UHGV virus genome: UHGV-0110229
Source of the DNA: a virus
Length of the DNA: 53,808 nt
Direction: 5' to 3' (one strand)
The notes below the pieces were generated by a model. It did no database searches, had not been told where the DNA came from, and was given only the letters and a program-made list of their open reading frames with translations. This document shows, piece after piece, positions 1 to 53,808 of this stretch (positions within the stretch are counted from its first letter, which is position 1; each line of letters opens with the position of its first letter). Both the position numbers and the translations under genes were made by a program.

Positions 1-1200
1 ATGCTTACAGATACCAAACTAAGAAACATCCACGGCAAGCCATACGACGGCCCGGAAGAAGTACCGGATGCGGGCGGATTGTCTGCCAGGATAAGCCCGC
101 GCGGAGTTATATCTTTCCAGTATCGCTACCGATTCAACGGCAAGCCTCGACGGATGAAGATCGGCACATACGGAGAAATAACACTTAAAGAAGCCCGCGC
201 GGCGGTGGCTGAACATAAGGAAGTGTTAAACTCAGGACGAGATCCATCAATCGTAAAAAGAATGCACTTTTCCCGCGTTACGACACGGGCAACGGTTGAG
301 GATATTGTCAGGGAGTACATGGAATCACCGCAGGCAAGAAACATGGTTAACTATAAGCAGGTTGAAGCGATGTTGAATAAGCACGTCATCAGGCCATACG
401 GTGTCTATATAGTCGATGATATGGACGCTATGATGTGGGAGGGTGTTTTTAGAAAGGTGGCTAATGGTGGTGCACCAGTTCAGGCGGGCATAGTTCTCAA
501 CAGAATGAAAGCGGTAATAAAATACGCCATGCGTCGCCGCCGCGTGGATCGTGACGACATATCGTTACTACGCGTGAAAGACGTTGGTAAAAACCCGGCG
601 CAAGGGAAGCGGGTTTTATCAATACAGGAGATTCGCCATCTAATCAGCCTTATAGACAGTTCAAAAATGGCGCGTCTAAATCAGATATTGATGAAACTGA
701 TTATATTCACCGGATGCAGGACAAGCGAGCTAACAAACGCAAGGCGAGAACATTTCGATCTTGATAACTGCGTGTGGACTGTGCCTGGTGCATTGAGTAA
801 GAACAGAAACGAGTTTAAACGCGGTTTATCCGACGTTAGCGTCGATTTATTGCGTGAGGCTATGGATCTGCATAGCTTTGATTTTGTCTTCGTTCCCGTT
901 CTTTCTGGAAGGGATGAGGCGGTGGACAGAAGCGTACCGAAAACAGCGGCAAGGGATTTAATGATGAGGATGGGCGGCGAGCCGTGGTCGTGTCACGATC
1001 TACGCCGCACCGTGAGGACAAACCTTTCAGCGCTTGGCGTTGCGCCTCACGTCGCTGAAAAGGTTTTGGGGCATAAGCTGGCGGGGATGTTGGCTATATA
1101 CGATCAGTATGACTATGTGAGGGAACAAATAGAGGCGATGAATAAGCTGGCTGATTATTACATGAAGCCCATTGATTTACAAAATGAAATAACATCCTGA
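1..1200 (+). CDS. int: Tyrosine recombinase / phage integrase (P4/CP4-57-like, arm-binding N-terminus)
   Basis: 399 aa ORF; catalytic-type motifs TGCRTSEL, HDLRRT, LGH and C-terminal Tyr (AIYDQY). ORF starts at window base 1, so the true 5' end and att site cannot be checked. Confidence 0.85.
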   Translation: MLTDTKLRNIHGKPYDGPEEVPDAGGLSARISPRGVISFQYRYRFNGKPRRMKIGTYGEITLKEARAAVAEHKEVLNSGRDPSIVKRMHFSRVTTRATVEDIVREYMESPQARNMVNYKQVEAMLNKHVIRPYGVYIVDDMDAMMWEGVFRKVANGGAPVQAGIVLNRMKAVIKYAMRRRRVDRDDISLLRVKDVGKNPAQGKRVLSIQEIRHLISLIDSSKMARLNQILMKLIIFTGCRTSELTNARREHFDLDNCVWTVPGALSKNRNEFKRGLSDVSVDLLREAMDLHSFDFVFVPVLSGRDEAVDRSVPKTAARDLMMRMGGEPWSCHDLRRTVRTNLSALGVAPHVAEKVLGHKLAGMLAIYDQYDYVREQIEAMNKLADYYMKPIDLQNEITS

Positions 1201-1376
1201 TAACGGTAAAGAGATCCGCCGCGCTTTAATGCTGGCATCCCCTTAACAGGTTCAGGGAAAGGAGTTCCCGCATCTTTCCATTTTTTAACGAGCTTAAAAA
1301 AGGCGGACTTACTAAGCCCGCCCAACATTTTTTGCACTTGCTCACGATTAATAAGTATTGTCCCGATCTTATCCAT
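1158..1376 (-). CDS. xis: Excisionase-like HTH DNA-binding protein (Xis/AlpA family)
   Basis: 72 aa; excisionase-like pattern (FPEPVKG..R..YRYQDV); convergent with int, 3' ends overlap by 43 nt. Confidence 0.5.
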   Translation of the reverse strand: MDKIGTILINREQVQKMLGGLSKSAFFKLVKKWKDAGTPFPEPVKGMPALKRGGSLYRYQDVISFCKSMGFM

Positions 1377-2038
1377 TATCTTTTCCCCGTGAATTCAACA
1401 TGTCCGATACATCCATCAATAATAGCTTGCGCCATATTGCGATAATCGCACGAAAAATCGTTGTCGTGGTTAAAGTCAATCTCTTTTGCCGCGTCTTCAC
1501 CCATGACATTGATAGCAAGTGCAAGCGCGATTTCAGATAGTGCCTTTTCTTTCGGGTCAATGTGAATGCGGTAAGAGTATTGTTTCCATGCGATTGCTGT
1601 TTCAATATCTGATACTAATTTACTGTGAGCGATAGCCCAATTATCACCGAGATATAAAAACTTGACGACATCAAGAACCGTTCCGCTGGTTACACCCATA
1701 CAATCAAGCCACACATTAACAGGAGGTTTATCACCTGCGGCCCATTCCGTTTTTTCTGGTTGTTTTTCGCAGTCATGCCGCTCATCTTCGATTAATTCAT
1801 CAATGATCTCACTTTCTTTATTCATGCCGTCATCATCCTTATTCGATAAATTAGCGTATTTATCAAATTTCCAGCTTGCAGCCATAACCGAATAAGTGCC
1901 GCCAGTGTCAGCGCGAACACCCAATAGATAGTATGATCCAAAATTATATTCTGTGCGGCATGTTGTTACCTCAAACGATGGGTAACATTCAGGGTTAGTG
2001 CGATGGCTAATCACGCCAATTGCTTTAAGTTTATTCAT
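1376..2038 (-). CDS. Hypothetical protein (distal gene of leftward early operon)
   Basis: 220 aa ORF, acidic central region; no family recognised. Confidence 0.4.
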   Translation of the reverse strand: MNKLKAIGVISHRTNPECYPSFEVTTCRTEYNFGSYYLLGVRADTGGTYSVMAASWKFDKYANLSNKDDDGMNKESEIIDELIEDERHDCEKQPEKTEWAAGDKPPVNVWLDCMGVTSGTVLDVVKFLYLGDNWAIAHSKLVSDIETAIAWKQYSYRIHIDPKEKALSEIALALAINVMGEDAAKEIDFNHDNDFSCDYRNMAQAIIDGCIGHVEFTGKR

Positions 2039-2052
2039 TTGCTTATCCTCAA

Positions 2053-2229
2053 TTACGCCACCGTTACATTGTCAACTTTGATAAAATATTCAGGATGGTT
2101 TTCTATTTCGTGCTTGAAGTGTGCGTGACACAATCGCCAATCACGCGCCTGGTTGTGAAAGTAATAAACATATTCGCCATCAATCTTATACAAAATTCCA
2201 GTAGGTTTAGCCATATAATAACGAGCCAT
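2053..2229 (-). CDS. Hypothetical small protein
   Basis: 58 aa from ATG at 2229..2227, overlapping the ninB stop (TAATG coupling); longer 76 aa version in the ORF track. Confidence 0.3.
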   Translation of the reverse strand: MARYYMAKPTGILYKIDGEYVYYFHNQARDWRLCHAHFKHEIENHPEYFIKVDNVTVA

Positions 2230-2660
2230 TATTGCCCCCAGCGTTTTATAAATTCCTCGTTTAACTTCGTATCGCCAGACCACTGAACACCGTGTTCAGC
2301 GCCGAACGAGTAGATCAGTTCGATTAATTCGCTAAATTCTGATTTACTCATCCGGCTGGTTGATGTTCCCAGCACAACAAAACCTGATTTATCCAGGTTA
2401 GGGACAACGCCATATTTCTTAAGCCCGGCAGTGAATACCGCCTTCCAGTCTTCCGGCGACAGCTTTTTGCCGTACCAATTAACCTGATCGCTAACGTCTG
2501 TCAGCAGCGCCCAAAGTAACGCGTTTTGACTCAGCGAGCGGGTTTTCTCCTGGATGGTAATGACCAGCGGGCTTTTGCTATCAGGCAGGATTTCCTTTAT
2601 CTGCCTGATAGCGTTTTCTTTTACGGCATCGTTGACTATTTCAAATCTTATTTGCCTCAT
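2229..2660 (-). CDS. ninB: NinB/Orf recombination mediator
   Basis: 143 aa; close match to lambda NinB as recalled (FEI..NAI..I.EILPD...P.VVTIQE..RSL.QN..LWA.L.DVS.QV.W.G..L..E.WK.VFTA.LK...VVPNL...GFVV.G.STSRM...EF.EL.ELI..FG.E.GV.WS). Confidence 0.8.
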   Translation of the reverse strand: MRQIRFEIVNDAVKENAIRQIKEILPDSKSPLVITIQEKTRSLSQNALLWALLTDVSDQVNWYGKKLSPEDWKAVFTAGLKKYGVVPNLDKSGFVVLGTSTSRMSKSEFSELIELIYSFGAEHGVQWSGDTKLNEEFIKRWGQ

Positions 2661-2854
2661 GATACACCGTTACTATTTTTCCACTGTGCCCGCGCATACA
2701 TGATCGCCCGCAAAGAAATTAGGCGCGAGCTTGTCATGAAAGCGCTTTTTAAGTACCTCATATCAACAACAACAGGCTTATCAGGATCGTCGCCGCGCAT
2801 GTATTCCGCAATTGTGCTTAAGTCTTCCACGGTCAAATCTAATTCCCTATTCAT
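2657..2854 (-). CDS. Hypothetical protein
   Basis: 65 aa ORF; 4-nt overlap with ninB start. Confidence 0.35.
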   Translation of the reverse strand: MNRELDLTVEDLSTIAEYMRGDDPDKPVVVDMRYLKSAFMTSSRLISLRAIMYARAQWKNSNGVS

Positions 2855-2863
2855 GGCCGCCCC

Positions 2864-3070
2864 TTACACAATCCGCATTGTGTTTCGTAACTCACCGCGC
2901 AGCGCCTGCAAAGCGTAACGAATAGGCACAAAAGCCCGGTTAAATTTTACATGCTTATACTTGCGCATTAATGGAGGCGTATAAACCATCGTGCCGCAAC
3001 GATCGCATGTGAATTTAAAGTGAGATTCGTCAATAAACGTTTCAACTGAATAAAAAATTACCCGTCTCAT
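2864..3070 (-). CDS. Hypothetical small protein
   Basis: 68 aa ORF in the operon. Confidence 0.3.
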   Translation of the reverse strand: MRRVIFYSVETFIDESHFKFTCDRCGTMVYTPPLMRKYKHVKFNRAFVPIRYALQALRGELRNTMRIV

Positions 3071-3624
3071 AATTCCAACCCCGTTTCTCCGTTAAGTTTT
3101 TCAATCTCAAATACTGGTTTATCAGGTAGCAGGTAGTTATTTTTCCGGTACTCGTTCAGGCGGCTGTCAAAGTCAAACGCCAAATCATTGGCGTGACCGA
3201 ATCGCCCAGGTTTAAACAGTGAGTAAAAATTAACCCCATGCCTATTTGGATCAACGCAAAGCGTTTCATCAATCACCATTAAACGCAGAGTACGAGAAAG
3301 ATAATTCCACGGTATACCCGTTTCAGCGCTAATGTCGCGCATACGCTTTTTAACGCTGTAGTCACCAAATAACGACGCGACACGCTCACGACGTTCAGCA
3401 TATAACTGTTTAATACGATAACCCAGCAGGCGGCGGCGGCGTCCAAAGCATGTATACACGCGCTCGACGATGCCGTTTTTTATTAAGTGTTTAATTGTCT
3501 CAGGCATGATTCCATACTTATCATACCCAGCCAATAACCCTGTTTTCTGGCGTAACTGGTGCATTGTTGCGATGCCATCAAGTTCAAGGATATTGATAAT
3601 TTTTGTTTCAATTTCAGCGCTCAT
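3067..3624 (-). CDS. Hypothetical protein
   Basis: 185 aa ORF tightly packed between helicase and nin-like genes. Confidence 0.4.
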   Translation of the reverse strand: MSAEIETKIINILELDGIATMHQLRQKTGLLAGYDKYGIMPETIKHLIKNGIVERVYTCFGRRRRLLGYRIKQLYAERRERVASLFGDYSVKKRMRDISAETGIPWNYLSRTLRLMVIDETLCVDPNRHGVNFYSLFKPGRFGHANDLAFDFDSRLNEYRKNNYLLPDKPVFEIEKLNGETGLEL

Positions 3625-3700
3625 TTTTAGCCTCGTTTAAAACGCGATAACAGCCACCAGAAAGCGGTAAACTTTCCGGTAAGCCGTTTGCTCAGATTAA

Positions 3701-5116
3701 TTAAAAAGATGTGTTATTCTGATTGTTTCGTTGGTTAAAACGGCTTGTGCGATGATTCATTGACTGAATACACGCGGCGGCGGCGCGAGCCTGGTCGCAT
3801 GGCAAGATATTACCGTTGTCATCAAACCGCTGGTAAACAGTTCCAGACTTACCATGACGGTTTTTTGACACAATGATTTCCATATATTCGCGGGCAACAG
3901 ACTGTTCATCGTAATATCCATCTCGGTAAACCATGATTATCCTGTCGGCATCTTGCTCAAGGTTGCCAGAATCACGAAGATCAGAATTGTTAGGGCGCTT
4001 GTTCGGTCGTTCCTCAACGCGGCGTGACAGTTGCGCCAGCGCCAACACTGGTACACGCAATTCTTTCGCCATCATCTTCAACGACCACGACAATTGCCCT
4101 ACAGCGAGATCGTGACGTTCGGCCTTAGCCAGCTTCATTAACCCGATGTAGTCAATCATTACCATGCCCAAATTTGGGTGATCCTGTTTCATGCGTTCCG
4201 TTGTTGCGCGTATTTCCTCAACCGTTAACTGCGACGCGTCAACGATCCACACATCAAGGTTAGCAAGTGCGCTCATGCCCTGGCCGACATGCGCCCACCC
4301 CTCATCATCAAGTTTTACCGGATTGCGCAGGCAGTCGGTTGATAAATTACCAGCGCCAGCGATGGCGCGTTCAGTCATCTGATCGAGTGACATTTCAAGC
4401 GTGAAGAACAAAACGCCAACCCGCTGATCTTTACTGCCAGGGTAAGGGCGTTCAGCGGCAGCGCGGGCAATTGCAAGCGCCAACGCAGATTTACCAGACC
4501 CAGGACGTCCAGCTAAAAGCACCAAATCAGTAGCGTTAATGCCGCCCAACATCTCATCGAGTGGATCTATCCCTGTTTTGATGTTGTCAGAATTAACACC
4601 GCATTCCATGCGCTTGCTTAAAACGTCCGTATATTCCTGTACCGCATCACGCAACAGAACAGGAATGATCTTATCTTTCGTTACCTTTAATTTTGAATAC
4701 CGGGAATCAAAATCTTTCATCGTCTCTTTGACGACCTCAAGCGTCCCCGTCTCCAGTTTGTAGCGCATATCGTCGATGAGTTCCAACATCTGCCGCCGCT
4801 GGTGCTCTTCACGTAGTAGCTGTGCGTATCCCTTAAGGTTGGCAGCAGAAGGGCACGAACGCGCCGTTTGCATTAGGGGCACGAAATTTTCATTGCCAAT
4901 CTCATCGCCAACAAGCAATGCGTCTATCAGATTCCTGTTTCTGGCTTGCGCCCGGATAACTTCAAACGCACGTTTATAAAGCGGGATCGTGAACACTTCA
5001 GGATCAAGCGTGGCGAGAACATCTTGCGCGTTAGGAGTAAGGCCACCCAACAACAGCCCGCCGATAACTGACGCCTCACGTTCCTGCCGTAGTGAGTTTA
5101 TTTGCTCAGTTACCAT
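3701..5116 (-). CDS. Replicative DNA helicase, DnaB family
   Basis: 471 aa; Walker A GRPGSGKSALALAIA; DnaB-like motifs (IDYIGLM, LAQLSR, NRHG). Confidence 0.85.
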   Translation of the reverse strand: MVTEQINSLRQEREASVIGGLLLGGLTPNAQDVLATLDPEVFTIPLYKRAFEVIRAQARNRNLIDALLVGDEIGNENFVPLMQTARSCPSAANLKGYAQLLREEHQRRQMLELIDDMRYKLETGTLEVVKETMKDFDSRYSKLKVTKDKIIPVLLRDAVQEYTDVLSKRMECGVNSDNIKTGIDPLDEMLGGINATDLVLLAGRPGSGKSALALAIARAAAERPYPGSKDQRVGVLFFTLEMSLDQMTERAIAGAGNLSTDCLRNPVKLDDEGWAHVGQGMSALANLDVWIVDASQLTVEEIRATTERMKQDHPNLGMVMIDYIGLMKLAKAERHDLAVGQLSWSLKMMAKELRVPVLALAQLSRRVEERPNKRPNNSDLRDSGNLEQDADRIIMVYRDGYYDEQSVAREYMEIIVSKNRHGKSGTVYQRFDDNGNILPCDQARAAAACIQSMNHRTSRFNQRNNQNNTSF

Positions 5117-5134
5117 TATGTTATTTCCTCCGGT

Positions 5135-6253
5135 TTACAAAATGGAAAATTCAGGGTAATAAACAAAGCGCCCGATCTCACCATGATCCGGGCTGTAGAT
5201 GATAACCGCCGCCAGGCGACGCGACCGCCATCCGCCATTAGTCGAATAAGCATCCTTACCGGCTAACGTGCCGTGGTGCTCAACAATTCCGAGCGACGTT
5301 TCAACGACTGATTGATGGTGCAGATGTCCAGTGTGCGCGTAAACAGCAACCGACTTCCCGAAATCCTCGCGCCAGTCAGAGACGCAAGCAGCCAATAAAT
5401 TTTCAGGCTTTTTGATAGTGTGCCCGTGGTGGTAAGCGAGAAATGTTTTACCGTACTGCGTGTGGTGAACGATAGCAGGTGACACATCAACCGTCACACG
5501 CGGTTCATCTTCGTAAAAAGCCGCCAGCGCCGCACGTAACCAGATCATCCCTGACTGATCGTGATTGCCTGATAACACCTGGATTTCAATATCCTTATGA
5601 TTTAACAACATCTTACCTACAGCACGCCGGACAGACCTGATCGCTACATAGACAAGTTTTGCATAACGACTATCTTGATCAAGAATGTGCCCGCTTGTTG
5701 GCGTAACCGGGACCATTCCATCAGAATGAAGCAGGTCGCCACCTAGAAGCAAAACGGCTTTTTCAGACATCGGCGCGGCGCCCACAGCGTAGTCAAAGAA
5801 GTCATTCAACACGCGCTCAGCGATCCCGGTGTCGTAGCTCTCGCCGCATTCTGCTTTGTGAGCAAGTGCGCCGATATGCAGATCAAATACCGGATAAAGG
5901 GCCAGGCTTTTTTGGAAATCAATTTCCGGCACTGGCACGGCCTCCGCGCGTGGTATTTCTTCCGTGAATGCGTCGCGGGCCGATTCCATTAGCTGTTCCA
6001 TTTCATCGCGGTCACGGGCTGTTTTAATCCAGCGCATGATCACATTGCCGTTCTTATCGACTAGCAACGACTCGCCATTGACGCCAAAACCAGGCGCGCG
6101 GCGTGTTGACAATAAACCGCGTTTCGCCAGTTTTGCCCCCAGGCGCTCTACGTTGCGTTTTGACATGCCGTACTTTTCAGCGATCTGCTTGTACGTTAAA
6201 CCGTTGTTATATTCAGCGATCAATTGCTCATCGCTTATCTTTCTTTGTGACAT
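5135..6253 (-). CDS. HTH domain fused to calcineurin-like (Mre11/SbcD-type) metallophosphoesterase
   Basis: 372 aa; N-terminal HTH (LTYKQIAEKYGMSKRNVERL); phosphoesterase motifs DLHIG, GGDLLHSD, SGNHD, YHHGH, HTGHLHH. Confidence 0.6.
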   Translation of the reverse strand: MSQRKISDEQLIAEYNNGLTYKQIAEKYGMSKRNVERLGAKLAKRGLLSTRRAPGFGVNGESLLVDKNGNVIMRWIKTARDRDEMEQLMESARDAFTEEIPRAEAVPVPEIDFQKSLALYPVFDLHIGALAHKAECGESYDTGIAERVLNDFFDYAVGAAPMSEKAVLLLGGDLLHSDGMVPVTPTSGHILDQDSRYAKLVYVAIRSVRRAVGKMLLNHKDIEIQVLSGNHDQSGMIWLRAALAAFYEDEPRVTVDVSPAIVHHTQYGKTFLAYHHGHTIKKPENLLAACVSDWREDFGKSVAVYAHTGHLHHQSVVETSLGIVEHHGTLAGKDAYSTNGGWRSRRLAAVIIYSPDHGEIGRFVYYPEFSIL

Positions 6254-6287
6254 AGTGTCATTTCCTCACGAATAACAAATTGTATAC

Positions 6288-7028
6288 TTAGTTACAAGTT
6301 AAAAGCTCAGTGATCCATACTTGTCCTTTAGCAGTGAATACAGCCTGCTCATATCCATCGTGAGTTACCCTCATTTCACCGTAGCCCTCATCAATAAACC
6401 ACTGACTGAATACACGGCGGCGACAGCGAAGATCGTAAACACCAACCGCCGAAAGTTTTCTGTTTAATTTTACGGCTGACATTCCCAGCGGTTTAGCTAC
6501 CTCTGAAGCCGTTCGGTGCATATCGTTTTTGACTATCGCGTCACATACAGCCGCTTTCGGAGCCAGCACCTTGTTTTCAAGCGTAAGCCGTTCATTTTCT
6601 TTCTTAACTAACAATTTTTGCTCAACCTCATCCGCCCATGCGCGGGCTGCCGCAACCGGATCAGTGAAATCCGGCAAAGCTAGTTTGTGTTGCGCCTCCT
6701 CCAACTCTTTAACGCGTTTAATTACCTTCATGCGTTGCTTAACGTCATAGCCAGTGATCAAGCACATTGTTAGCTCTTTATTTAGCAAAACCTCATCAAT
6801 GACGTTGCGACCTTTGTACTGCTTGTACTTAAACAAAAACCCTATAAATTCAAAATCCTGCATTTTTGCAGGATAAAAATCATGTTCAGTAAACCCTAAA
6901 TCTAGCAGCATGTTTTTAATATCACGCACAACCACAGAAGAATGATCCTTGTCTGTTGCTTCTGCTATTTCACGCGATGAAATCATTAATACTTCGCTAT
7001 CGACATCAAAAACCATCAATTCAGACAT
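6288..7028 (-). CDS. Rha-family regulator with KilA-C (antirepressor-type) C-terminal domain
   Basis: Start taken at MSELMVFDV (GGAGAAAA RBS upstream); N-terminus Rha-like, C-terminus KilA-C-like; ORF track gives a longer 6288..7088 version. Confidence 0.55.
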   Translation of the reverse strand: MSELMVFDVDSEVLMISSREIAEATDKDHSSVVVRDIKNMLLDLGFTEHDFYPAKMQDFEFIGFLFKYKQYKGRNVIDEVLLNKELTMCLITGYDVKQRMKVIKRVKELEEAQHKLALPDFTDPVAAARAWADEVEQKLLVKKENERLTLENKVLAPKAAVCDAIVKNDMHRTASEVAKPLGMSAVKLNRKLSAVGVYDLRCRRRVFSQWFIDEGYGEMRVTHDGYEQAVFTAKGQVWITELLTCN

Positions 7029-7160
7029 TGTATTTTCTCCGTAAAACGCGCTACAACGCAAAAATCCCACCGCGTAACCCGTTTGCACAGGTTGCAGTGT
7101 CTTATTGCGTTATAGACGCTCTCAGGTGGCTAATTTTTGATTTACAGGATGGTATGAAGG

Positions 7161-7262
7161 TTATAGATTGACCAGAAGGAACAAACCGCCGAACAAAGCG
7201 ACGTTAACGGCGATTGCAGCAGCGATGGCAAAAGCCAGGGCAAAAACGTGTTTACCGTCCAT
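7161..7262 (-). CDS. Possible small hydrophobic peptide (33 aa, single TM)
   Basis: MDGKHVFALAFAIAAAIAVNVALFGGLFLLVNL with GAGAGG RBS; sits in the gap between the replication initiator and Rha genes. Confidence 0.25.
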   Translation of the reverse strand: MDGKHVFALAFAIAAAIAVNVALFGGLFLLVNL

Positions 7263-7395
7263 TTTGAAATCCTCTCTAAAACGCTCTCTAACGAGATAAA
7301 TAGCTAAAGGTATGCAAGTGTAGCACTCAATGCTTTTTAGCTCGCTGGTGAGCTTGTTTTGCGGGTAATTTTGTGTTTTTGCGTATCGTGTTTGG

Positions 7396-8454
7396 TCAAA
7401 GAGCGCCACATCGTGTATCACGTAGCGTTTTTGGTTTAAGCAGGAAATCAAGTGTCGCAGTGAAGCCATCGCCGAAGTAAAAATCTGAAGCATTGTTTTT
7501 GAACGTTTCAAAGTAGGCGACAAAGCCGTTAATGCTTTTGTCTTTCAGGTAGTCAGTGAACGCATAAATCTTGCGTTCAAGATCCCGATCCAGTTCGGCA
7601 GGTGGCAACATGCCATCAAACGTGCTGTTAAATGCCTCCACTACGTCGGCAGCGTTTGCAGTGGCTGACAGTTTGCGCCATTTTTCAGCATCAGCCAGAT
7701 ACCCATCAAATTTAGTCACCCGGCAAATGTTTATAGGCTTAGGTGTTCCACCACGGCTACGCCATTGCGTTAAAGCCCACTCAATCACTAATGTGATCTC
7801 ATCCTCCGTATACGCTTTACGTGTTTTTGTTTCTGTCAGTAGTTCTACGAATGGCTTAGCATCACGACACTTGCATCCTGCCTTGTCGTTGTAGAAGGCC
7901 AGACAACGCAACGCCGCTTCGTTTACGCCATCCTGACTGACCGTTTTTTGTTCATTTTCGACAATACACGAAGTGTATATATCTTTTTCTCTTTCTTCTT
8001 CTTCTTCTAATTCTAATTCATGACCCTTTCCTGACCCTGTCATGACCCTATCATGACCTTTTTGTGTTTGATTGATTAGCTTTTCTAATTTTAATTGCTC
8101 CTTAGCTGTGTTTATTGCTGCCCTGTATGCGCTTTTAGAAGTCATTGATTGGTCAAGCCTTTTCAATAACTTTAAACAAGTTATGTGGCCCTGAGAACAT
8201 TCGAATAAACCAATTTCGATAAAGTATTTCATCATTTCTTCTATGCGCTTTTCAGTAGATCCTACGTTTCGCGCAATGATTCTTGCATCGTGTCGAAGGT
8301 CAAAATTAAGGTTGTGCTGATCTACGTCGTAAGTTATCAGTTCGAGGCAATACCAATAAAGACCGTAACCTTCCAGGCCATAATCTAATAAAACGTTTTG
8401 AAGTTTTTCATCGCGGTTCGCATCGCTATCATGCTTAAACCACTTCATAATCAT
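7396..8454 (-). CDS. Putative replication initiation protein (phage O/DnaD-like)
   Basis: 352 aa; N-terminus MKWFKHDSD..YGLEGYGLYWY resembles phage replisome-organiser N-terminal domains; acidic linker; sits upstream of the helicase. Confidence 0.5.
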   Translation of the reverse strand: MIMKWFKHDSDANRDEKLQNVLLDYGLEGYGLYWYCLELITYDVDQHNLNFDLRHDARIIARNVGSTEKRIEEMMKYFIEIGLFECSQGHITCLKLLKRLDQSMTSKSAYRAAINTAKEQLKLEKLINQTQKGHDRVMTGSGKGHELELEEEEEREKDIYTSCIVENEQKTVSQDGVNEAALRCLAFYNDKAGCKCRDAKPFVELLTETKTRKAYTEDEITLVIEWALTQWRSRGGTPKPINICRVTKFDGYLADAEKWRKLSATANAADVVEAFNSTFDGMLPPAELDRDLERKIYAFTDYLKDKSINGFVAYFETFKNNASDFYFGDGFTATLDFLLKPKTLRDTRCGAL

Positions 8455-8705
8455 TCCTCCGGCAACATAACTACATAGACACCACTAAACGCATCAATAC
8501 GGCAAACAAACCCTTTGCTAATTAATGCGGCGAAGGCATCATGTACCGTATGAACAGGAAGTTCACACATTTTTGCTACTTCTTCGCGTGATACGCTTGT
8601 CCGCCCCTGGCTATCCGCCGTCTCAGCAAGGGCGATCAAAACTAGTTTTTGAATCGGGCTGTTAAGTTTTACGTTCCATGCTTTGCTAATTATGTTCATG
8701 CTCAT
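8451..8705 (-). CDS. HTH DNA-binding protein, first gene of leftward early operon (Cro/cII-position)
   Basis: 84 aa from ATG at 8705..8703 with AGGAG RBS; HTH-like segment REEVAKMCELPVHTVHDAFAAL; divergent from cI. Confidence 0.45.
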   Translation of the reverse strand: MSMNIISKAWNVKLNSPIQKLVLIALAETADSQGRTSVSREEVAKMCELPVHTVHDAFAALISKGFVCRIDAFSGVYVVMLPEE

Positions 8706-8814
8706 CGTGTTTTCTCCTATGGTTAGAGTGAACGCGCTGGCGGGCATCCAATTAGCATTAGATAGCAGTGACTGACCGCTCAACAGATCCCGCCGTTGCG
8801 TGATATTTGTTTTT

Positions 8815-8846
8815 CGCTTCGCAGCGACACCGGATTTTTAAAGAGC
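8815..8846 (-). promoter_or_regulatory. nut-like site (boxA + boxB-type hairpin) for the leftward operon
   Basis: On the minus strand: AGCTCTTTAAAAATCCGG followed by hairpin CGCT-GCGA-AGCG; shares the 17-mer GCTCTTTAAAAATCCGG with the site at 17292. Confidence 0.5.
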
Positions 8847-8887
8847 TTTTAAGGTATGTTCCTTTTGTGCTTTCCATTATCTTTTTT

Positions 8888-8903
8888 CTTGCATCCTTGC
8901 AAG
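8888..8903. promoter_or_regulatory. Candidate operator palindrome in the cI/cro-side intergenic region
   Basis: CTTGCA-TCCT-TGCAAG perfect 6-bp inverted repeat; further TGCAAG/CTTGCA half-sites at 8921 and 8976. Confidence 0.35.
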
Positions 8904-9011
8904 TATGGACTTACCTTGTCTGCAAGTTTACAGAATGGCGTTAACAGGTCAAGGATTGAAAAATACATTTTGTGACTTGCATCAAACTTTTTTAGCTTAT
9001 AGGGTAGCGAC

Positions 9012-9659
9012 ATGAAAACAAAATGGTATGACTTGGCAAAACAACTCATGCGGGCGCAGGGCATGAGTCAGGATTCACTGGCTGATCTCATGGGGATAAC
9101 AAAAGGCGGCTTGTCGCACTGGCTGAACGGTCGCCGTGAGCCAAATCTTGAAGATATTGCGCGGATCATGCGGGCGCTTGGGCGTCGGCAATTCACTGTC
9201 ACACATGATGGGATGGTCATCGATGATTCTGTTTCTAACACGTTACCGGGAGCGCCACCGCGTGATTTAGGCAGTTACCCGGTTGTTGACTGGAAGGACG
9301 CAGTAAACAATATGGAAGATGCAAGGCGATCAACATTACCACACGTTACAACTAGCGTTATTTGTTCTGATGATAGTTATTGGCTGGTAGCTAAAGGCGA
9401 ATCAATGAACGCTCCGCAAGGATTGAGTATACCAGCGGGGACGATGATACTTGTCGATCCGCACGCGCCAGCTATTGACGGCAAACTAGTTATAGCCCAA
9501 CTGGAGGAAGGGCAAACTCCTACGTTTAAACAGCTTGTTATTGATGGAGGTCAAAGGCTTTTACGTTCACTCAATCCGCTGTATCCACCGATCCCTATGA
9601 ATCCAGAATCTAAAATCATAGGTGTGGTAGTGGATGCGAAGATCGTAAACCTGCCATAA
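9012..9659 (+). CDS. cI: CI-type prophage repressor (HTH + S24 LexA-like autopeptidase)
   Basis: 215 aa; N-terminal HTH (QDSLADLMGITKGGLSHWLNG); C-terminal S24 motifs (AKGESM Ser, later Lys). Confidence 0.85.
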   Translation: MKTKWYDLAKQLMRAQGMSQDSLADLMGITKGGLSHWLNGRREPNLEDIARIMRALGRRQFTVTHDGMVIDDSVSNTLPGAPPRDLGSYPVVDWKDAVNNMEDARRSTLPHVTTSVICSDDSYWLVAKGESMNAPQGLSIPAGTMILVDPHAPAIDGKLVIAQLEEGQTPTFKQLVIDGGQRLLRSLNPLYPPIPMNPESKIIGVVVDAKIVNLP

Positions 9660-9664
9660 ACACT

Positions 9665-9689
9665 AGCCGCCGAATGGCGGCTTTTCTTT
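9665..9689 (+). terminator. Rho-independent terminator after cI
   Basis: AGCCGCC-GAAT-GGCGGCT stem-loop followed by TTTTCTTTG. Confidence 0.6.
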
Positions 9690-9781
9690 GCTAAAAAACA
9701 CCAAAACGTAAACAGAAAACCATGTTTATCATTTAAATATCAAGTGCTTATAAAATTTTATAAAAAAGTATACAAAATGTG

Positions 9782-9819
9782 TTGACTCGTGTTTTTACGG
9801 GGCGTATATTTCGAGTCAA
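9782..9819 (+). promoter_or_regulatory. Sigma70 promoter (PL-like) embedded in an operator palindrome
   Basis: TTGACT-17 nt-TATATT; flanked by perfect inverted repeat TTGACTCG (9782-9789) / CGAGTCAA (9812-9819); AT-rich upstream. Confidence 0.6.
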
Positions 9820-9852
9820 AAGGAGGAAGCAAGGCAGGGAAAGAAGGTTACT

Positions 9853-9890
9853 TGCTCTTTAATAATCTGGTCAGCCGCTGGAAGTGCGGC
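9853..9890 (+). promoter_or_regulatory. nutL-like site (boxA + boxB hairpin)
   Basis: TGCTCTTTAATAA matches boxA (rrn-type TGCTCTTTAACAA); then hairpin GCCGC-TGGAAGT-GCGGC; lies between promoter and the N-like gene. Confidence 0.6.
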
Positions 9891-9946
9891 AATTAACGAA
9901 GATGATTTTTTATTAAGTATCATCAAGGATATAAGGAGATCAGATC

Positions 9947-10237
9947 ATGACAGTTACAATCATGTATGGCAAATGTGACAGTAAACTGAATGCCAGGGAA
10001 CGCAGAAGAATAAAAAGAGAAAACGAAAGAAAATCATCACCTGCAATTAATAAAACAGACAATGTGGATAAAGCTATTCGCTTTGCAAACGAGGAAAGAT
10101 GCAAACCAAATAGCATTAAAGAACGTCGCAAAGGAGCAGTAAAATGGTATACGGAAAATGAAAGCGGCAACTACTACCACGCAACGCAACCACGCCATTT
10201 AGGGGAAAAACCACTTGATAAAGTCCGTTACCATTAA
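9947..10237 (+). CDS. N-type transcription antiterminator (P22 gp24-like, N-terminal arginine-rich motif)
   Basis: 96 aa; N-terminus MTVTIMYGKCDSKLNARERRRIKRE resembles P22 N as recalled (MTVITYGKS..NAKTRRHERRRK); AGGAG RBS; first gene after promoter and nut. Confidence 0.7.
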   Translation: MTVTIMYGKCDSKLNARERRRIKRENERKSSPAINKTDNVDKAIRFANEERCKPNSIKERRKGAVKWYTENESGNYYHATQPRHLGEKPLDKVRYH

Positions 10238-10267
10238 TACAAAATGTAAACAGCCGGAGGTGACGTT

Positions 10268-10390
10268 ATGGTTATTCAGGCGCTCCAATTCAAACTGGCG
10301 GTAGCGGAAATGCTTCATGATGCCGAAATGTGGAGCGCCGCGAATAAAGCCTTATATATAGTGTTAACAGCGAAGGAGATTAAAGAGTGA
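10268..10390 (+). CDS. Small ORF upstream of erf (positional analogue of P22 arf)
   Basis: 40 aa, GGAGG RBS, stop overlaps the erf GTG start (GTGA). Confidence 0.3.
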   Translation: MVIQALQFKLAVAEMLHDAEMWSAANKALYIVLTAKEIKE

Positions 10391-11028
10391 AAACAGAGTT
10401 ACACAAAAAACTGTGGACGATTCAGCAAACGCTGAACGCGCCGAAAAATCAGCGTAATAATTTCGGTGGATACAATTACAGGTCGGCGGAGGATATTTTA
10501 GAAGCGGTCAAACCACTGCTTCAAAGTATTACGCTGACTGTAAGCGATGAAATTGTCCTGATCGGCAATCGCTATTATGTGAAAGCCACTGCGACACTAA
10601 GCGACGGTGAGGATGAAATAGCGGTAACGGCTTACGCCAGGGAGGAAGAAAGCAAGAAGGGAATGGACGCAAGCCAGTTAACTGGCGCGACATCAAGTTA
10701 CGCGCGTAAATACGCTTTGAACGGGTTGTTCTGCATTGATGACGCAAAAGATCCTGATACTGATGCTTACGCGAAACAGACAAATCAACAGCCACGCCAG
10801 CAGAAAAACCCACCAAAACAACAACCACAGCAGCAGAAAGCGCCTCCAAATCCTGATGAGGTGTTAGCGCGTTTCTGTGATGCGGCAGCGAAAGCGCAGG
10901 ACGCTAACAAATTGCGCGAGATCTTCTGGAAGTGCTGGAAGCTACTGCCTAAAGATTCAGAGCAGCAACAGAAAGCCAAAGACGTTTATGACATTAGATT
11001 AAAAGAGCTTAACGGGGAGATCAGTTAA
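10387..11028 (+). CDS. erf: Erf-family single-strand annealing recombinase
   Basis: 213 aa, GTG start with AAGGAG RBS; strong resemblance to P22 Erf N-terminal domain as recalled; Q/P-rich linker. Confidence 0.8.
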   Translation: MKTELHKKLWTIQQTLNAPKNQRNNFGGYNYRSAEDILEAVKPLLQSITLTVSDEIVLIGNRYYVKATATLSDGEDEIAVTAYAREEESKKGMDASQLTGATSSYARKYALNGLFCIDDAKDPDTDAYAKQTNQQPRQQKNPPKQQPQQQKAPPNPDEVLARFCDAAAKAQDANKLREIFWKCWKLLPKDSEQQQKAKDVYDIRLKELNGEIS

Positions 11029-11444
11029 TGAGCTTAAATTTAATCACACTTGGCGGTAATATCGGGAATGATATGGAAATTCATTACACGCAAAACGGAA
11101 AGGCGATTGGTAGTTTTCCGTTAGCTGTAACGAATGGCTACGGCGATAATAAGCGGACAATGTGGGTCACTTGCCTGGTATTTGGCGAGCGTGCGGAAAA
11201 ATTAGCGCCACATATCCGCAAGGGTGGGAAAATAGTGGTAAGCGGTCGCCTGGATGTTCGGCAATATGACCGGAACGACGGCACGAAGGGGACGGCGGTA
11301 GAAGTGGCGGTTAACGAATTTGAATTCATGAACGTTAACCAACAAGGCCAGCAGCAAGGCCAGCAGCAGAAAGCGCCACCGCATCAAAATAATAACGTGA
11401 ATAATCCTCCGCCGATGGACTTCGACGATGATATTCCGTTCTGA
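11028..11444 (+). CDS. ssb: Single-stranded DNA-binding protein
   Basis: 138 aa; OB-fold-like N-terminus, Gln-rich linker, acidic C-terminal tail DFDDDIPF. Confidence 0.85.
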   Translation: MSLNLITLGGNIGNDMEIHYTQNGKAIGSFPLAVTNGYGDNKRTMWVTCLVFGERAEKLAPHIRKGGKIVVSGRLDVRQYDRNDGTKGTAVEVAVNEFEFMNVNQQGQQQGQQQKAPPHQNNNVNNPPPMDFDDDIPF

Positions 11445-11459
11445 TTCAATAGGTTAGCG

Positions 11460-11738
11460 ATGGGTGATTATTTAAAACCGCCACCGCCACCGCGAACAAA
11501 AGAGCAAGTTCTAAAAGAAGCCCGTGATCATATCGATCATGGGCTTTTTTTATGCGGAACGGCAGCGGAACGGATGGCAAAAAGATTTAGTGACCTGTAC
11601 GCAAAACAAATATGGTTCGACAACTGGCAGGCAAGTTTTTACCCACTGCAAAGAAAACCGGATATGCATTGGCCTGAATATGTCGATCCACGTATGCGCA
11701 AATATCGCGGGCGTATGGGTCAGGTTATTAACGATTAA
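11460..11738 (+). CDS. Hypothetical early protein
   Basis: 92 aa ORF after ssb; position where P22 carries anti-RecBCD genes, but no sequence evidence. Confidence 0.4.
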   Translation: MGDYLKPPPPPRTKEQVLKEARDHIDHGLFLCGTAAERMAKRFSDLYAKQIWFDNWQASFYPLQRKPDMHWPEYVDPRMRKYRGRMGQVIND

Positions 11739-11752
11739 TGAGGTATTAAATC

Positions 11753-11977
11753 ATGATCGAAGGTAAAGAAGTTGATAGGGAAATGCCTGACACAGCAGAT
11801 GACTACGTTACTTTTGATGGTGGCATGTATGAGTTCGATACGTCGGCTGGTTGGCATGATAAATGGCCTCTGCCTACTCGCAAGGAATTGAATGACCGTA
11901 AATCATTCGGCGAAGATGCCGAACGCCTGGCGAATAACAAATGGCTTGATAAATTCATTGCGGAGGGTGGCAAATGA
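11753..11977 (+). CDS. Hypothetical early protein
   Basis: 74 aa ORF. Confidence 0.4.
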   Translation: MIEGKEVDREMPDTADDYVTFDGGMYEFDTSAGWHDKWPLPTRKELNDRKSFGEDAERLANNKWLDKFIAEGGK

Positions 11978-12081
11978 AAAAGATTGCAATGTTAGCCGCA
12001 TTTGTTGCTGTGGCGGCTGTTTACCTTAGTGCGTCACTTTATATCACTGTGGCGATTGTTAAGCTGATTACTGACATGTGA
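11974..12081 (+). CDS. Small hydrophobic peptide (35 aa, single TM)
   Basis: MKKIAMLAAFVAVAAVYLSASLYITVAIVKLITDM; GGAGGG RBS; ATGA overlap with upstream gene. Confidence 0.35.
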   Translation: MKKIAMLAAFVAVAAVYLSASLYITVAIVKLITDM

Positions 12082-12088
12082 GGCTTAT

Positions 12089-12205
12089 ATGCGAGTCGAT
12101 AAAAATACTGTAAGGGCTGTTTTCTGCGTGGTCGCTTTCGTCTTCATGGTGGTAATAGCTGGCGCTACTGCGGCAATTATTAGCTATATCGGCGGGGTGA
12201 TGTGA
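12089..12205 (+). CDS. Small hydrophobic peptide (38 aa, single TM)
   Basis: MRVDKNTVRAVFCVVAFVFMVVIAGATAAIISYIGGVM; stop overlaps next start (TGATG). Confidence 0.35.
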   Translation: MRVDKNTVRAVFCVVAFVFMVVIAGATAAIISYIGGVM

Positions 12206-12477
12206 TGATTACTTGGAATGCAAAAGATGGCGATCTTGTTGTTTTACCTGAGTATCGTAGTGACCCTGGCCTGGTCGTGCTGAATAAGACATTTAATGAT
12301 CTTGAGCGCCCGATCCTGGTTAAATACCTGGACGGAACAATTATAGAGCCGCGTTTCTTTGACAAGATTGAACTGAAGGCCCGAAATGTTCGCGTTAAGC
12401 CGTTCCGGGCTTATGCTGAAAACCACTGGCGGAAATTATTCGCCGGACTGAATGGGATGTACGGCGTATGGCTATAA
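12205..12477 (+). CDS. Hypothetical early protein
   Basis: ORF (track 12202..12477); ATG at 12205. Confidence 0.35.
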   Translation: MITWNAKDGDLVVLPEYRSDPGLVVLNKTFNDLERPILVKYLDGTIIEPRFFDKIELKARNVRVKPFRAYAENHWRKLFAGLNGMYGVWL

Positions 12478-12659
12478 AATTAGTGAAAGTTAAAGATTTA
12501 AAAGGTGGTGAAAAGATCCGAACGTGGTATGGCTATAAATTTATTATAGCTGCCTTTTCTTTTGGGCCAGGTGGTCAGGTAACATTATTTGATGAGGAAG
12601 ATGACGAGGTTGGTAAATGGCATCTTGAGCAATACGTCGAGGTGTTAAATGAAAATTAA
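12468..12659 (+). CDS. Hypothetical early protein
   Basis: 63 aa ORF, coupled to neighbours. Confidence 0.3.
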   Translation: MAIKLVKVKDLKGGEKIRTWYGYKFIIAAFSFGPGGQVTLFDEEDDEVGKWHLEQYVEVLNEN

Positions 12660-12981
12660 ATTCCATAAAGGCTATGATTCAGCTACTAACAAGCTATCGC
12701 TATTTATTGAGTTCGAGCGCAGGATCGTGGTTGTTCCTTATTCTCGGCGCTTTAATGATGCGGCAGGGCGGAGACAGTTCGCGTTAGACATGTTGTTACG
12801 TGGTTGCGGCCTTATGCGCCCGCTATCTGATTTAAAACGGATAATGCCTGGATCGTTCGGTCAGATTGATGAAATAGAAATAAGCCAGGAAGAGCTAAAA
12901 CGGGAGCGTGATTTATTCCTTTCAAGTGAAGGAAACCCGTTCAATCCAGAAACTGAAATGAAATGGCATCACCCACTATAA
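12649..12981 (+). CDS. Hypothetical early protein
   Basis: 110 aa ORF. Confidence 0.35.
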   Translation: MKIKFHKGYDSATNKLSLFIEFERRIVVVPYSRRFNDAAGRRQFALDMLLRGCGLMRPLSDLKRIMPGSFGQIDEIEISQEELKRERDLFLSSEGNPFNPETEMKWHHPL

Positions 12982-12993
12982 AGGATAAATATC

Positions 12994-13614
12994 ATGAACG
13001 ACATCAAAACAGCTTATTCACTCGGCAGCGAAGGCATGTTAATCACTCGCTACACTGAAGACGCAAGTTTTCATGAAGTTGAAATTAAAGATTATCACGA
13101 AGTATTGAAAGATATGGAAGCTGGCAAGTATGACGCTGATTTGAATCTGGCGTTACAGATTGTTGATATTGTGATGGATGCGTCGATCCGCGATTATGTG
13201 TCTTTAAATGCTGAAGAAAAAACGGCCGTAGCTCGTTATGTCTTCTGCCTTACTTTCGTAAAACGAATGGAAGAAGAATTTGGACGAGTACCAGTGCCGG
13301 AAGAAATTGACCCGCTGGCGTTCGGAAGTGCTGTTATTTTCCCGTTAGATGAAAATCATATGGGTAGCGTTGCGCTGTATTCTATGCGCGGCGTAATGAA
13401 AGAAATATTCGAGGCTAAAGCGTTACAGAAGTGTATTGATGAAGGGCACAAAGAGGAAGACGTAAAGGCGATCATGCCATTGTTTTACGGCGAAATGGTT
13501 GGAAATAATATGCGTGCAAATGATTTAGGTGTACAGGCGGCTATAGCTGTGCTTAATGATGTACGGAAAAACGTGCAGCCAATGCCTGAACCTGAAAAGC
13601 GCGTACTTCATTAA
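12994..13614 (+). CDS. Hypothetical early protein
   Basis: 206 aa ORF, acidic. Confidence 0.45.
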   Translation: MNDIKTAYSLGSEGMLITRYTEDASFHEVEIKDYHEVLKDMEAGKYDADLNLALQIVDIVMDASIRDYVSLNAEEKTAVARYVFCLTFVKRMEEEFGRVPVPEEIDPLAFGSAVIFPLDENHMGSVALYSMRGVMKEIFEAKALQKCIDEGHKEEDVKAIMPLFYGEMVGNNMRANDLGVQAAIAVLNDVRKNVQPMPEPEKRVLH

Positions 13615-13713
13615 CGTTGTGGTTGCGATCGCATAAATATACGTTTTGTGTTGCGATCGCAAATCCGTTTTGTGAACTGAAATCAAAAGGTTTACGGCGC
13701 GGAGGAAAACAAG

Positions 13714-13932
13714 ATGGCCCGCGAATTAATGCTTTATTGTGTTGAGGGTGGAGTAGGTCACGATGCCTACGTCGCCGGGAAAGGCTATCCAGCCGATGAA
13801 GTGCTTTCTAATATGCACTTCCGGGAAAATGAAAGCCGGGTGTCTGTGTGGAAACGGTGCATTGATGGTATTGAAGTTGTAAGTATCGAACGGTATTTAG
13901 GCACATTTGATTACGGTGTTATTGAGGCTTAA
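13714..13932 (+). CDS. Hypothetical protein
   Basis: 72 aa ORF. Confidence 0.35.
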   Translation: MARELMLYCVEGGVGHDAYVAGKGYPADEVLSNMHFRENESRVSVWKRCIDGIEVVSIERYLGTFDYGVIEA

Positions 13933-14030
13933 TTATGGACGACACATTGTTTTATATGTGCTGTTGCTGGGGTTTTATTGCCTTATGCCTGTTTATCAGG
14001 TGGTTTATTGAATACCATATGAGGTGATTT

Positions 14031-14222
14031 ATGAAGTGCGTTGCATACTATAGGCTACCTGATAACGCTAAATTAGCTGGGATCGGTTATGCTGGCTGTT
14101 ATTACTATAACGCGGTCGGTGATATTTACAGAGTTAACATTATTGATGGTGTGCAGCATTTTCGCCTAATGACTTGCACATTAAAAGAGCTAAAACAGGC
14201 GGTAAATATGTATGAAGTTTAA
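14031..14222 (+). CDS. Hypothetical protein
   Basis: 63 aa ORF. Confidence 0.3.
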   Translation: MKCVAYYRLPDNAKLAGIGYAGCYYYNAVGDIYRVNIIDGVQHFRLMTCTLKELKQAVNMYEV

Positions 14223-14415
14223 ACAGTATAAAGAATGGAAGATTCCAGAATCAGCAACAAAGGCAGCGCCCGGAAACTTTTCGGGCGTTTATTTTTATAT
14301 GGAAGGGAAATGGTATTTCGGCAGCAGGCCGGATCACTATTATCAAGAAATATGCAAGCCTCATGTGTGGGATATTAAGGAACGCGTGCAAGGTGGTGTA
14401 ATAGACGAGGTTTAA
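14212..14415 (+). CDS. Hypothetical protein
   Basis: 67 aa ORF. Confidence 0.3.
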   Translation: MKFKQYKEWKIPESATKAAPGNFSGVYFYMEGKWYFGSRPDHYYQEICKPHVWDIKERVQGGVIDEV

Positions 14416-14416
14416 A

Positions 14417-14653
14417 ATGGTTAAGAGCTTTTTTAACTGGTTGGGGGCGTGGCTTTTGGCTACGCTTTTTGTTTTTTTGGTGTTCAGCGGCGGCATCGTC
14501 ATATTTACGCTGGCTGTGATGTTTGTTACATGGTCAGTACCTGAGTTTAATGACTTGGGATCTATTCTTACCATAGCCCGCGCTTTATTGGCTGTTAGCT
14601 CATTTATTGGTTTTTGCTGGACTGTAGCGCCTGATTGGGGTGATGAATGGTGA
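14417..14653 (+). CDS. Small membrane protein (2 predicted TM helices)
   Basis: 78 aa, two hydrophobic stretches. Confidence 0.35.
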   Translation: MVKSFFNWLGAWLLATLFVFLVFSGGIVIFTLAVMFVTWSVPEFNDLGSILTIARALLAVSSFIGFCWTVAPDWGDEW

Positions 14654-14891
14654 TCCTATGGCTTTGTTTAATATGTCAGAGCCGCAATTTAACGCCGTTA
14701 AAGCTGCCGCCCGCGCCGCGCTTTCTGCCTGCAAAGCGGAGGTAGAGAAAAACGGATACAGCGATAAAGCTACGCGGCTGATATTAGAAAAGCATTATCG
14801 CAAAGTCGCCCCGCTAATCAGCATCGAGCGTTTTGTCTGGCTGGTGGGGTATTTAAACAACAGATGGGGAACTGATCAGGATTATTTCTAA
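14640..14891 (+). CDS. Hypothetical protein
   Basis: 83 aa ORF. Confidence 0.35.
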   Translation: MMNGDPMALFNMSEPQFNAVKAAARAALSACKAEVEKNGYSDKATRLILEKHYRKVAPLISIERFVWLVGYLNNRWGTDQDYF

Positions 14892-14900
14892 GGGGGCGTA

Positions 14901-15440
14901 ATGAAGAATGACTACGGCGGAAGCCATACGCCGAAGGAAATTAAAGACCTATGGCAGACGCCAAAACCAGTTTTTAGAGGAATGGATCGCGAGTTCGAAT
15001 TTGTCGCAGATGTGGCGGCAAACAAGGCAAATGCGCTAGTTCCGCGATATATAACCGAAGAAATGGACACATTGCATTATCCGTGGGGAGCGGTGGCAAT
15101 GCCTGGTGAGTATGTATGGCTTAATCCGCCATATTCTAATCCGGGGCCATTCGTTGATAAAGCTGCGCTTGAACACAGCAGAAACCATATCGGATGCGTA
15201 ATGCTGTTGCCCGCTGATATTTCTGTTAACTGGTTTATGAACGGCGTGGGGACGGCAAACGAATGCAGATTAATCACGCGCGGGCGGCTGGCTTTTATAA
15301 ATGCTGCGACTGGTAAGCCAGTGAGCGGAAACAATAAAGGCAGCTTGTTTTTGATCTGGCATCCACGGTGCAGACATGAATGTATTTTTACACACGTAAC
15401 GCGCAAAGATCTATATGCAAGAGGTGCAGATAATGACTAG
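14901..15440 (+). CDS. Phage Dam-type DNA N6-adenine methyltransferase
   Basis: 179 aa; amino-methylase motif NPPYS; size and layout typical of small phage Dam enzymes. Confidence 0.65.
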   Translation: MKNDYGGSHTPKEIKDLWQTPKPVFRGMDREFEFVADVAANKANALVPRYITEEMDTLHYPWGAVAMPGEYVWLNPPYSNPGPFVDKAALEHSRNHIGCVMLLPADISVNWFMNGVGTANECRLITRGRLAFINAATGKPVSGNNKGSLFLIWHPRCRHECIFTHVTRKDLYARGADND

Positions 15441-15930
15441 TGCAGCAGATTTATTACGACTTGCAGCGGAAACAATTGAGCAAAGAGGGAAACAAAACGG
15501 ATACGACAGAAAACAAGAAAAATCAGCGCCAAAAATAGCCACTATATACAACGCTAAGAAGGGCGCAAATTTAACCCCACTTGATGTATGGGATCTGTTG
15601 ATTTGTCTTAAGGAGGCGCGTTTAGAGGCAATTTTGGCTAATGGTTCTGACCCTACTGATACTTTGGTTGACTTAATCAGCTACAGCGCACTAAAAGCGG
15701 AGCAAATATTAAATGATCGGGAGAATGAGCAAAAGAAAAATCAGTTCACTGCCGCCAATATTAATGATGGAATAATAAATGACGCAGCAATAACAAGCTG
15801 TAAGGGGTTGCCACCTTCAATGCTTAATCCTCAATGTGGTTGTATTTCAACTCGGCTTGATTTGAATTTCAAAAGATCTGAGGCTATTCGCGATAAGAGG
15901 TATGACCCAAATGAAAAAGGTGACAATTGA
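15433..15930 (+). CDS. Hypothetical protein adjacent to methyltransferase
   Basis: 165 aa from ATG at 15433 (GAGGTG RBS), overlapping the methylase stop. Confidence 0.4.
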   Translation: MTSAADLLRLAAETIEQRGKQNGYDRKQEKSAPKIATIYNAKKGANLTPLDVWDLLICLKEARLEAILANGSDPTDTLVDLISYSALKAEQILNDRENEQKKNQFTAANINDGIINDAAITSCKGLPPSMLNPQCGCISTRLDLNFKRSEAIRDKRYDPNEKGDN

Positions 15931-16414
15931 CAGGTTATTGGCCTGCGTTTACGTCGCCGTTTTCGTGATCATCAACCTTATTGTTAACCATTGCGGTCCG
16001 TGGGTAATTCCTATCACCACGGTAGCCGTAGTGTGTGTCAATATGATGATCCGCGACTTTCTGTTATATGACGGCGGCCTGAAATGGTCGGCTACAACAT
16101 GCGCCGCCGCTGGCGCAATCACGGTGCTGATAAATTATGACGCAGGGATGGTGGCAATCGCGTCATTCGTCGCGGTTGTTTCTGGTGCGCTTATATCTGG
16201 CGGCGTTTACCGGGTTTTACCTGGTGATTTCGATTCGAAACGCTGGCCTGCAAATATAGCGTCAGCCATTGGCGATGCGTTGATTTTCCCTACGTTATCG
16301 TTTATGGCATTCATGCCGGAAATATCAGCAATGCAATTCATCTCAAAAATGGCAGCGGTAACGGTGATCACTATCATCATGCGCCGCTATTTCACGTTTG
16401 AGGGCAAAAAATGA
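15902..16414 (+). CDS. Integral membrane protein (4-5 predicted TM helices), function unknown
   Basis: 170 aa, strongly hydrophobic throughout; lies between two methyltransferase-like genes. Confidence 0.45.
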   Translation: MTQMKKVTIDRLLACVYVAVFVIINLIVNHCGPWVIPITTVAVVCVNMMIRDFLLYDGGLKWSATTCAAAGAITVLINYDAGMVAIASFVAVVSGALISGGVYRVLPGDFDSKRWPANIASAIGDALIFPTLSFMAFMPEISAMQFISKMAAVTVITIIMRRYFTFEGKK

Positions 16415-17193
16415 GCAAGGGTAAACACTGGTTAAATAATTGGCTTAGAAGTTGGGTTGTGTGGTCGCTGTACGACGGCAGCGGGTACGCCGTTAAAGAT
16501 TGGGCGGAAGCAGGATATAAGTGCTATTGCTTCAACTATGACGGCGCAAATCACGGCGATTATGAAGGCGTTAAAATCATTCATCCGAATATTGAATACG
16601 TTAACGTGTGGATTGACAGCCATTTCCTGGTAATGTTCTCCCCTGAATTGTCTGTTTATCCAGAGCCTGACATTATCTTGGGTTTTCCTCCATGCGACGA
16701 TCTCGCCGTGTCTGGCGCTCGCTGGTTCGCTGATAAACGGAAAAAAGATCCTGACTTCCAGGTGAAGGCGGCGAATAGCGCAAAACTGGTAGAAAAACTG
16801 GCGGATATGCACAACGTTCCGTGGATGGTGGAAAATCCGGTGGGAGCACTGTCAACGCTATGGCGCAAACCTGATTTTATCTTCAACCCGTGCGCTTACG
16901 GTGGCTACCTGCCTGAAGATGACAAACATCCTGCTTTCCCTGATGTTTACCCGCCGCGAGACGCGTACACGAAGAAAACTTGTATTTGGTGCGGCAACGG
17001 ATTTAAACAGCCGCTTTTTAGACCTGTAGATCTTAACTCTGGTGATAACCCTGGGTGGGCGAAAACCGGAGGAAGGACGAAACGAACAAAGATGATCCGC
17101 TCACTAACGCCGCGTGGCTTTGCCCGTGCTGTATTCCTGGCTAACGACCTGGCCATCAATCGTGCTACGCTCAACCGCGTTTTACCGGACTGA
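16411..17193 (+). CDS. DNA C5-cytosine methyltransferase-like protein with atypical PPCD motif
   Basis: 260 aa; motif I-like LYDGSG, motif IV-like GFPPCDD (Cys kept, Q replaced), motif VI-like VENPVG; short variable region. Confidence 0.45.
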   Translation: MSKGKHWLNNWLRSWVVWSLYDGSGYAVKDWAEAGYKCYCFNYDGANHGDYEGVKIIHPNIEYVNVWIDSHFLVMFSPELSVYPEPDIILGFPPCDDLAVSGARWFADKRKKDPDFQVKAANSAKLVEKLADMHNVPWMVENPVGALSTLWRKPDFIFNPCAYGGYLPEDDKHPAFPDVYPPRDAYTKKTCIWCGNGFKQPLFRPVDLNSGDNPGWAKTGGRTKRTKMIRSLTPRGFARAVFLANDLAINRATLNRVLPD

Positions 17194-17290
17194 AATTTAC
17201 AAAATGGCGTCATTGCGTGATGTGGATCACATAATGGCGCTTTTTACCTTGTTCTGACGTATCCATTTTGTATACTTCAAACAAGCAAAA

Positions 17291-17325
17291 TGCTCTTTAA
17301 AAATCCGGCAGCGCTGAAATGCGTA
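17291..17325 (+). promoter_or_regulatory. Internal nut-like site (boxA + weak hairpin) upstream of the ninF/ninG-like genes
   Basis: TGCTCTTTAAAAATCCGG then CGC-TGAAAT-GCG; the 17-mer GCTCTTTAAAAATCCGG is identical to the leftward nut-like site. Confidence 0.4.
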
Positions 17326-17352
17326 GAAATCACCTGAAAAGGAGAGAGCATT

Positions 17353-17529
17353 ATGCCTTTTGATAATTACCAATGGCATGACGACTATGAACGAGAAAGC
17401 GTCATGCGTGCAATGTGCAATGTATGCAGCACGAAGAAAGGAGACTGCAACGAGTGCAACGAATGTTTAGATCATTGGCTAAAGGCCGGACACGCCGAAA
17501 GGCTGAACGAAACAGAGAATCAAAAATAA
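17353..17529 (+). CDS. Small Cys-rich protein (NinF-position)
   Basis: 58 aa MPFDNYQWHDDYERESVMRAMCNVCSTKKGDCNECNECLDHW..; strong RBS GGAGAGAGCA; just upstream of ninG. Confidence 0.35.
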   Translation: MPFDNYQWHDDYERESVMRAMCNVCSTKKGDCNECNECLDHWLKAGHAERLNETENQK

Positions 17530-17543
17530 TCGGGGTGGTTTTT

Positions 17544-18149
17544 ATGCAAAACCCTAAAAAACCCATAAGACGCCGTTGCAAATGCTGCGGCGTTTTTTTT
17601 GAGCCTAAATATCACAATCAAACATGGTGCAGCGATGAATGTCTGGAAGAACTGAAATTTGATCAGCTATGTCGCGATCGTGAGAAGGCTATGAAGGCTA
17701 TGGAACGGAAGAAACGCCGTGATAGCCAGCGTGAGGAACGCAACCGGAAGCGGAAGCAGTTAAATCCGCGCAGCTACTGGATTAAACAGGCGCAAAACGT
17801 TTTTAACGCTTATATACGCGAGCGTGACGCGCTATTGCCGTGCATATCATGCGGGACTTACTACGGTGAGCAATGCGGGTGGGATGCAGGCCATTACAGG
17901 ACGGTAGCCGCCGCCGGACACCTTCGCTTTAACGATGATAATTGTCACAAGCAATGCAGGCACTGCAACCAGACACTAGACGGCAACATCGGAGGGTATC
18001 GCCCTGCGCTGATTCGAAAAATTGGCCTCGCCAGGGTAGTAGCTCTGGAGAACAACAACGAAACTCACAAATGGACGATAGAAGAATGCAAGGAAATCAT
18101 AAAAGTCTATCAGGCTAAATTAGACGCCTTAAGGAGAAAGGCAGCATGA
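17544..18149 (+). CDS. ninG: NinG/Rap-family recombination protein
   Basis: Start at MQNPKKP (17544); Cys-rich N-terminus (RRCKCCGVFFEP) and conserved HYRT..G..RFN..NCHKQCRHCN pattern typical of NinG. Confidence 0.7.
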   Translation: MQNPKKPIRRRCKCCGVFFEPKYHNQTWCSDECLEELKFDQLCRDREKAMKAMERKKRRDSQREERNRKRKQLNPRSYWIKQAQNVFNAYIRERDALLPCISCGTYYGEQCGWDAGHYRTVAAAGHLRFNDDNCHKQCRHCNQTLDGNIGGYRPALIRKIGLARVVALENNNETHKWTIEECKEIIKVYQAKLDALRRKAA

Positions 18150-18559
18150 ACGAATATACATTTAGCCTACCTTACCCGCCATCGAATAACCGCTATTACC
18201 GACATTCGCGCGGTTTTCACTATATAAGCAAAGTTGGGAAGGAATATCGGGAACAAGTAAGAGACATCATCGAGCTATTAAATTTAAACATTAACCTACC
18301 TTGCCGACTGGCAATCGCCATCTATGCCGCGCCGCCGGATAACCGGATCAGAGATCTGGATAATATCCCTAAATGCCTTTTTGATAGCCTTACCTATGCC
18401 GGATTTTGGAAGGATGACGGGCAAATTGACTCAATAAAAATTGTCCGCTGCCGGAAGGTAAAAGGCGGACGCTTGTTTATTAAGATCCGCGAACGCGGCG
18501 ACCTGCTACCGGATATTGACGAATACGCGACGAATACGTGGGGGTTACAATGGAGCTAA
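18146..18559 (+). CDS. rusA: RusA Holliday junction resolvase
   Basis: 137 aa; signature LPYPPSNNRYY and D-containing catalytic region. Confidence 0.85.
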   Translation: MNEYTFSLPYPPSNNRYYRHSRGFHYISKVGKEYREQVRDIIELLNLNINLPCRLAIAIYAAPPDNRIRDLDNIPKCLFDSLTYAGFWKDDGQIDSIKIVRCRKVKGGRLFIKIRERGDLLPDIDEYATNTWGLQWS

Positions 18560-18786
18560 TAAACATTGTTGTTAAATGTACTCAATCAAGCGTCGATTTT
18601 TTCACTGAAGGTAAAAAATATTCAGGTTTTATAAAGCATGGGTGCTTTGCTTTCATTCTACAAGACGATCTTGTATCTGATTTCGACGACGCCGACGCAT
18701 GGCGATTAGTCCAGTATTTCCCGTCAAAAAATGAGTATTTTTTGCAGGGTCATTTTAAAACTAGGTTTAAGGTGGTAGAGAAATGA
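18550..18786 (+). CDS. Hypothetical protein
   Basis: ATG at 18550 overlapping the rusA stop. Confidence 0.3.
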   Translation: MELINIVVKCTQSSVDFFTEGKKYSGFIKHGCFAFILQDDLVSDFDDADAWRLVQYFPSKNEYFLQGHFKTRFKVVEK

Positions 18787-18965
18787 AAAACGAAATTAAA
18801 GATCTGCAAATAGATATTCAGCGCGATGAGCATGATTTAGAAACGGTCCGACAAATCCAGGCTTTTCATATGCGCGAATTGCTTGCATTGAAAGAGCTTG
18901 AGAGAAAGTTAGTTCAGTCTATTTCTGATCGTAAACACCTTATTGCTCGTTACGGGGGCAAGTAA
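18783..18965 (+). CDS. Hypothetical protein
   Basis: 60 aa ORF. Confidence 0.3.
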   Translation: MKNEIKDLQIDIQRDEHDLETVRQIQAFHMRELLALKELERKLVQSISDRKHLIARYGGK

Positions 18966-19687
18966 TGAATCTGGAATCTATTCTCAAATTCCACTTCCCA
19001 AAATCACCGCGTTTATCAGATGAAAGCCGGGGCACGTCCCCGGATGCACTTAATACTACGGATGCACTAACAGCAGCAGGCATGGCGCAATCGCGCGTAG
19101 AGCTTGGTTATAGCGCTTTTTTAGGGAAGATGGAACTATCACAAGCCGAAAAACATAAGGCCGTAGTTTTGCTTACAGAGCGTTTAAGGACTATGGCAAA
19201 AGATTATGAATACGTTATGGAACTGGACGAGGCCAAACGCAATGATCTTATTATTCTTGTTGCCGTTTTCGCGTTTCGGGATTATTGCCAAAGCGCCGCG
19301 ACGGAAAAAACTTGCCCGGAGTGCGGCGGATATAAATTTACGTTTGACGACTACGGAGAAAAACACCTTTGCAAAAAATGCAAGGGGCATGGGACAGTTC
19401 GCAATCATTGTAAACAATGCAAGGGCCGTGGCGAAGTACCGGATAAAGCAGCCAGTGAAGCGGCGGAAATGCCAGTGTTCAAAACGTGCCAGCATTGCGG
19501 CGGGCGCGGGTACTCGCGTTTCCCTGTAGATCTTGTACGGCAGGCGGTTAATCAGCTTGTTTTTCCGGTAAGCCGATCAACATGGTGGAAAAAGTACCGG
19601 GCTTTCTATGAAGACGCCATTGCTGAATTGTTCAAAGAAGAGGCGCTGGCAGATAACGAAATTAAAAGAGTGACGCGGGGTGAATGA
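18965..19687 (+). CDS. DnaJ-type zinc-finger protein (4x CxxCxGxG); positional candidate for late antiterminator Q
   Basis: 240 aa; four motifs CPECGG, CKKCKGHG, CKQCKGRG, CQHCGGRG; located after ninG/rusA where Q sits in lambdoid phages; function not established. Confidence 0.4.
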   Translation: MNLESILKFHFPKSPRLSDESRGTSPDALNTTDALTAAGMAQSRVELGYSAFLGKMELSQAEKHKAVVLLTERLRTMAKDYEYVMELDEAKRNDLIILVAVFAFRDYCQSAATEKTCPECGGYKFTFDDYGEKHLCKKCKGHGTVRNHCKQCKGRGEVPDKAASEAAEMPVFKTCQHCGGRGYSRFPVDLVRQAVNQLVFPVSRSTWWKKYRAFYEDAIAELFKEEALADNEIKRVTRGE

Positions 19688-19890
19688 TGGATAAGCTGGA
19701 AATAAACGATCAGTTTGCTGTTATCTTGTTCGAAGATAAAACGGGCGGTGCATGGTGTAAGAAAGTCACTGGTGCGGAAGCACGATTAATATTGGGTATG
19801 GCAAGCGCGTTAAATGATGGTGAATTGCCAGCCGTACCAGTTGAGCCAGTACATATTTACGGACGGAATAAAGATAATGAAAATAATTAA
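19684..19890 (+). CDS. Hypothetical protein
   Basis: 68 aa ORF. Confidence 0.3.
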   Translation: MMDKLEINDQFAVILFEDKTGGAWCKKVTGAEARLILGMASALNDGELPAVPVEPVHIYGRNKDNENN

Positions 19891-20224
19891 TATTGGGTGG
19901 CTGTATTGCGAAAACTGCGACGACGATGGTATGGTCGTAAAAACTGAAAAAGGTTGCGGCTTCATGCTGTATCAAGGTGATAAATTCGTTTGTCCTCGCT
20001 GCGGCGGCGGTGGTGAGATAGAAATCGTTAATGATATTGCTACAGCACATAAGCCATCTCGCATTGTCCTTGATGAAAAAATAAAAATTCATCCTGATTT
20101 ATTACAGCAAATTATCGATCACGTATCGGCAGCCGCAATCTATAGCGATAACAATTATCAGCGTGAAATGAACGTCAAACGTGCTATTAAGCAGTATTTC
20201 GAGGTTGACGACAATGAAGCCTAA
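19877..20224 (+). CDS. Hypothetical zinc-ribbon protein
   Basis: ATG 19877; CENC..CPRCGG motifs. Confidence 0.35.
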   Translation: MKIINIGWLYCENCDDDGMVVKTEKGCGFMLYQGDKFVCPRCGGGGEIEIVNDIATAHKPSRIVLDEKIKIHPDLLQQIIDHVSAAAIYSDNNYQREMNVKRAIKQYFEVDDNEA

Positions 20225-20486
20225 ATTAAAGGAACATCTATTTGCAAAACTGGTTAACGAATTAACGGAAACGGCACACCATTACGCTGGAACACAACAG
20301 CTACGCGGACGGTTGTCTTCAGTTGTCAACCGTTACATTGATGCAGGATGTCACCGCAAAGGTGAAATGACTATGGACAAGGCCATCAAGCGCCGTTCGG
20401 CTGAATGGTCAGTGAGTAACACCGGATTAACCGGATACATTGAAGGCTATAACGACTGTTTACAGGATCATAGCAATGAAAAGTAA
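20214..20486 (+). CDS. Hypothetical protein
   Basis: ATG 20214 within track ORF 20181..20486. Confidence 0.3.
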   Translation: MKPKLKEHLFAKLVNELTETAHHYAGTQQLRGRLSSVVNRYIDAGCHRKGEMTMDKAIKRRSAEWSVSNTGLTGYIEGYNDCLQDHSNEK

Positions 20487-20694
20487 CCGCAAGCGCCTTG
20501 TAAGGGCATATGACAAAGCATTAAAGGCTTTTGATGATCTGCGAAGCAATAAGCGCCAGCGCCGCAAATGGGCGCGCATGCTTGTTCATGAATGGCATTA
20601 TCCTGATGCTGCCTTGATAGAAGGTGCACCGCCATTTACACAGGAACAAGCCGACGAAGTAGCTAACGATAACGTTTATTATATGATGTGGTGA
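20476..20694 (+). CDS. Hypothetical protein
   Basis: ATG 20476 within track ORF 20440..20694. Confidence 0.3.
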   Translation: MKSNRKRLVRAYDKALKAFDDLRSNKRQRRKWARMLVHEWHYPDAALIEGAPPFTQEQADEVANDNVYYMMW

Positions 20695-20698
20695 TAAT

Positions 20699-21064
20699 AT
20701 GCAAATAATCATTGATTATCTTTGTCATGCTGCAAATACGCTTTTTGGTTTTTATCAACAACCATTCCTCAAAGAATGGGACGAAATGCTGAATGACATC
20801 ATTGATAAAGGGTTAATAATGGAGGTTGACGATCTCACAATCAAATTTAATTACGATGGTAAAGAATATCTAATTTGGGTTGGTAATAGATGGTATTCAT
20901 ACGGTCATATTTATTCAATTGGTGGTAAGTTCATTAAAAGAAACCAGGAATTTAGGCCACGCTTCCGCACAATGCGCCGCCTGCATGACCTGCATATGAA
21001 GATATTTGAAGATCAGGAAGAGCGCGAACTATTCAAGATCTACGGGGATAAATCATGGAATTAA
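20699..21064 (+). CDS. Hypothetical protein
   Basis: 121 aa ORF. Confidence 0.35.
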   Translation: MQIIIDYLCHAANTLFGFYQQPFLKEWDEMLNDIIDKGLIMEVDDLTIKFNYDGKEYLIWVGNRWYSYGHIYSIGGKFIKRNQEFRPRFRTMRRLHDLHMKIFEDQEERELFKIYGDKSWN

Positions 21065-21285
21065 AAATCTGGCAGGCTATCGACGTAGTTGATAATGCGT
21101 TATCTATGTTCGCCACCGATGGGAAACGCGTAGCAATCACTACATGGACGCGCAACTATGATGATATTTCTTTTCGTCGCAGAACGGCGGAGTGGTTTTT
21201 CTCTGAAGGCGGCTACACGATGAACATCGCACAGCTTGCCAGAATGAAAGATGAAAAGCTGGTGGACAGCTACACAACTGCGTAA
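21055..21285 (+). CDS. Hypothetical protein
   Basis: 76 aa ORF. Confidence 0.3.
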   Translation: MELKIWQAIDVVDNALSMFATDGKRVAITTWTRNYDDISFRRRTAEWFFSEGGYTMNIAQLARMKDEKLVDSYTTA

Positions 21286-21295
21286 CGGGGTAAAT

Positions 21296-21529
21296 ATGCG
21301 TATCTATGAACACAAGCGGGATAAAACCCGCTTTTTTGTTCGTGCTGGCGTGGCGTACCAGTATCACGAATGCGGTTACATTGAGGCGCTTGCTTACGAT
21401 CTGGACTTCGAGCAAGAAAAGGAATGGTTCGATTTTAAAATTTACCGTAAGCGCAAACCAACTCGCGACGAGCGCCACGCTATCCGTGAATTTTTAATCA
21501 GCATTGAACGTTGGGAGACAGAAGAGTGA
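21296..21529 (+). CDS. Hypothetical protein
   Basis: ATG 21296 (MRIYEHK) within track ORF 21251..21529. Confidence 0.3.
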   Translation: MRIYEHKRDKTRFFVRAGVAYQYHECGYIEALAYDLDFEQEKEWFDFKIYRKRKPTRDERHAIREFLISIERWETEE

Positions 21530-21753
21530 AAGTTAAATTCTTGCACGATCACGGTTATCCGTCACTGAAACAGGTTGTTGGTAAGGTTGTTAACGTCGTC
21601 CATAGCGATGATGTCACTTGCATGATTAACGGTGCTGATTTAATCGCCGCTGGCGCTGATGATCATTACATCAATCCTGCCTGGTCGTATACGTTCAGCC
21701 TGGGTGACTTCGTTGGCGACAAGGGGCGCGGGCTGGAAGTAGTCGAGGGTTAA
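21526..21753 (+). CDS. Hypothetical protein
   Basis: GTG start overlapping previous stop, GGGAGA RBS. Confidence 0.3.
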   Translation: MKVKFLHDHGYPSLKQVVGKVVNVVHSDDVTCMINGADLIAAGADDHYINPAWSYTFSLGDFVGDKGRGLEVVEG

Positions 21754-21757
21754 CATC

Positions 21758-22006
21758 ATGGACGTTTACGAAGATCTATACCTCCAGACAAACACCCGCA
21801 CTTTTTATTTTCTGAAAAACGGCGTCGTATATCGCAGCGACGACGGGGTAATAATGAAGGAGTGGTTATTTAAGCGTAAAGACCTACTCGACGATCTGGT
21901 TTTTGCCGGGATATTTCGTAAACGTCCGGCTAACCTGGAAGAAGAAATGTTGATTGAGGTATATCAAAATGAAAATCAGGGTAAGTTATTTCCGGGCGAA
22001 AGATAA
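21758..22006 (+). CDS. Hypothetical protein
   Basis: 82 aa ORF. Confidence 0.3.
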   Translation: MDVYEDLYLQTNTRTFYFLKNGVVYRSDDGVIMKEWLFKRKDLLDDLVFAGIFRKRPANLEEEMLIEVYQNENQGKLFPGER

Positions 22007-22220
22007 GGCAACAGGAAAGCAGATGGCGATCCTGGTAAACGAGGCCAATTACATGTTTGTGCTTCAACCGTGGTGTATAGCTGACTATAACGATAATTAT
22101 CGCCGCCACAGCGCGCGTGGTGCTGTAGGGATGAAAGGCTGGCAGCCGCGCGACATGGAAAGCTATTGTGAATGGAAGCTGATAGCAAAATACACGGTCG
22201 ATTATAAAGGTGTGTTCTGA
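21969..22220 (+). CDS. Hypothetical protein
   Basis: ATG 21969 with GAGGT RBS; overlaps the previous ORF by 38 nt, so one of the two may be wrong. Confidence 0.3.
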   Translation: MKIRVSYFRAKDKATGKQMAILVNEANYMFVLQPWCIADYNDNYRRHSARGAVGMKGWQPRDMESYCEWKLIAKYTVDYKGVF

Positions 22221-22330
22221 TGGTATTGCTTTCACGCAATAAATATAAAACGTGATCTACCTCGCAAAATATACGAAATGGCATTGTTTCGGCAGTGCCA
22301 TTTTGTTATATATAAGCCACCGAAAGACGG

Positions 22331-22642
22331 ATGGGCAAAATCATGAAAAGCAATAAATTCATAGCGTGCTGTTTTGTTGAAGTACCTGAAGGTGATGTCT
22401 TCTGCAATTACGAATTTAAAGACAGTTGGGGAAAATCTCATGTTGTAGTTGGCAAGCGCGGGGACTGGTTATACATAACAGACGATGACATGATTTTTAC
22501 TGTAAGCCAGTTATTCAAAATTAAGTCAGAAAATAGTGAAGCACCACTTTGCAGAATGTTTAACATGCATTATCACTCACTATTATTGTTAAAACAAGAT
22601 GTTGTAAACAAAGCGCGTAGCTTACCTGGTGCCGAATTTTAA
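22331..22642 (+). CDS. Hypothetical protein (AT-rich cargo island)
   Basis: 103 aa ORF; preceded by an inverted repeat/hairpin at 22276-22303. Confidence 0.35.
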   Translation: MGKIMKSNKFIACCFVEVPEGDVFCNYEFKDSWGKSHVVVGKRGDWLYITDDDMIFTVSQLFKIKSENSEAPLCRMFNMHYHSLLLLKQDVVNKARSLPGAEF

Positions 22643-22665
22643 TTTCTTACGAAGGAGAATGACAA

Positions 22666-22866
22666 ATGTCTAAATTTATCAGCGTTAAAGTTTTTCGTGG
22701 CACTTTTCCAGAAGATGAAAAAAATGGACAATTCGCCGGACAACCTGGCGCATGTTTCCGTGTAGCAACTGACAACGAAGATTGCGTAAAATGCTACCAC
22801 GTATCTGAACCTCCTTTTGACGTGAAATATCTTGATAATGCAGATCACGTTAAATTTTTATCTTAG
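22666..22866 (+). CDS. Hypothetical protein
   Basis: 66 aa ORF with strong RBS GAAGGAGA. Confidence 0.35.
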   Translation: MSKFISVKVFRGTFPEDEKNGQFAGQPGACFRVATDNEDCVKCYHVSEPPFDVKYLDNADHVKFLS

Positions 22867-22965
22867 TATCATTGGAACTTAATCCATTCCCTGGTGATGA
22901 AGTGGAATTGATTGGCGCTGAACTGGTCGCTGAATACAAAATGACTGAAGGTGTAACAGGGGGAA

Positions 22966-23220
22966 TTGACATTGAGCGCATCAAGTAAGCTATACAAGAT
23001 CAGGTGTAAAGGCGAATATCCTGGCTTTACGACTGGTTGCGAATACCTGGGCCATATTGGGTACGGCCCTTTCGGCGAATTAGGGATGAATACGCTGGAC
23101 GACGATGGCGACAACAGGACGCTTGATCTTGATTCTGATGATTTCGAATACATCCCGCCAGTAACTTACCGCGTGGTTGATGAGTTCCTGGCTGAACATG
23201 AAGACGATGAGGATGATTAA
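22966..23220 (+). CDS. Hypothetical acidic protein (start uncertain, TTG only)
   Basis: 84 aa ORF without in-frame ATG near 5' end; an upstream TTG-start ORF 22872..22988 overlaps in another frame. Confidence 0.2.
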   Translation: MTLSASSKLYKIRCKGEYPGFTTGCEYLGHIGYGPFGELGMNTLDDDGDNRTLDLDSDDFEYIPPVTYRVVDEFLAEHEDDEDD

Positions 23221-23344
23221 ATGGAAGATTGGTATAAAAATTTGCTAATTATGTTTCTTTCTGAAAATTGGGCGCTATTTGAGCGTTTTTGCGAGGAACA
23301 TGGAGAAGACCCTAACGATATTTATCACGATCTTGGGGGTGAAG

Positions 23345-23545
23345 ATGATTGAATGCCTTATTATTGCGGTTATTATCATTTACCTGGCTGGCGTCATTTT
23401 AATGGGCGCTTTTCAGAAAGCTGTTGATAGTGACGGCATTATTTGGTTCGAGCTAGTCTTCTGGCCTTTCATTACGATATACGCATTCAGTGACGCTATG
23501 CGTATTAACATCATGCGAGCCATTAAGGAGCGCAAAAATGATTGA
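23345..23545 (+). CDS. Small membrane protein
   Basis: 66 aa MIECLIIAVIIIYLAGVILMGAF.., GGGGGTGA RBS. Confidence 0.35.
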   Translation: MIECLIIAVIIIYLAGVILMGAFQKAVDSDGIIWFELVFWPFITIYAFSDAMRINIMRAIKERKND

Positions 23546-23720
23546 AGATGGCGTGTACGCGGCAACAGTAGTTGAAAGGCTGTTTTACCGCGTAGAAGGC
23601 GATGATATTCGTATCCGCGTTGGCGGTGGCGAGTGGGTAGCGCCAATCATTAAGACGACGCGAGAAACAATTAAAATATTTCTTGATGCTGGCGAACTGG
23701 TGAAGGTTGGCGACCTATGA
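23538..23720 (+). CDS. Hypothetical small protein (MIEDGVY paralogue 1)
   Basis: 60 aa; AGGAG RBS. Confidence 0.3.
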   Translation: MIEDGVYAATVVERLFYRVEGDDIRIRVGGGEWVAPIIKTTRETIKIFLDAGELVKVGDL

Positions 23721-23893
23721 ATGAGATCGAAGATGGCATCTATTTGCATAAGGTATTCAACATCGCTTATTTGGTTAGAGGTGAAGCGGTGATGATAAGA
23801 CCTGATGACGTTCCGTATTGGGAATTAAGCGACATGGATCGGTGGCACATGCAAATGCTACTTGATAATGGACTGATATACAGAAAGCGGTAA
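23717..23893 (+). CDS. Hypothetical small protein (MNEIEDGIY paralogue 2)
   Basis: 58 aa; N-terminal similarity to the preceding ORF. Confidence 0.3.
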   Translation: MNEIEDGIYLHKVFNIAYLVRGEAVMIRPDDVPYWELSDMDRWHMQMLLDNGLIYRKR

Positions 23894-23958
23894 AGCCGTA
23901 TTTGTGGGTCGAAAACAAACAGATTAAAATATTACCTAACAATGCGAAAGTGTAACTA

Positions 23959-23980
23959 CCCGGCCCCGTGCCGGGTTTTT
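23959..23980 (+). terminator. Rho-independent terminator upstream of lysis cassette
   Basis: CCCGGC-CCCGT-GCCGGG followed by TTTTT. Confidence 0.6.
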
Positions 23981-24000
23981 GCTTTGTTGGAGGTAAATCT

Positions 24001-24201
24001 ATGTTCGACAGAATACGGGAGGCGTGTGCGTATGTGACCGGGGCCGTAACTGCTTTTTTCGGCGCGATAACCATCAATGACATTGCCGTCTTTGTGGGTA
24101 TCTTATCAACCATTGGCACATTTGCCGTTAATTATTACTTCAAATCACAGGAGAACAAGCGAGCGCAAGAGGAACACGACGCGCGAATGGGGAATAAGTA
24201 A
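24001..24201 (+). CDS. Class II holin (pinholin-like, two TMDs)
   Basis: 66 aa from ATG 24001 (GGAGGT RBS); two hydrophobic segments and charged C-terminus; resembles phage 21 S-type holin. Confidence 0.6.
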
Positions 24202-24202
24202 C

Positions 24203-24694
24203 ATGATTAGCCAATCGCTGAAAAACAAGATTGTTGCGGCGGCGGCTGGTGGGGCGATCGCTATTGCGGCGGTGATGATTAAGCCATTAGAGGGAGTTGA
24301 TTACAATCCTTATCGTGATGTTGTTGGTGTATGGACTGTTTGCCACGGTCATACGGGAAAAGACATCATGCTTGGCAAGACTTACACGCAATCAGAATGC
24401 GATGCTTTGTTAAATAAAGATCTACACAAGACCGCAAAAGCGATCGATCCATATATTAAAGTCGAAATATCAGATTTTACCCGCGCAGCACTTTATTCAT
24501 TCGCCTATAACGTAGGCGCTACCAATTTCAAAACATCAACCTTATTGAAGCTACTCAATGACGGCAAGAAATCAGAAGCGTGCGCACAGCTTAAACGCTG
24601 GGTATACGCTGGCGGTAAGAAGTGGCAAGGCCTGGTTAACCGCCGCGAGGTTGAATATGCCGTTTGCGAATGGGGTGAAACATGGACAAGGTGA
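24203..24694 (+). CDS. SAR endolysin (T4-lysozyme-type muramidase with N-terminal signal-arrest-release domain)
   Basis: Gly/Ala-rich weakly hydrophobic N-terminus ([17 protein letters not shown]) then E-8aa-D-5aa-T catalytic triad ([16 protein letters not shown]). Confidence 0.85.
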
Positions 24695-25152
24695 AGACGT
24701 TAATCATCGCCGTTGTTGTTTGTATTGTTGTTGGCCTTGTTGCCGCGCTCAGTCATTGCCAGTCAGTGATAAACACAATGCAAAGCGAGCTAACTACTAC
24801 GCAGGGCGCACTAAAAACAGCAAGTAACACTATTCAGCAGATGAAGGAGCGAAACGCCGAACTGTCAAAACTTGATAAGAGGTATCACGATGAGATTAAA
24901 GCTATCAGATCTGACATTGCCGATCTGCGCACTGGCATTGATAACGGTACTATCCGGTTGCGCGTCAACGCAATACCCGTGCGAGTGTCCGACTCCACCG
25001 GAACCGCCAGCCGCATTGATGGAGCCACCTGTAGACTCACTCCCGACGCTGAATCAGCTTATCTATCCCTCAGAGAACAACTAAAAACGAAAGACGCTCA
25101 GATCACTGGGTTACAGGACTACATCAAAACGCAGTGCTTACGCAAAGAATAA
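24682..25152 (+). CDS. Rz: Rz-like i-spanin
   Basis: 156 aa; N-terminal TM anchor, coiled-coil periplasmic domain; overlaps the endolysin 3' end. Confidence 0.6.
24890..25084 (+). CDS. Rz1: Rz1-like o-spanin lipoprotein embedded in Rz (+1 frame)
   Basis: [26 protein letters not shown].. with lipobox LSGC and Pro-rich mature region; AAGAGG RBS. Confidence 0.55.
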   Translation: MRLKLSDLTLPICALALITVLSGCASTQYPCECPTPPEPPAALMEPPVDSLPTLNQLIYPSENN

Positions 25153-25431
25153 CAGCGCGTGGACGTGTCGCCGTTTCCGCCAGCCAGCCATAACCGGGCC
25201 AATCCTTCCCGCGAGCGACGGCGGAAAAGTCAAAAACACGTAATACCTGGTCAACAGCCTCATTAACAGGTCCGGCGCTACCTGGGTAGAAGAAAGCGCC
25301 ATTCTCCAGTTTTATAAAATTCTGAAAACGGTACTCATGCAGCGCCGTTTTTAGTGTTTTATAGCTGTTTTCACTCCCTGCGGTGTCCGGTTTTGCGGGG
25401 GTTATATTTTTCAGGATAGAGGAATATTCTG

Positions 25432-26016
25432 ATGGCTAAGGCTAAAGGCATCAAGTTGCCTCAATTCAAAGTTCCGCTCTTTGAGCATACAACTGTTTTC
25501 TTCTGCCCGACCCGCGAGATGTTCTATGAGTTTTGCGAAAAGGCAGGGATCCCAATCGAACCTGATTTCGAACTGGCAGGGGGATTAACACTTACTTGCA
25601 CTGGAGAGAAAGGCGGTAACTTCTACGTGATCGCAGTATTCGACAATGAGTTAGGAACGCTGGTACACGAATGCGCCCACACCACATTTCACGTATTAAG
25701 TGATGTAGGTGTCGTGGCGACAACTGATCCAACTCATCCGGCAAACGAGACTTACGCTTACATGGTAGGCCGCATCTTTGATGCATTCTTCCCGATCCTG
25801 GCTGAATCAAACGAAGCACAGGTGGCAGCTATGCAGGCCGCTGAAGTCGTAGAGAAGGCATTAGACCAGGCAGAAAAGGCGACTGATGCAGCAGAACAGG
25901 CAGTTGAACAGGCAGAGGAGCCGAAAGAAGAGAAAAAACCAGCGAAGAAAGGCAAACGTAAGCCTAAAGCAAAAGAAGCGCTTGTACCGCGTGTAATGAG
26001 CTTTAAACGGGGGTGA
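25432..26016 (+). CDS. HExxH-motif protein (putative metallopeptidase-like) with K/E-rich low-complexity tail
   Basis: 194 aa; single HECAH motif; C-terminal EEPKEEKKPAKKGKRKPKAK. Confidence 0.45.
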   Translation: MAKAKGIKLPQFKVPLFEHTTVFFCPTREMFYEFCEKAGIPIEPDFELAGGLTLTCTGEKGGNFYVIAVFDNELGTLVHECAHTTFHVLSDVGVVATTDPTHPANETYAYMVGRIFDAFFPILAESNEAQVAAMQAAEVVEKALDQAEKATDAAEQAVEQAEEPKEEKKPAKKGKRKPKAKEALVPRVMSFKRG

Positions 26017-26018
26017 TT

Positions 26019-26087
26019 ATGGTTACTTTTCTGTTGGGTTTATTTATCGGAATGGCTGCCGCTGTAATATTACTGGTTGGTGAATAA
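26019..26087 (+). CDS. Mini membrane peptide P1 (22 aa)
   Basis: MVTFLLGLFIGMAAAVILLVGE; GGGGGTGA RBS; starts 3 nt after upstream stop. Confidence 0.3.
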   Translation: MVTFLLGLFIGMAAAVILLVGE

Positions 26088-26091
26088 TGTT

Positions 26092-26274
26092 ATGGATGAT
26101 TATATCATTGCCGGATTGATCGGCATTTCTGTATATCTGGTGGGTTTTATTGCAGTTGCACTAATAAACGCAAAGATCAAGCGCTGGCTGGAGGGCAAGA
26201 TGATTGACCCGCTCGTTATCCTTTCTTTATGCGTCGCTGTATGGCTGGCGATCATGATATTCATTGAAAGCTGA
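26092..26274 (+). CDS. Mini membrane protein P2 (60 aa, 2 TM)
   Basis: MDDYIIAGLIGISVYLVGFIAVALI..; first ATG within track ORF 26077..26274. Confidence 0.35.
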   Translation: MDDYIIAGLIGISVYLVGFIAVALINAKIKRWLEGKMIDPLVILSLCVAVWLAIMIFIES

Positions 26275-26285
26275 AGGTATTCACC

Positions 26286-26360
26286 ATGAATATTTACGAT
26301 CTCATCTGGTGGTCAGTGGTCGCCGTCATTATCTATTTCTGGTGGAAGAATGTTGTATAG
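26286..26360 (+). CDS. Mini membrane peptide P3 (24 aa)
   Basis: MNIYDLIWWSVVAVIIYFWWKNVV. Confidence 0.3.
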   Translation: MNIYDLIWWSVVAVIIYFWWKNVV

Positions 26361-26368
26361 GTGACGGC

Positions 26369-26467
26369 ATGGATATATTCGAATTACTGGCGATTATGTG
26401 CGGAATGATGCTAGGCGTTGTCGCCATAATCATAATCATCGGCCTTGTTATGGGTAGCATCAAATGA
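26369..26467 (+). CDS. Mini membrane peptide P4 (32 aa)
   Basis: MDIFELLAIMCGMMLGVVAIIIIIGLVMGSIK. Confidence 0.3.
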   Translation: MDIFELLAIMCGMMLGVVAIIIIIGLVMGSIK

Positions 26468-26544
26468 ACGCATACGAAATGCTATTGCTGGTGGCTGTTA
26501 TTACAGTTATTGCCGTTGATTTCTATCGAGGGTTTAAAAGATGA
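26464..26544 (+). CDS. Mini membrane peptide P5 (26 aa)
   Basis: MNAYEMLLLVAVITVIAVDFYRGFKR; ATGA overlap with P4. Confidence 0.3.
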   Translation: MNAYEMLLLVAVITVIAVDFYRGFKR

Positions 26545-26612
26545 GAGAAGCAGACTTCTTTTGCATGATTATAGTGATTGTCATCGTTGCGGTGCTTTTA
26601 AGTGTTAACTGA
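26541..26612 (+). CDS. Mini membrane peptide P6 (23 aa)
   Basis: MREADFFCMIIVIVIVAVLLSVN; ATGA overlap with P5. Confidence 0.3.
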   Translation: MREADFFCMIIVIVIVAVLLSVN

Positions 26613-26628
26613 ATCGCAGGAGTTAAAA

Positions 26629-26697
26629 ATGAAATGGCTTGATTTCTTTTTCCTGATTGTCGCAATTGTTCTAACCATGACCGCGCTGACTCAATAG
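26629..26697 (+). CDS. Mini membrane peptide P7 (22 aa)
   Basis: MKWLDFFFLIVAIVLTMTALTQ; AGGAG RBS. Confidence 0.3.
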   Translation: MKWLDFFFLIVAIVLTMTALTQ

Positions 26698-26765
26698 GTT
26701 GTGGCTTGGACGCGCATTTTATGCGCTTCCTAAATTCATCAAGTCAAATAAAGTGGATGGTAACG

Positions 26766-26852
26766 ATGAAAGAGCTATTCGACTTTCTGGAAACGGTAAC
26801 ATACTGCGCAACATTAATTGCGTGTTTATATATTCTGTGCAAATGGTTTTGA
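26766..26852 (+). CDS. Mini membrane peptide P8 (28 aa)
   Basis: MKELFDFLETVTYCATLIACLYILCKWF. Confidence 0.25.
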   Translation: MKELFDFLETVTYCATLIACLYILCKWF

Positions 26853-26862
26853 GAGGTGAAAT

Positions 26863-27348
26863 ATGGCCCGCACTAAAAAGGCAAAAGCTGACGATAAAAA
26901 GCCAGCAGCTAAAAAGGTGGGCCGTCCGCATGGTTATACCGAAGAAAAGGCATTAGAGATCTGTGAGCTGGTGGCGGACGGTCAAAGTATTAACAGGATT
27001 TCGAAGATGCCTGATATGCCTGCGCGTTCAACAATCCTTAAATGGTTCAGAGACGTGCCAGAGTTCTCGGACATGTACATACGCGCGAAAGAGATCGGTT
27101 TTGAGGTATTGGCTGATGAGATTATCGACATAGCTGACGCAGCGGAGAACACCGATAAAGACCAATGCCGCCGCCATCAATTGATGATTGAAACCCGTAA
27201 ATGGCTATTGGCAAAACTGCAACCGCGTAAGTATGGCGAACGCGTTACGCAGGAAATCGTAGGCAACAGGGAAGAAGCACCAGTACAGGTAGAAGTCACA
27301 AAAGAAGAGATCGCCCGCATCGTTCAGGAAGTAGAAGATGAGGTGTGA
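26863..27348 (+). CDS. Terminase small subunit
   Basis: 161 aa; basic N-terminus with HTH-like segment (GQSINRISKMPDMPARSTILKW); immediately upstream of TerL with ATGA overlap. Confidence 0.6.
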   Translation: MARTKKAKADDKKPAAKKVGRPHGYTEEKALEICELVADGQSINRISKMPDMPARSTILKWFRDVPEFSDMYIRAKEIGFEVLADEIIDIADAAENTDKDQCRRHQLMIETRKWLLAKLQPRKYGERVTQEIVGNREEAPVQVEVTKEEIARIVQEVEDEV

Positions 27349-28829
27349 TTATGCTGACAATCAAAGAACGAGTTATTCAGTCCAAATGTGAAAACGATGG
27401 CCTGTTTTTCAATCGCTACTTCTATAAGCAAGCGAACGGAACGAAGATGTTAATCTCAGGCCATCACTTAGCTATCCGCGACGCACTGCAACGCGTTGTC
27501 AATGGTGAGATAACCCGACTCATCATTAACATCCCTCCAGGGTACGGCAAAACCATGATCGCAACTATCAACATGATGGCGCGGTCACTCGCAATAAATC
27601 CCCGCACACGATTCCTTCATGTCTCCTATTCCAACAACCTGGCGTTACTCAATTCCTCGACCGTAAGAAACATGATCTGTACGCCTGAATATCAGGCAAT
27701 GTGGCCCATGAGGATCCGCAACGATGCAAACTCAAAATCAATGTGGTGGACTGAATACGGTGGCGGCGTGTATGCAACGTCATCGCTTGGCCAGGTTACA
27801 GGGTTCCGCGCGGGGTATATGGAACCAGGATTTAACGGCGCGTTAATCATCGACGACCCATTAAAACCCGCTGACGCTTATTCTGACGTGGTGAGAAAGC
27901 AGGTTAACACTAACTATAACGACACGCTTGCTTCACGTCTGGCAGTGCAAACAACGCCTGTTATCGTCATTATGCAGCGCATCCACTACGATGATTTGTC
28001 CGGCTACCTGCTACGCGGTGGAAGCGGTGAAAAGTGGTATCACCTTAACCTGCCAGTGAAGATCGACAACAGCGTTGACTACCGGGATTTGTATCCTGAA
28101 AACGAGTTCGCAATCCCTATTCCTCACAACCTGCCTGATGGCTGGCTGTGGCCTAAAAAGCACAATGACGCCCATGAAGCTGGACTGAAAGCACACAGGC
28201 GGTCATTTGAGGCCCAGTACATGCAGCGCCCGCGTAAATTCGACGAAGAGGGTGCATTGTGGACTGAAGCGATGATAACCGCAGCGCACCGTATGCAGAT
28301 AACGCAGGACAAGATCCGCACCGTGATAGCCATTGACCCGGCGACAACATCATCTGATGAGTCAGACGAAACGGGGATCGTGGCGTGTTCCGCTTATGGT
28401 GGCGGTAAGAATGCTCAGTATTCTGTTGATGGTGACTATTCGGGCCGCATGTCGCCTAACGACTGGGCGCAGGCATCAATGAACGCCTACAACATCCATG
28501 AAGCTGACGCGATAGTTATCGAAACCAACCAGGGCGGCGAAATGGCAGAGGCCACGCTACGCAATGCCGGATTCAAAGGCCGAATTGTTAAGGTGCACGC
28601 AAGCAAAGGTAAATTCGCCCGTGCCGAACCAATATCTGCACTGTATGCGCAAGGAAGGGTTGCACACACTGGCAGCCTGTACACGCTGGAAAATCAAATG
28701 ATGGAATACGTGCCAGCCACCGCCAAAAAATCCCCTGACCGTATGGATGCGATGGTATGGGGTATCACCGAATTAAGCCAGCCACAGGCAATGGGCCTCA
28801 TGTTACCGAAGCGCCTGCGCGGATTTTAA
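27345..28829 (+). CDS. Terminase large subunit (ATPase + nuclease)
   Basis: 494 aa; Walker A-like NIPPGYGKTM; Walker B-like ALIIDDP; acidic nuclease-type residues in the C-terminal half. Confidence 0.8.
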   Translation: MIMLTIKERVIQSKCENDGLFFNRYFYKQANGTKMLISGHHLAIRDALQRVVNGEITRLIINIPPGYGKTMIATINMMARSLAINPRTRFLHVSYSNNLALLNSSTVRNMICTPEYQAMWPMRIRNDANSKSMWWTEYGGGVYATSSLGQVTGFRAGYMEPGFNGALIIDDPLKPADAYSDVVRKQVNTNYNDTLASRLAVQTTPVIVIMQRIHYDDLSGYLLRGGSGEKWYHLNLPVKIDNSVDYRDLYPENEFAIPIPHNLPDGWLWPKKHNDAHEAGLKAHRRSFEAQYMQRPRKFDEEGALWTEAMITAAHRMQITQDKIRTVIAIDPATTSSDESDETGIVACSAYGGGKNAQYSVDGDYSGRMSPNDWAQASMNAYNIHEADAIVIETNQGGEMAEATLRNAGFKGRIVKVHASKGKFARAEPISALYAQGRVAHTGSLYTLENQMMEYVPATAKKSPDRMDAMVWGITELSQPQAMGLMLPKRLRGF

Positions 28830-28907
28830 AATCTGACTCACAATCCACCACAAGTTTTTCTATTTTTCGCGTAGCAACGCGTAAACATGTATTCAGGAGT
28901 AAACATT

Positions 28908-30278
28908 ATGCCATCCAATTTAGAATTGGCGGTTAATGCTGCCTTGTCACAACGTAAGGCGGCCTATGCCCGCTATGCAGCCGCCAACCCATTCACTATG
29001 GGGATAGATGCCAAACGCGATACTGCGTGGAGTGAATACGGATTCAAAGAAGAGATCACGTATGACGACCTGTACAAACTGTACAGACGCGGTGGTATTG
29101 CTCACGGTGCTATTGAGAAAATCATCACGACGTGCTGGCGCACCAAGCCAAAGATGATCGAAGGAACTGAAGACGAGAAAGCGAAAAAGGAAACACCGTG
29201 GGAAAGAGAAATCAAGAAGAAATTTAACAACAGATTTTGGCGCACTGTTGCTGAATGTGATCGCCGCCGCCTCATTGGTCGTTATGCTGGCCTGTTGATT
29301 CATGTAAGAGATAACCAGCCGTGGGATCAGCCAGTGACAAAAGGTGTAGGCATTGCCAAATTTACCCCGGTATGGGCTGGCGCTCTTACACCGAAGGAGT
29401 TCGAAGAAGACCCGAACAGTGAAAACTATGGCCTGCCAACGTGGTGGGAATACAAAGAACGCATTAACAGTAAGACCATTGCCAGAAGAATCCACCCTGA
29501 CCGCATATTCATCTTTGGCGACTATTCTGATGATGTCATCGCTTTCCTTGAACCGTCCTATAACGCCTTTGTGTCACTTGAGAAGGTGGAAGGGGGTAGC
29601 GGTGAATCATTCCTGAAAAACGCCGCCCGCCAGCTTGCTATCTCGTTCGATAAAGAGATTGACTTCCGTTCCCTTGCTGCAACATACGATTGCGACGTTA
29701 CAGAGTTACGCGAAAGATTTAATGAGGCTACTGCTGAAATGAATAAGGGTAATGACGTAATGATGGCGTTACAGGGTGCAACAGTAAGCCCGCTGGTTAC
29801 TGCTGTATCTGACCCGTCATCAACCTATGACGTAAACCTGCAAACCGCCGCCGCTGGTGTTGATATTCCAACCCGCATCCTGGTAGGGAACCAGCAGGGC
29901 GAACGCGCATCAACCGAAGACCTCCGCTACTTCAACAGCCGCTGTATGACCCGCAGGGAGGAAATTGGCGGTGAACTTGAAGATCTGTTCCGCAAGATGG
30001 CAGATCTCCGCCTTATCAGTATGCCAATTGACGTATCAGTGATATGGGACGACCTGAACGCCATGACCAAAGCGGAGCTACTGGAAGCCGCAGACAAGAT
30101 GGCGCAAATCAATCAGGCTTGTTTGGCTACTGGTGAAGAAATATTTAGCGGTGACGAGATCCGCGAGGCTGCCGGATACGATGGCCCTGCCAGTGTAGTT
30201 GAAACGGAAGAGGAAGACGATGATGAAGGTGAAGAAGATAATCAGGCGAATACCTCCAGCCGCGATAATGCCATCTAA
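28908..30278 (+). CDS. Portal protein
   Basis: About 456 aa from ATG 28908 (AGGAG RBS; alternative ATG 28887); position after TerL; acidic C-terminal tail. Confidence 0.6.
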   Translation: MPSNLELAVNAALSQRKAAYARYAAANPFTMGIDAKRDTAWSEYGFKEEITYDDLYKLYRRGGIAHGAIEKIITTCWRTKPKMIEGTEDEKAKKETPWEREIKKKFNNRFWRTVAECDRRRLIGRYAGLLIHVRDNQPWDQPVTKGVGIAKFTPVWAGALTPKEFEEDPNSENYGLPTWWEYKERINSKTIARRIHPDRIFIFGDYSDDVIAFLEPSYNAFVSLEKVEGGSGESFLKNAARQLAISFDKEIDFRSLAATYDCDVTELRERFNEATAEMNKGNDVMMALQGATVSPLVTAVSDPSSTYDVNLQTAAAGVDIPTRILVGNQQGERASTEDLRYFNSRCMTRREEIGGELEDLFRKMADLRLISMPIDVSVIWDDLNAMTKAELLEAADKMAQINQACLATGEEIFSGDEIREAAGYDGPASVVETEEEDDDEGEEDNQANTSSRDNAI

Positions 30279-31164
30279 CACCGAAGACCCGACCATGACA
30301 GGGAAGTTACGGTCTGGCGCTATCAAGCGTTTTAAAGCCTGCCTGAAGAAAGTTGCGGATCCGTATATTGCCATACTGGACAGAATGCAATATAGCCTGG
30401 CTGTTAATAAAAAATACACCTTCCAGATCTACATCGACGAATTACATGACTTGCTGGAAGACGCCAGCGATATGATTGATGAGATATTCGACCTGACTGA
30501 CCCGGAAAACTTCTGGTTCTGGCAGGAATACGTAAAGGTGGCATATCAGCGCGGCACTTCTCAGGAATATGCCAACCTCGCTAACCAGTCGGTCACATAT
30601 TCCAGGGCTTACCCTGAAGTGTCTGCAGTATTAACCAGCCAGACCTATCGCACCCGCCTTGCCCTGGTGCGTACCCGTGTATTTGAAGAGATGCGCGGGC
30701 TGACAGCACAGATCAAGAAGGATATGGCCCGCCGATTAACCGAAGGCATGGCCCGTGGCTTAAACCCACTCGAAATAGCGCGCACATTGCAGCAGGAAAC
30801 GCAATTGCCGCTATACAGGTGCAAACGTATTGCCCGTACTGAAATATGCACAGCGTTGCGCACAGCGCGTATGGATGAGGCTGAGGCAGCATCGGAAGAG
30901 CTTAACTTGCGCACTATGCAGATGCACATTTCGGCATTATCACCGACTACCAGGCTATCACACGCACAGCGGCACGGGAAAACGTACACCATAGACGAGC
31001 AGCGCGAATGGTGGAGTAAATCCCCCAATTCAATTAACTGCAAATGTAGCACAATTACCGTGCTGGTGGATGAATCTGGTAACATATTAAACAAAAGAAT
31101 CATTGAGCGAGCGCAAGAAAATTACAAAGTTGCGCACGCTAAATATGGCGAAGATTGGGAGTAA
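30220..31164 (+). CDS. Head morphogenesis protein (Mu F / SPP1 gp7-like minor head protein)
   Basis: Follows portal; conserved-looking central region; start uncertain (30220 or 30268). Confidence 0.5.
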   Translation: MMKVKKIIRRIPPAAIMPSNTEDPTMTGKLRSGAIKRFKACLKKVADPYIAILDRMQYSLAVNKKYTFQIYIDELHDLLEDASDMIDEIFDLTDPENFWFWQEYVKVAYQRGTSQEYANLANQSVTYSRAYPEVSAVLTSQTYRTRLALVRTRVFEEMRGLTAQIKKDMARRLTEGMARGLNPLEIARTLQQETQLPLYRCKRIARTEICTALRTARMDEAEAASEELNLRTMQMHISALSPTTRLSHAQRHGKTYTIDEQREWWSKSPNSINCKCSTITVLVDESGNILNKRIIERAQENYKVAHAKYGEDWE

Positions 31165-32441
31165 AAACCGTGAATAAAGAACTGATTCAGGTTAATACCA
31201 AATTAACCGCTAATACCATCCGCAGGGAAACATATAACGGGCGAGAACACATCGTGGTCCCGTCTTATACGTTGCCCTTCAATATCGTTATGAATCGGGA
31301 ATATTACCCGGAAGCCGAAATCATTGCTAATTATCAATCTCTGGAAGGTACGCTTGCACCGCTGGGCCATCCTACGGTTAACGGTGAATTTGTTTCCGCA
31401 TTTAGCCCTGAAGGTCTGAATATTGGCTTTTGTGGCGCATGGAACAGGAATGTTGAATTACGCGGCAACCGTGTTTATGTGGAAAAATGGGTGGATGTTG
31501 AAACAGCCAGCCATTCAGAACAGGGGCGCGAATTATTAAGCCGACTCGAAGCACTGGAAAAAGGCGAAAGCAAAGATCCGATCTGGTCATCTGTTGCCGT
31601 ATATCGTGAGCGTATGCCAGCAACCGAAGAGATGAAGGCACAGGGCGCTGACAGCGTTGTCAAAATCATGTCAATTGACCATGACGCCATCTTACTACAT
31701 GAACCGCCAGCCGCATCGCCAGAACAGGGCGTTGGCCTGATGGTTAACACTGACCAGGCGAAGCCGTTAATGGCGGTGGCAATGAAAGAAAACAGCTATC
31801 GCACGCTTGAAAGACAATTGGAAGAAGCGGCGCGTAAACTGTTCCCAGATGCAGATTATGTCTATGTCGTGGACTTCACTGATAAAGAAGTGACCATTGC
31901 CACTAATGCCGAAAGTGCTCAAGTTTGCACGTATGAAAAACAGGCTGATAAAATAATTCTCAATAATGGCGAGCTTGCAACCAACGAGGAAAGTAAATCC
32001 TGGTTCGCCCAGTTCGCTGAACACCTATCTAATCTTTTCTCCCTGAATGAAAAAATTAAGGCCAATAAATCGGAGGGTGAACCCATGCCTTTGACCAAAG
32101 AAGAACGCGCCGAACTGGTAAAAGAAATTAACGAAAGCATCACCGCAAATATGGCTAATGCAATCGCTGAAGCGCTTAAACCAGTACAGGCAAGCGTTGA
32201 AGAATTACAGACCAATCAGAAAGCGATTAAAGAAGAGATCGCAGCAAACGCAAATAAAGAAGAAGCAGAAAAACGCGCCGCAGTAGCAAAAGTACACGGC
32301 GAAATTGTTGCTAACGCATTAAGCGGTGAAGCGTTAGAAGCAATGTTTAAATCCCTGGGCAAAGCAGCACCAATGGCAGCAAACTCCGCCGCTGGTGGAA
32401 ATAAACCTGCCACCCCTGACATTAACAACTATTTCGCATAA
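31155..32441 (+). CDS. Putative scaffolding / prohead-associated protein
   Basis: 428 aa; position between head morphogenesis and capsid genes; Ala/Glu-rich coiled-coil C-terminus; start TTG 31155 or GTG 31170. Confidence 0.4.
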   Translation: MGVKTVNKELIQVNTKLTANTIRRETYNGREHIVVPSYTLPFNIVMNREYYPEAEIIANYQSLEGTLAPLGHPTVNGEFVSAFSPEGLNIGFCGAWNRNVELRGNRVYVEKWVDVETASHSEQGRELLSRLEALEKGESKDPIWSSVAVYRERMPATEEMKAQGADSVVKIMSIDHDAILLHEPPAASPEQGVGLMVNTDQAKPLMAVAMKENSYRTLERQLEEAARKLFPDADYVYVVDFTDKEVTIATNAESAQVCTYEKQADKIILNNGELATNEESKSWFAQFAEHLSNLFSLNEKIKANKSEGEPMPLTKEERAELVKEINESITANMANAIAEALKPVQASVEELQTNQKAIKEEIAANANKEEAEKRAAVAKVHGEIVANALSGEALEAMFKSLGKAAPMAANSAAGGNKPATPDINNYFA

Positions 32442-32451
32442 GAGGTGAATT

Positions 32452-32880
32452 ATGGCCCGTTTTCGTCGTGTAAATATTGACGGTAAATCCGTTACTGAAA
32501 CCGCAGTATCTGACGCAGCACTTAAGCCAGGTACTCCGGTAAAAATGGCGGCTGGTAAATTCGCTGCCGCAACTGATACCGAAGGCCGTATTTATGTTGT
32601 AAATCCGGCATACCATGAAGGTTTAGGCATTGAAGATGTGATCCCGGTTGGTCATTCCGTGGTTGCTGACTACGCAGAAGAAGGACGCGAATTTGCAATT
32701 CTTCTTCCTGAAGGTACTTACACCAAAGACGCAGGAATCACCATTGGCGAGTCTGGCTTCGCATTAGCAAAACCAGCGTCCAGCGAGCCATCACAAACCC
32801 CTGCTGATCCGGTTTTCGCTTTCTGCCAGGAAACTGTAACCCTTGAAGCGGCTGATTTTGTACGTGTCCGCGTTGCATAA
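32452..32880 (+). CDS. Putative head decoration / cement protein
   Basis: 142 aa ORF directly upstream of the major capsid gene. Confidence 0.35.
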   Translation: MARFRRVNIDGKSVTETAVSDAALKPGTPVKMAAGKFAAATDTEGRIYVVNPAYHEGLGIEDVIPVGHSVVADYAEEGREFAILLPEGTYTKDAGITIGESGFALAKPASSEPSQTPADPVFAFCQETVTLEAADFVRVRVA

Positions 32881-32899
32881 TAATAAGAGGTGAAAAACT

Positions 32900-33952
32900 A
32901 TGCTGTTTAATAAACACAACCTTGCTACCAACAGCCGCATTCGTGCTCAGTGGGATCACCTTTGGGCGCAGCGCAACATGTTCAATGATCGTGACGGCGC
33001 TCTTATTGCCGCAAATATGGCAAACATGACCGCTGACATCCTGGCATGTAATGCCGTTGGCGGCTTCGATCAGGAATTCTGGAAAGCTATCGATAACCAG
33101 ATTATCGAAATGAGCACCGAAGAGACTGGCATCGAAATTGTAAACGACCTGATGGCTGTTCAAACCGTATTACCAATCGGTAAAACCGAGAAAATGTACA
33201 GCGTATCCGGTGATATTAACGATGAAGTTGTCGTTAGTATTGATGGTCAGGCTCCGCATGGCTTCGATCACACTGAATACGGTAGCGATGGCGACCCGAT
33301 CCCGATGTTCACAGCTGGTTACGGTGTCAACTGGCGTCATTCCGAAGGTCTGAAAACTGCTGGTATTGACCTTGCACTGGATAGCCAGCGCCTGAAACTG
33401 CAAAAATTCAACAAAGCCCGCGTTGATTATTACCTTAACGGTAACGCAAAAATCAACGTCAACGGTAAACCTGGCCAGGGTATTAAAAATCACCGTAATA
33501 CCCAGCAACTGACCATGAGCACCGAAGACCTCACCACTGACGGATTTGACGATCTAATCAAATTCTTCACCACTGGTGCATTCGGTGTTATGGCCCGCAA
33601 CAACCGCGTTGATCAGTATGACATCATGTGGGTGTCCCCTGAAATTATGGCTAACATGGCGGCGCCGCACATTGCTAACGGTACTGTTGTTGGTACTGTA
33701 CTGAATATCGTTAAACCGTTCATTCCGGTTAAAGAAATCCGTCAGACCTTTGCTCTGAAAGGTAACGAGTTCATTGCTTACCAACGCCGTCGCAACGTCA
33801 TTACCCCGCTGGTTGGTATGACTACTGGTGTTGTCCCTCTGCCGCGCTTTATGCCGACTGATAACTACAACTTCAAAATCATGTCTGCCGAAGGTTTACA
33901 AATCACCTGCGACATGCTGGGCCGTTCCGGTGTCGTTTACGGTCACAAATAA
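32900..33952 (+). CDS. Major capsid protein
   Basis: 350 aa; position, size and strong downstream terminator typical of a major capsid gene. Confidence 0.6.
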   Translation: MLFNKHNLATNSRIRAQWDHLWAQRNMFNDRDGALIAANMANMTADILACNAVGGFDQEFWKAIDNQIIEMSTEETGIEIVNDLMAVQTVLPIGKTEKMYSVSGDINDEVVVSIDGQAPHGFDHTEYGSDGDPIPMFTAGYGVNWRHSEGLKTAGIDLALDSQRLKLQKFNKARVDYYLNGNAKINVNGKPGQGIKNHRNTQQLTMSTEDLTTDGFDDLIKFFTTGAFGVMARNNRVDQYDIMWVSPEIMANMAAPHIANGTVVGTVLNIVKPFIPVKEIRQTFALKGNEFIAYQRRRNVITPLVGMTTGVVPLPRFMPTDNYNFKIMSAEGLQITCDMLGRSGVVYGHK

Positions 33953-33971
33953 TTTTGTATTTCCTGTAACT

Positions 33972-33999
33972 CCCCGGCGCGATGCCGGGGATTTTTTTT
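33972..33999 (+). terminator. Rho-independent terminator after major capsid gene
   Basis: CCCCGGC-GCGAT-GCCGGGG followed by TTTTTTTT. Confidence 0.7.
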
Positions 34000-34017
34000 G
34001 TATGTGGAGCAAACAAA

Positions 34018-34404
34018 ATGGTCACTACAGAACAGGCGCGGGAATATCTTGAAAGCCAGGGTATTGACCTGCCAGACATTATCTTATCCTTGCTGGTGGA
34101 GCAGGCAAATAGCGTTAATGAATGCCTTGATGCCAACTATCCGGCCTCCACTGCAACATTAATCCAACTTTATCTGATTGGCCTGTTAGGACTCACTCAG
34201 GCTAACAAGTACGTTTCCTCGCAAACTGGTCCGAACGGTGCAGGCCAGTCATACCGCTATGTCGATTTTAATAAAAAATGGAAGGCAGCCTACTCGTTGC
34301 TTTACTCCCTTGATAAACATCACTGTACAGCCGAACTGATTCCACCAGATCCAGAAAACACCGCGCACGCAGGATTGTGGATAGGTAAAAGCGGGAGGAT
34401 GTAA
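34018..34404 (+). CDS. Putative head-tail connector / adaptor protein
   Basis: ATG 34018 with GGAG RBS after the terminator; track ORF start 33982 lies inside the hairpin. Confidence 0.4.
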   Translation: MVTTEQAREYLESQGIDLPDIILSLLVEQANSVNECLDANYPASTATLIQLYLIGLLGLTQANKYVSSQTGPNGAGQSYRYVDFNKKWKAAYSLLYSLDKHHCTAELIPPDPENTAHAGLWIGKSGRM

Positions 34405-34406
34405 CA

Positions 34407-34592
34407 ATGTGGAACGACCTGACATTACCGGATCCGCTATTGCCGAAACTGTTTACCCGCGTGTGGGTGAAAACTGACACCGGGCGACAGGTGGCGGCCT
34501 ACCTCAATGATGCTGGTGAATGGGTAATTCTTTGCCCGCGCGTGGCGAAAACCCATCCGAAAATCGTTAAATGGAGCTATGGCTATGAGTAA
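34407..34592 (+). CDS. Hypothetical structural-module protein
   Basis: 61 aa ORF. Confidence 0.3.
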   Translation: MWNDLTLPDPLLPKLFTRVWVKTDTGRQVAAYLNDAGEWVILCPRVAKTHPKIVKWSYGYE

Positions 34593-34953
34593 GATCGCGA
34601 GATTCAGTTACAAGGCATTAGCCACCATTTACCCCGTGACGCGTGACGACTGGATAAACTCCGATGTATACGGAACGCCATACCTGATTGATTGTGCATG
34701 GGAACGCACTGACGGAACAGCAACAGACGCAAACGGGAATGAGGTTAGCAACACGATAACCGTATATACCGAACTGCTTTACAAGATGCAGCCAGTTCAG
34801 CGCCCTGAAAAAGGGTGGATGATTGCCACTGGCGACACTACCGCTATCGCTGACCCGCTGGCGGCTGGGGCCAACTTTATAACCGGGATCGTTGAATGGG
34901 ACATGAGTATGTTTAACGACACTCCGGATTATAAGATCGTCACAGGAGGTTAA
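34579..34953 (+). CDS. Putative head closure / head-tail joining protein
   Basis: 124 aa ORF in connector region. Confidence 0.35.
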   Translation: MAMSKIARFSYKALATIYPVTRDDWINSDVYGTPYLIDCAWERTDGTATDANGNEVSNTITVYTELLYKMQPVQRPEKGWMIATGDTTAIADPLAAGANFITGIVEWDMSMFNDTPDYKIVTGG

Positions 34954-34955
34954 TC

Positions 34956-35429
34956 ATGCCACTGAAAGGCGTCAGGCGTGTCCGTATGAAAATGACGGAA
35001 GAGATCAGGAATATAGCAGACAAAAAGACTTACGAAGTGTTGTGGATAGTTGGCAACGTTGCATCCGGCCTTGCATCTGGAATGACGCCAGTTGATACGG
35101 GTTTTTTAATTAACAGCATGTATCAGACAGTTGAGAAAAACGGTAACGGTCTTTGTCTAAGGGTTGGATATACCGCCCGCTATGCTGAATGGGTGCATGA
35201 CATGCCAGGGACATTAATGGGGCAGCCTCGCGAGCATTTCGGTAAAACCAATAACCTTTCAGATTTTGGCCCAAAACAGGTAGTTGAGTTCGGCGGCGGT
35301 ACTGGGAAGGGTTATTATTGGGATCCGAACGCGGAACCGGAATTTTTGCGCAAGGCGTTCGAGGAACCAGATAATTTTAATGAGATCTGGAACACGATTA
35401 AACTTGGTTACTGGACGAAACAATCATGA
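34956..35429 (+). CDS. Putative tail-component (HK97 gp10-like) protein
   Basis: 157 aa ORF, position-based. Confidence 0.35.
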   Translation: MPLKGVRRVRMKMTEEIRNIADKKTYEVLWIVGNVASGLASGMTPVDTGFLINSMYQTVEKNGNGLCLRVGYTARYAEWVHDMPGTLMGQPREHFGKTNNLSDFGPKQVVEFGGGTGKGYYWDPNAEPEFLRKAFEEPDNFNEIWNTIKLGYWTKQS

Positions 35430-35812
35430 AACGCAGCGAAGTATACGACGAAATAAGGGATTGGATTAAATCCCACGGGTACGACGAAGGTTATATTTTG
35501 CAGGCCCGTTTCTGGAATGAGCGATCCAATTCTAATAACGACCGATATATTGTTATCCAGCAAAATGGCGGGGCGGCTGGTGAAGAAGCAGTAACCCGTG
35601 ACTACTTCCGCATCCTGGTTATTTCAGCGCGCAATGATGCAAATATCAGTGAAGTGGAAGATCTCGCCGACGCAATACGTCAAAGTATGATAACCGAATA
35701 CAAAACTGATAAAATTACACACATGAAGCCAGTTGGCGCTATTCCTGCAATGCAGACAAGAGAAGGGCGCTTTATTTTTACCGTAGCTTTTCAAACCATC
35801 ATATCTAGATAA
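35426..35812 (+). CDS. Putative tail completion / terminator protein
   Basis: 128 aa ORF immediately upstream of the major tail gene. Confidence 0.35.
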   Translation: MKRSEVYDEIRDWIKSHGYDEGYILQARFWNERSNSNNDRYIVIQQNGGAAGEEAVTRDYFRILVISARNDANISEVEDLADAIRQSMITEYKTDKITHMKPVGAIPAMQTREGRFIFTVAFQTIISR

Positions 35813-35825
35813 GAGGTAACTAAAC

Positions 35826-36302
35826 ATGTCTCAGACTTGTGATAAAGGTTCGTTCTTAGGCCGCGACGTTGCCGTATTTTACGCTATCGCTTGCCCTAAT
35901 GCGAAACCTAATGACGAAGCATATAAAGCGTTAGGCATGATGCGTGGTAAATCTCTTTCCGTAGAATGGGAAACCGCAGACGCCACCGCTGACAAATCAG
36001 CAGACTACACCAAAGAATCACTGGTAACTTACAAGTCCGTTTCCTTCTCAGGTGACGGCGTATCCCGCACAGAAGCGCTTCACAATCAGAAAGAGTTGAA
36101 ACGCCACGTTATTAACCCTGGTGAGGTAACTGGTTCTCAGCCAATCGTATGGTTAAAAATTGTTTCTCCGCTTGATGTGACTGAAGGCCCGTTTCTTTGC
36201 ACTTCCTTTAAAGAAGAAGATCCGCATGACGATGTGTCCACCTGGTCCATTGAATGCGAAAGCGCTGGCAAGGTTACAGTAGCTGACGTTCCGGCGGCGT
36301 AA
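35826..36302 (+). CDS. Major tail (tube) protein
   Basis: 158 aa; position before chaperone and tape measure; followed by terminator hairpin. Confidence 0.5.
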   Translation: MSQTCDKGSFLGRDVAVFYAIACPNAKPNDEAYKALGMMRGKSLSVEWETADATADKSADYTKESLVTYKSVSFSGDGVSRTEALHNQKELKRHVINPGEVTGSQPIVWLKIVSPLDVTEGPFLCTSFKEEDPHDDVSTWSIECESAGKVTVADVPAA

Positions 36303-36320
36303 CAACAAACACTGACATTG

Positions 36321-36346
36321 GGGGCCATTTGGCCCCTTTATTTTTA
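36321..36346 (+). terminator. Rho-independent terminator after major tail gene
   Basis: GGGGCC-ATTT-GGCCCC followed by TTTATTTTT. Confidence 0.6.
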
Positions 36347-36357
36347 AGGTGACAGCT

Positions 36358-37038
36358 ATGATTCATGTTCGAACAGGACAATTTGCGGCTGTGGTCGATG
36401 GCAGGCGGTATGTGTTTAATCCCTGCTTTGCTGCAATGGCTAAGATCGGCAGTGACAGGGAATTGGTCGAATACTTCGCAACTGTGCACGGTGGTAAATA
36501 TCCACAGCGTTTGCCAACGGATCCAGACCTCCGCAATCGCATTATGGCGCGTTGTTATGGTGAGTTAGTGCAAACGTCCATCCACGTCCTGAAATGTTGC
36601 TCAGAATGCGAAATAGGCCAGTTATTGGGCGAATGCAGCTTTACTCCTTCGGGTAAGTTGAGACTGAAACCTGGGTTGATGCCCACCAGCGACGTTATCA
36701 CGCTGGCGCAACACTGCATGTTCCACGGTTTAATTGGTGACGGTCCAGAGGAAGACACGGGCGAAAACCATGATGGCGAGTACAAGCCCACATTCGACAT
36801 CCTCGAATATGTTTACTCCGCCGTTGCTCACCTGGGATTGTCTGAATCTGAAGCATGGGGCATGACAATGACCGGATATAGGGCCGCTGTACGAGCTAAA
36901 ACGCCACCAGACGAAAGAAACGAGAAAGGTAAACCAAACGTTCATATAAATAAACGTGATTATGATGAGCAAATGGAGGCCGCTAAAAGGGTGCTGGAAT
37001 TGATGAAAAAACGCGAGCAAGAAAAAGCCCGGGGTTAG
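36358..37038 (+). CDS. Putative tail assembly chaperone (gpG-position)
   Basis: ATG 36358 with AAGGTGA RBS; sits between major tail and tape measure genes; no frameshift partner identified. Confidence 0.4.
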   Translation: MIHVRTGQFAAVVDGRRYVFNPCFAAMAKIGSDRELVEYFATVHGGKYPQRLPTDPDLRNRIMARCYGELVQTSIHVLKCCSECEIGQLLGECSFTPSGKLRLKPGLMPTSDVITLAQHCMFHGLIGDGPEEDTGENHDGEYKPTFDILEYVYSAVAHLGLSESEAWGMTMTGYRAAVRAKTPPDERNEKGKPNVHINKRDYDEQMEAAKRVLELMKKREQEKARG

Positions 37039-37044
37039 CCGGGC
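37021..37044 (-). terminator. Terminator for reverse-strand moron A
   Basis: GCCCGG-GGTTAG-CCGGGC hairpin with T-run on the minus strand (plus-strand GAAAAA). Confidence 0.45.
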
Positions 37045-37078
37045 GTTATATGTCGATGATGCTTTTTGATAGTGCCCA

Positions 37079-37495
37079 TTATCTGAACCTTACTATTTCA
37101 ATTCTGCCGTTGCCCAAGTCAATGATGGCATGATTTTTTATACCCGCGCCGCCTTCGTTAAATATTCTTTCAGCAAATGCGGCTTTATCAGCGTTACACT
37201 CATTGGCTATTCTGTTTCTTATTTCATCGTTGCCTTCGAATACGACGCCTACAGCAGCCTCCTTCACAAGCCCCCAGTTAAACCATCTTGCGTAAACTGG
37301 TTTACCTTCGAAATGCTTATCAATTGCTTCATAAAAAACCTTAATGGCGGCCGGTTCCTTCTTGAAAATTTTATGGTATTCGGCAACGTTGTTTGCTACT
37401 TCATTGCAGTTTATGTTTATTGCTTCGTTTGCATTGGCGTTGAATGCCATACCAACCATTACCGCCATCACCGCCGCTTTGATTAACCGTTTCAT
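37079..37495 (-). CDS. Secreted/periplasmic moron protein (signal peptide), function unknown
   Basis: 138 aa; N-terminal signal peptide MKRLIKAAVMAVMVGMAFNANA; opposite strand to the tail operon. Confidence 0.5.
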   Translation of the reverse strand: MKRLIKAAVMAVMVGMAFNANANEAININCNEVANNVAEYHKIFKKEPAAIKVFYEAIDKHFEGKPVYARWFNWGLVKEAAVGVVFEGNDEIRNRIANECNADKAAFAERIFNEGGAGIKNHAIIDLGNGRIEIVRFR

Positions 37496-37507
37496 AACCC
37501 ACCCCGC

Positions 37508-37594
37508 TTAGTTTTTATTTTTAAGTGCTTTCAGCATTTCTTCTATAAAGTCGGCATAGTGCTCATGCTCGTTGGGTCGGTAGTAGTTTTTCAT
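37508..37594 (-). CDS. Possible small hydrophilic ORF (28 aa) upstream of the secreted moron protein
   Basis: MKNYYRPNEHEHYADFIEEMLKALKNKN with AAGAGGAT RBS; 12 nt upstream of the moron gene. Confidence 0.25.
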   Translation of the reverse strand: MKNYYRPNEHEHYADFIEEMLKALKNKN

Positions 37595-37751
37595 TTTCTT
37601 ATCCTCTTTTGCTTCCTCCGGTTAATCCGGCCTTTTAAGTCCCTTCGCTCTATCCCTTTTCTTTATCTTCTTTATACAAAATGTACTCGTTGAAGTGAAG
37701 CCATTTTGTATAAAATAGAGACGTGGATCACATTTCGTATGAGGTTAAATC

Positions 37752-40091
37752 ATGGCTACCAGTTTAGGTACAATTTATTACGAAGTCGATGCAAAAACTG
37801 GTCAGCTTCTTGTCGCTCAACGACAGGCAGACCAGGCTTTTGACAGTATAGAACGCGGCGCAAAACGTGCTGACCGCCAGGTAAACACACTGAAGACATC
37901 AATCAAAGCACTGTCCAGGGTTATACATCTGCTACTTGCCGCAGAGGCTGTACGCCAGTTTATTGACATGGCGGAGCAAGCAAAAATGCTTCGCGTAAAA
38001 ATCAAAATGCTTACTGGTGATGCAGAGGTCGCAGGACGTGTTTTCGATGGCCTGAAAGAAATATCAAAAGAAACCGGGCAAAGCCTGAAGGATACTGGCG
38101 AACTATGGCAAGGCCTGGCTATCTCACTGAAGAACACGTCAGCTACGGATGGTCAATTGCTTAACCTGGTTGGCACGATTCAAAAGATGGGGGCGTTAGG
38201 CGGCGCGTCAGCGGAACAGATGTCTAATTCTATGCGCCAGTTCCGCCAGTCTATAGACGGTGGCGTTCTTCGTGCCGAAGAGTTTAACAGTCTGCTTGAA
38301 AACACGCCGACCATCGTACAGACAATGGCCCGCCATATGGGGTTGTCAATGGGTCAGTTCCGCGCCGAAATGCTGGACGGCAAGATCACGGCTGAAAGGA
38401 TGGTTAACGCGATCCAGGCAGCTACACAGGAAACAAACGAGAAGTTTGCACAGTTGCCTCGCACATCCGGCAAGGCTATCAATGAGCTTAAAGTAGAGGT
38501 GATGGGGCTTGTTGAGCAACTGGATGATCTTTTCGGTGTATCAGATGGCGTTGTGTCAGCTATCGACCTAATAACTGGCGGCGTTGAGGGATTAGGTAAA
38601 GGTGCAAAATTCGCCGCAACCTGTTTCAATACACTCAAAACCGCTGGCAGCGAGTTTATAGACATGTTTGACGACGTTGCTGTTAAAGCTGGTGAGGTGG
38701 CGGAAGAGATTATCAGGATGGTAACGCCAATAAAAGCGCTAATGGATGGCTACAAATGGATGAAGGAGATCATTGATAAACGCAAGGAAGAGCTAAACAG
38801 CAATAACGAGAAGAAATTCGGCCCCACCATTGGCAAATTCATGACGTTTAAGAATGACATCGAAAAAGCAACTGCCGCTTATGATGAGTTCATGCAGAAA
38901 CAGGGTGAGGCTAACGATGGCAAGATCACCGGATTCGATCAGCCAGTTGGTAAGCCGAAAAAACCGAAAAAACAAAAGAAATCTGAAGCTGATCGGCTTG
39001 GTGATGAAGGTATAAAAGTGTCCGACCAGTACAACAAGGACGCCGCCGCTATGCGTAAAGCACTGGAGAACGGCAAGGCCATTGATGCTGCATTCGCCCA
39101 GGGAAAAATAACCCTCCTTGAGTACAAGGCCGCGCAGAAAGGGATAGGTAAGGAACTGAAGGACGAATTGGCCCAAATCCCGGTGGAAGAATTGCAAGAC
39201 AAATGGGCGCACATAGTAAGCCCAATGGATCAACTTAAGGGCGAAATTGACCCCATCAAACAGGTGCAGAATGAGTGGGCCGTCAAAAAACAAATGCTGA
39301 TAGACCTGGGCGCTACAGAAGCGCAACAGAAACAGGCGCTTTTGGAATATGAGCAACAGATACGAGATCTGAAGTGGGAACAATGGCAGGCGCAAAGCGA
39401 CACGAATAGCCTAATCGGTGCTTGTGTTAGTGGCCTAAAAGGTGGCATGGGTAATGCGCTCACCGGCCTGTTAAACGGTACTCAATCATTAAGCGAGGTT
39501 TTCGCCAACCTGGGAAGCAGTATCCTCAATACCGTTGGCAACAAACTATCAGAGATTGCCGCTAACTGGATAGCAGATCAATTGATGATGGAAACGCAAA
39601 GCAAGGCTACCCAGGCAAGTACAACTGCTGGCGCTGTGGCGGCGCAAGGTCAGATTGCTGCGGCGGCGGCCCCGGCTGCGGCTGCAACGGCTGCGTCAAC
39701 TGGTGGTAGCTGGGCTGCGGCTGGTGCTGCGGCACTTTCTGCGATCATGTCGCTGGCAACATCAATTTTTGGCGGCGGGCGTTATAATGGTGGTTCTGTA
39801 AATGGTGGCAGCCTGTATCGCGTAGGGGAACACGGGATTCCTGAGTTATTCCAGACGAGCAACGGGCGTCAGTATATGATTCCTGGGGAAAATGGCAGGG
39901 TTATTCCTGGCCGCGATCTCTTCAATGGTGGCGGCATCAATATGCCTGTTAACATCACAGTACAGACCACAAACGGATTTAGCGACGAAGACGGTCGCAG
40001 ACTTGAACAGACGATGGAACGCGTAGCAATGAAAATGATGGCAAGGGAATCGCAACGACCGGGAGGAATGTTGCAACCGCGCCGCAAATAA
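37752..40091 (+). CDS. Tail tape measure protein
   Basis: 779 aa; long helical Q/A/K-rich protein with Gly/Ala-rich hydrophobic stretch near C-terminus; position in tail operon. Confidence 0.8.
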   Translation: MATSLGTIYYEVDAKTGQLLVAQRQADQAFDSIERGAKRADRQVNTLKTSIKALSRVIHLLLAAEAVRQFIDMAEQAKMLRVKIKMLTGDAEVAGRVFDGLKEISKETGQSLKDTGELWQGLAISLKNTSATDGQLLNLVGTIQKMGALGGASAEQMSNSMRQFRQSIDGGVLRAEEFNSLLENTPTIVQTMARHMGLSMGQFRAEMLDGKITAERMVNAIQAATQETNEKFAQLPRTSGKAINELKVEVMGLVEQLDDLFGVSDGVVSAIDLITGGVEGLGKGAKFAATCFNTLKTAGSEFIDMFDDVAVKAGEVAEEIIRMVTPIKALMDGYKWMKEIIDKRKEELNSNNEKKFGPTIGKFMTFKNDIEKATAAYDEFMQKQGEANDGKITGFDQPVGKPKKPKKQKKSEADRLGDEGIKVSDQYNKDAAAMRKALENGKAIDAAFAQGKITLLEYKAAQKGIGKELKDELAQIPVEELQDKWAHIVSPMDQLKGEIDPIKQVQNEWAVKKQMLIDLGATEAQQKQALLEYEQQIRDLKWEQWQAQSDTNSLIGACVSGLKGGMGNALTGLLNGTQSLSEVFANLGSSILNTVGNKLSEIAANWIADQLMMETQSKATQASTTAGAVAAQGQIAAAAAPAAAATAASTGGSWAAAGAAALSAIMSLATSIFGGGRYNGGSVNGGSLYRVGEHGIPELFQTSNGRQYMIPGENGRVIPGRDLFNGGGINMPVNITVQTTNGFSDEDGRRLEQTMERVAMKMMARESQRPGGMLQPRRK

Positions 40092-40097
40092 ACAAAA

Positions 40098-40125
40098 CCC
40101 CGGTACAATGCCGGGGTTATCTTTT
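40098..40125. terminator. Bidirectional rho-independent terminator
   Basis: CCCCGG-TACAATG-CCGGGG flanked by A-run upstream and TTATCTTTT downstream. Confidence 0.6.
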
Positions 40126-40300
40126 AGTTATTCTCAAAACTTGTATATCCTCTTTCAATTTTCCCTCCGTGTACACTTCTGGCAAATACCGCGTCAGTAT
40201 ACCTGAAAAATGGGCATGTATATGTATCCCCTTTACTATCCATATATTTTAGCACCCACGCCATACGTTTTACGTTGCTTTTATTTGCCGGGTTTTTCAT
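40124..40300 (-). CDS. Moron B gene 4, hypothetical (58 aa)
   Basis: MKNPANKSNVKRMAWVLKYMDSKGDTYTCPFF..; GGAGG RBS. Confidence 0.3.
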   Translation of the reverse strand: MKNPANKSNVKRMAWVLKYMDSKGDTYTCPFFRYTDAVFARSVHGGKIERGYTSFENN

Positions 40301-40318
40301 TTTATTTTCCTCCGCAAA

Positions 40319-40411
40319 TCACAATCTTCCGTTTCTTGCTACATAGCTGCGAGCAAACATCACCTGCCAGATGTTCCAGATCTCCCTCCAGGTGAATTTA
40401 TCGTCATCCAT
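40319..40411 (-). CDS. Moron B gene 3, hypothetical (30 aa)
   Basis: MDDDKFTWREIWNIWQVMFARSYVARNGRL; GAGGTGA RBS. Confidence 0.25.
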   Translation of the reverse strand: MDDDKFTWREIWNIWQVMFARSYVARNGRL

Positions 40412-40419
40412 ATTTCACC

Positions 40420-40674
40420 TCATTTATGTGCCCCTTTTACGCCACAGTGGCGGTTGTATTCCAGATGGTCAATAATTAACCACATCTTTAGATCTTCGCT
40501 GAATAACCGCCAATCGGGGTTGATGTCAAATTTATAACCGTAGCCATCGCGTAATTTTTTGGGGTTGGCCTCTTTTTTCAGGAAAGCATTTAATAAAGCC
40601 TTGCCTTTTTTGATGATCCGTTCCTGGGCGTTTTTCTGTGCTTTCAGGTTTTTGCCAATCATTACCAATTTCAT
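40420..40674 (-). CDS. Moron B gene 2, basic 84 aa protein
   Basis: Lys-rich; 20 nt downstream of gene 1. Confidence 0.4.
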   Translation of the reverse strand: MKLVMIGKNLKAQKNAQERIIKKGKALLNAFLKKEANPKKLRDGYGYKFDINPDWRLFSEDLKMWLIIDHLEYNRHCGVKGAHK

Positions 40675-40694
40675 AACTCACCCCACGCAATCAA

Positions 40695-40850
40695 TCAGTT
40701 GACCACTTTCAGGAAGAAATCACGGTATTCATCTTCTTTTGCATTCATCATAAATTGACCGTATTTGAATGCATCATCAAAACCCTTCACAATCGCAACT
40801 TCCACCTGTTCGAATGCTTTGTTTAGCATTACCACTACATAGCGTTCCAT
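40695..40850 (-). CDS. Moron B gene 1, acidic 51 aa protein
   Basis: MERYVVVMLNKAFEQVEVAIVKGFDDAFKYGQFMMNAKEDEYRDFFLKVVN; GGAGG RBS. Confidence 0.3.
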   Translation of the reverse strand: MERYVVVMLNKAFEQVEVAIVKGFDDAFKYGQFMMNAKEDEYRDFFLKVVN

Positions 40851-40891
40851 ATTGGCCTCCTTTGTTGGTGCTGCTTTCTCTTCTTGATTTC

Positions 40892-40920
40892 TATATACAT
40901 CTTGTCACGTCATGTGTGAA
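40892..40920 (-). promoter_or_regulatory. Sigma70-like promoter for moron B (reverse strand)
   Basis: On the minus strand TTCACA-17 nt-TATATA; a plus-strand TATAAT at 40939-40944 may drive gpM. Confidence 0.4.
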
Positions 40921-41019
40921 GCCGTTTTGTAAACTGGGTATAATTCTTGTGACAAAGTTCTCATTTTTCGCGTAGAAGCGCGTAAAGATGTATGCAATAT
41001 GTAACTTATAGGGGGAATC

Positions 41020-41373
41020 ATGCCGGAAGTTTTCAGATGGACGCCGCAAAGAAGCTACAGCGTGACCAGGGAACCAAATGTGTCAGTCGTTAAACTTGGT
41101 GATGGTTATGAGCAAAGGCAGGCAAAAGGTATCAACACATTACTTGATAGCTACACCCTGGTTTTTAAAGGCAGTAGCGCAGGATGCGGTGATAGCGGGA
41201 ACGTAGCGATCCAGGCGGAAGCATTCTTGAGGGCGCGCGGCGCTGTCGAGGCTTTCTACTGGACGCCGTCGATGGATAGGGTGCAAAGGCTTTTCGTTTG
41301 CCGTAGCTGGAGTATGACTAAGGACGGACCTGTGTACACGCTAAACGCAACGTTTGAACAAGTTGTTGGCTAA
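41020..41373 (+). CDS. M: Minor tail protein M
   Basis: 117 aa; resembles lambda gpM as recalled (FRW, GDGYEQR, ..FEQVV C-terminus). Confidence 0.75.
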   Translation: MPEVFRWTPQRSYSVTREPNVSVVKLGDGYEQRQAKGINTLLDSYTLVFKGSSAGCGDSGNVAIQAEAFLRARGAVEAFYWTPSMDRVQRLFVCRSWSMTKDGPVYTLNATFEQVVG

Positions 41374-41570
41374 TGGAGGTTGTTATGTACGGGACTTGTG
41401 TAGTTGACAAAACTGACGCTTTTACATTGTTTGACGACTATGAGATCAACGACCTTACTGTAAAGGCTGACAATGGCGATACCTGGTATCTTCATGATGT
41501 TGGTGACGGGTATGTGGGATGCAGATCCAGGGAAGGCAAGGAGGTTTTATTTTTGGTTGATGGCGTGTAA
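41373..41570 (+). CDS. Hypothetical small protein between gpM and moron C
   Basis: 65 aa ORF; ATGA overlap with M stop; followed by terminator. Confidence 0.35.
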   Translation: MEVVMYGTCVVDKTDAFTLFDDYEINDLTVKADNGDTWYLHDVGDGYVGCRSREGKEVLFLVDGV

Positions 41571-41576
41571 TAACAA

Positions 41577-41600
41577 CCCCGCTTCTCGCGGGGTTTTCTT
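41577..41600. terminator. Rho-independent terminator (shared by plus ORF and moron C)
   Basis: CCCCGC-TTCTC-GCGGGG followed by TTTTCTT. Confidence 0.6.
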
Positions 41601-41749
41601 GTCAGTAGTTAATGTAAATCAAACTCATTGGGTGAGCGTGCGCCATATTATTGGCTATCGCCGCCCAATCCCAATCAGCAGCGTGAACGCCAAATACTAT
41701 AAGTCCCATTATTATTAGCGCCAAAACTTCTATTTTCATAATCTGTCAC

Positions 41750-41998
41750 CTATAAGTTATCACGCAGATAATTAACGCCCTTATCAGTGACGAATGAATG
41801 GTTAACCTGGTTTTCATCCGTCATGATGATGAATAACTTTTCCTGTAGGTATTTCGCTTTTGGGTACAGTGTTAAACAGACTTGATACAGTATCCCGCGC
41901 TCAATCAGCAAATCAATAAATTCGTGTTCATGATAACCGATGAGGCGGGCGGCCTGTTTCAACGTGTACACATAATCGCCGTGATTGCGCCGCCCCAT
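41750..41998 (-). CDS. Moron C gene 3, 82 aa protein with possible HTH
   Basis: Segment TLKQAARLIGYHEHEFIDLLIERG resembles an HTH. Confidence 0.4.
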   Translation of the reverse strand: MGRRNHGDYVYTLKQAARLIGYHEHEFIDLLIERGILYQVCLTLYPKAKYLQEKLFIIMTDENQVNHSFVTDKGVNYLRDNL

Positions 41999-42007
41999 GT
42001 TGCCGCC

Positions 42008-42358
42008 TTATTTATCGAATGCGCCCAGGTTATCTATGCAGAAATCTTTTGCCGCTTTTTCGTATTCGCGTTTTGCTTGCGGATCGTCTGCCGGGAAACC
42101 TTTTGCGTGTATTTCACCAGGGCAAGACTGATCCATAGAGTCAGCAAGGTTAACATTGACATTGAAATTGACATCTTTCGGGTTCATCTCTTCCACCTTA
42201 TCCGGTACTTGTACTGGAACAACATAATAATAACGAGCATTAGACCAACAGCGCAGTAATTCACGACCTTCATCACACGCTGATTCATATGTATCAAATA
42301 GCCCCATGCGTTCCCATTCGTATTTATCAGTCCACACGTCTAATCTGTATTTTTCCAT
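42008..42358 (-). CDS. Moron C gene 2, 116 aa hypothetical protein
   Basis: ORF with Cys and aromatic residues; no family recognised. Confidence 0.4.
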   Translation of the reverse strand: MEKYRLDVWTDKYEWERMGLFDTYESACDEGRELLRCWSNARYYYVVPVQVPDKVEEMNPKDVNFNVNVNLADSMDQSCPGEIHAKGFPADDPQAKREYEKAAKDFCIDNLGAFDK

Positions 42359-42373
42359 TTTTTGTTATAACCC

Positions 42374-42559
42374 TCATTTGACAGGTTCGATCCTGTACCC
42401 CAAAACGCGTTCGTCTTCAGCGAGTAAGAGCGCGTCGGTAAGTGCCTCGCCTTCATCTTTATACAGGGCCACAGTCATTTTCCTGCCATCCGCAAGGAAC
42501 ACCGTCAACCTCCACACCTTGTCATCCATTTCACACCTCCGCGCCATTTTGTTAACCAT
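42374..42559 (-). CDS. Moron C gene 1, 61 aa hypothetical protein
   Basis: Start at MVNKMARR (ATG 42559..42557) downstream of promoter with AAGGAAG RBS; track ORF extends to 42616. Confidence 0.4.
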   Translation of the reverse strand: MVNKMARRCEMDDKVWRLTVFLADGRKMTVALYKDEGEALTDALLLAEDERVLGYRIEPVK

Positions 42560-42575
42560 GCTTCCTTTTGAGTAC

Positions 42576-42604
42576 AATATACATATTGTAAAAAACGCGA
42601 TCAA
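42576..42604 (-). promoter_or_regulatory. Sigma70-like promoter for moron C (reverse strand)
   Basis: Minus strand TTGATC-17 nt-TATATT; adjacent direct repeat TGATTTAG x2 at about 42616-42633. Confidence 0.45.
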
Positions 42605-42657
42605 CCGTTTTGGCATGATTTAGCGTGATTTAGATCACAAAATGACAAGGTGATAAA

Positions 42658-43362
42658 ATGCGCAGCATACCTACAGAAATGATTATTGATTCCGTGGATG
42701 CCGGAGTCGGCGCGGTCATTGACTTATTTGAACTGGACCTCACGCCCCTGGGTGGCGAGGTTATCCGCTTCCATTCCGGCGCGAATGGTTATTACGGCCC
42801 TGTTATCTGGAAGGGATTGGCTTACAACAGCTACCCAATCGAGGCTACCGGCTTCGAAATGAAAAACGAAGGCGTTTACTCACGCCCCCAAATGGTCGTA
42901 GCCAACATTGGCGGCCTAATCACTGGGATGAATAACGATTTTAACGACCTGCGAGGAATGAAGGTTACGCGCCGCCAGGTGGAAGTAAAATACCTGGATG
43001 CTGTTAACTTCCCCAATGGCAACCCGGATGCAGATCCGTCTATCGAGGCGGTATCTTTTTACGTCGTTGAGGCGATGAGCGAAGAAACAGCCGACCAGGT
43101 GCAATATGAACTGTCAACGCCAATTGATGCTGACAAGGCTGTTATCCCTGGGCGCACAATCCTCGCTGACGTTTGCCAGTGGCAATATCGCGGCGACGGT
43201 TGCAGATACAGTGGCGGCCCTGTAGCCACTGACAAAGACGAGCCAACCAGTGATCCGAAGCTGGATAAATGCAGCCACCGCCTGAGCGGTTGCCGTTTGC
43301 GATTCCCGCGCCCGAATCCGTTACCGATTTCATGTTTCCCCGGATCAAGTAAGGTCGGTTGA
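42658..43362 (+). CDS. L: Minor tail protein L
   Basis: 234 aa; strong resemblance to lambda gpL as recalled including the C-terminal Cys cluster. Confidence 0.8.
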   Translation: MRSIPTEMIIDSVDAGVGAVIDLFELDLTPLGGEVIRFHSGANGYYGPVIWKGLAYNSYPIEATGFEMKNEGVYSRPQMVVANIGGLITGMNNDFNDLRGMKVTRRQVEVKYLDAVNFPNGNPDADPSIEAVSFYVVEAMSEETADQVQYELSTPIDADKAVIPGRTILADVCQWQYRGDGCRYSGGPVATDKDEPTSDPKLDKCSHRLSGCRLRFPRPNPLPISCFPGSSKVG

Positions 43363-44096
43363 TTATGGCACTTGAAGATAAAATGATTCGCTATGCAGCG
43401 GCCCACCCTGACGAGGAAGTATGCGGGCTGGTGATAGATAATGATTATTTTTACCCGTGCTTAAACGTGTCTGAAACGCCTCACAACAGCTTTAAAATCT
43501 CGCCTGACGATTATATCAAAGCTGACGAATTAGGCGTTATAACAGCCGTTTTTCACTCCCATACTGACGATTCGTTGGTATTGTCAGCACTGGATCGGCA
43601 GCAACAGGTTATTTCCGGCCTGCCGTGGTATTTGTGTTCCGGTGGCAGGGTAAGAAAATTCCGCCCGGTTGCGCACCTGTTGGGCCGTAAATTTGAGCAC
43701 GGGAAAACGGATTGTTACTCGCTTTTTCGTGACGCCTATCACCTTTGCGGCGTGGATCTACCGGACTTTGAGCGCCACGATGGGTGGTGGCTGCGTGGGG
43801 AAAACCTGTACATAAAAAACCTGCCATTGAACGGGTTTTTCATGGTTGACGCGCAAAGTATTCAGCCTGGTGATGTGATTATTCGCCAGCCGTTTAAGGG
43901 TGCAGATCCATGCCACGCGATGATTTACCTGGGTGACAACACTGTTTTGCATCATGACAATGCCGGACTGTTAAGCCGCCGCGAGCAAATGCGGCCCGCG
44001 TATGTTCGACAGACTAATTCAATATGGAGATCTGACAAATGCTCAAATTTAGATTTACGGGCAATCTTCGAAGATATTACGGCAAGGTGTGTTTAA
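43359..44096 (+). CDS. K: Tail assembly protein K (MPN/JAB + NlpC/P60-like)
   Basis: 245 aa; HSH..D JAB-like motif (AVFHSHTDDS) and Cys/His peptidase-like C-terminal part. Confidence 0.8.
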   Translation: MIMALEDKMIRYAAAHPDEEVCGLVIDNDYFYPCLNVSETPHNSFKISPDDYIKADELGVITAVFHSHTDDSLVLSALDRQQQVISGLPWYLCSGGRVRKFRPVAHLLGRKFEHGKTDCYSLFRDAYHLCGVDLPDFERHDGWWLRGENLYIKNLPLNGFFMVDAQSIQPGDVIIRQPFKGADPCHAMIYLGDNTVLHHDNAGLLSRREQMRPAYVRQTNSIWRSDKCSNLDLRAIFEDITARCV

Positions 44097-44569
44097 ACGT
44101 TGATACGCCAGCGCAAGGACTTAGCATATTGACCGCGCAGGATCAGGAGTTCAAGAAGGCTTTTTTAAATACACCTTTGCGCTTACGAATTGCCGGAAAA
44201 GATTATGACGAAAAGACGGCCCCGGCAGCGGTTAATAGTAAATACCCTGACGGAACTACAGTGATTGTTGCGCCAGTGGTGGAAGGTGGTATTGCTGGGA
44301 TTGGCGTTGTAGGCTGGATTTTAATCGGTGTTTCTGTTGTTAGCGTTGCTTTCTCGATCTTTATGTCACGCAACATGAAGATAAAAACATCAGCAGAAAG
44401 CGCACAAGATAACACCATATCTAACAACACATACACCAGCATTGAGAACAAAGTAGGACAGGGTAGACCAGTGCCAATCCTGTTGGGTGAAATGAAAATA
44501 GGTTCAAATGTCGGGTCGTTAGGCATAGACACAAGCAACAACAGAGACGCCCTTGACGTTGTAAGTTAA
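44039..44569 (+). CDS. I: Tail assembly protein I
   Basis: 176 aa; lambda gpI-like layout with hydrophobic central segment; overlaps the K 3' end. Confidence 0.7.
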   Translation: MLKFRFTGNLRRYYGKVCLNVDTPAQGLSILTAQDQEFKKAFLNTPLRLRIAGKDYDEKTAPAAVNSKYPDGTTVIVAPVVEGGIAGIGVVGWILIGVSVVSVAFSIFMSRNMKIKTSAESAQDNTISNNTYTSIENKVGQGRPVPILLGEMKIGSNVGSLGIDTSNNRDALDVVS

Positions 44570-44582
44570 CAGGAGAAAAACC

Positions 44583-47500
44583 ATGAGTAGCGGCGGCGGC
44601 AAAGCCAAAACACCAACATTATTAAACGATAACCTGTTTCATAAACAGTTTTATCGTGTTTTGGACATTCTCAGCGAAGGCCCAATCTACGGCCCTGTAA
44701 ACCAGAAAGCGCCATTAAACAGCGTAATGCTTAATGACAGCCCAATCACTGACGCCAACGGCGGCACATCGGTCCCTGGCGTTAGCGTGGCGTGGCGTAA
44801 TGGTACGGCTGACCAGTCACCAATCAACGGCTTCAACGCCATTGAATCAACCGTTATTGTTAACGCAAAAGTGACTCACGATACGCCAATAATCAGGACT
44901 GTTTCAGATCCAAACGTTAACCGCGTAAGGCTGAATCTTGGCGTTGATTCTCTGGTTCAGTCAGATGATAAGGGCAATCAATACAATACATCTGTTGTGT
45001 TGATGGTTGATGTTAAGCCATCATCGTCAACAACGTGGTCACTGGTCAAAGATATTACCATTGGCCCTGGTAAACAAAGCGGCGAGTATATGGAAGCGCA
45101 CATCATCCAAGCGCCGGATGAAAAACCGTTTGATATTCGCGTTCGTCGCGTAACGCCAGACAGTAAAAGCGATCTACTTCGCAATGACACCAGGTGGAGC
45201 AGTTACAGCGAGATAATAGACGATAACTTGTCTTATCCCCATACCGCTGTAGCAGGCGCGGTAATTGACCACGATCAGTATACCGACACGCCGACACGCA
45301 CCTATCACATGCGCGGCCTGATTGTTGACGTGCCTGATAACTACGACCCGGAAACACGCACATACTCAGGTTTATGGCTTGGTGGCTTCAAAAAGGCATA
45401 CACCAACAACCCTGCATGGCTTTTCCGGTATCTGGTGAAAAATGAACGCTTCGGGCTTACCCGCCACGCCGGTTACATTGACGTTGATGATGGCGCATTA
45501 TATGTGCTTTCTCAATACTGCGACCAGTTGGTAAACGACGGTTACGGCGGCCTTGAACCACGCATGACGCTTAACGCTTACATCACTGAGCAAATTAGCG
45601 CCCGCGACTTGCTGGACAACATTGCAGGCATGTTCCGTGGTATCGCGTTATGGGACGGGCAGCGCCTTACGGTGATGATTGATGCACCGCAAGATCCAAT
45701 TGCCACCATCACGAATGCAAACGTCGTTGATGGCGCATTTACTCGTTCAAGTATCGCCCGCGCGGAATCTTACAACGCTGTGATTGTGTCATGGACTGAC
45801 CCGGAAAACGGTTGGGAACAATCAAAAGAATACGTAGCAGATGATGAACTGATCGCCCGCGATGGTTACAACGAAACCACTTTGGAGGCTTTTGGTTGCA
45901 CGTCACGCGGGCAGGCGTACCGCGCTGGCAAATGGCTGATAGAAACAGCAAAACGCGAACCCTCAAAATTCACGTTTAAAATGGCCCGTGACGCGATTCA
46001 CTTCACCCCAGGGGATATTATCGAGATACTCGACAATAACCGCGCTGGCGCTCGTTTAGGTGGTCGCATCGTGGCGAATAACGGGAAAGTGATAACCGTA
46101 GACAAGGTTGATTCTGACCTGGTGGCGGCTGGTGACACTATCAGCTTACTGGACAGCGACGGTAAGTTTAAAAAACATCAGATCACTGGGGTTAACGGAA
46201 ACAATATTACCCTTGCGGCAGCGCCCGCATGGATTCGTAACGGAACCGTATTTGCCGTTTCAACTGAATCCGCAAAACCTGTTCTGTGCCGAATTACCAG
46301 CGTAGCGGAAACCGAAAATAACAGCGTGTACACCATTGAGGCTGCACAGCACGATCCTCACAAACAGGCTGTAGTTGATGAAGGCGCAATCTTCGAGGTA
46401 AACAACGACACGCTTAATCACTTCCGCGTGCCGAACATTGAAAATCTGAAGGTGTTAAATGTTGGTTCTGAAACTGTTCAATGTCGCGCAACATGGGAAA
46501 CACAGACGACAACGCATCGCCTGACCTTTGAAATCCGCGTATATAACACCGAAGGCCGCATTGTGGCAACTTATGAAACCACGAATTACCGCTATGATTT
46601 TTATGGCCTCGACGCTGGCAGCTACACGCTTGGTATTCGCGGGCGTAATGACACTGGCATGAAGGGTGCGGAAAGTATTGTAGACCTGGTTATTGGTGCG
46701 CCAGCGGCCCCGATTGGAGTCAATTGGGTTCCAGGTGTCTTCCAGGCAACGGTATATCCGATCAGCAAAACAACCCTTACCACTGATACGGCATATGATT
46801 TCTACTACTCAGGTGAAAATCAGATCACAGATCCATCAAAAGTAACCACGCTGGCGCAATTCACCGGGCGCGGCTACCAATGGACTTTTGGCGGTATGAA
46901 TACGGGACACACTTATTACGTCTATGTGCGCACGCGTAATGCCTTTGGTGTGTCAGACTTCGTTGAGGCATCAGGTAAACCGACTGAAAACTTCGACGAA
47001 ATCAGCGACTACGTGATGAAGGATGTCATGGAGTCAGAACAATTCAAGGACATGATTGGCGACATTAAAGATCTTGGCGACCGTGCCGACCTTATCGAAA
47101 GCGCTACAAATGACCTTAAAAACGCTACTGACAACCTCAAAACTGCAACTGACACCCTGACAAACGTCACTGACGAATTGAGGACTGATACTGACAACCT
47201 GACAAACATCACTGAGGATTTAAGGACTGACACTGACAGCTTAATCACAGAAACAGGAGTCATAAAAGCTGACACGGACACACTGAAAAAAGAAACGGAA
47301 GATCTCTACAAAAAAGTTAAAGAGAACGCCGATGATATTGGTCAGCATGAGTCCAGAATCGACTTATTAGAAGTGTCAAGCGAAAAAGTTGACAGCGAAC
47401 TGGCGCAGGCAAAAGCAAGCCTGCAAAACGCTTCATTGGCGCTTATCAACAACTCGCTTGCACAGACAAACACGCGCGTAACCCTTACCGCCCAGTATAA

Positions 47501-50024
47501 GAAAGGCATGACGGAAACGAAAGCGGAAATTGACCGTATTGACAACGTTATCGCTGAAGAGAAAAAAGCGACAGCGGAATCACTGGAAACCATCACGGCA
47601 GAAATGAACACGATGGATTCCAACCTTAAAGGTCAGATTTCCAGCGTGGAACGTGCAGTGGCTGACGAGGCCAGCGCACGCGCCGAAGCTATTAACGGTG
47701 TGAACGCCTCAATAGACAATCTCGACAAGAAAACTGACGCCAGCGTTAAACGTCTGGACCAGGCAATCGCCGATGAATCGAGCGCGCGCACCCAGGCTGT
47801 CAGCGACGTTAACGCAAGCATTTCAGCACTTGACAAGAAAACTGACGCCAGCGTTAAACGCCTTGATCAAGCTATTGCAGACGAAACAAGCGCACGCGCC
47901 GAAGCTATCAATGGGGTAAATGCCTCAGTATCAGCACTTGATAAGAAAACCGATTCAAGCATAAGCCGCCTTGATAAAGCTATTGCCGACGAAACGAGCG
48001 CGAGAACCGAAGCCATCAATGGTGTGAAGGCATCAATCTCCACACTTGACGGCAAGGTAACAAGTAACGTTAATCGCCTTGATAAAGCTATTACAGACGA
48101 AACTAAGGCACGCACTGACGCTATCAGCAGCGTTAATGCAAGCATCAGCACGCTTGAAAGCAACACTGAATCAGAGGTGAACAGACTCGACCAGGCCATC
48201 GCTGACGAGGCCAGCGCACGCGCACAGGCCATCAGTGGCGTGAAGGCATCGATAGACACCCTTGATAAGAAAACAGACGCCAGCGTTTCCCGTCTTGATA
48301 AAGCGATAGCAGACGAAACTCAGGCAAGAAGCGCCGCAATAACAGATGTTAAGGCTGATTTGACAACGCTCGAAAACAGCACAAACGCCAGCGTCAAACG
48401 CCTTGACCAGGCGATTGCTGACGAATCAAGTGCCCGCGCTGAAGCAATATCAGGCATTAACGCAGAGATCGGCAGCATCGAAAACAACGTTGACAAAAAC
48501 AGCGATGATATAAATCAGACCAAAGCAAGCCTGCAAAACGCTTCATTGGCGCTTATCAACAACTCGCTTGCACAGACAAACACGCGCGTAACCCTTACCG
48601 CCCAGTATAAGAAAGGTCGCAAGGAAACAAACGCGCAGATTGATCGTATTGACAGTGTTATCGCTGAAGAGAAAAAGGCTACAGCCGAAGCAATTGGCGT
48701 GGTAAAAGCATCGATCACCGATCTTGACAAGAAAACAGACGCCAGCGTTTCCCGCCTTGACAGAGCGATTGCAGACGAAACAAGCGCACGCAGCGAGGCT
48801 ATCAGCGGCGTGAACGCATCAATTTCCACCATTGATAGTAATGTGAAAAGCAATATTACCAGGATGGATAAGGCTATCGCCGACGAAACAAAAGCACGCG
48901 CAGACGCAATAAGCGGCCTTAATGCATCGCTTACCAGTACGATCACCTCGAAAGTATCTGAGGTATCAACGGCACTGGCTACGCATGAGGAATCAAGCGC
49001 TGAAAAATTCAGCCAGATCTCAGCGTCATTCGAACTAGTAGACGCAAGTATCACTGAATGGTCGCAGGCGATGGCTACGGCTGACGAGGCGTTATCAACG
49101 AAAATCGATCAGCTAACAGTGACCGTTAACGGGAATAAGACGGCAATAGAAACGACATCTAAAGCATTGACCGACTTCAAGGGCAATGTTGATGCGTCGT
49201 ACTCTATCAAGCTGGCGACCGACAACAACGGAATGAAATACGCAACAGGTATGTCGCTTGGCCTCACTGGTGACGGCACTAACTTTCAGTCGCAGTGTAT
49301 TTTCCTTGTTGACCGTTTCGTGTTAATGACCGCAGCAAACGGCACATATACAACGCCTTTCTATGTCACCAATGGCGCAATGTATGTAAGAGAAGCGTTT
49401 ATTAAGGACGGAACTATCAACTCCGCCAAAATAGCTGATCGAATACAGTCAGTTAATTACAGCTGGGAAAACGGTACAGGATGGGCGATAGATAAAGCCG
49501 GTGACGCAGTATTTAACCAGGTAACCGTAAGGGGTACGGTATACGCTTATGCTGGTGTGTTTAACGGTACTGTTTACGCAACTGGCGGTAAATTTACTGG
49601 AGCAGTTGAAGCTACAAGTTTTGTTGGTGACGTGGCAAGTATGTCAGTGATAAACGAGGATGTATTTCCGTCAATGAGGGGAAATGGCAGCAGGCGCGTT
49701 TCGAAAACTTATCTTGATTCAAGTTCATCAAGTTTATCAAAAACAGTTTACGTTATGATTCCGTATGATTTGTCATACCATACATATAGTGAATCTTCTC
49801 GCATCAATGTAACTATAAATATAAGCGGACACACAAAAACAATTAATATAGAAAGGCCAGCATCAGGCCAAGCAATGTCATCTGTCGCGGTGCACTGTGT
49901 ATCTGGCCTCACATACCCAACAATTACAGTCGAGGTGACGGAAAACTTTACCAATACATCTAATGCAGCAATAAGAAAACCAGGTTTAATACTTATAACA
50001 AGAAGTTCAGGAACATGGATATAA
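44583..50024 (+). CDS. J: Tail tip central fiber / host specificity protein J, extended with coiled-coil repeat region and distinct C-terminal domain
   Basis: 1813 aa; N-terminal part lambda J-like; then about ten 36-aa tandem repeats and a separate C-terminal domain. Confidence 0.85.
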   Translation: MSSGGGKAKTPTLLNDNLFHKQFYRVLDILSEGPIYGPVNQKAPLNSVMLNDSPITDANGGTSVPGVSVAWRNGTADQSPINGFNAIESTVIVNAKVTHDTPIIRTVSDPNVNRVRLNLGVDSLVQSDDKGNQYNTSVVLMVDVKPSSSTTWSLVKDITIGPGKQSGEYMEAHIIQAPDEKPFDIRVRRVTPDSKSDLLRNDTRWSSYSEIIDDNLSYPHTAVAGAVIDHDQYTDTPTRTYHMRGLIVDVPDNYDPETRTYSGLWLGGFKKAYTNNPAWLFRYLVKNERFGLTRHAGYIDVDDGALYVLSQYCDQLVNDGYGGLEPRMTLNAYITEQISARDLLDNIAGMFRGIALWDGQRLTVMIDAPQDPIATITNANVVDGAFTRSSIARAESYNAVIVSWTDPENGWEQSKEYVADDELIARDGYNETTLEAFGCTSRGQAYRAGKWLIETAKREPSKFTFKMARDAIHFTPGDIIEILDNNRAGARLGGRIVANNGKVITVDKVDSDLVAAGDTISLLDSDGKFKKHQITGVNGNNITLAAAPAWIRNGTVFAVSTESAKPVLCRITSVAETENNSVYTIEAAQHDPHKQAVVDEGAIFEVNNDTLNHFRVPNIENLKVLNVGSETVQCRATWETQTTTHRLTFEIRVYNTEGRIVATYETTNYRYDFYGLDAGSYTLGIRGRNDTGMKGAESIVDLVIGAPAAPIGVNWVPGVFQATVYPISKTTLTTDTAYDFYYSGENQITDPSKVTTLAQFTGRGYQWTFGGMNTGHTYYVYVRTRNAFGVSDFVEASGKPTENFDEISDYVMKDVMESEQFKDMIGDIKDLGDRADLIESATNDLKNATDNLKTATDTLTNVTDELRTDTDNLTNITEDLRTDTDSLITETGVIKADTDTLKKETEDLYKKVKENADDIGQHESRIDLLEVSSEKVDSELAQAKASLQNASLALINNSLAQTNTRVTLTAQYKKGMTETKAEIDRIDNVIAEEKKATAESLETITAEMNTMDSNLKGQISSVERAVADEASARAEAINGVNASIDNLDKKTDASVKRLDQAIADESSARTQAVSDVNASISALDKKTDASVKRLDQAIADETSARAEAINGVNASVSALDKKTDSSISRLDKAIADETSARTEAINGVKASISTLDGKVTSNVNRLDKAITDETKARTDAISSVNASISTLESNTESEVNRLDQAIADEASARAQAISGVKASIDTLDKKTDASVSRLDKAIADETQARSAAITDVKADLTTLENSTNASVKRLDQAIADESSARAEAISGINAEIGSIENNVDKNSDDINQTKASLQNASLALINNSLAQTNTRVTLTAQYKKGRKETNAQIDRIDSVIAEEKKATAEAIGVVKASITDLDKKTDASVSRLDRAIADETSARSEAISGVNASISTIDSNVKSNITRMDKAIADETKARADAISGLNASLTSTITSKVSEVSTALATHEESSAEKFSQISASFELVDASITEWSQAMATADEALSTKIDQLTVTVNGNKTAIETTSKALTDFKGNVDASYSIKLATDNNGMKYATGMSLGLTGDGTNFQSQCIFLVDRFVLMTAANGTYTTPFYVTNGAMYVREAFIKDGTINSAKIADRIQSVNYSWENGTGWAIDKAGDAVFNQVTVRGTVYAYAGVFNGTVYATGGKFTGAVEATSFVGDVASMSVINEDVFPSMRGNGSRRVSKTYLDSSSSSLSKTVYVMIPYDLSYHTYSESSRINVTINISGHTKTINIERPASGQAMSSVAVHCVSGLTYPTITVEVTENFTNTSNAAIRKPGLILITRSSGTWI
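47690..48940 (+). repeat. In-frame tandem 108-bp (36-aa) coding repeats within J, plus a 95-bp perfect direct repeat
   Basis: Repeat unit VNASIxxLDKKTDASVxRLDxAIADExSARxEAIxG about 10 times; identical 95-bp segment at 47412-47506 and 48522-48616. Confidence 0.8.
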
Positions 50025-50031
50025 AAAACAA

Positions 50032-50056
50032 CCCCGCTTCGCGCGGGGTTTTCTTT
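50032..50056. terminator. Bidirectional rho-independent terminator after J and the lipoprotein gene
   Basis: CCCCGC-TTCGC-GCGGGG with A-run upstream and TTTTCTTTT downstream. Confidence 0.65.
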
Positions 50057-50304
50057 TAGTAGTTAGCTACACAGTTAGAAGGGCTACCGATGCGGCGCAT
50101 GTTGTGATCGAGTTCGTGACACCATTGACCAGTATATGGCAGTTTTTCAGTGTCATAGACTAGATGCCCGCCACCATCATAAACAACATCTTGCGGAATT
50201 ACTCCACTATTCGGCAGGTTATGCAATGCAGCCTCTTTGTCAACAGAGCAACCAGTAAGAGCAACAGCCGCAGCGAACAAAACCACTTTGAACACGTTTT
50301 TCAT
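50056..50304 (-). CDS. Small lipoprotein moron (candidate Cor/Llp-type superinfection exclusion protein)
   Basis: 82 aa; signal peptide with lipobox LTGC; opposite strand between J and stf. Confidence 0.5.
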   Translation of the reverse strand: MKNVFKVVLFAAAVALTGCSVDKEAALHNLPNSGVIPQDVVYDGGGHLVYDTEKLPYTGQWCHELDHNMRRIGSPSNCVANY

Positions 50305-50481
50305 TTTTGAACCCTCATTCTTGTTTGTTAATCCGGTTCACCCGGTGACTTAAATATCCGGCAAAACCACATTTCGTATATTGACACAGATCAACAAATA
50401 CATTTTGTGTAAGCAGAAAATGCAACACAGATCACAAAATGGTAGAATTATTCCGTTAATTAACAAAATGGAGTCATCGAG

Positions 50482-53400
50482 ATGATTTACACAACTGGAA
50501 CAATTGCCATCAGCGGCAATACTGTTACAGGCACGGGCACAAACTTTTCCGCGCCGCTTTCTCTTATTCGTGTAGGTTGCACGCTCATTGCTGTTGGCAA
50601 CCCTGTACAGATCTTTACCATCACGGAAATCAAAAGTGGTACTGAACTGTCAGTGACGCCAGCGGCTAACCCCGCCATCCCTGCCGGGACAAAATTTAGC
50701 ATCCTGCTATCTGACTCGATCTCAGTTGATGGGCTTGCTCAGGACGTGGCTGAAACCCTGCGTTACTACCAGAGCAAAGAAACAGAAATCGCCTCCGCTG
50801 TAGAGTGGTGGGAAGATTTCGGCGGCGAAGGTCAGTTGGATCAGCTTCTTACCAACATTCGCGCAGAAACAGCACAATCAACCGCCAACGCTCAAAAAAC
50901 AGAAACTGACAAAAACGCAGCAGAAGCGTCAAAAACAGCGGCTGCAAAATCTGCCACAGCAGCGAAAACATCAGAAACTAACGCTAAGGCAAGCGAGACG
51001 GCAGCGAAAACAAGCGAAACCAACGCCAAAACATCAGAGAACAGGGCGCAAGAATATCTGAATCAGATAATAAGGTCTAACAACGCATTGGTACAATGCA
51101 ATTGGCCTGTTACAACTGAAGCCTTTGCCCGTTATGTGAAGATCGCTAAACTAACCGATCCGGGTGCAGTAAGCTGCCATTTAACACTAATGATCGCCAA
51201 TGGCGGTAACTACGGTACAAGTTACGGGAATATTGACTTTGTAGAGATCTCCGCTCGCGGTCTTAGCGATGTGGAAAGCATAACCAGTGAAAATATAACT
51301 AAATTTTTAAGTGTTCGCCGCCTCGGATCGCCTAACCTTGCTAATGACAACCAAATGCGTTACGGCCTGGTTAAAGGTGACGGCTATATCGAGGTCTGGT
51401 GCTACCAGCGAGCTTTTATTAAAGAAACAAAGGTTGCGATACTGGCACAGACTGGCAGAACTGAATTATACATTCCTGAAGGGTATGTCGTTCAGGAAGC
51501 CGAACCCGCTGGATATGTTGAAAGCCCAGCAGCAAGGATTTACGATCAGGTAAACAAACCAAGCAAGGCAGACTTAGGCCTTTCTAATGCTATGCTTATA
51601 GGCGCTTTTGGTCTTGGCGGCAGCGGTCCGTCATCAAACGGCATGATGAGCAATACAGAGCTATTAAAAGCACTGCGTGCAAAAGGTAGTCATTTCTGGC
51701 GTGCTGATAAGCCTGACGGAAGCACAGCGACACATTACGCCCACGGTTCTGGTATATTCTCTCGGTGCGGTGATACATGGTCGGCGATCAACATAGAATA
51801 CGAAAATGCCAGAGTTAAGATTTTCGCTGGCAATGATAACAAACTTGAAACTGCAACTTATGCCGTAAATGAGCTATACGGAACCAAAAATAAGCCGTCG
51901 AAATCTGACGTTGGACTTGGCAACGTAACTAATGATGCGCAGGTGAAAAAATCCGGCGATATTATGTCTGGCGACCTGGCGGTCTATAAAGATACTCCGT
52001 CACTATTCCTTAGGGCAAAAGATGGAGCAGGTGCTGCCGCTGTGCGGTTTTTCACTGATCAAAACCTGGAGCGCGGCATAATCTATGCTATTCAAAACAC
52101 TGATACGCTTGGAGAAGTTCGCATTAGGGCTAAAAACGCAAAAGGTGAAACAAACGGTGATCTTGTTGTTCGCCACAACGGGGTGGTTGAGGTTCAGAAT
52201 CTCACAGCGGCTAAAAAAGTAAAAAGCGTAAACGCAGAGCTTGCAAACACATCAACTAACACGCTTGAGAACACGTTAAAAATCAGCGGTCAACAGCATA
52301 CTCCATTACTTTTAACGCGTACCGGTTATACTGAAAACCTATCCATTGGCTTTAAGGTTGACAACCTTGATCAAAAATATCTCGGAATCAATGGCAGTGG
52401 AGATCTAGCTTTTGGTAAAAATGCTGATCATAAACAAAACAGCAGAGTGATTACGCAAGCAATACTGGATAGCGGGGTGACGGTAGGCGGCAAAACAACA
52501 TTTTCTGACCTTGCCACATTTAACGCAGGTATGGCTGGAGCAATTGAGCCTGAAAGCATTTCTGAAGTGGCTGTTGATCTTAATAATCTGACCATAAAAG
52601 GCACAGATAAAGGTTCAGTTAAATACTATCACTGCAGAACTGCCGGAGGCGGTGCAAATATTACCAATAAGCCTGCTGGCATAGGTGGTAACTTTTTGCT
52701 TCGTGTAGAGTCAATTCGTAAGATCACGGATTCAGATTATACAAACTTGCAAACCCTTGTTGGCACAGACACAAAACAAATATACGTTCGCTATTGTGAA
52801 AATGGCAATTGGTCTGCATGGAGTCAGATTGTTGTTTCAGGAAGAAATCAGGATGTAACCGTCAGGTCGTTAACCTCGACGACTCCATCAAAATTAGGTG
52901 GCGGGCGTATTGATGTGCTTGGGAGTACGTCAGATTATAACAGCATGAATTGTACCGTGCGCGGTGTTGATAGCAGCGGAACTAATTCTGCGTGGTCAGT
53001 AGGCACATCAGTAGACACTGGCAAAATGTTGTTCCTGAAAAACCACAGAAGCAGCGCTCAAGTGCTGTTAAATGGCGATGACGGCGCGGTTCAACTACTA
53101 AGCGGTACTGTCAACGGTGCTACAGCACAGGCGCTAACCATCAACAAAGATGAGGTTAACTCAACTGCTGATTTAGTAATTAGAAAACAAACAGGGACTG
53201 GCAATCGTTTTGTTTTACAGAACGCAGGTAATGCAGAACTACCGTTTTCTGTCAGTGTGTGGGGTTCCAGTACTCGACAAAACGTTTTTGAGGTTGCCAC
53301 GTCTGCTGCGTATCTGTTTTATGCGCAAAAAACGTCAGCAGGCCAGTTGTTTGATGTAAATGGCGCTATTAATTGCACAACGCTGAATCAGTCATCAGAC

Positions 53401-53808
53401 CGCGACCTTAAAGACGATATTCTCGTTATCAGCGACGCGACGAAAGCAATCCGTAAAATGAACGGATACACCTACACGCTCAGGGAAAACGGGATGCCTT
53501 ATGCTGGCGTTATTGCACAGGAAGTAATGGAGGCGCTACCGGAAGCCGTAGGATCGTTTACTCGTTACGGTGAAGAATTGCAGGGTCCGACCATTGATGG
53601 CAACGAGCTACGCGAAGAAACGCGTTACCTCAATGTTGATTATGCGGCGGTGACTGGTTTACTTGTCCAGGTGGCACGCGAAACGGATAACCGCGTCACC
53701 AAACTGGAAGAGGAAAACGCCAGCCTGAAAGCTAACATTGCCGCAATGGATGAGCGTATCGCAAAACTTGAAGCGCTTGTCAGTCAGTTGACCGGAAGCG
53801 AAGAATAA
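50482..53808 (+). CDS. stf: Side tail fiber protein with C-terminal intramolecular chaperone (peptidase S74-like) domain
   Basis: 1108 aa; lambda Stf-like N-terminal region with KTSETNA repeats; C-terminal SDRDLKDDI Ser-Lys motif and coiled-coil end; stop at the last base of the window. Confidence 0.75.
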   Translation: MIYTTGTIAISGNTVTGTGTNFSAPLSLIRVGCTLIAVGNPVQIFTITEIKSGTELSVTPAANPAIPAGTKFSILLSDSISVDGLAQDVAETLRYYQSKETEIASAVEWWEDFGGEGQLDQLLTNIRAETAQSTANAQKTETDKNAAEASKTAAAKSATAAKTSETNAKASETAAKTSETNAKTSENRAQEYLNQIIRSNNALVQCNWPVTTEAFARYVKIAKLTDPGAVSCHLTLMIANGGNYGTSYGNIDFVEISARGLSDVESITSENITKFLSVRRLGSPNLANDNQMRYGLVKGDGYIEVWCYQRAFIKETKVAILAQTGRTELYIPEGYVVQEAEPAGYVESPAARIYDQVNKPSKADLGLSNAMLIGAFGLGGSGPSSNGMMSNTELLKALRAKGSHFWRADKPDGSTATHYAHGSGIFSRCGDTWSAINIEYENARVKIFAGNDNKLETATYAVNELYGTKNKPSKSDVGLGNVTNDAQVKKSGDIMSGDLAVYKDTPSLFLRAKDGAGAAAVRFFTDQNLERGIIYAIQNTDTLGEVRIRAKNAKGETNGDLVVRHNGVVEVQNLTAAKKVKSVNAELANTSTNTLENTLKISGQQHTPLLLTRTGYTENLSIGFKVDNLDQKYLGINGSGDLAFGKNADHKQNSRVITQAILDSGVTVGGKTTFSDLATFNAGMAGAIEPESISEVAVDLNNLTIKGTDKGSVKYYHCRTAGGGANITNKPAGIGGNFLLRVESIRKITDSDYTNLQTLVGTDTKQIYVRYCENGNWSAWSQIVVSGRNQDVTVRSLTSTTPSKLGGGRIDVLGSTSDYNSMNCTVRGVDSSGTNSAWSVGTSVDTGKMLFLKNHRSSAQVLLNGDDGAVQLLSGTVNGATAQALTINKDEVNSTADLVIRKQTGTGNRFVLQNAGNAELPFSVSVWGSSTRQNVFEVATSAAYLFYAQKTSAGQLFDVNGAINCTTLNQSSDRDLKDDILVISDATKAIRKMNGYTYTLRENGMPYAGVIAQEVMEALPEAVGSFTRYGEELQGPTIDGNELREETRYLNVDYAAVTGLLVQVARETDNRVTKLEEENASLKANIAAMDERIAKLEALVSQLTGSEE

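Follow-up and report, generated by a model that had tools for sequence, protein, structure and literature searches.

A short interval between the lysis and packaging genes of a temperate gut coliphage carries a chain of minute open reading frames (ORFs), each unit specifying a peptide of 22-38 residues that is little beyond one hydrophobic helix, and the pattern of substitution across 60 related phages and prophages argues that these mini-ORFs are real protein-coding genes under purifying selection. They are drawn from at least 21 hydrophobic mini-protein families that recur in a fixed order, in sets of 3 to 13 per phage. We present below the evidence for these genes, their variation among relatives, the putative metallopeptidase encoded next to them, and the functions that may be proposed for them.

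The phage and the locus

The DNA analysed (the window; viral genome UHGV-0110229, 53,808 nucleotides) comes from a mEp021-like temperate coliphage of the mEpimmI group, from gut E. coli. Nucleotide comparison of the region with mEp021, mEp010, mEp013, mEp044, mEp515 and mEp554 gives 89-93% identity, and the window and the mEpimmI phages have the gene order holin-lysozyme-Rz-gp49-TerS-TerL-portal in common. A preliminary description had viewed the phage in a lambdoid frame; nucleotide similarity and gene order place it instead in the mEpimmI group, which has been described (PMC11893012) and whose members reportedly match lambdoid phages in frequency in human gut samples. The features named in that description are all present, with the HExxH protein and the small-ORF array lying downstream of the lysis genes and ahead of the packaging genes: holin, endolysin, Rz and Rz1 are followed by the 194-aa HExxH protein (the mEp021 gp49 family), eight co-oriented ORFs (26019-26852) and an Sf6-type small terminase (Table 1). 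The endolysin would be of the SAR type, as its N-terminal sequence reads. The site homologous to the hairpin between Rz and the HExxH gene carries a terminator annotation in mEp021 and mEp013. A simple sigma-70-like consensus scan, crude enough to make this a weak negative, found no plus-strand promoter from 24400 to 27400, and the same crude scan found no convincing terminator 3' of the array; the promoter and terminator of its own that characterise a prophage-expressed moron were not seen for the array.

Table 1. Features between the holin and small terminase genes, with positions in the window.
Feature	Position	Strand	Description	Support
Holin	24001..24201	+	class II, pinholin-like, 66 aa, two TMDs, G/A/T-rich TMD1	Pfam Phage_holin_2_3 2.8e-14; weak P21 holin S match; annotated holin in relatives
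Endolysin	24203..24694	+	lysozyme family, putative SAR-like N-terminus	Pfam Phage_lysozyme 2.8e-44
Rz	24682..25152	+	i-spanin	Pfam Phage_lysis 4e-26
Rz1-like ORF	24872-25084	+	lipoprotein, embedded in Rz in another frame	LSGC lipobox, Pro-rich tail
Terminator-like hairpin	25312..25364	+	strong hairpin then U-rich tract, between Rz and the HExxH gene	RNA fold -20.7 kcal/mol, z = -5.5, 0/200 shuffles equally stable
HExxH protein (gp49 family)	25432..26016	+	194 aa, single HECAH motif	phrog_1365 5e-31
Mini-gene A	26019..26087	+	22 aa, MVTFLLGLFIGMAAAVILLVGE	intact in 30/30 copies, pN/pS 0.42
Mini-genes B+C, fused	26092..26274	+	60 aa, two hydrophobic helices	B pN/pS 0.26
Mini-gene C unit	26200..26274	+	24 aa, MIDPLVILSLCVAVWLAIMIFIES	ATG + 24 codons in 58/58 copies, pN/pS 0.30
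Mini-gene D	26286..26360	+	24 aa, Trp-rich, MNIYDLIWWSVVAVIIYFWWKNVV	45 copies, pN/pS 0.36
Mini-gene E	26369..26467	+	32 aa, two GxxxG motifs, MDIFELLAIMCGMMLGVVAIIIIIGLVMGSIK	SD AGGTGA; 31 copies, pN/pS 0.15
Mini-gene F	26464..26544	+	26 aa, MNAYEMLLLVAVITVIAVDFYRGFKR	60/61 loci, ATG in all 60, pN/pS 0.29; ATGA overlap with E
Mini-gene G	26541..26612	+	23 aa, MREADFFCMIIVIVIVAVLLSVN	25 copies, pN/pS 0.24; ATGA overlap with F
Mini-gene H	26629..26697	+	22 aa, MKWLDFFFLIVAIVLTMTALTQ	SD AGGAG; ATG in 57/57 copies, pN/pS 0.13
Mini-gene I	26766..26852	+	28 aa, MKELFDFLETVTYCATLIACLYILCKWF	I or allele I2 in 61/61 loci, pN/pS 0.07
Small terminase (TerS)	26863..27348	+	Sf6 type	Pfam PF20901 (Sf6_terminase) 2.2e-37; phrog_1482 1.8e-49

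Coding status of the mini-ORFs

Pooled over the 60 relatives, pN/pS is 0.25 in frame as against 0.94 and 1.47 in the shifted frames, and variable sites number 156, 98 and 263 at the first, second and third codon positions. Every family taken singly gives a value between 0.07 and 0.42, with selection confined to the called frame of the plus strand; the 0.35 of the antisense frame that shares the wobble position is the expected echo. Neutral change would have produced about 23 nonsense mutations where a single truncated copy is seen, a depletion of some 20-fold, and the copies of C (58/58), F (60/60) and H (57/57) all begin with ATG at a nearly fixed length. Shine-Dalgarno (SD) motifs stand before most starts and, like the 4- or 8-nt overlaps between genes, are conserved in relatives; the gaps between ORFs lie almost all between -14 and +18 nt, with 102 ATGA overlaps across loci. 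Those noted in the preliminary description are real at E/F and F/G, and some of the genes would be translationally coupled. Whichever family supplies the first cassette, its start falls exactly 2 nt past the gp49 stop and follows the same SD, which for mini-gene A of the window, starting at that distance, is GGGGGTGA within the 3' end of the HExxH gene. The array also stands out in the window as a whole, 6 of the 17 small hydrophobic ATG-ORFs on both strands of its 53.8 kb falling within these 0.85 kb, on one strand. Conservation and frame-specific selection thus bear out the earlier view of co-oriented mini-ORFs encoding single-helix hydrophobic peptides, and the ORFs are neither lacking in relatives nor hydrophobic by accident of composition. 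Tandem DNA repeats in the array are limited to chance-level ones of 12-17 nt. An RNA-element reading was dropped, there being no Rfam match (E<=1).

The eight ORFs hold nine units, since the 60-aa ORF joins B (38 aa) to C (24 aa). Outside the window, B stands alone, with a length of 31-38 aa; the fusion, found in 1 of 53 B copies, that of the window, stems from an apparent 1-nt deletion (GGAGGGGC to GGAGGGC) that removes one G from a run of four, and C retains its own ATG and GGAGGG SD inside it. PGAP and PHANOTATE call a 67-aa TTG ORF that overlies mini-gene D in a different frame and so masks it, and mini-gene I has an in-frame ATG upstream at 26721 that would give 43 aa if used.

Eight paralogues had been proposed, of which the paralogy survives in part, within subgroups of what are nine units. 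Composition-matched shuffles of 210 family pairs give a mean z of 1.2, with only 12% above z = 3; clear pairs (I~I2, G~L, F~N, A~A4, H~L, G~H) reach z 6-11. Within the window the values are 6.1 for G~H and 3.5 for D~F, and with families of the relatives 9.1 for G~L, 8.1 for F~N, 7.5 for H~L and 10.7 for I~I2. By this measure the units fall into several paralogue subgroups, and paralogy is demonstrable within these only.

Membrane-helix character and predicted topology

Kyte-Doolittle maxima over 15 residues range from 1.9 to 3.6 and uncharged stretches from 13 to 30 residues, a hydrophobic helix character found in all 21 hydrophobic families, with only 0-13 residues per peptide lying outside the hydrophobic stretch. 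Of the 21 families, 15 have an N-tail with net negative charge, and basic residues sit mostly at the C-end; the acidic residues that the preliminary description saw in the N-termini are indeed concentrated there, at 21% of positions 2-7 as against 4% of the remaining ones. C-tails comprise 0-8 residues in most families and are clearly basic only in M (+4) and F (+2), so that the highly charged cytoplasmic C-terminal domain that follows the TMD in holins and antiholins is not found. Because an acidic N-tail combined with a neutral-to-basic C-tail is the arrangement of Pf3-coat-type YidC substrates, the peptides are predicted to insert into the inner membrane mostly N-out/C-in. A signal-peptide or arbitrium-like pre-peptide reading was rejected because the N-termini are acidic, not basic, the hydrophobic segment reaches the C-terminus, and there is no mature part.

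Modular variation among relatives

Across 61 loci there are 43 architectures, always in the same order, in arrays that are about 92% coding; at least 12 families beyond the nine units of the window occur in relatives. C, F, H and I are nearly universal cassettes. The lab-propagated phage mEp021 carries only five cassettes, mEp044 eight and one contig three. The flanking holin, gp49 N-domain and TerS have median identities of 92-98% (98% for the holin, with 14 alleles), and presence or absence of cassettes between close genomes with conserved flanks is the pattern by which phage morons and accessory cassettes are recognised. GC content is 40.5% in the array and 47-50% in the flanks, a drop that may come merely from hydrophobic codon content. 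Some relatives whose gp49 is only 60-67% identical carry near-identical minis, which indicates exchange from a shared pool. HNH genes are inserted in the array region of some relatives, also between gp49 and the array, and in P22-like phages the slot from Rz to TerS is occupied by unrelated accessory genes not involved in lysis.

The adjacent HExxH protein

In the protein encoded 5' of the array, about 125 N-terminal residues make up a mini-zincin-like domain, which is followed by a long A/E/K-rich helix and then a basic tail. Residues G51, H79, E80, H83 and E106 are invariant among 104 diverse homologues, E106 being a probable metal ligand, and the AF2 model (mean pLDDT 91) has a topology of beta-sheet plus active-site helix. 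Its fold matches in BFVD are uncharacterised, 'SprT-like' (E ~4e-5) and metalloprotease-named phage proteins; a Foldseek search of the PDB gave no significant match to a solved structure, and a PDB profile search reached E>=0.04, to myroilysin. Pfam SprT-like matches 25 of the 104 homologues weakly (best E 9e-4), the window protein itself having no Pfam match. With neither signal peptide nor TM segment, gp49 is predicted from model and sequence to be a cytoplasmic mini-zincin-like protein. The family is widespread as stand-alone proteins of 110-140 aa, and homologues occupy the same post-Rz position without mini-ORFs in Ralstonia phage RSB3 and in the P22-like phages ST64T, L and PS119. Only the mEpimmI version has the long charged helix and the basic tail. 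Compared with SprT-like/zincin mini-metallopeptidases of phages, this putative enzyme is alike in its HExxH motif and downstream Glu, its active-site-helix topology and its BFVD matches, and differs in remaining sub-threshold for Pfam SprT-like and in the extra charged helix and basic tail.

Database, annotation and literature searches

Searches of the minis against Pfam, NCBIfam, PHROGs and PADLOC returned nothing significant, the best hits (DUF3302, E 0.02; DUF3789, E 0.03) both being sub-threshold, and family-model scans matched them to no defence, anti-defence, exclusion, holin, antiholin or toxin family. Concatenated minis compared by tblastn with 50,697 phage records match only seven mEpimmI-type phages. 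A concatenate of the longer minis finds only three matches in a large protein database, products of 165-176 aa on contigs below 1 kb, an apparent absence that gene callers skipping such ORFs would explain. An IMG/VR scan seeded with the F family added no contigs to those already found through gp49, and GTDB representative genomes yielded nothing for the F family or gp49. As far as these sequence searches reach, the mini families appear to be peculiar to the mEpimmI phage group, and they turned up no sequence relative with an assigned function. In the type genome mEp021 the array locus bears no annotation, several annotation pipelines call no minis, and in RefSeq prophages nearly all of them go uncalled or a 67-aa off-frame ORF is called in their place. 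The paper on the mEpimmI phages (PMC11893012) makes no mention of the array locus, and the literature searched on phage small-TM arrays, hkcC and small-TM anti-defence offered no relevant precedent.

Possible functions

The reading we favour, tentatively and at a little short of an even chance, is that the minis are dispensable accessory modulators of a phage-host or phage-phage conflict type, each cassette with its own membrane-embedded partner, and are not part of core lysis or packaging. Late transcription of the lysis and packaging region would take them in through read-through of the hairpin after Rz, and they would be translated from their own SD sites or by coupling and delivered to the inner membrane in the predicted orientation, where action would be confined to the bilayer, through helix-helix contact with other membrane proteins or perturbation of the membrane; candidate partners are host transporters, DNA-entry channels, abortive-infection membrane effectors and the proteins of competitors. 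Support comes from the 43 architectures in 61 loci, the small cassette sets of mEp021 and of one contig, the conserved flanks, the low GC, the shared pool, the P22-like slot and the HNH insertions.

Some observations weigh against the accessory reading. The near-universality of C, F, H and I fits a core role equally well; the array, with no sigma-70-like promoter or terminator of its own in the scans, is unlike classical morons and exclusion genes expressed in lysogens; its peptides match no defence, anti-defence, exclusion, holin or toxin family; and the literature searched contains no established case of a TM micro-protein in anti-defence. Of the lysis-regulator, toxin and immunity roles raised in the preliminary description, none is picked out by sequence, family matches or genomic context.

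Work on phages 21 and P1 has established that TM-TM contacts and the proton-motive force control pairs of pinholin and SAR endolysin, and small TM antiholins are a known kind of protein. The main rival reading, which we consider somewhat unlikely, builds on these precedents and makes of the minis modulators of the lysis clock that would bind either the pinholin-like holin or the endolysin's SAR anchor, or would change the energisation of the membrane, and so delay or sharpen lysis as trans-acting antiholin-like factors. The resemblance of the lysis system to a pinholin and SAR-endolysin pair, the position of the array directly downstream of holin, endolysin, Rz and Rz1 in the same orientation, and the nearly universal cassettes are in its favour, but a strong terminator-like hairpin and the gp49 gene separate the array from the lysis cassette, cassette number ranges from 3 to 13 against a holin that hardly varies, the minis have no holin or antiholin family match, and the same slot in P22-like phages holds accessory genes other than lysis genes.

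Rather improbable, in our estimate, is that the array is a combinatorial toolkit of TM decoy or inhibitor helices, each neutralising one membrane-embedded target by intramembrane binding. Such targets might be pore-forming abortive-infection effectors that respond to late proteins, for instance terminase or portal, or the routes by which the DNA of competing phages crosses the inner membrane. The locus would then form a novel class among counter-defence or exclusion loci, made of micro-proteins only, with cassettes shuffled among gut coliphages.

The size of 22-38 aa, the extreme hydrophobicity and, in several minis, GxxxG or small-xxx-small motifs that, read from the sequence, are compatible with oligomerisation recall type I toxins (Hok, TisB, Ibs, Ldr) or YohP, so that the peptides might be membrane toxins or host shut-off peptides that act late in infection by depolarising or permeabilising the inner membrane. 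We hold this to be very unlikely: the minis do not stand alone but are tightly coupled on one strand as an operon, with no Rfam antisense-RNA family (E<=1), and the crude consensus scan saw no promoter-like site on the minus strand of the array; early depolarisation would trigger the pinholin/SAR system prematurely and lower the burst; and up to 13 different toxins are hard to justify.

That the minis might be substrates of the HExxH protein had been suggested in the preliminary description, and a broader version would have them processed or degraded by it or anchoring it at the membrane. The HExxH gene is directly 5' of the array in 61/61 loci, the first cassette is coupled to it (a start 2 nt after its stop, an SD in its 3' end), and the charged helix and basic tail are peculiar to the gp49 of this phage group. 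Even so, we see hardly any likelihood in it: the family occurs without the array in P22-like phages (ST64T, L, PS119), as in RSB3, and widely as stand-alone proteins, making a protease-substrate link unlikely; gp49 has no TM segment or signal peptide; peptides exposing 0-13 residues offer almost nothing outside the membrane for cleavage; and HNH genes may separate gp49 from the array.

Least credible of all, and disfavoured, is an absence of peptide function, with the ORFs either serving as translated spacer that relays ribosomes and blocks Rho-dependent polarity between the lysis and packaging genes or arising by accident in AT-rich DNA, for while they are very short, run end to end, go uncalled by several pipelines and have polar, A-rich first codons that could aid translation initiation, amino-acid conservation in the called frame only (pN/pS 0.07-0.42), the roughly 20-fold depletion of nonsense changes and helix character retained in all 21 hydrophobic families speak against it, and a relay would not require 21 distinct conserved peptides.

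Comparison with known systems

The minis resemble bacterial small inner-membrane proteins (YohP, AcrZ, MgrB, SgrT, PmrR; Storz-type), which have 20-50 residues and one TM helix, are often missed by annotation and, where their action is known, bind larger membrane proteins or perturb the membrane; the genes of these proteins stand singly in the chromosome, each separately regulated, whereas up to 13 minis are chained, cassette-like, in a phage operon, and family scans found no sequence or family match between the two. Type I toxins (ldrABC, ibs/sib, hok/sok, tisB) are likewise tiny hydrophobic peptides, sometimes in tandem paralogous loci, but each has its own promoter and antisense RNA, neither of which was detected for the one-strand, translationally coupled minis. 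Holins and antiholins (phage 21 pinholin S21 68/71, P1 LydA/LydB, T4 RI) are late small phage membrane proteins encoded beside the endolysin and engage in TM-TM contacts, whereas a mini is a single minimal helix, mostly without charged C-domain, in an array of highly variable content with a bona fide holin already upstream.

Exclusion proteins (HK97 gp15, T4 Imm and Sp, P22 SieA) are similar as accessory inner-membrane proteins of phages, theirs acting on membrane steps of a rival, but they are single genes for about 80-160 aa with prophage or early expression, while the array lies in the late region with no promoter of its own detected. The anti-CRISPR and anti-defence loci of Mu-like Pseudomonas phages, and moron slots, share the fixed late or structural position at which small conserved genes vary among near-identical phages; those loci encode soluble proteins and have their own promoter and a regulator (aca), in contrast to an array of TM micro-proteins only, for which no regulator or promoter was detected. 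Pf3 coat-type YidC substrates have the short acidic N-tail, single TM helix and basic C-tail of the minis, with Sec-independent insertion predicted, a comparison that concerns insertion mode only and claims no homology, the minis not being filamentous virion proteins.

Significance

The locus adds at least 21 conserved hydrophobic micro-protein families without Pfam, NCBIfam or PHROG match, in a common phage group, and carries the lesson that length cut-offs in gene callers conceal real phage genes. The 43 natural cassette combinations on near-identical backgrounds constitute a system for studying single-helix micro-proteins in phage infection. If the peptides serve to adjust lysis, or to stop superinfection or defences based in the membrane, they would represent a new and very compact way in which phages act on membrane proteins.

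Phage identity and gene order

The window holds all or nearly all of the genome of a mEp021-like temperate coliphage, of the mEpimmI group, whose members are non-lambdoid and Nus-dependent (PMC11893012). The 1.6 kb around its row of small ORFs (the array) is 87-93% identical to mEp044, mEp010, mEp021, mEp515, mEp554, mEp013 and MagusPhagus; in a prophage of E. coli WCHEC025970 the identity rises to 97.5%. Of 5,426 complete E. coli genomes, 35 contain a match to this stretch. The lysis cassette (24001-24694, + strand) looks, from its sequence features, like a pinholin and SAR-endolysin pair; gp49, the HExxH protein named after its mEp021 relative, and the array lie between the lysis genes and the small terminase gene, TerS.

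Just 5' of the lysis cassette is a 66-aa ORF with an acidic residue close to its N-terminus, and a second, smaller pair of mini-TM ORFs, each overlapping its neighbouring ORF by 4 nt, occurs in the early region and is kept in MagusPhagus (90%) and mEp010 (75%). The portal-position gene is named "anti-CBASS protein Acb1 family protein" by PGAP in the WCHEC025970 prophage, a name that is probably misleading, since mEp021 and MagusPhagus list its homologue as portal and relatives give a Pfam Phage_portal_3 match.

Features of the window and of related loci (L-numbers, each in its own coordinates)
Feature	Location	Strand	Remarks
Early-region mini-TM ORF pair	11974-12205	+	35 aa MKKIAMLAAFVAVAAVYLSASLYITVAIVKLITDM; 38 aa MRVDKNTVRAVFCVVAFVFMVVIAGATAAIISYIGGVM
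66-aa ORF	23345-23545	+	two hydrophobic segments (MIECLIIAVIIIYLAGVILMG...)
Holin, class II, pinholin-like	24001-24201	+	66 aa; G/A/T-rich first TMD; weak P21 holin S match
Endolysin, lysozyme family	24203-24694	+	SAR-like N-terminus
Rz	24682-25152	+	Rz1-like lipoprotein ORF embedded
Terminator-like hairpin, strong	25312-25364		-20.7 kcal/mol, z -5.5
gp49, HECAH protein	25432-26016	+	194 aa
Eight small ORFs	26019-26852	+	
G run, one G lost (~26193)	26190-26196		
67-aa TTG-start ORF	26264-26467	+	L004 3461-3664; L014 2279-2482; L005 2340-2543
TerS, Sf6-type	26863-27348	+	then large terminase, portal
Portal-position gene	28887-30278		L004 6105-6597
HNH genes			L007 2148-2633; L087 and L088 4563-5000 and 2739-3263; L086 2752-3273
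gp49 homologues			ST64T gp49 L061 2501-2890; RSB3 ORF49 L091 2369-2698; HK620 hkcC L062 2001-2366

The mini-ORFs are selected genes

Sixty related loci were collected. Annotated phages and E. coli genomes supplied 14 of them, and IMG/VR contigs, reached through the HExxH protein, the other 46. In every one gp49 is followed by the array and then by TerS; the arrays measure 318-1,154 bp, and in them the mini-ORFs recur intact whatever their relative frame. Family C is ATG plus 24 codons in 58/58 copies, and the ATG start is kept in all 60 copies of F and all 57 of H. Every family has a pN/pS (Nei-Gojobori) of 0.07-0.42, and the pooled value of 0.25 compares with 0.94 and 1.47 in the shifted frames; on the antisense strand the wobble-sharing frame gives 0.35, an echo of the coding frame, and the other two 0.82 and 1.82. 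Variable sites at codon positions 1, 2 and 3 number 156, 98 and 263. A single truncated copy was found among about 590, against a neutral expectation of about 23 nonsense changes, a figure derived from the minimum substitution events among intact alleles and, as these were picked for modal length, indicative rather than exact. The truncated copy is a D of 11 codons (MNIYDLIWWSV, then a stop) in IMG/VR contig 3300029816_000005 (L015).

Shine-Dalgarno motifs of the GGAG, GGTGA or GGGG type stand before most of the starts, gaps between consecutive ORFs are nearly always -14 to +18 nt (102 overlaps of four bases and 49 of eight), and a median of 92% of the array is covered. The first cassette, whether A, A2, A3, A4, B or C, has its ATG exactly 2 nt past the gp49 stop and uses the same Shine-Dalgarno sequence, inside the gp49 3' end. 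The coordinates, peptide N-termini and ATGA overlaps (at E/F and F/G) of the preliminary description proved correct throughout, and its proviso that the ORFs might be unconserved and their hydrophobicity accidental is countered by this conservation under purifying pN/pS in 60 relatives and by clustering: counting both strands, the window has 17 small ATG-ORFs of strong hydrophobicity, and six of them lie within the 0.85-kb array stretch. The evidence, at the level of sequence, is solid that these are real, selected, co-oriented and tightly coupled genes for single-helix hydrophobic peptides.

Each peptide consists in essence of a single hydrophobic helix (maxima of 1.9-3.6 on the Kyte-Doolittle scale over 15 residues; uncharged stretches of 13-30 residues), with an N-tail of 0-10 residues, net negative in 15 of 21 families, and a C-tail of 0-16 residues, neutral or basic in most families and net acidic in four. 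Topology may be guided by the positive-inside rule and by insertion of the Pf3 coat protein, and by this analogy most minis should insert N-out/C-in. The acidic N-terminal pattern noticed earlier is real: M-x-x-x-[DE]-hydrophobic is common to the minis, acidic residues occupying 21% of positions 2-7 versus 4% elsewhere, and may stem from shared ancestry or from constraints on topology or on translation initiation.

Searches of Pfam, NCBIfam, PHROGs and PADLOC gave no match for any mini, the array region overlaps no Rfam family, and outside the mEpimmI group none was found in 50,697 phage records, IMG/VR or GTDB representative genomes; they are also essentially missing from a large protein database. 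The minis are annotated unevenly: none is marked in mEp021, some are called "hypothetical protein" by PHANOTATE and Pharokka, and PGAP calls none or just the 67-aa TTG ORF, which, being off-frame across D and ending as E, masks both real genes.

A modular, hypervariable locus

The array is a modular hypervariable locus, built in fixed order from at least 21 hydrophobic families (A, A2, A3, A4, Q, B, P, N, C, D, O, E, F, G, H, J, K, L, M, I and I2) and one soluble 48-aa cassette, S. Phages carry 3-13 cassettes (median 10), and 61 loci yield 43 architectures and 53 distinct array sequences, with F in 60, C in 58, H in 57, I or I2 in all 61, and the other families patchy. The flanks are far more uniform: the holin and the gp49 N-domain each have a median identity of 98% to the window, and TerS one of 92%. 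Near-identical copies of C, D, F, H, J, K and I occur beside gp49 proteins of just 60-67% identity, which points to exchange from a common pool. GC content is 40.5% in the array versus 47-50% in the flanks. Some relatives have HNH endonuclease genes inserted either next to the array, between it and gp49, or between lysozyme and Rz, which marks the region as an insertion hot spot; in P22-like phages the equivalent place between Rz and TerS is taken by accessory genes of unrelated kinds, among them KilA-N and DUF2560 in HK620 and a Dec-like gene in ST64T. Cassette S (MVSNEELKMADEIRKALDAAENNETVYFSEREVEKMMDEFKLKFEKDN; pN/pS 0.35), the sole non-hydrophobic member, is last before TerS in five relatives (L025, L026, L033, L041, L049).

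The eight ORFs described earlier are indeed eight in the window, but represent nine units. In relatives, B (31-38 aa) and C (24 aa) are separate, the TGA that ends B overlapping the C start; in the window one G of a G4 run is missing (GGAGGGGC to GGAGGGC), which joins B and C as a 60-aa two-helix ORF. This fusion, found in one of 53 B copies, the window's own, could be a genuine frameshift mutation or a homopolymer sequencing error. Their description as paralogues holds within subgroups only, as judged by comparison with composition-preserving shuffles: z-scores reach 10.7 for I~I2, 9.1 for G~L, 8.1 for F~N, 7.7 for A~A4, 7.5 for H~L, 6.1 for G~H and 3.8 for D~N, but average 1.2 over all 210 family pairs, 12% exceeding 3. 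No DNA-level repeats were detected in the array.

The HExxH protein

The N-terminal domain of gp49, some 125 residues long, places it in a widespread family of phage proteins of 110-140 aa, with 152 cluster representatives at E<=1e-3. In this family G51, H79, E80, H83 and E106 are invariant and Y110 nearly so, a gluzincin-like HExxH...E signature. In the confident AF2 model (pLDDT 91) two strands, a helix and two more strands lead into the HExxH helix, after which come a very long helix (103-161) and a disordered, basic tail. The Pfam SprT-like model matches 25 of 104 homologues (best E-value 9e-4), BFVD fold matches include proteins named SprT-like, and solved structures gave nothing significant, so that support for a "SprT-like" label is weak. 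The spanin gene is followed directly by a homologue in ST64T, L, epsilon34, PS119 and PS3 (46% identity), as it is in RSB3, a T7-like phage of Ralstonia; P22 and HK620 have a paralogue, hkcC, adjoining gene 16 and sieA. That a mini-zincin recurs after the spanins of phages of unrelated types (P22-like, T7-like) hints that it has a conserved late role in its own right.

Possible functions of the minis

No promoter-like sites were found near the array, which fits late co-transcription with its neighbours, RNA polymerase reading through the post-Rz hairpin; the peptides would enter the inner membrane and act inside the bilayer. We tentatively favour, at somewhat less than an even chance and with its general form included, a role as dispensable accessory modulators of membrane-embedded partners, of conflict type. 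Three things speak for this: the content of the array changes quickly although the single cassettes are conserved, accessory genes gather in the slot, and some phages have just 3-5 cassettes. Tuning of the pinholin/SAR-endolysin lysis clock, the main rival, has position and timing in its favour, but the terminator and gp49 intervene between it and the lysis cassette, and the holin is near-invariant while cassette content varies; we regard it as rather unlikely. That the minis are toxins is improbable, and that they are substrates of gp49, as once suggested, is very improbable, since the gp49 homologue loci examined (ST64T, PS119, RSB3 and HK620) have no mini-ORF array. Least credible is that the mini-ORFs have no function as peptides.

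Variable accessory slots are already known, as are small membrane proteins of phages; neither PMC11893012 nor the literature retrieved describes a shuffled yet colinear array of micro-TM genes, up to 13 of them. The readings of function are so far inferential, and the mini-gene locus should make a good experimental system.

Follow-up and report, generated by a model that had tools for sequence, protein, structure and literature searches.

Known exclusion proteins that act at the level of the cell envelope include HK97 gp15, Cor, Llp, Lpp, Spackle and SieA. Spackle (Sp) of the lytic phage T4 is a small, mainly helical, soluble periplasmic protein that bears a signal peptide, is expressed early and inhibits the tail lysozyme. 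HK97 gene 15 was the first moron ever described, and its product is a superinfection exclusion protein acting on genome entry (Cumby et al. 2012, PMC3594210). [quoted passage not shown] The mEpimmI phage group, which is common in human-gut E. coli, encodes the Lpp exclusion lipoproteins (gp81 of mEp021, gp116 or Lpp010 of mEp010), and plasmid-expressed Lpp010 excludes mEp010, mEp044, mEp554 and lambda; in the study characterising this group only the repressor and the Lpp lipoproteins were put to the test, and the omics work given there is virion proteomics (PMC11893012). On a larger scale, the defence hotspots of P2 prophages and P4 satellites are fixed sites between conserved genes, where many alternative and unrelated accessory genes replace one another more rapidly than the flanking sequence changes (Rousset et al. 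2022, cited in PMC11364771).

Here we describe a locus in a stretch of 53,808 nt (UHGV virus genome UHGV-0110229, hereafter the window), which derives from a temperate siphophage of the mEp021 group (mEpimmI in PMC11893012) and represents a mEp021/mEp010-like E. coli prophage. A reverse-strand ORF for a 138-aa protein (P138) was found exactly as the original prediction had stated, located ahead of the tape measure gene and separated from the tail tube gene by a DUF6246 gene (Table 1). The order tail tube, DUF6246 protein, reverse-strand gene, tape measure is the same in mEp010 and mEp021, and over a 1-kb stretch around the P138 gene the window is 93.5% identical to mEp010 and 92.7% identical to mEp021. 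The equivalents in these phages, mEp021_63 and mEp010_97, are each annotated as 'hypothetical protein', and a text search of PMC11893012 returned zero mentions of gp63 and gp97. The moron reading put forward at the outset was strengthened by two observations: the P138 gene is replaced by unrelated genes in close relatives whose flanks are 91–99% identical, and the G+C content drops to 0.40 over positions 37300–37750, the moron unit, compared with 0.47–0.51 in the flanking tail genes. The P138 locus is a new, uncharacterised case of a familiar type, a tail-region moron with a predicted exported product; the element itself is of an ordinary kind and its modular architecture is the interesting part. 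Its closest positional counterpart is HK97 gene 15, with chaperone and tape measure genes on either side in the same way. Each is an extra gene that relatives do not have, ends in its own terminator and encodes an envelope-directed product (by prediction in the case of P138). In contrast to the YebO-related membrane protein gp15, P138 is a longer, predicted Sec-exported soluble protein encoded on the opposite strand, and blastp of gp15 against all cargoes found at this site, P138 included, gave no match at E≤10.

Table 1. Positions of the P138 gene, its signals and its neighbors in the window (position 1 is the first nucleotide of the window).
Feature	Position	Strand	Description and basis
DUF6246 gene	36349-37038		lies after the tail tube gene, in the tail-chaperone position; Pfam E 1.7e-56
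Intrinsic terminator of the moron transcript	37019..37044	-	stem-loop 37027-37044, U-run 37019-37026; terminator scan, RNA fold
P138 gene	37079..37495	-	138 aa + stop; pre-protein of a predicted soluble periplasmic protein; ORF list, homologues, dN/dS
Mature domain of P138	37082..37429	-	116 aa, 13.1 kDa, pI 6.4; two invariant cysteines, C30 and C100
Signal-peptide coding part	37430..37495	-	codons 1-22, MKRLIKAAVMAVMVGMAFNANA; predicted signal peptidase I cleavage between ANA and NE
Shine-Dalgarno-like GGGGTGGG for P138	37498..37505	-	adjoins the small-ORF stop (TAA 37508-37510); RBS annotated in mEp021
Small ORF, 28 aa (MKNYYRPNEHEHYADFIEEMLKALKNKN)	37508..37594	-	own AGAGGA RBS at 37602-37607
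Small hairpin CCGG-ATTAA-CCGG	37618..37630	-	conserved, in the 5' untranslated region; alignments
Candidate sigma-70 promoter	37671..37699	-	-35 TTCACT (37694-37699), 17-nt spacer, -10 TATAAA (37671-37676); read from sequence
Inverted repeat TATACAAAATG-N18-CATTTTGTATA	37673..37712	.	overlaps the candidate promoter; repeat search
GATCACA (minus strand TGTGATC) and 12-mer CACATTTCGTAT	37726..37740	.	conserved; TGTGATC at about -65 relative to the candidate start
Tape measure gene	37752-40091		PF20155, E 8.7e-51

Comparison of homologues demonstrates that the P138 ORF is a real gene, with a coding signal beyond chance. Homologues fall into 17 protein clusters with 70–97% identity, all from E. 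coli or (uncultured) Caudoviricetes, and every occurrence of the family lies at the corresponding site in the mEp021-type phage group. The family alignment has 61 invariant columns, both cysteines among them, and the pairwise dN/dS (NG86) has a median of 0.08 (36 pairs). Because the gene is real and under such constraint (dN/dS ~0.08), an antisense ORF of 118 codons on the plus strand (37130..37486) is most likely spurious. Structure prediction, which had been proposed as a check together with the ORF, gave an AlphaFold2 model (pLDDT 76, pTM 0.75) comprising five helices and a C-terminal beta-hairpin.

Searches for relatives outside this family returned little. P138 has no match in Pfam (VasI/TagO, PF11319, included), PHROGs (the Spackle family included), NCBIfam, PADLOC or the PDB sequence profiles, and the model matched no fold among PDB structures, Spackle again included. 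A profile search against 1.8 billion representatives recovered P138's own cluster, one fragment and three repeat proteins, two of them of EF-hand type, and nothing else. The latter arise from a weak match of the family profile to eukaryotic EF-hand repeat proteins over positions 39–75. An EF-hand requires a twelve-residue loop with Asp, Asn or Glu ligands at positions 1, 3, 5 and 12; the corresponding P138 loop, DKHFEGKPVYAR, lacks the calcium ligands at positions 3 and 12, and Pfam finds no EF-hand in the protein. We rejected this lead, since conservation does not extend to the ligand positions and 14 repeats inflate the E-value of the matching repeat proteins (P0018, P0019).

The signal peptide claimed in the original prediction was corroborated by feature analysis, which showed canonical Sec features: an n-region MKRLIK with a charge of +3, a 12-residue h-region with a mean Kyte-Doolittle value of 2.3 and a c-region NANA with alanine at -3 and -1, giving an A-N-A cleavage motif. 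Neither a lipobox, nor a cysteine, nor a twin-arginine motif (the residues are KR, not RR) was found in the signal peptide; the lipobox pattern [LVI][ASTVI][GAS]C of Cor, Llp and Lpp was likewise not found in P138. The mature part contains no hydrophobic or membrane segment (maximum 19-aa Kyte-Doolittle value 0.72), and with this value P138 does not carry the single N-terminal membrane helix of the gp15/YebO type. P138 hence displays every sequence feature of a protein secreted by Sec and processed by signal peptidase I, and we predict that it is exported, cleaved after Ala22 and located in the periplasm.

The layout of the predicted transcription unit was read from the same region. On the minus strand, 35 nt past the P138 stop codon, a GC-rich hairpin GCCCGG-CUAACC-CCGGGC is followed by the U-run UUUUUCUU, which confirms the expectation that the gene has its own terminator. 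The same minus-strand terminator is annotated in mEp021 (TERM_9) and mEp010 (T13); its loop contains the stop codon (37036–37038) of the converging DUF6246 gene, and read on the plus strand it has a poor T-tail. At the other end of the unit, no sigma-70 promoter other than the candidate TTCACT-17-TATAAA appears plausible. Its -10 element is conserved and its -35 element variable in 43 unique promoter regions; a strict consensus scan, which demands T at position 6 of the -10 element, did not call it. A lytic-cycle role of P138, either as a periplasmic regulator of lysis timing or as a factor that keeps progeny off lysed cells, would suit a gene embedded in the late (tail) region, and periplasmic lysis regulators such as T4 RI do exist. 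We nevertheless consider such a role very improbable: the P138 gene is oriented against the late operon, has its own terminator, does not lie near the lysis genes and, as described below, is dispensable and interchangeable among phages with 98–99% identical tail genes.

Between promoter and P138 gene lies the small ORF, whose end is 12 nt from the P138 start codon. The original prediction had named it as a possible leader. The ORF is indeed present and conserved, as a 27–29-aa peptide with the invariant core YADFIEEMLKALK in 44 of the 63 related loci described below; an obligatory leader role did not stand, since it is missing from others, among them L015–L018, where the promoter is joined straight to the ribosome-binding site of the cargo. 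Its variation is mostly synonymous (pN/pS ~0.14, from pairs that are non-independent). Because it is under purifying selection and yet absent from some loci, we regard the small ORF as a genuine optional gene and not as an obligatory leader. It is annotated in mEp515 only (mEp515_84), and no family match was found for it in searches that included Pfam and PADLOC. Loci with a 137-aa subtype of P138 carry ~60 extra bases between the small ORF and the cargo. Long-range RNA pairing between 37619–37627 and 37481–37489, which could have coupled translation of the small ORF and P138, was rejected (fold z-score -0.6, complementarity not conserved in other loci), and no known RNA families were found in the leader region.

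Several short motifs cluster around the candidate promoter. The inverted repeat was present in 19 of 19 loci found independently of the motif, while in the 45 IMG/VR loci, retrieved via the inverted-repeat pattern, its conservation is by construction. Half-sites and spacing identical to those of the repeat recur at 22273–22306 (0.08 matches expected by chance), and related half-sites cluster at 9768, 17195–17275 and 50401–50441. The region upstream of the lipoprotein moron of the window (50056–50304, 97.5% identical to Lpp010) had been singled out in the original prediction as sharing motifs with that of P138, and the comparison bears this out: the 12-mer is found exactly at 37729–37740 and 50368–50379, and the 256-nt P138 upstream region has 15 distinct 8-mers in common with 50305–50481, compared with a mean of 2.3 for random windows of the same genome, 0.6% of which reach 15. 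The motifs common to the two regions are not collinear. A sequence related to the small hairpin, CCGGATTAAC, also occurs in the 5' region of the lipoprotein moron. These patterns suggest that several intergenic regions, those of both envelope morons included, come under one regulator or belong to one promoter class, and the GATCACA/12-mer element may have a role in the moron promoter or in the translation start of the tape measure gene. Four further candidates were discarded: the TGTGATC as one half of a CRP site (its partner half is poor and the assignment speculative), a plus-strand tape measure promoter within the right arm of the repeat (inspection gave no acceptable -35 element), a 14-mer TCCGGTTAATCCGG at ~20.4 kb (within a coding region and probably due to chance) and a parallel small ORF upstream of the lipoprotein moron, where just implausible GTG/TTG ORFs exist.

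Apart from these motifs, the Lpp morons resemble the P138 unit in that they belong to the same phage group, lie on the reverse strand in the tail region and encode exported products (again a prediction for P138); their bidirectional terminator can be counted as a further likeness. Lpp proteins carry a lipobox, their genes adjoin gene J for host specificity and their types correspond to the receptor used, whereas P138 is without lipobox, its gene adjoins the tape measure gene, and it tracks neither receptor nor tape measure type.

The main new finding emerged when we compared, among related phages, the interval that separates the DUF6246 stop codon from the start of the tape measure gene. The comparison covered 63 such slots with 50 unique sequences, drawn from complete E. 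coli genomes and from contigs of IMG/VR and of a protein lookup. It shows that the slot is a cassette site: one promoter region is combined with at least five unrelated cargo types. P138 is the commonest allele (26 slots), followed by a lipoprotein with VasI domain (16), a pair of 35-aa and 100-aa membrane proteins (TM35+TM100, ~13), secreted proteins of 116–119 aa (7) and 160–165 aa (3) and two singletons. The membrane protein pair occupies the slot in mEp044 and mEp554, the 119-aa secreted protein that of mEp515, and E. coli prophages carry a 116-aa or 160–165-aa secreted protein or a VasI-domain lipoprotein of 203–219 aa. Occasionally a second gene is present, encoding the 100-aa membrane protein, a 124-aa lipoprotein or a 106-aa protein. 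Judging from their sequences, the first-position cargoes are exported or membrane-inserted in every slot, and a lipobox is found in the VasI-like, 124-aa and 245-aa proteins. Whatever the cargo, ~160 nt of upstream sequence are conserved in all slots, and the cargo stop codon always lies within ~30 nt of the GCCCGG terminator stem. In complete E. coli genomes the leader was found in 35 of 5,426. The slot resembles the P2/P4 hotspots in being a fixed site between conserved genes whose unrelated accessory genes show a higher turnover than the flanks. It differs in that all first-position cargoes are envelope proteins, none of which matches a known defence system; PADLOC models gave no match for P138, the small ORF or six other cargoes.

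Sharing among the cargoes extends into the coding sequence. The signal peptide of P138 is also carried by the 116–119-aa and 160–165-aa families, so that the three soluble secreted families have the common form MKRLxK...AFNANA. Between the window and a slot with the 116-aa protein (L005) the DNA encoding the signal peptide shows 91% identity, which drops to ~50%, the random baseline, as soon as the cleavage site is passed. Remote homology of P138 to the other secreted cargoes was rejected, as hhalign detected none between the mature domains of the three families (probability <1%), and the grouping of the 116–119-aa with the 160–165-aa family by BLAST is an artefact of the common signal peptide. 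Since the exchange unit includes this signal peptide, an in-frame swap at the cleavage site would be possible, which again is unlike the P2/P4 hotspots. We picture the promoter region as a 5' handle for all cargoes, extended by the signal peptide in the soluble secreted families and by the small gene in most slots, and the terminator as the 3' handle; together they would let unrelated envelope proteins swap. Going further, the slot could be a periplasmic plug-in site with in-frame exchange of mature domains at the cleavage site that maintains a rapidly diversifying anti-phage or anti-toxin repertoire, with P138 founding a new fold and family; as a whole we regard this picture as possible, while leaning against it.

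The composition of the slot bears on a further interpretation, namely that P138 is an orphan immunity protein neutralising a toxin that acts in the periplasm, such as a type VI amidase, muramidase or lipase effector or a bacteriocin, e.g. colicin M or pesticin; the lysogen would then gain in bacterial competition and not against phages. Like many immunity proteins P138 is small, predicted periplasmic, cysteine-containing and a sequence orphan, the slot is hypervariable, and the lipoprotein that frequently takes its place has the VasI domain, which is associated with type VI secretion (PF11319, E 8e-17 to 2e-16, above the Pfam cut-off). VasI itself, however, is not known to be an immunity protein. 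There is no toxin gene nearby, the P138 family occurs only in the phage slot and never beside effector genes, and neither its sequence nor its fold resembles solved immunity proteins. On balance we think an immunity function unlikely.

The tempo of exchange was estimated from the flanking genes. Tape measure proteins, compared over the first 650 aa, are 99% identical between slots carrying P138 (L001), TM35+TM100 (L003) and P116+TM100 (L005), and 98% identical between a VasI slot (L004) and one with the 137-aa subtype (L014). Between the 138-aa and 137-aa subtypes the cargo dS amounts to ~2–3, compared with ~0.6 for flanking genes. By these measures cargo exchange is fast relative to the flanks. 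A cognate pairing of cargo and tape measure protein was rejected, as three cargo sets occur beside 99%-identical tape measure proteins. The cargo follows neither the tape measure of the phage that carries it nor the receptor type (PMC11893012), which makes a target matched to the carrier itself unlikely; P138 is more plausibly directed at heterologous phages or at a periplasmic factor of the host.

The same data speak to the idea that P138 is a lysogenic-conversion factor unrelated to defence, serving fitness or virulence, for instance by buffering envelope stress, conferring resistance to serum or bile or mediating contact with the host. Lambda Bor, lambda Lom and Gifsy-2 SodC are examples of such factors, and the strong purifying selection on P138 suits any host-beneficial role. 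Tail-region morons for exported proteins with roles of this kind are well known (PMC3594210), and the frequency of the mEpimmI group in human-gut E. coli (PMC11893012) agrees with it as well. The rapid swap for unrelated exported proteins, however, suits an arms race better than a housekeeping benefit, and no similarity of P138 to any known conversion factor was found, which makes this option quite unlikely in our view, somewhat more so than an immunity function.

We tentatively favor, with not quite even confidence, the reading that the P138 unit is an autonomous leftward moron whose product is expressed in the lysogen and protects its envelope, i.e. a superinfection exclusion protein that blocks genome delivery by other phages in the periplasm. 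An arms-race function would lead one to expect just such a slot, restricted to envelope proteins and with a turnover far above that of its flanks. Exclusion is the most likely role of P138 by analogy with HK97 gp15 at the same position and with the Lpp010-type moron in the window. VasI-like cargo genes, too, are found at lysogeny-expressed accessory sites of other temperate phages, e.g. in Brucella phage BiPBO1, where one directly follows the repressor gene. For a soluble periplasmic protein that blocks infection the nearest mechanistic model is Spackle, which stems from a lytic phage and is expressed early, whereas P138 is encoded by a prophage. According to this model the unit would comprise, in leftward order, the candidate promoter, the optional 28-codon gene, the P138 gene and the terminator. 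P138 would be made as a pre-protein, exported by Sec and cut by signal peptidase I after Ala22, and the processed form would be a soluble, mainly helical periplasmic protein of 13 kDa, probably stapled by a C30–C100 disulfide. Made in the lysogen, as we infer, it would hinder other phages at a periplasmic step of their infection.

Should P138 and its slot-mates indeed block phage genome entry or toxins of the periplasm, a short list would gain several new effectors that are soluble and periplasmic. Envelope-level protection is thinly covered by current defence catalogues, and no slot cargo matches PADLOC; the interval between the DUF6246 and tape measure genes would give a genomic search rule for such genes. 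In-frame exchange behind a common signal peptide would exemplify modular evolution of exported phage proteins. Finally, as the prophages are common in human-gut E. coli (PMC11893012), the genes of this slot could affect the host range of therapeutic phages.

The slot between the DUF6246 gene, whose product we assume from gene position alone to be the tail chaperone, and the tape measure gene holds the gene for P138, a predicted secreted protein of 138 aa, in the window and unrelated cargo genes in some related prophages. Genes for lipoproteins that carry VasI, a domain associated with type VI secretion, are frequent accessory genes of phages. Such genes sit in the P138 slot of related prophages; they were also found in P2-like phages and in phages of Klebsiella, Pasteurella and Brucella, and in the Brucella phage BiPBO1 the VasI-domain gene lies immediately 3' of the repressor gene. 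A different cargo is the TM35+TM100 pair, of which the first gene encodes a 35-aa single-helix peptide and the second a protein of 100 aa that has two membrane helices and whose cytoplasmic tail (...DLDEARCRFAAYK) is conserved. The pair is similar in type to small inner-membrane exclusion proteins; no similarity was found between it and HK97 gp15.

The P138 family profile also matched P0018 and P0019 (E 5e-19 and 2e-7), long eukaryote-like proteins with many EF-hand-type repeats. These are probably not homologues of P138, as their scores arise because the repeats sum weak similarity to positions 39-75.

Regarding the conserved 28-aa ORF on the minus strand, the annotations of mEp010, mEp044 and MagusPhagus call a plus-strand ORF over the same region, and the minus-strand small gene is annotated in mEp515 only. 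Published annotations have probably overlooked a real small gene.

Features in the window and in related loci (window coordinates unless a locus is named)
Feature	Location	Strand	Remark
DUF6246 gene	36349-37038	+	single 229-aa protein; phrog_791, function unknown
mEp010_98	L001 (mEp010) 3166-3267		compared with window 37508-37594 (28-aa ORF, minus strand)
VasI-domain (PF11319) lipoproteins, related prophages	L004 2375-3034; L016 1506-2165; L018 1547-2158
VasI-domain lipoproteins, further loci	L070, L071
TM35+TM100 cargo pair	L003 2967-3074 and 2654-2956		further loci: L005 (P116+TM100), L008, L011, L015
Half-sites	22273-22306; 9768-9779; 17195-17275; 50401-50441
Lipoprotein moron	50056-50304	-	upstream region 50305-50481
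Reverse-strand gene island	40124-40850	-	3' of tape measure gene
Reverse-strand gene island	41602-42616	-	3' of minor tail gene

Intergenic regions of the window carry the repeated half-sites ACAAAATG and CATTTTGT(A)TA, and at 22.3 kb their 18-nt spacing is that of the moron promoter repeat, the inverted repeat over the candidate P138 promoter. The pattern was observed three times against 0.08 expected and may reflect one class of operator or promoter that these regions of the phage have in common.

The lipoprotein moron sits between J and the tail-fibre gene that follows, and shares 97.5% identity with mEp010 gp116 (Lpp010, type C), a protein that experiments have shown to exclude lambda and mEp phages that depend on LamB (PMC11893012). 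The tail operon of the window is broken by two more reverse-strand gene islands, and in related prophages the corresponding islands encode, among others, a toxin resembling ParE and a protein of the ANT/antirepressor-like type. Accessory islands are scattered throughout the tail region.

Follow-up and report, generated by a model that had tools for sequence, protein, structure and literature searches.

Recurrent intergenic motif copies as candidate operators of the CI-like repressor in a temperate phage of the mEpimmI group

Genome organization and an over-represented intergenic 8-mer

The window analyzed here (virus genome UHGV-0110229, 53,808 nt) belongs to a temperate siphophage from the mEpimmI group, whose genome it covers almost completely; mEp021 and mEp010 are among the relatives of this phage. 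Its tape-measure region is 89–91% identical to phages mEp010, mEp021, mEp044, and mEp554, and related prophage DNA is present in more than 800 E. coli genomes. Phages of this group were put forward as a new family in 2025, and their reported frequency among human-fecal temperate coliphages equals that of lambdoid phages. The annotated proteins of mEp021 and mEp010 were transferred onto the window to give a gene map. The integrase lies at 1–1200, and the leftward early operon extends to about 8783. The rep gene (9012–9659, plus strand) encodes, by homology, a lambda-CI-like immunity repressor with HTH_3 and Peptidase_S24 domains; Rep is the protein proposed here to bind the motif described below. 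A Cro-like protein is encoded at 8463–8699 on the minus strand. The rightward early operon comprises an N-like gene (9947–10237), Erf, SSB, and methylases; a Q-type antiterminator (PF03589) is encoded at 18965–19687, the lysis genes start at about 24000, and the head genes follow. The tail cluster is interrupted four times by leftward cassettes, at 37082–37595, 40136–40850 (with a ParE-like toxin), 41605–42529 (with an Ant/KilAC protein), and 50056–50304. Rep021, for which a pRep021 plasmid has been described, has been shown experimentally to confer immunity (PMC11893012), and the genomic description of the group defined three nut sites but not the operators and promoters (PMC11893012).

A short motif had been predicted to recur between genes more often than chance would allow, and an exhaustive count bears this out. 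The 8-mer ACAAAATG/CATTTTGT occurs 18 times in the window compared with 4.95 ± 2.3 times in whole-window dinucleotide shuffles, none of which (0 of 100) reached 18. Shuffling within 100–500-bp blocks, as a control for local AT-richness, gave 4.6–4.8 ± 2.2 expected copies with a maximum of 11 (0 of 500 reached 18). Fifteen of the 18 copies fall in the 3,666 nt of intergenic DNA (6.8% of the window; binomial p about 2e-15), so the motif is mostly intergenic, as had been claimed, and not equally common in coding or shuffled sequence. It is also the commonest intergenic 8-mer, with 14 copies, the runner-up among unrelated words having 5. Along the strand that is transcribed rightward, the intergenic exact copies read eight times as ACAAAATG and six times as CATTTTGT. 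All 12 positions listed in the original prediction hold the motif within 1–2 nt, with exact 8-mers starting at 8966(−), 9772, 10239, 17199, 17264(−), 22299(−), 37676, 37702(−), 42637, 50401(−), 50434, and 50463. Six further exact copies were absent from that list (1179, 5137, 9018, 22936, 34013, and 42545(−)), and those at 1179 and 9018, which lie within coding sequence, are probably incidental.

Longer words had also been put forward as shared modules. Their coordinates are correct (CACATTTCGTAT at 37729 and 50368, GTGGATCACA at 17222 and 37723, and GTTAATCCGG at 37621 and 50327), but locally shuffled sequence contains about 1,460 repeated 10-mers and about 97 repeated 12-mers, and because so many are expected by chance, isolated two-copy words of this length carry no weight individually. 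The 12-mer CACATTTCGTAT is one more member of the motif family, reading ATACGAAATGTG on the opposite strand. The inverted pairs noted originally do exist, at 37676/37702 and 22272/22299, with exactly 18 bp separating the 9-mers in each. Scanning for the pattern TACAAAATG-N14-30-CATTTTGTA yielded 115 loci, among which the spacing differed, and a literature search for the motif returned nothing useful.

Homologous regions from 30–50 IMG/VR contigs were aligned to assess conservation. Among 32 distinct sequences the two arms of the 37.7-kb pair (37675–37683 and 37702–37710) are invariant or nearly so, the intervening 15–18 bp vary, and the leftward cassette adjoining the arms has been swapped for unrelated DNA in several lineages. 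The copies at 42545, 42637, 8966, 9772, 17199, 17264, 50401, and 50434 are likewise kept while their flanks change; the copy at 50463 showed no conservation in relatives. Columns within the 15-mer sites proposed below are 91% identical to the window versus 79% for other intergenic columns.

Inverted arms might also be conserved as RNA hairpins that serve in termination, processing, or stabilization. The pairs fold at −12 to −24 kcal/mol (z −4.2 to −6.5), and at 17.2 kb and in a distant relative (L341), a terminator stem lies between the arms, which provide its A and U tracts. We give this explanation very little credence: when 17 distinct versions of the 37.7-kb pair are compared, 10 of the 13 arm pairs are constant, and the changes that do occur break or wobble the pairing with none compensatory, which fits protein recognition rather than RNA pairing. 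Moreover, the covariation score does not exceed that of shuffled sequences, many copies are single, and the 37.7-kb hairpins have no U-run. An Rfam search of the inverted pairs found no family match.

Rep homologs and the boxes beside their genes

Rep resembles the lambda repressor (PDB: 3bdn; E = 2.7e-19), is 95–98% identical to the repressors of mEp010 and mEp021, and has homolog clusters carrying PF01381 and PF00717. Profile searches with a Rep alignment gave no confirmed locus among genome contigs and no additional repressor types among viral contigs. Homologs from four dissimilar prophage types share an MK(T)KW arm and a recognition helix of the form (T/S)(K/Q/P)GG/A..(S/G)HW. In the first type, three IMG/VR contigs (L097–L099) encode a repressor that is 36% identical to Rep overall, has an identical N-terminal arm (MKTKWYDLAK), and has a similar recognition helix (VSKGAVGHWMTG compared with ITKGGLSHWLNG in the window). 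Between the divergent cro-like and rep genes of these contigs are three boxes, AAGTATACATAAAGT, AAGTATACAGATTGT (AAGTATACATTTTGT in L099), and AGGTATACATAACGT, and more boxes lie about 1.7 kb downstream; the window carries AAGTATACAAAATG at its predicted rightward early promoter, PR, and again, on the opposite strand, at 17.2 kb. The switch region of a Citrobacter prophage (L343; helix ITQGGLGHW) contains ATACATAACGT, ATACAAAATGG, and ATACGGATTGT, and its next promoter has CCGTTTTGTAT abutting TGACG and the palindrome AATACGTTATGTATT. In a lambdoid prophage (L344; helix ITKGAVSHW), there are two to three switch-region boxes, the third scoring 13.9 bits on the matrix described below, and three more about 2 kb away. 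A Shewanella prophage (L346; helix VTPGGMGHW) has a like arrangement, upstream of a boxA.

Boxes of the form ATAC(A/G)WWWW(Y)GT are found in these four prophage types almost only in two clusters, with approximately three between the divergent cro-like and rep genes and two to three at a second promoter region. These "operators" are defined by position only; certain of them are literal copies of ATACAAAATGG or of CATTTTGTAT abutting TGACG. The homolog from Vibrio (helix VAQGTIARY) is accompanied by other boxes, TACCA..TGGA (TATACCAATTTGGATA and TTCCAATATGGAA), with no matrix match of at least 10 bits, whereas TAC(A/G)-WWW-(Y)GTA is common to the five prophage types with a ..GG/A..(S/G)HW helix. 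Because the four foreign types share the box and the Vibrio type differs, the box tracks the repressor and its helix rather than phage type or host. Putative operator sequence and recognition helix co-vary across this set, the Vibrio homolog being the single contrasting case. Recognition of an ACAA half-site of the 434 type was considered and rejected, the Rep helix being TKGGLSHW and not QQ.

Binding by a host global regulator such as CRP, IHF, Fis, or ArcA would be another source of a recurrent motif. Some copies overlap CRP-like CGTGA-N6-TCACA palindromes (17216–17231 and 42624–42639), and one overlaps GTTAATTAA, which resembles an ArcA box, by comparison with the CRP and ArcA consensus sequences. 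However, one of these two good CRP palindromes is a terminator stem, the CRP-like left half is unconserved at 37.7 kb, and most copies fit no such consensus; the consensus sequences of IHF, Fis, ArcA, CpxR, LexA, and MarA were also compared, and none fits most copies. A host factor is scarcely credible given that, from Escherichia to Shewanella, the boxes in other prophages track the repressor gene and its helix type.

A 19-column weight matrix was built from 17 boxes of L343, L344, and L097/L099 only (consensus AAAATACATAATGTATTTT), with L346 left out as an independent test. In the window, this foreign matrix finds 12 matches of at least 13 bits compared with 1.02 ± 0.96 in 500 local shuffles (maximum 5), and all of the top 10 and 13 of the top 14 are intergenic. 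The matches at 6272–6286, 13638–13652, 40991–41005, and 42578–42592 lack an exact ACAAAATG. The conserved copies at 42548, 42641, 50438, and 22302 score near zero. At a threshold of 12 bits, mEp021 and mEp010 each have 10 matches (1.65 and 1.38 expected, respectively), at places syntenic with those in the window. In the more distant family member L341, whose Rep retains the helix unchanged at 56% identity, there are nine matches in 20 kb versus 0.89 expected; ACAAAATG is again a top intergenic 8-mer, and a near-perfect palindrome, TATACAAAACGTATA, lies at the N-gene junction. The suggestion that the motif is a shared regulator-binding site, with CI as a candidate, is therefore supported at the level of sequence.

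Candidate sites and their register with predicted promoters

The proposed site is a 15-bp pseudo-palindrome, (T/A)ATAC(A/G)-WWW-(Y)GTAT(A/T), with ACAAAATG as its core. In the window's sites, the strong parts are the left half (TATACA/TTTACA) and the A-rich center, and the weak part is the right half (TGT.. or TGG..); because the right half is mostly TGG and not TGT, many of the sites are half-good at best for a dimer. Clear palindromes are seen at 42573–42590 and 10236–10250 and also in L343 (AATACGTTATGTATT), L344, and L346; a statistical search over the window's 17 copies found no common dyad axis next to the 8-mer. About 13 strong and about 12 weaker copies are spread over at least 10 loci from 5.1 to 50.4 kb. 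These loci comprise the predicted leftward early promoter (PL) together with the rep promoter, PR, junctions within each of the early operons, a promoter preceding nutR2, the 22.3-kb region, and four sets of promoters at the leftward accessory cassettes (ParE-like toxin and antirepressor among them) that interrupt the tail genes.

In the switch region, an operator-like site at 8927–8941 (TTTACAGAATGGCGT, plus strand) overlaps the −10 of PL, with its center at −16, and is centered at −42 of a putative rightward rep promoter, for which TTAACA-17-TACATT is a plausible sequence; its core, ACA.AATGG, is kept in 26 distinct relatives. Thirty-five bp away, the site at 8962–8976 (AATACATTTTGTGAC, plus strand) scores 17.8 bits and overlaps both the start point and the −10 of this putative promoter. 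PR is predicted as TTGACT (9782–9787), a 17-bp spacer, and TATATT (9805–9810). The candidate operator at 9769–9783 (TATACAAAATGTGTT, plus strand; 17.3 bits) abuts and overlaps its −35 with a center at −41, and AAAAAAGTATACAAAATG within this site is invariant in 35 distinct relatives. We place a companion site 25 bp away at 9794–9808 (TATACGCCCCGTAAA, minus strand) over the PR spacer and −10 (center −16); its low matrix score is due to a GC-rich center. Taken together, the switch-region centers fall at −16 and −51 of PL, −42 and −7 of the putative rep promoter, and −41 and −16 of PR, and a similar layout is present in L343, L344, L097, and L346. A CTTGCA-N4-TGCAAG palindrome at 8888–8903 was rejected as a Rep operator: it lies only beside PL and has no counterpart at PR.

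In the early operons, operator-like sites lie between the N-like gene and the following gene (10236–10250, AATACAAAATGTAAA, plus strand; 18.2 bits), in the leftward operon, where a gap of 31 bp contains one (6272–6286, TATACAATTTGTTAT, minus strand; 18.2 bits), and at 13638–13652 (TATACGTTTTGTGTT, plus strand; 16.3 bits), with a weaker second copy at 13662–13676. Two other copies on the plus strand are weak: one at 5134–5148 (TTTACAAAATGGAAA) is between the upstream stop codon and the ribosome-binding site of a helicase gene, and one at 17196–17210 (TTTACAAAATGGCGT) is in the 5′ flank of a terminator hairpin. Just upstream of the nutR2 boxA (17292–17300), a candidate operator at 17260–17274 (TATACAAAATGGATA, minus strand; 17.5 bits) covers the spacer and −10 of a predicted TTGTTC-16-TATACT promoter (center −16). 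At 22.3 kb, the candidate at 22270–22284 (TATACGAAATGGCAT, plus strand; 14.9 bits) is at −42 of a predicted rightward promoter, and its companion at 22295–22309 (ATAACAAAATGGCAC, minus strand), 25 bp away, is centered at −17. The likely late promoter (23902–23930) has no motif copy, and a Q-binding element was therefore rejected.

The tail cluster contains the remaining sites. At 37.7 kb, two candidate operators, 37673–37687 (TATACAAAATGTACT, plus strand; 15.2 bits) and 37698–37712 (TATACAAAATGGCTT, minus strand; 13.7 bits), lie 25 bp apart between divergent predicted promoters, each overlapping one −10 and abutting the other −35. Relative to the leftward cassette promoter, the first is centered at −16 and the second at −41; relative to the rightward tape-measure promoter (−10 TAAAAT, 37711–37716), their centers are at −43 and −18, respectively. 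A weak and poorly conserved third copy, CATACGAAATGTGAT (the 12-mer CACATTTCGTAT noted above), is located at 37727–37741 (minus strand) in the tape-measure 5′ leader. At 40.9 kb, the site at 40894–40908 (TATACATCTTGTCAC, plus strand; 9.5 bits) is over the −10 of a leftward cassette promoter (TTCACA-17-TATATA; center −16), and that at 40919–40933 (TTTACAAAACGGCTT, minus strand), 25 bp away, is centered at −41; a further site at 40991–41005 (TATGCAATATGTAAC, plus strand; 11.2 bits) precedes the minor tail gene at 41020.

The top-scoring site in the window (42578–42592, plus strand; 21.1 bits) falls within a perfect palindrome, TACAATATACATATTGTA (42573–42590), and covers both −10 hexamers of predicted overlapping divergent promoters, the leftward of which drives the cassette with the Ant (KilAC) gene. 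A conserved copy at 42541–42555 (TTAACAAAATGGCGC, minus strand), with a low matrix score, is over the −35 of the rightward promoter (TTGTTA-18-TACAAT), and the copy at 42602–42616 (CCGTTTTGG, or CCATTTTGG in relatives; plus strand) abuts the −35 (TTGATC) of the leftward promoter with its center at −40. Another conserved copy at 42634–42648 (ATCACAAAATGACAA, plus strand) overlaps the right half of a CRP-like palindrome and is located 3 nt ahead of the tail L-like gene's ribosome-binding site. At 50.4 kb are candidate operators at 50366–50380 (TATACGAAATGTGGT, minus strand; 17.4 bits) and 50397–50411 (AATACATTTTGTGTA, plus strand; 11.0 bits), and a conserved copy at 50431–50445 (ATCACAAAATGGTAG, plus strand) lies directly upstream of, and overlaps, the extended −10 (TGGTAGAAT) of a tail-fiber promoter (center −17).

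Site centers thus fall at −16 to −18 of nine sigma-70 promoters (PL, PR, pre-nutR2, 22.3 kb, both at 37.7 kb, leftward 40.9 kb, leftward 42.6 kb, and tail fiber), most of which were predicted by eye and partly guided by the motif, an unbiased scan having returned only the 42.5-kb pair in the region that it covered. Seven of the nine also have a site centered at −40 to −43. Predicted transcription starts fall near 8918(−), 8976, 9817, 17283, 22319, 37664(−), 37723, 40885(−), 42569(−), 42585, and 50455. Within pairs, the centers are separated by 24 bp at 42.6 kb and by 25 bp at PR and at 22.3, 37.7, and 40.9 kb; the remaining pairs in the window are 31–35 bp apart, and the foreign tripartite clusters show 33–34 and 25–27 bp. 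Copies near ribosome-binding sites or inside operons, where no promoter is predicted (5141, 10243, 13645, and 42641), may have another role or none.

This register bears on whether host RNA polymerase itself reads the motif as an intrinsic part of the promoter, either a UP-like A-tract upstream of the −35 or a T-rich spacer element by the −10. The sequence ACAAAATG(G) ends 1–3 nt before −35-like hexamers at PR, at 37.7, 40.9, 42.6, and 22.3 kb, and at the putative rep promoter, CCATT(T/C)TG abuts the −10 hexamers at PL, 17.2 kb, and 37.7 kb, and ACAAAATGG fits seven of nine positions of the proximal UP subsite consensus, AAAAAARNR. UP elements are, however, degenerate A/T tracts, whereas C2, T7, and G8 of the motif are near-invariant, and in place of a single orientation within −38 to −59, the motif occurs at −16, −41, −51, and +0 in both orientations, a spread for which one RNA polymerase contact cannot account. 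Its orientation against the −10 is opposite at the tail-fiber promoter, some copies are far from any promoter, and the best sites are palindromic (42578–42592 and AATACGTTATGTATT of L343), unlike RNA polymerase elements. In unrelated prophages, boxes occur almost only in operator clusters and change with the recognition helix. We therefore regard a promoter element as unlikely. An extended −10 or sigma-specific element was also rejected, the TG being one position off both ways and motif orientation differing between promoters. The original idea of a promoter class survives in the fixed register with predicted −10 and −35 hexamers, not in a motif read by RNA polymerase; operator and promoter forming one lambda-like module would account for that register.

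Conserved joints for module exchange between related phages were the other reading initially offered, as module-boundary sequences for mosaic recombination. Variable cassettes do adjoin the sites, and the conserved motif block at 37.6 and 50.3 kb is next to cassettes that differ wholly between relatives, but a recombination role is not required to account for this. Many copies lie at non-mosaic junctions (PR, 10239, and 17264), the motif is found at the classical operator positions of unrelated prophages and in helical register with promoters, and 8–15 bp of identity is very short for homologous exchange. We consider such a role highly improbable, although conserved operators beside variable cassettes could incidentally favor exchange.

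Proposed regulation by Rep and comparison with known repressors

We consider it probable, at roughly three chances in four, that the motif sites are operators of Rep and probably also of a Cro-type antagonist. From the sequence comparisons, we infer that Rep physically binds the sites, that the predicted promoters are active, and that they are repressed in the lysogen. Rep dimers would bind sites that are often paired 25 bp apart (33–35 bp in some clusters), a spacing that would permit lambda-like cooperative binding. One site of a pair would cover the sigma-70 spacer and −10 (center about −16) and its partner would abut the −35 (about −41), and we propose that, because a pair covers the −10 and the −35 edge, its occupancy would shut the promoter. 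In back-to-back modules such as 37673–37712, two sites would be shared by both divergent promoters. A Cro-type protein would probably bind the same sites. A center at −41 is also the classical activating position of CI, so regulation at single-site promoters may have either sign, and in the lysogen some cassette promoters could even be activated by Rep from partnerless sites at −41/−42.

A more tentative proposal, to which we lean less than even, is that Rep directly governs promoters throughout the genome, including the bidirectional modules of the tail cluster and the antirepressor and toxin cassettes. If so, part of late and accessory gene expression would be gated by Rep occupancy and not by the N/Q antitermination cascade alone. 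Long-range looping between the operators at 10 or more loci is possible. The proposed element is of an ordinary kind, a repressor operator, and its distribution is unusual for a CI-type repressor.

The lambda CI system is the closest in form. Rep is a CI sequence homolog with HTH and S24 domains, and the sites proposed here, 15-bp pseudo-palindromes, resemble those of lambda in pairing a strong half with a weak one and in overlapping the −10 as well as the −35 edge. Neighboring sites are 25 bp apart here, and the OR1–OR2 spacing in lambda is 24 bp; the −42 and −7 positions at the putative rep promoter resemble OR2 and OR3, and N-type nut sites lie downstream of the controlled promoters. In contrast to the two loci of lambda, sites occur at 10 or more loci, including late (tail) promoters and operon interiors. 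In addition, rep is co-directional with PR, and its promoter diverges from PL; the proposed operator bears no relation to TATCACCGC, and Rep has no obvious Ala-Gly cleavage site. The related prophages with classical arrangements also differ in extent, having five to seven sites in two clusters of approximately three operators.

Wider distributions are known from other repressors. P1 C1 is likened to this system by description: one immunity repressor acts on many units through dispersed operator copies, an antirepressor unit included. C1 binds an asymmetric 17-bp operator as a monomer, whereas here a CI-like protein is paired with a pseudo-symmetric site; C1 is unrelated, and membership in its family by descent is not expected because Rep is CI-like. 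The stoperators of L5 gp71 are similarly short and number in the dozens, in short intergenic spaces beyond the main early promoter, but the proteins are unrelated, and L5 sites are asymmetric, oriented with transcription, and block elongation. The sites in the window are of mixed orientation (eight ACAAAATG and six CATTTTGT copies), which led us to reject an L5-type assignment, and they lie mostly over predicted promoters.

This analysis yields a testable consensus for the operator, places about 25 candidate sites on the genome, and predicts the promoters of the immunity switch, filling the operator gap for phages that were described only recently and are apparently common. It suggests that many promoters across a genome can be placed under one CI-type repressor, an architecture known mainly from the unrelated P1 C1 and L5 gp71, and it bears on the silencing of cassettes and tail genes in lysogens, on the way in which induction spreads, and on sequence-based prediction of immunity groups for related prophages of Citrobacter, Shewanella, and other hosts.

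The antirepressor cassette invites a further comparison, with P22 immI, where Pant and Pmnt are associated with Arc and Mnt operators. As in P22, a palindrome, here a perfect one of 18 bp at 42.5–42.6 kb, lies over the −10s of overlapping divergent promoters, and an antirepressor (KilAC) cassette would be transcribed from one of these predicted promoters. The 42.5-kb cassette showed no identifiable ribbon-helix-helix protein, and the palindrome fits the Rep operator family rather than an Arc/Mnt-type site.

Mosaicism and leader RNA at the immunity switch

The leftward operon begins with a gene in the Cro position (8463-8699, minus strand), and the product of this gene shares only 36-37% identity with its counterparts in the close relatives mEp021 and mEp010; a Pfam search with this Cro-position protein returned no match. 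The adjoining gene, rep, is 95-98% identical to those of the same two phages. By sequence comparison, there is a mosaic joint within the immunity switch. Two neighboring palindromes, CTTGCATCCTTGCAAG and ACTTACCTTGTCTGCAAGT, lie at 8888-8924, inside the initial 30 nt of the transcript predicted from the leftward early promoter, PL. Both are kept in relatives and occur nowhere else in the window. A different regulator may act at them, or they may form an RNA feature located upstream of the antitermination site nutL. In the leader of the rightward early promoter, PR (9829-9855), upstream of the nutR1 boxA, the window carries GCAAGG...CTTGC, and the leader alignment places GCGCAGG...CCTGGC at the same position in most relatives. 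The inverted repeat is retained despite the changed sequence, which suggests that an RNA stem is conserved in the PR leader.

Rep cleavage and the leftward cassettes

Rep, the lambda-CI-like immunity repressor (9012-9659), was aligned with lambda CI and homologous repressors. The Ala-Gly self-cleavage site, VQAGMF in lambda CI, has no counterpart in Rep (residues about 88-105), and it is likewise absent from the P0008 homolog, which is 56% identical to Rep. The site is kept in the L097 (VQAGAF), P0009, and P0013 (SAGEW and SAGDW, respectively) homologs. The Ser and Lys motifs are retained in Rep as GESM and FKQL, respectively. The basis of induction may be the antirepressor (Ant) cassette rather than RecA-stimulated cleavage.

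The tail-gene cluster is broken at four points by leftward cassettes on the minus strand (37079-37595, 40124-40850, 41605-42529, and 50056-50304), which are flanked by bidirectional terminators. A ParE-like toxin gene (40420-40674, minus strand) lies in the second, and the gene for an antirepressor KilAC-domain protein (41750-41998, minus strand) lies in the third. More distant tape-measure relatives from other hosts have a tail cluster without such interruptions.

CRP-like palindromes and tiny reading frames

The CRP-like palindrome CGTGA-N6-TCACA occurs at 17216-17231, where it forms the upper end of a terminator hairpin that is conserved and has a variable loop, and at 42624-42639, centered at about -62.5 of the predicted leftward 42.6-kb promoter. 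This position, together with halves conserved around a variable spacer, makes the latter a candidate for a class I CRP site. Tiny upstream reading frames arise from some motif copies: AUG ACA AGG UGA (42639-42650) shares bases with the ribosome-binding site of the tail L-like gene, and the last bases of AUG GAG UCA UCG AGA UGA (50468-50485) belong to the AUGA with which the tail-fibre gene begins. Both frames lack a Shine-Dalgarno sequence of their own; therefore, they are probably coincidental.

Likely late promoter and early-operon gaps

A likely late promoter (TTGTGG-17-TAAAAT, 23902-23930) lies directly upstream of the holin gene and is followed, before that gene, by a likely terminator composed of the hairpin ACCCGGCCCCGTGCCGGGT and a T-run (23958-23976). 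The region (23902-23976) is 4.2 kb downstream of the late antiterminator gene Q, with many small genes intervening, and contains no copy of ACAAAATG.

In the rightward early operon, one intergenic gap holds two copies of TTGCGATCGCA (13623-13662), 28 bp apart, the second of which forms the 12-bp palindrome TTGCGATCGCAA. Each is followed by an operator-like CGTTTTGTG copy, so that a direct repeat some 24-28 bp long results. Both mEp021 (6046-6583) and mEp010 (5304-5894) carry an inserted HNH homing-endonuclease gene between the helicase gene and its upstream gene; at exactly this point, the window has just a 30-bp gap (5117-5146) with one motif copy.

Follow-up and report, generated by a model that had tools for sequence, protein, structure and literature searches.

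Our study identified the region between the tape-measure and gpM-like tail genes of this phage as an ordinary moron that had not been characterized before. On balance, our analyses favour a horizontally acquired unit, set in reverse within the tail cluster of an mEp021-like phage, in which an 84-aa protein (o84) is probably a conflict effector with the RelE/ParE fold and a 51-aa protein (o51) its facultative partner. A moron, as defined by Juhala and Hendrix, has its own promoter, its own terminator and a deviant GC content, and lies between conserved phage genes (PMC3594210). The region fits this definition because its flanking genes are conserved, its content is variable, its GC content deviates, and both a terminator and a promoter recognizable in the sequence are its own. 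The genome paper of the mEpimmI group (PMC11893012) does not discuss the cassette or its genes, and deposited phage records label the genes 'hypothetical'. The elements are of known kinds: a moron, and within it a RelE/ParE-fold gene that PGAP already flags.

A reverse-strand cassette in the tail gene cluster

The window, by which we mean the whole 53.8-kb stretch analysed, is a complete genome of the mEp021-like (mEpimmI) group of temperate, Nus-dependent coliphages. Its structural half is 86–90 % identical to mEp554, mEp010, mEp044, mEp021, MagusPhagus and others, and similar prophages are carried by E. coli chromosomes. For comparison, 31 cassettes from the tape-measure/gpM-like junction, that of the window included, were gathered from annotated records, IMG/VR contigs and metagenome assemblies, then oriented and aligned. 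The cassette was placed between the same two genes in all 31, and no empty junction was found among the relatives collected. In 5,426 complete E. coli genomes o84 was found in 35 and o51 in 34, the latter being a subset of the former, so that o84 accompanied o51 every time.

The first-pass annotation had described four tightly spaced minus-strand ORFs of 51, 84, 30 and 58 aa between the tape measure and gpM, each with a good ribosome-binding site, together with a bidirectional terminator. All of these were present as described (Table 1): the ORFs (o51, o84, o30 and o58) have the sizes given and are separated by 20, 8 and 18 nt, the ribosome-binding sites can be read on the minus strand, and the terminator was called on both strands. 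The hairpin is predicted from its sequence to end the tape-measure transcript and that of the reverse-strand cassette alike; it adjoins the tape-measure stop in every related cassette, with at least four different stem sequences. The cassette has a GC content of 39–43 %, the tail genes on either side 48–59 %, and its GC skew is inverted.

Table 1. Features of the cassette, its flanks and the neighbouring second cassette, in window coordinates
Feature	Position	Strand	Evidence or remark
Tape-measure gene	37752-40091		Left neighbour of cassette
Bidirectional intrinsic terminator, AACCCCGG-loop-CCGGGGTT	40096-40118	both	T-runs and scanner call on both strands
o58, 58 aa, basic, pI 9.7, last gene	40124-40300	-	ORF; Shine-Dalgarno GGAGG
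o30, 30 aa, Trp-rich peptide MDDDKFTWREIWNIWQVMFARSYVARNGRL	40319-40411	-	ORF; Shine-Dalgarno GAGGTG
o84, 84 aa, basic, pI 9.9	40420-40674	-	ORF; Shine-Dalgarno GGGGTGAG
o51, 51 aa, acidic, pI 4.85, first gene	40695-40850	-	ORF; Shine-Dalgarno AGGAGG at 40856-40861
Putative cassette promoter, sigma-70 type	-35 TTCACA 40915-40920; 17-nt spacer; -10 TATATA 40892-40897	-	Read from sequence
TATAAT, possible -10 for downstream tail genes	40939-40944	+	75 nt upstream of gpM-like start
gpM-like minor tail gene	41020-41373		Right neighbour of cassette
45-aa hydrophobic protein	41602-41739	-	Second cassette
82-aa KilAC-domain antirepressor-like protein	41750-41998	-	Second cassette
116-aa protein	42008-42358	-	Second cassette
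Likely 51-aa acidic first gene, MDDKVW...	within 42374-42616 ORF	-	Second cassette

All four ORFs, the 30-codon one included, are real genes, as they are under strong purifying selection: dN/dS among related cassettes (Nei–Gojobori, NG86) was 0.077 for o51, 0.073 for o84, 0.050 for o30 and 0.138 for o58, and third codon positions held a large excess of the differences in each. That the ORFs are chance open frames within a non-coding spacer might be suggested by their shortness and by three of the four having no database family, but this reading is refuted by the dN/dS result (0.05–0.14) and the third-position excess, and with frames, starts and Shine-Dalgarno sequences conserved across 18–31 cassettes we regard it as practically untenable. 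Conservation of the ORFs at this junction in related prophages had been set beforehand as a test, and it was found in 18–31 of the 31 cassettes: o84 in all of them (once with a rearranged N-terminus), o51 in 29, o30 in 23 (two with a premature stop) and o58 in 18.

Beyond these four, the content of the 31 cassettes varies from two to six genes drawn from about nine gene types, the others in relatives including a 49-aa gene, a 60-aa acidic gene, a 95-aa membrane protein and the zinc-ribbon proteins of mEp021. Four cassettes hold o51 and o84 alone. In two cassettes of this minimal form (L022 and L023) the last 70 nt are what is left of the 3' part of the 95-aa membrane-protein gene of L014 and L020, together with its terminator, so that both cassettes look derived by deletion rather than ancestral.

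Several observations concern gene starts and signals within the cassette. Many database entries (L002, L003, L005, L018 and others) place the start of o51 further upstream, in frame and overlapping the promoter, which gives a product of 68–100 aa. The 51-aa form with its AGGAGG is the real gene, as the extension (40851-40900) is out of frame in the window and its frame is not conserved. In mEp021, o30 is unannotated (L003 2002-2091) and shares sequence with the 5' end annotated for mEp021_66, a 'zinc-ribbon domain' gene the start of which may be over-extended. Inside o84, on the plus strand at 40440-40452, lies a short hairpin that resembles a terminator (CGCCACAGTGGCG, then a T-rich tail); in mEp010 a plus-strand terminator, T16, is annotated within the o84 homologue and may be the same hairpin. 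The hairpin inside o84 could affect read-through of the late operon over the cassette, or could be a chance occurrence.

The promoter proposed at first pass, TTCACA-17-TATATA on the minus strand, proved to be both present and conserved in relatives, though it fails a strict consensus scan, the scanner having passed it over for want of the final T of the -10. The hexamers and the 17-nt spacing, TTCAC(A/T)-17-TATA(T/C)A, are kept throughout 28 distinct relatives, whereas the sequence of the spacer varies freely. Constant hexamers around a changing spacer are the classic footprint of a working promoter, and this is what these alignments suggest. The plus-strand TATAAT that had been thought a possible driver of gpM is also present and invariant across the aligned relatives, with variable bases on either side, but its -35 is weak: the hexamer at the corresponding distance is GTGAAG, a poor match, and the scanner did not call the site.

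A repeated TCTTGT(C/G)AC motif was likewise found as two copies (40900-40908 and 40945-40953), but the repetition was neither significant nor conserved. Two or more copies were reached in 17 of 100 shuffles of the window and both copies occur in just 2 of 27 distinct related upstream regions, and on these grounds the motif was rejected as an operator. No conserved palindrome or operator was found in the upstream region of the cassette among relatives. The two copies fall within a 15-nt direct repeat of 80 % identity, spaced 45 nt (40894-40908, TATACATCTTGTCAC; 40939-40953, TATAATTCTTGTGAC), which puts a -10-like hexamer before each copy and was found only in the window and its closest relative. 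Separately, the stretch at 40960-41000 before the gpM-like start (TTTTCGCGTAGAAGCGCGTAAAGATGTAT...) is near-invariant in relatives, exceeding in conservation the third codon positions of the adjacent coding sequence. Two copies of CGCGTA spaced 10 nt apart lie within this stretch, which may serve the tail genes that follow as a leader or as a regulatory site.

A second low-GC reverse cassette lies close by (41602-42616, minus strand), between the gpM-like gene with a 65-aa ORF (41373-41570) and the gpL-like gene (42658). Its architecture matches that of the o51-o84-o30-o58 cassette, and its own 51-aa acidic protein is not detectably related to o51: the candidate paralogy of the two was rejected at an hhalign E of 0.7.

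Fold, residues and relatives of o84

Homology and structure searches, which the first-pass annotation had proposed, were informative for o84, placing it in PF24732 with a RelE/ParE fold, but o51, o30 and o58 had no match in Pfam, NCBIfam, PADLOC or the PDB. None of the four proteins matched a PADLOC anti-phage defence model at E up to 1. The assignment of o84 to PF24732 (ParE_like, 'ParE-like toxin domain') scored 45.8 bits against a curated cutoff of 24.4, and that to PHROG 1525 (phrog_1525) had an E of 2e-19; PGAP labels the homologues 'ParE family toxin-like protein'.

An AlphaFold2 model of o84, built from 20 homologues, was confident (pLDDT 91, pTM 0.80) and has the topology beta-beta-alpha-beta-beta-beta-alpha, with a single N-terminal helix after a beta-hairpin. 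Searched against the PDB with Foldseek, the model matched mostly RelE/ParE-superfamily toxins (YoeB, YafQ, HP0894, ParE2 and HigB, with PaaA2-ParE2 included), with weak statistics (E 0.1–2, TM about 0.5), and ParE structures ranked below RNase-type toxins. Close structural matches in BFVD (TM 0.74, E 4e-5) came from the jumbo phages RaK2 and fHe-Yen9-04. The model thus supports o84 as a compact member of the RelE/ParE (BECR-fold) superfamily, the toxin fold expected of type II toxin–antitoxin modules. Placement in the ParE subfamily was not supported, as o84 matched PF24732 only and not PF05016, the ParE/RelE Pfam model, and does not have the two N-terminal helices of that subfamily.

Links at the level of sequence were slight. 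Against PDB sequences, o84 gave no match at E up to 10 by phmmer or hmmsearch. A link to E. coli YoeB was rejected, with no BLASTP match and a non-significant hhalign E of 0.13, at which DWRLFS of o84 is aligned to EHRLVY of YoeB. A phmmer search of 1.8 billion cluster representatives returned five hits in all, so that a deep alignment of o84 could not be built. Within the family, L28, P38, W55, R56, W65 and H70 are invariant down to 25 % identity, and Y73 and N74 nearly so. The invariant Arg on the central strand, with the His and Tyr past the last strand, appears to resemble the catalytic layout of RelE/YoeB, a likeness judged from secondary structure. We lean towards a RelE/YoeB-type, translation-dependent mRNA nuclease rather than a ParE-type gyrase poison.

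Truncated or frameshifted copies of o84 (47–61 aa) were seen in several prophages, among them H199 (E. coli Ecol_244) and H181 (strain PAR), with the proteins P0034-P0038 and P0100; in Ecol_244 at least, o51 is retained beside the decayed gene. Such copies fit ordinary gene decay or selection against o84.

The PF24732 family occurs in many phages, in most cases as a lone gene within an early region. Homologues of 48–51 % identity to o84 occur in AT-rich phage-like contigs with many same-strand small genes and no tight partner; these homologues (L029 2838-3104, L030 3001-3267) sit behind a near-consensus promoter of their own, TTGACA-16-GATAAT. A homologue of o58 (51 % identical) was found in the same kind of unrelated AT-rich phage-like contig (L029 312-539). 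In these unrelated contigs, of 41 % GC, the o58 and o84 homologues (the latter about 50 % identical) are separate genes 2.3 kb apart, which points to a common pool from which very different phages exchange small accessory genes.

A subfamily of 72-aa PF24732 proteins was found in 72 phage records and at 33 Enterobacterales genome loci, the latter from GTDB species representatives. The phage records include podoviruses and N4-like phages, which we take to be virulent. The upstream neighbours belong to two unrelated families or are a ParB-like gene, the downstream neighbours vary, and no o51-like neighbour was found beside these genes. Close-family patterns recovered no o84-type gene from the GTDB species representatives, and no o84 homologue was found on plasmids.

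The role of o51 and the toxin–antitoxin question

The only family match of o51 was phrog_29810, which has no annotated function, and both o51 and o30 are restricted to the mEp021-like phage group. The AlphaFold2 model of o51 is a single long helix (pTM 0.42) and was judged uninformative. Two further comparisons were rejected: a likeness by eye (beta-hairpin and helix) between o51 and the small proteins encoded ahead of the 72-aa PF24732 genes of other prophages, given an hhalign probability of 0.1 %, and a match of the MDDKVW... protein of the second cassette to that same upstream family, which covered 11 aligned columns at a probability of 7 %. An Rfam scan gave nothing meaningful, and no antisense or type I/III toxin–antitoxin RNA was detected.

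The pairing of a small acidic with a basic protein had been likened to toxin–antitoxin modules, a suggestion favoured by the gene order, the 20-nt gap and the toxin fold of o84, and undermined by the retention of intact o84 where o51 is missing. In a canonical type II module the candidate antitoxin o51, encoded upstream of o84 in the same operon, would be labile and neutralize the RelE/ParE toxin o84, and the pair would autoregulate and either stabilize the prophage or abort infections, with o30 and o58 as passengers. The antitoxin-then-toxin order, the small acidic and basic products and the supported toxin fold agree with this, as does the presence of o51 with o84 in 29 of 31 cassettes and in 34 of the 35 E. 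coli genomes. Truncated or frameshifted o84 also exists, with o51 still in place in one genome or more (Ecol_244). A small antitoxin need not carry a DNA-binding domain, as PaaA2-type antitoxins demonstrate, and PaaA2-ParE2 is among the fold matches of o84.

Against this stand two diverged cassettes without o51 (L015 and L017), in which a homologous promoter, TTCACT-17-TATACA, and leader lead directly into intact o84. L017 is 100 % identical to a prophage of a sequenced isolate, E. coli UMNK88, and o51 was absent anywhere in the UMNK88 genome at blastn sensitivity. The two o51-less copies of o84 differ by seven synonymous and three non-synonymous changes, and between them and their nearest o51-bearing copies pS is about 0.5 but pN just 0.015–0.02, from which it follows that o84 has been kept functional without o51. 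An intact toxin of a type II module is not expected to be maintained without its antitoxin, yet here (L015 and L017/UMNK88) it is, in a viable isolate and under selection. The asymmetry is the opposite of what a canonical module predicts, the 'toxin' o84 being found alone and the 'antitoxin' o51 never. No known antitoxin or DNA-binding domain was found in o51, nor a conserved palindrome or operator upstream, and the homologues of o84 in other phages have no conserved partner. PF24732 is also not listed among the Pfam BECR-fold toxin families in the accessible portion of the 2025 RelE/ParE survey (PMC11980606), and no mention of its accession was found in the literature searched.

As o84 survives intact in nature without o51, the cassette is not a clear-cut toxin–antitoxin pair, and the evidence against such a pair is stronger than that for it. 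Two caveats temper this. In the lineage without o51 the -35 is weaker and the ribosome-binding site differs, so that a lone o84 could be tolerated owing to lower expression. In addition, o30 is present in both cassettes that lack o51, numbers too small to be informative, and an alternative neutralizer in these cassettes is possible. With these caveats the canonical reading, although doubtful, keeps a real minority share of the probability.

It is tentatively possible, to a similar degree, that PF24732 proteins, o84 included, form a distinct class of stand-alone phage effectors with the RelE/ParE fold and no cognate antitoxin, which would reprogramme or stop translation or exclude competitors. 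The mEp021-like phages would then have moved one of them into a moron expressed from the prophage, and would have evolved o51 as a facultative damper. Were this true, the cassette would be a toxin–antitoxin pair caught being born from a phage gene.

We think it rather improbable that the toxin fold is no longer toxic, with o84 and PF24732 serving as a scaffold that binds the ribosome, RNA or a host-defence factor, and with four independent accessory genes that merely share a promoter. The distribution of PF24732 as a single gene in many phage types, jumbo and apparently virulent phages included, its want of a conserved partner, the tolerance of o84 alone in a lysogen and its weak similarity to bona fide toxins would all suit such a role. 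They have to be set against the invariant Arg and His and the nearly invariant Tyr of the family, at positions that are RelE/YoeB-like by our judgement, against the exclusive linkage of o51 to o84, and against the fair frequency of frameshifted o84.

Very unlikely is a module of reverse order, like HigBA, in which the downstream o30 rather than o51 would neutralize o84. Although o30 begins 8 nt past o84, is strongly conserved (dN/dS 0.05) and occurs in both o51-less cassettes, it is lacking from eight cassettes with intact o84 and interrupted by a stop in two more. That no cassette lacks both o51 and o30 is uninformative, as only about 0.65 would be expected by chance. To our knowledge, there is no precedent for a 30-aa antitoxin of this kind.

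Proposed model and comparison with known systems

In the model that we favour, of a moron carrying a conflict effector and its facultative partner, a weak sigma-70 promoter (40892-40920, minus strand) would drive the four small genes to the hairpin terminator held in common with the tape-measure gene, in the lysogen. The constant component is o84, with o51 nearly so, while the downstream o30 and o58, and four other gene types in relatives, come and go. As an effector in phage–host or phage–phage conflict, o84 might act through exclusion, abortive infection or control of host translation. In that setting o51 would be a lineage-specific partner, dedicated yet dispensable, which tempers or modulates o84 rather than serving as an indispensable antitoxin. 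The sequence comparisons show the layout of the cassette, the coding status of its genes, the fold of o84, the modularity and the dispensability of o51; transcription in the lysogen, RNase activity, contact between o51 and o84, and the biological role are predictions.

Tail-operon morons are among the principal means by which a prophage confers new traits on its host, and the small genes in them are mostly unassigned. This cassette offers a compact test case, with four conserved genes of fewer than 85 aa in the gut-prevalent mEpimmI group and in 35 of 5,426 E. coli genomes. Its most useful feature is the contrast between o84 with and without its putative antidote, a natural experiment that bears on the origins of toxin–antitoxin systems and on solitary toxin-fold genes in phages. 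Should it prove a routine toxin–antitoxin or exclusion moron, the gain would be limited to better annotation of these genomes.

The cassette is similar to known phage morons such as HK97 gene 15 and lambda bor and lom, in being an extra transcription unit inserted among conserved tail genes, which brings a promoter and terminator of its own, deviant GC and a gene content that varies among close relatives. It differs in that it comprises four genes instead of a single one and faces the opposite way to the late operon, with expression predicted in the prophage. HK97 gp15 is a membrane protein, whereas none of the window's four proteins is. Compared with the type II modules of the RelE/ParE superfamily (YefM-YoeB, RelBE, DinJ-YafQ and PaaA2-ParE2), o84 has one N-terminal helix where those toxins have two, and no significant sequence match to them. 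The putative antitoxin o51 can be dispensed with in natural cassettes and carries no recognized antitoxin domain, and no operator was found. The phage T4 endoribonuclease RegB, a larger protein of 153 aa whose fold is reported to be RelE/YoeB-like, would set a precedent for a stand-alone phage RNase with a toxin fold and no antitoxin; it was not among the listed fold matches of o84. A further comparison is with other PF24732/PHROG 1525 proteins, such as the 'HigB-like protein' of Serratia phage OS31 and H6X4G1 of Klebsiella phage RaK2, which belong to the same family as o84 and share the W-R...W...H..YN pattern. These other members are about 72 aa long, without the N-terminal beta-hairpin and C-terminal GVKGAHK tail of o84, and are encoded in same-strand early operons with no o51, whereas o84 is carried by a reverse-strand moron.

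Follow-up and report, generated by a model that had tools for sequence, protein, structure and literature searches.

An exact 95-bp repeat in the predicted helical shaft of a mEpimmI-group J protein as a probable footprint of short gene conversion

The tip attachment protein J encoded in the window (the whole 53,808-nt stretch of virus genome UHGV-0110229 that was analyzed) contains two 95-bp segments, at positions 47412–47506 and 48522–48616, which are identical throughout, as a preliminary description of this DNA had reported; the exact match stops at the first base on either side. Comparison with related phages and prophages indicates that this identity results from a short gene conversion between two old, diverged copies of a block that we refer to as the A block. 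In other words, the eye-catching perfect repeat would be a conversion footprint and not a new duplication. Taking all evidence together, we consider it probable that the window encodes a J protein of the mEpimmI group with a length-variable helical shaft, in which the 95-bp repeat arose by short gene conversion. Across the relatives compared, moreover, short conversions recur in this phage host-range gene, alongside unit-for-unit deletions.

Results

The J gene and its phage group

Gene J (44583–50024, + strand; tip attachment protein or central tail fibre) is an open reading frame of 1813 aa in a tail module with the gene order L, K (NlpC/P60), I, J. The three open reading frames upstream of it, for tail proteins L, K and I, lie at 42658–43362, 43359–44096 and 44039–44569, and the Pfam models Phage_tail_L and NLPC_P60 match two of the genes upstream of J. 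Within J, five Pfam domains exceed their curated cut-offs: FNIII-A_GpJ (aa 88–214), Phage-tail_3 (aa 335–492), Ig_J (aa 609–707), Ig_J_second (aa 709–811) and Phage_Tail_Tip (aa 1521–1658). Using phmmer, aa 1–851 were matched to residues 1–858 of lambda gpJ (E 4e-182), and aa 1520–1688 were aligned to lambda residues 843–1001. Judged by this lambda alignment, the Pfam match (E 2.4e-39) and the predicted strands, the Phage_Tail_Tip domain (49143–49556, + strand) is the counterpart of the beta-prism of the lambda central straight fibre. The first ~800 aa of J form a lambda-type tail-tip hub with FNIII domains, followed after FNIII-2 by a predicted helical shaft of ~700 aa, a conserved beta-prism and a swappable receptor-binding end (49650–50021, + strand), the last of which was recognized as a swapped module by sequence comparison with relatives.

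The window is a temperate E. coli siphophage of the published mEpimmI group (mEp021-like), which comprises mEp021, mEp010, mEp013, mEp044, mEp515, mEp554 and 38 prophages (PMC11893012). Nucleotide matches to the mEp phages and to E. coli prophages run at 84–97% with the same gene order, and the features by which the group is recognized are present: synteny with mEp021-type phages, a type-C Lpp gene, whose protein is identical to mEp010 Lpp at 80 of 82 residues, and a downstream fibre gene. In the repeat region, nucleotide identity to the mEp phages is 81–85%; with E. coli prophages the identity reaches 96.7%. The nearest relative at the DNA level, WCHEC025970, is 96.7% identical over J nt 1–4852, with the differences concentrated in patches (46083–46283, 48755–48800 and beyond 48983); the three nearest 1813-aa proteins, P0053–55, were compared at the protein level.

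According to PMC11893012, the J proteins of this group vary in size and carry "repeats of different length (positions 950-1,475)". The window J fits that description, with variable repeats at about aa 950–1475, then a conserved stretch, then a variable terminus. Repeats in J are an ordinary feature whose variability was already mentioned in that paper, and the window J is a new allele of a family with published size variation and repeats. The unit structure, the copy-number range, the mEp021/mEp515 deletion and the gene conversion that we report below are not described there.

The last 200 aa of J are 90–96% identical to those of prophages N921, NRZ96606, MIN12 and 2-331, and unrelated to those of WCHEC025970. 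Domain swapping had previously been tied to the 95-bp repeat, a link that we do not find, as the swap relative to the nearest relative has its junction near 49.4 kb.

Layout of the shaft

The expanded alpha-helical shaft (aa ~804–1508; 46992–49106, + strand) was delimited with phmmer against lambda gpJ and with AF2. It adds ~670 aa relative to lambda gpJ, at the position of the 53-aa alpha-helical shaft of lambda, between FNIII-2 and the beta-prism. The extra length had been ascribed to an in-frame array of 36-aa units. In-frame helical repeats do make J much longer, but the ten units account for 360 of the ~670 residues, the remainder being a 7-aa array (aa 842–911) and non-repetitive helical sequence. 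This 7-aa (21-bp) array consists of ten TDxLxxx heptads (47106–47315, + strand), as identified by heptad listing and by TRF, which reports periods of 21 and 42 bp at 47113–47238; its hydrophobic period is 3.50, against a canonical 3.5.

Downstream of the heptads, J has the layout [A block + linker + 8 units][A block + linker + 2 units], all on the + strand. The first A block (aa 944–975, KASLQNASLALINNSLAQTNTRVTLTAQYKKG; 47412–47507) includes, at 47412–47506, the putative donor of the exact repeat. It is followed by linker 1 (aa 976–1003; 47508–47591), a degenerate unit in 36-aa register: aa 978–999 give a weak HMM match to unit positions 11–32, and matches to the strand pattern discussed below run on through it at 36-aa spacing. 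Units 1–8 (aa 1004–1291; 47592–48455; repeat families D1 and D2) score 61–71 bits each with the HMM, and a truncated unit with a spacer (aa 1292–1313; 48456–48521) separates them from the second A block (aa 1314–1345; 48522–48617), of which 48522–48616 is the putative recipient copy. Then come linker 2 (aa 1346–1373; 48618–48701), a paralogue of linker 1 (pS 0.51, pN 0.19 between the two), units 9–10, likewise found by HMM (aa 1374–1445; 48702–48917), and a degenerate helical segment leading to the beta-prism (aa 1446–1508; 48918–49106).

Searching J with an HMM made from the units gives ten full ones (8 + 2) plus degenerate partial ones, in agreement with the number given before, and the unit consensus proposed earlier is correct. 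The 108-bp period was returned both by TRF and by a separate repeat search, the latter with 7–8 copies at 60–75% nucleotide identity. Contrary to what had been thought, the two 95-bp copies do not bracket the array, since the second sits between unit 8 and unit 9. Unit positions 1, 5, 8, 16, 19, 23 and 34 are fully hydrophobic, and the hydrophobic period of the 36-aa array is 3.60, which can be read as 7+11+7+11 and marks the units as non-canonical rather than plain heptads.

Origin of the 95-bp identity

The two copies are spaced 1110 bp apart, i.e. 370 codons, and are therefore in frame. An exact 95-mer is not expected by chance in 54 kb, and for paralogues at ~82% identity, the level found in relatives, its probability would be 0.82^95, or ~6e-9. 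Beyond the exact run, ~85 bp continue at ~80% identity; upstream there is no similarity. In all 12 relatives that have both copies, the first and second A blocks (A1 and A2) differ at 13–20 of 96 nt, whereas the window shows 0 differences in 95. The flanks of the window's second copy have 5–14 mismatches to the A2 flanks of other phages, versus 24–39 to A1 flanks. The second block of the window can accordingly be read as an A2-type upstream flank (…GATATAAATCAGACC), an A1-type core (…TCATTGGCGCTTATCAACAACTCGCTTGCACAGACAAACACG) and an A2-type downstream flank (GGTCGCAAGG…), where the A2-type alternative would be …TCGATTGCGCTGATTAATAACTCAATCGCTCAGACCAATACG. In WCHEC025970, the A1 block and the flanks of A2 are identical to those of the window, and 12–13 differences cluster at 48545–48581; at the protein level, the second block of the window has L1322 and L1329 where P0053–55 have I1322 and I1329. 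A second copy that keeps its own flanks and carries the core of the first copy points to a gene conversion tract of 37–95 nt, with 48545–48581 as its minimum and 48522–48616 as its maximum bounds.

The comparison indicates that in the lineage of the window a short, non-reciprocal exchange of 37–95 nt wrote the first A block over the second and so erased ~13 differences, mostly synonymous. The copied sequence may have come not from the same molecule but from a sister or co-resident genome. Separate conversions took place in close relatives: unit 8 of WCHEC025970 is patched from its own unit 3, and at the protein level unit 9 of P0053 is replaced by a copy of unit 1.

Could the A1-type patch instead derive from a different phage or prophage, through recombination between genomes? 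The J genes of the group are mosaics, with patchy differences and a swapped receptor-binding end, and strain 127 and NRZ96606 have A1 blocks with just 1 mismatch to the tract in 47 nt. The window's own A1, however, matches the tract exactly (0/95), and an import would have needed an ectopic A1-to-A2 alignment all the same. The most parsimonious source is accordingly this gene itself or, while the DNA was being replicated, a sister copy identical to it, and we regard import from elsewhere as very unlikely.

We also considered an assembly or consensus artefact, in which first-copy reads were used for the second copy and falsely homogenized 37–95 nt. A MEGAHIT k127 contig assembled from a human-gut metagenome matches the J region of the window without a difference over 9442 nt, and no other DNA record with the converted allele was found: an exact search of IMG/VR, GTDB genomes and JGI metagenomes gave 0 matches, and megablast of 48480–48660 against 5426 E. 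coli genomes gave a best identity of 94% and no 100% match. In addition, many database homologues are broken in the repeat region, which is therefore hard to assemble, and it should be borne in mind that short-read assemblies often break inside it. Against an artefact, the 95-bp exact repeat is shorter than the final k-mer of 127, and the two A copies have unique flanks, so that there is no bubble for an assembler to merge. Moreover, the exact 1813-aa protein is recorded on 4–5 contigs from two sources (ENA and JGI/IMG; these samples may not be independent), and similar conversion patches are found in complete genomes and NCBI isolates. An artefact is hence highly improbable.

Finally, the preliminary description had suggested a recent duplication; a segmental duplication from 47412 onward, with the 95 bp as the part still identical, would account for two copies of A block plus linker lying 1110 bp apart in frame and for the ~85 bp of ~80% identity past the exact run, but it is scarcely credible given that the two-block layout is common to 12 relatives from several countries with copies 13–20 of 96 nt apart (and P0053–55 having a diverged second copy), that the flanks of the window's second copy are orthologous to those of other phages' second copies, that the linkers have diverged to a pS of 0.51, and that identity stops abruptly on both sides inside otherwise diverged paralogues.

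With gene conversion as the preferred reading, the 95-bp identity would now be the longest exact homology in J, and a role for it as a recombination substrate is plausible. We infer that recombination between the two copies would either remove 370 aa or duplicate them, in frame, giving a J of 1443 or 2183 aa.

Length variation among relatives

The preliminary description held that the repeats can expand or contract by recombination and proposed comparing J length across related prophages. The 15 relatives with complete genomes carry between 3 and 13 units in J proteins of 1393–1935 aa, which bears this out; minimal J forms have 1229–1237 aa. Written in the notation used above, the unit architectures of the relatives are A8A2, A7A4, A4A4, A7A2, A7A3, A11A2, A5, A4 and A3. 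The heptad array varies only by whole heptads, short J proteins having 2–4 of them, NRZ96606 and strain 190 as many as 12. In mEp515, J equals that of mEp021 minus 1002 bp in frame, a clean deletion with no other difference in 4182 nt and with the crossover inside the homology of unit 4 and unit 11. The mEp021 protein has 11 units and the mEp515 protein 4, and 334 aa are all that separates them. Both phages form plaques and use OmpA (PMC11893012).

Going by these genomes, viable phages and intact prophages carry anything between 3 and 13 units, and unit number has no fixed link to receptor-binding type, a single type occurring with 9, 10 and 13 units. Paralogous units differ at 24–42 of 108 nt, whereas the closest unit of any relative, with WCHEC025970 left out, is 1–20 differences away. 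With a pS of 0.71 and a pN of 0.25 between units, the array is, on sequence grounds, old, its units being saturated at synonymous sites and conserved as protein. Array length changes through homologous exchange between units, always in frame.

Predicted structure of the shaft and a possible fold switch

AF2 run on the monomer as a single sequence gave a helix over aa 802–1536 with breaks at 931–942 and 1335–1341, near the A blocks (pLDDT 62.6); with a 21-sequence alignment, the change from helix to strand falls at about aa 1505–1509 (mean pLDDT ~62). Periodicity and predicted helix together make it plausible that the shaft is a coiled coil. It may form a length-tunable trimeric helical stalk, the length of which would set the distance from the tail tip to the receptor-binding domain. 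A fully extended coiled coil of ~700 aa would be ~100 nm long, on a tail of ~130 nm; the mEpimmI paper (PMC11893012) makes no mention of a long tail-tip fibre of that kind, which counts against an extended stalk.

The shaft could also be more than a passive spacer. In lambda, the alpha-helical shaft (residues 809–861, 53 aa) partly refolds to beta (PMC11101478), and in the F7 pyocin a switch of coiled coil into beta-prism was shown (PMC12874032, preprint). Aa 1366–1642 of J were aligned to residues 915–1186 of the F2-pyocin tail fibre (25vf_A; E 1e-30), which makes the C-proximal ~150 aa of the shaft recognizably homologous to the F-pyocin coiled-coil region directly upstream of the seed beta-prism; PDB sequence matches to the shaft begin only at aa 1366. 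In lambda partly, and in the F7 pyocin wholly, this C-proximal element converts to beta-prism when the receptor is bound.

By extension, the whole 36-aa array might be a metastable spring that passes from coiled coil to a long beta-prism on receptor binding, in which case unit number would set stored energy or prism length. In line with this, the upstream units are paralogous to units 9–10, which fall within the pyocin-homologous stretch, and E26 and R30 of the unit have the four-residue spacing that PMC12874032 describes for regions of this kind. The published strand pattern SxSxxMxxLxS is matched in every unit, at phase 29 in forward and at phase 14 in reverse orientation. Over aa 1004–1291 there are 20 matches versus 6.1 ± 2.4 in shuffles; because the units are homologous, however, this amounts to about one independent unit, with P ~0.04 for a shuffled consensus unit. 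Both AF2 monomer runs give the units as helix only at pLDDT ~62, and a beta-prism sought for units 9–10 in the run with the 21-sequence alignment likewise came out as helix only. The preprint does not see the extensive switch in lambda and T5 (PMC12874032), and full infectivity is found in phages that have 3 or 4 units, which makes most units dispensable. We therefore regard an array-wide spring as unlikely. The still bolder proposal that the 36-aa units are a modular, expandable fold-switch element, by which the whole ~700-aa shaft, beyond the ~150 aa related to the pyocin coiled coil, is a metastable trimeric coiled coil that closes up into one giant beta-prism once the receptor is bound, we consider quite unlikely. 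If it were true, changes in unit number by recombination would adjust stored energy, the reach across O-antigen or capsule, or both, and the range of 1 to 13 units found in nature, with mEp021 and mEp515 as an isogenic pair, would serve as a dose series for the way in which a non-contractile tail drives penetration of the envelope.

Other features examined

An Rfam scan of 44000–53808 returned no RNA family, and a promoter and terminator scan of 46900–50600 found nothing inside the repeats above shuffle expectation; the sole strong hairpin in that interval is a bidirectional terminator at 50030–50050. The minus-strand "terminators" annotated inside J in mEp records are weak hairpins repeated in the units. 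Antisense open reading frames at 47867–48259 and 48515–49054 were rejected as genes: stop-free stretches of 115–215 aa occur in all relatives with lengths that are not conserved, as is expected where the sense frame has few codons whose complement is a stop. A DGR was likewise rejected, as the A1/A2 differences in relatives affect all four bases, mostly at synonymous third positions, and are not adenine-specific. So was a simple-sequence contingency locus, where units are 1–9 bp; here they are 21 and 108 bp, in frame.

Comparison with known systems

Trimeric autotransporter adhesins and streptococcal M proteins have in-frame stalk repeats that vary in number by homologous recombination, and repeat number in those bacterial stalks alters how far the binding head projects. 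These are unrelated proteins in another setting, so the likeness is an analogy of mechanism only.

The J proteins of the mEpimmI group share with the window J the A blocks, the 36-aa units, the heptad array and the gene order; the window allele, with its A8A2 architecture and homogenized second A block, is absent from the phage, complete E. coli genome, IMG/VR, GTDB and JGI collections searched. Lambda gpJ (PDB 8IYK, 8XCJ and others) resembles the window J in the hub, FNIII-A, FNIII-1/2, the start of the shaft, the beta-prism and the neighbouring genes L, K and I. Its shaft, in contrast, has 53 aa instead of ~700 and contains neither A blocks nor 36-aa units, and the lambda receptor-binding domain has an unrelated sequence.

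The F-pyocin central fibre (F2, PDB 25vf; F7, PMC12874032) is J-like and, like the window J, Ala/Ser/Thr-rich, with an ADExxAR-type motif and possibly the strand pattern in common. Unlike the window shaft, the pyocin coiled coil is 163 aa long and has no obvious array of near-identical units, and the fold switch was shown for the F7 pyocin only, not for any mEpimmI phage. The J repeats are placed exactly at the position of the lambda alpha-helical shaft and the F-pyocin fibre coiled coil; given this placement and the F7 switch, the mEpimmI phages offer natural shaft-length variants for testing the role of this element.

Architecture of the J shaft

The gene for the tail-tip attachment protein J (44583-50024, plus strand) encodes 1813 aa with the Pfam domains FNIII-A_GpJ, Phage-tail_3, Ig_J, Ig_J_second and Phage_Tail_Tip. 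In a search against solved structures, residues 1-858 of lambda gpJ aligned with J aa 1-851 (E 4e-182), and residues 843-1001 with J aa 1520-1688. In lambda gpJ, residues 809-861, between FNIII-2 and the beta-prism, form an alpha-helical shaft, a three-helix bundle that upon LamB binding flips and partially refolds into beta-sheet (PMC11101478). Since the extra sequence of J is likewise placed between FNIII-2 and the beta-prism, it extends the lambda-type shaft; solely from homology with lambda gpJ, we infer that this shaft is trimeric.

The shaft starts with a heptad array (aa 842-911) and a helical spacer. These are followed by a first block, consisting of a 32-aa segment (A block; A1, aa 944-975), a linker and units 1-8 of a 36-aa repeat, and, after a truncated unit, by a second block with another A block (A2, aa 1314-1345), a linker and units 9-10, leading through a degenerate helical segment into the beta-prism. 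Both TRF and a separate repeat search found the 108-bp periodicity (60-77% DNA identity between copies), and an HMM built from the units identified ten full units, of which eight span aa 1004-1291 and two span aa 1374-1445, in line with the ten repeats, and the consensus, of the preliminary description. Its attribution of the extra length to this array holds for 360 of the ~670 extra residues; the rest lies elsewhere. The two 95-bp segments (47412-47506 and 48522-48616), which cover nearly all of each A block, are indeed exactly identical, and no one-base extension is possible on either side. They are spaced 1110 bp (370 codons) apart, with ~85 bp at roughly 80% identity 3' of the exact run and no similarity 5' of it. 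Rather than bracketing the array, as had been proposed, they have their second copy between units 8 and 9.

Single-sequence AF2 modeling of aa 802-1536 returned helix throughout, at a mean pLDDT of only 62.6, except for two breaks, one at aa 931-942 and one at aa 1335-1341, that adjoin or fall within the two A blocks. When a 21-sequence alignment was supplied, the prediction was helix for aa 1366-1504 and strands from about aa 1509. The hydrophobic period is 3.50 in the heptad array and exactly 3.60 in the 36-aa array. Unit positions 1, 5, 8, 16, 19, 23 and 34 are always hydrophobic, and positions 12, 27 and 30 would complete a hydrophobic seam, readable as 7+11+7+11. Based on the predicted helix and these periods, coiled coil is a reasonable label for the shaft, in which the 36-aa unit is a non-canonical repeat, expected to form a nearly straight bundle.

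Repeat number among relatives

The closest phages are six mEp phages of the mEpimmI group (81-85% nucleotide identity in the repeat region), and the closest complete genomes are E. coli prophages, with WCHEC025970 as the top match (96.7% over J nt 1-4852). In addition, a human-gut metagenome contig, ERZ917870 (MEGAHIT k127, 55 kb), is identical to the J region over 9442 nt. We compared J across six phages and nine prophages, denoting each block by its A block and number of units. A8A2 is found in the window, WCHEC025970, N921, 2-331 and strain 127; A7A4 in mEp554, mEp044 and mEp021; A4A4 in mEp010; A7A2 in MIN12; A7A3 in UMNK88; A11A2 in NRZ96606 and strain 190; and single blocks in N1286 (A5), mEp515 (A4) and mEp013 (A3). 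J ranges from 1393 to 1935 aa in this set, and the same clade also holds single-unit J proteins that are full-length at 1229-1237 aa. Heptads number 2-4 in the latter and up to 12 elsewhere, changing in whole heptads only. A map of unit types showed units gained, lost and shifted between the two blocks across phages. The receptor-binding type of the window is found together with 9, 10 and 13 units; shaft length and receptor module therefore vary independently.

The mEp021/mEp515 pair shows such an event: mEp515 J differs from mEp021 J by an in-frame loss of 1002 bp, with otherwise 0 mismatches over 4182 nt, through a crossover within unit 4/unit 11 homology (junction at J nt 3390-3394). The two genes are thus a natural isogenic pair, 334 aa of shaft apart. 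As both phages form plaques and use OmpA as receptor (PMC11893012), this change in the shaft is tolerated. Variation in unit number is the strongest support for the preliminary description, which had proposed that such repeats can gain and lose units.

Two side observations concern these relatives. At least 11 homologues (P0001-P0003, P0006, P0012, P0013, P0016 and P0018-P0021) are recorded as partial J proteins that start or stop within the repeats, so draft genomes under-record J length. A 188-aa ORF between I and J, annotated as a putative HNH endonuclease in mEp021 (positions 1123-1689 of its locus, L003) and as hypothetical in mEp515 (1623-2189 of L004), is missing from the window and the other relatives examined.

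Origin of the 95-bp identity

Paralogous units within the window differ at 24-42 of 108 nt, while the closest unit in relatives differs at 1-20 nt (0-10 nt for WCHEC025970, excluded from that range). Considering this divergence, together with a pS of 0.71 and a pN of 0.25 among units, the array is old and under purifying selection, and the 95-bp stretch is its sole long exact repeat.

An assembly artefact is unlikely as the source of this identity. While no second occurrence of the converted allele was found at the DNA level, and the many database homologues truncated in the repeat region indicate that short-read assemblies struggle there, the assembler's final k-mer is longer than the repeat, both copies have unique flanks, and the exact 1813-aa protein is recorded on 4-5 contigs (ENA and JGI/IMG). 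The recent duplication proposed earlier does not fit the relatives: A1 and A2 differ at 13-20 of 96 nt in all 12 with two A blocks, where two positions are L in A1 and I in A2, and both flanks of the window's A2 resemble the A2 flanks of others (5-14 mismatches, against 24-39 to A1 flanks). Unlike these flanks, the core of the window's A2 is of the A1 type. WCHEC025970 is identical to the window over A1 and the A2 flanks, with 12-13 differences clustered at 48545-48581, and both I1322 and I1329 are present in each of the three nearest 1813-aa proteins (P0053-P0055), which are 97-98% identical and share the window's receptor-binding end. The simplest reading of these patterns is a non-reciprocal exchange in this lineage, which would have copied 37-95 nt of A1 over A2. 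Protein-level selection was ruled out, because the erased differences are mostly synonymous.

Intragenic conversion recurs, independently, in close relatives: unit 8 of WCHEC025970 contains a patch that agrees with its own unit 3 (equivalent to window 48395-48413; locus L007), and in P0053 (aa 1370-1408) a copy of unit 1 stands in place of unit 9.

Mosaic patches and neighboring genes

A mosaic junction lies at ~49380-49480 (J aa ~1600-1630). Upstream, J is nearest to WCHEC025970, at 96.7%; past the junction, the receptor-binding end has no relation to that prophage and shares 90-96% identity with N921, NRZ96606, MIN12 and 2-331. At 46083-46283 (J aa ~500-565, hub region), 36 differences separate the window from WCHEC025970, the remainder of the 5' half being almost identical, and P0053 also differs from the window there (K502R … T572I); this stretch is another short recombination patch.

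Two antisense ORFs opposite the repeats (47867-48259 and 48515-49054, minus strand; 130 and 179 aa) were rejected as genes, with similar stop-free stretches of unconserved length in all relatives. No promoter-like sites were found for them, and we judged them by-products of sense-strand codon usage. Six bases past the J stop codon, a GC-rich hairpin (50030-50050; 8-bp stem, T runs on both strands) is likely a bidirectional terminator between J and a convergent lipoprotein gene (50056-50304, minus strand; 82 aa, lipobox LTGC). This lipoprotein matches mEp010 Lpp010 at 80 of 82 residues. Lpp010, a superinfection-exclusion lipoprotein of type C, has been reported to exclude phages that use LamB, lambda included (PMC11893012). 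This hints that the window phage uses LamB, although its own receptor-binding end shares only 32-40% identity with the corresponding ends of LamB-using mEp phages. Further downstream lies a gene for an 1108-aa fibre protein (50482-53808, plus strand), whose stop codon is the window's last codon. Toward its C-terminus the protein carries an intramolecular chaperone domain, Peptidase_S74 (aa 972-1023), and close to its N-terminus short repeats rich in Ala, Thr and Glu (TRF 51003-51033).

Proposed working of the shaft and comparison with known systems

Beyond what was shown (anatomy, homology, helical prediction, polymorphism and conversion), we infer that the shaft acts as a trimeric stalk, which would set the distance between the tail tip and the receptor-binding domain and, if fully extended, gain ~5 nm per unit. 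Unit number would shift through homologous exchange between units, and exchange across the 95-bp identity could lose or gain 370 aa in frame (computed products of 1443 or 2183 aa).

For the F7 pyocin, a preprint from 2026 (PMC12874032) reports that the J-like fibre has a coiled coil of 163 aa that converts into a beta-prism, powering puncture. Residues 915-1186 of the F2-pyocin fibre align with J aa 1366-1642 (E 1e-30), and each 36-aa unit matches the published strand pattern in alternating orientation, amounting to about one independent unit's worth of evidence. A switch of the whole array out of a coiled coil into a beta-prism is nevertheless a minority reading, because of that single independent unit, because AF2 runs on the shaft gave helix only, with no prism for the units, and because phages with 3-4 units are infectious.

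Two distant tail-fibre-like proteins, P0022 (JGI metagenome) and P0028 (Sphingomonas sp.), contain repeats of about 36 aa (ITGPxGxIxAAVTQLxQAIADExxARxxA), each unit having a Gly/Pro turn; given the Sphingomonas origin of P0028, the ADExxAR unit is widely distributed beyond Enterobacteria.

The J proteins of the mEpimmI group were already known to differ in size and to hold repeats that vary in length at positions 950-1475 (PMC11893012), so the J described here represents a new allele within a known kind. New are the arrangement of units and heptads, the range of copy numbers, the deletion that separates mEp515 from mEp021, and the conversion footprint with its recurrence, as well as the placement of the array at a shaft homologous to the F-pyocin coiled-coil region.
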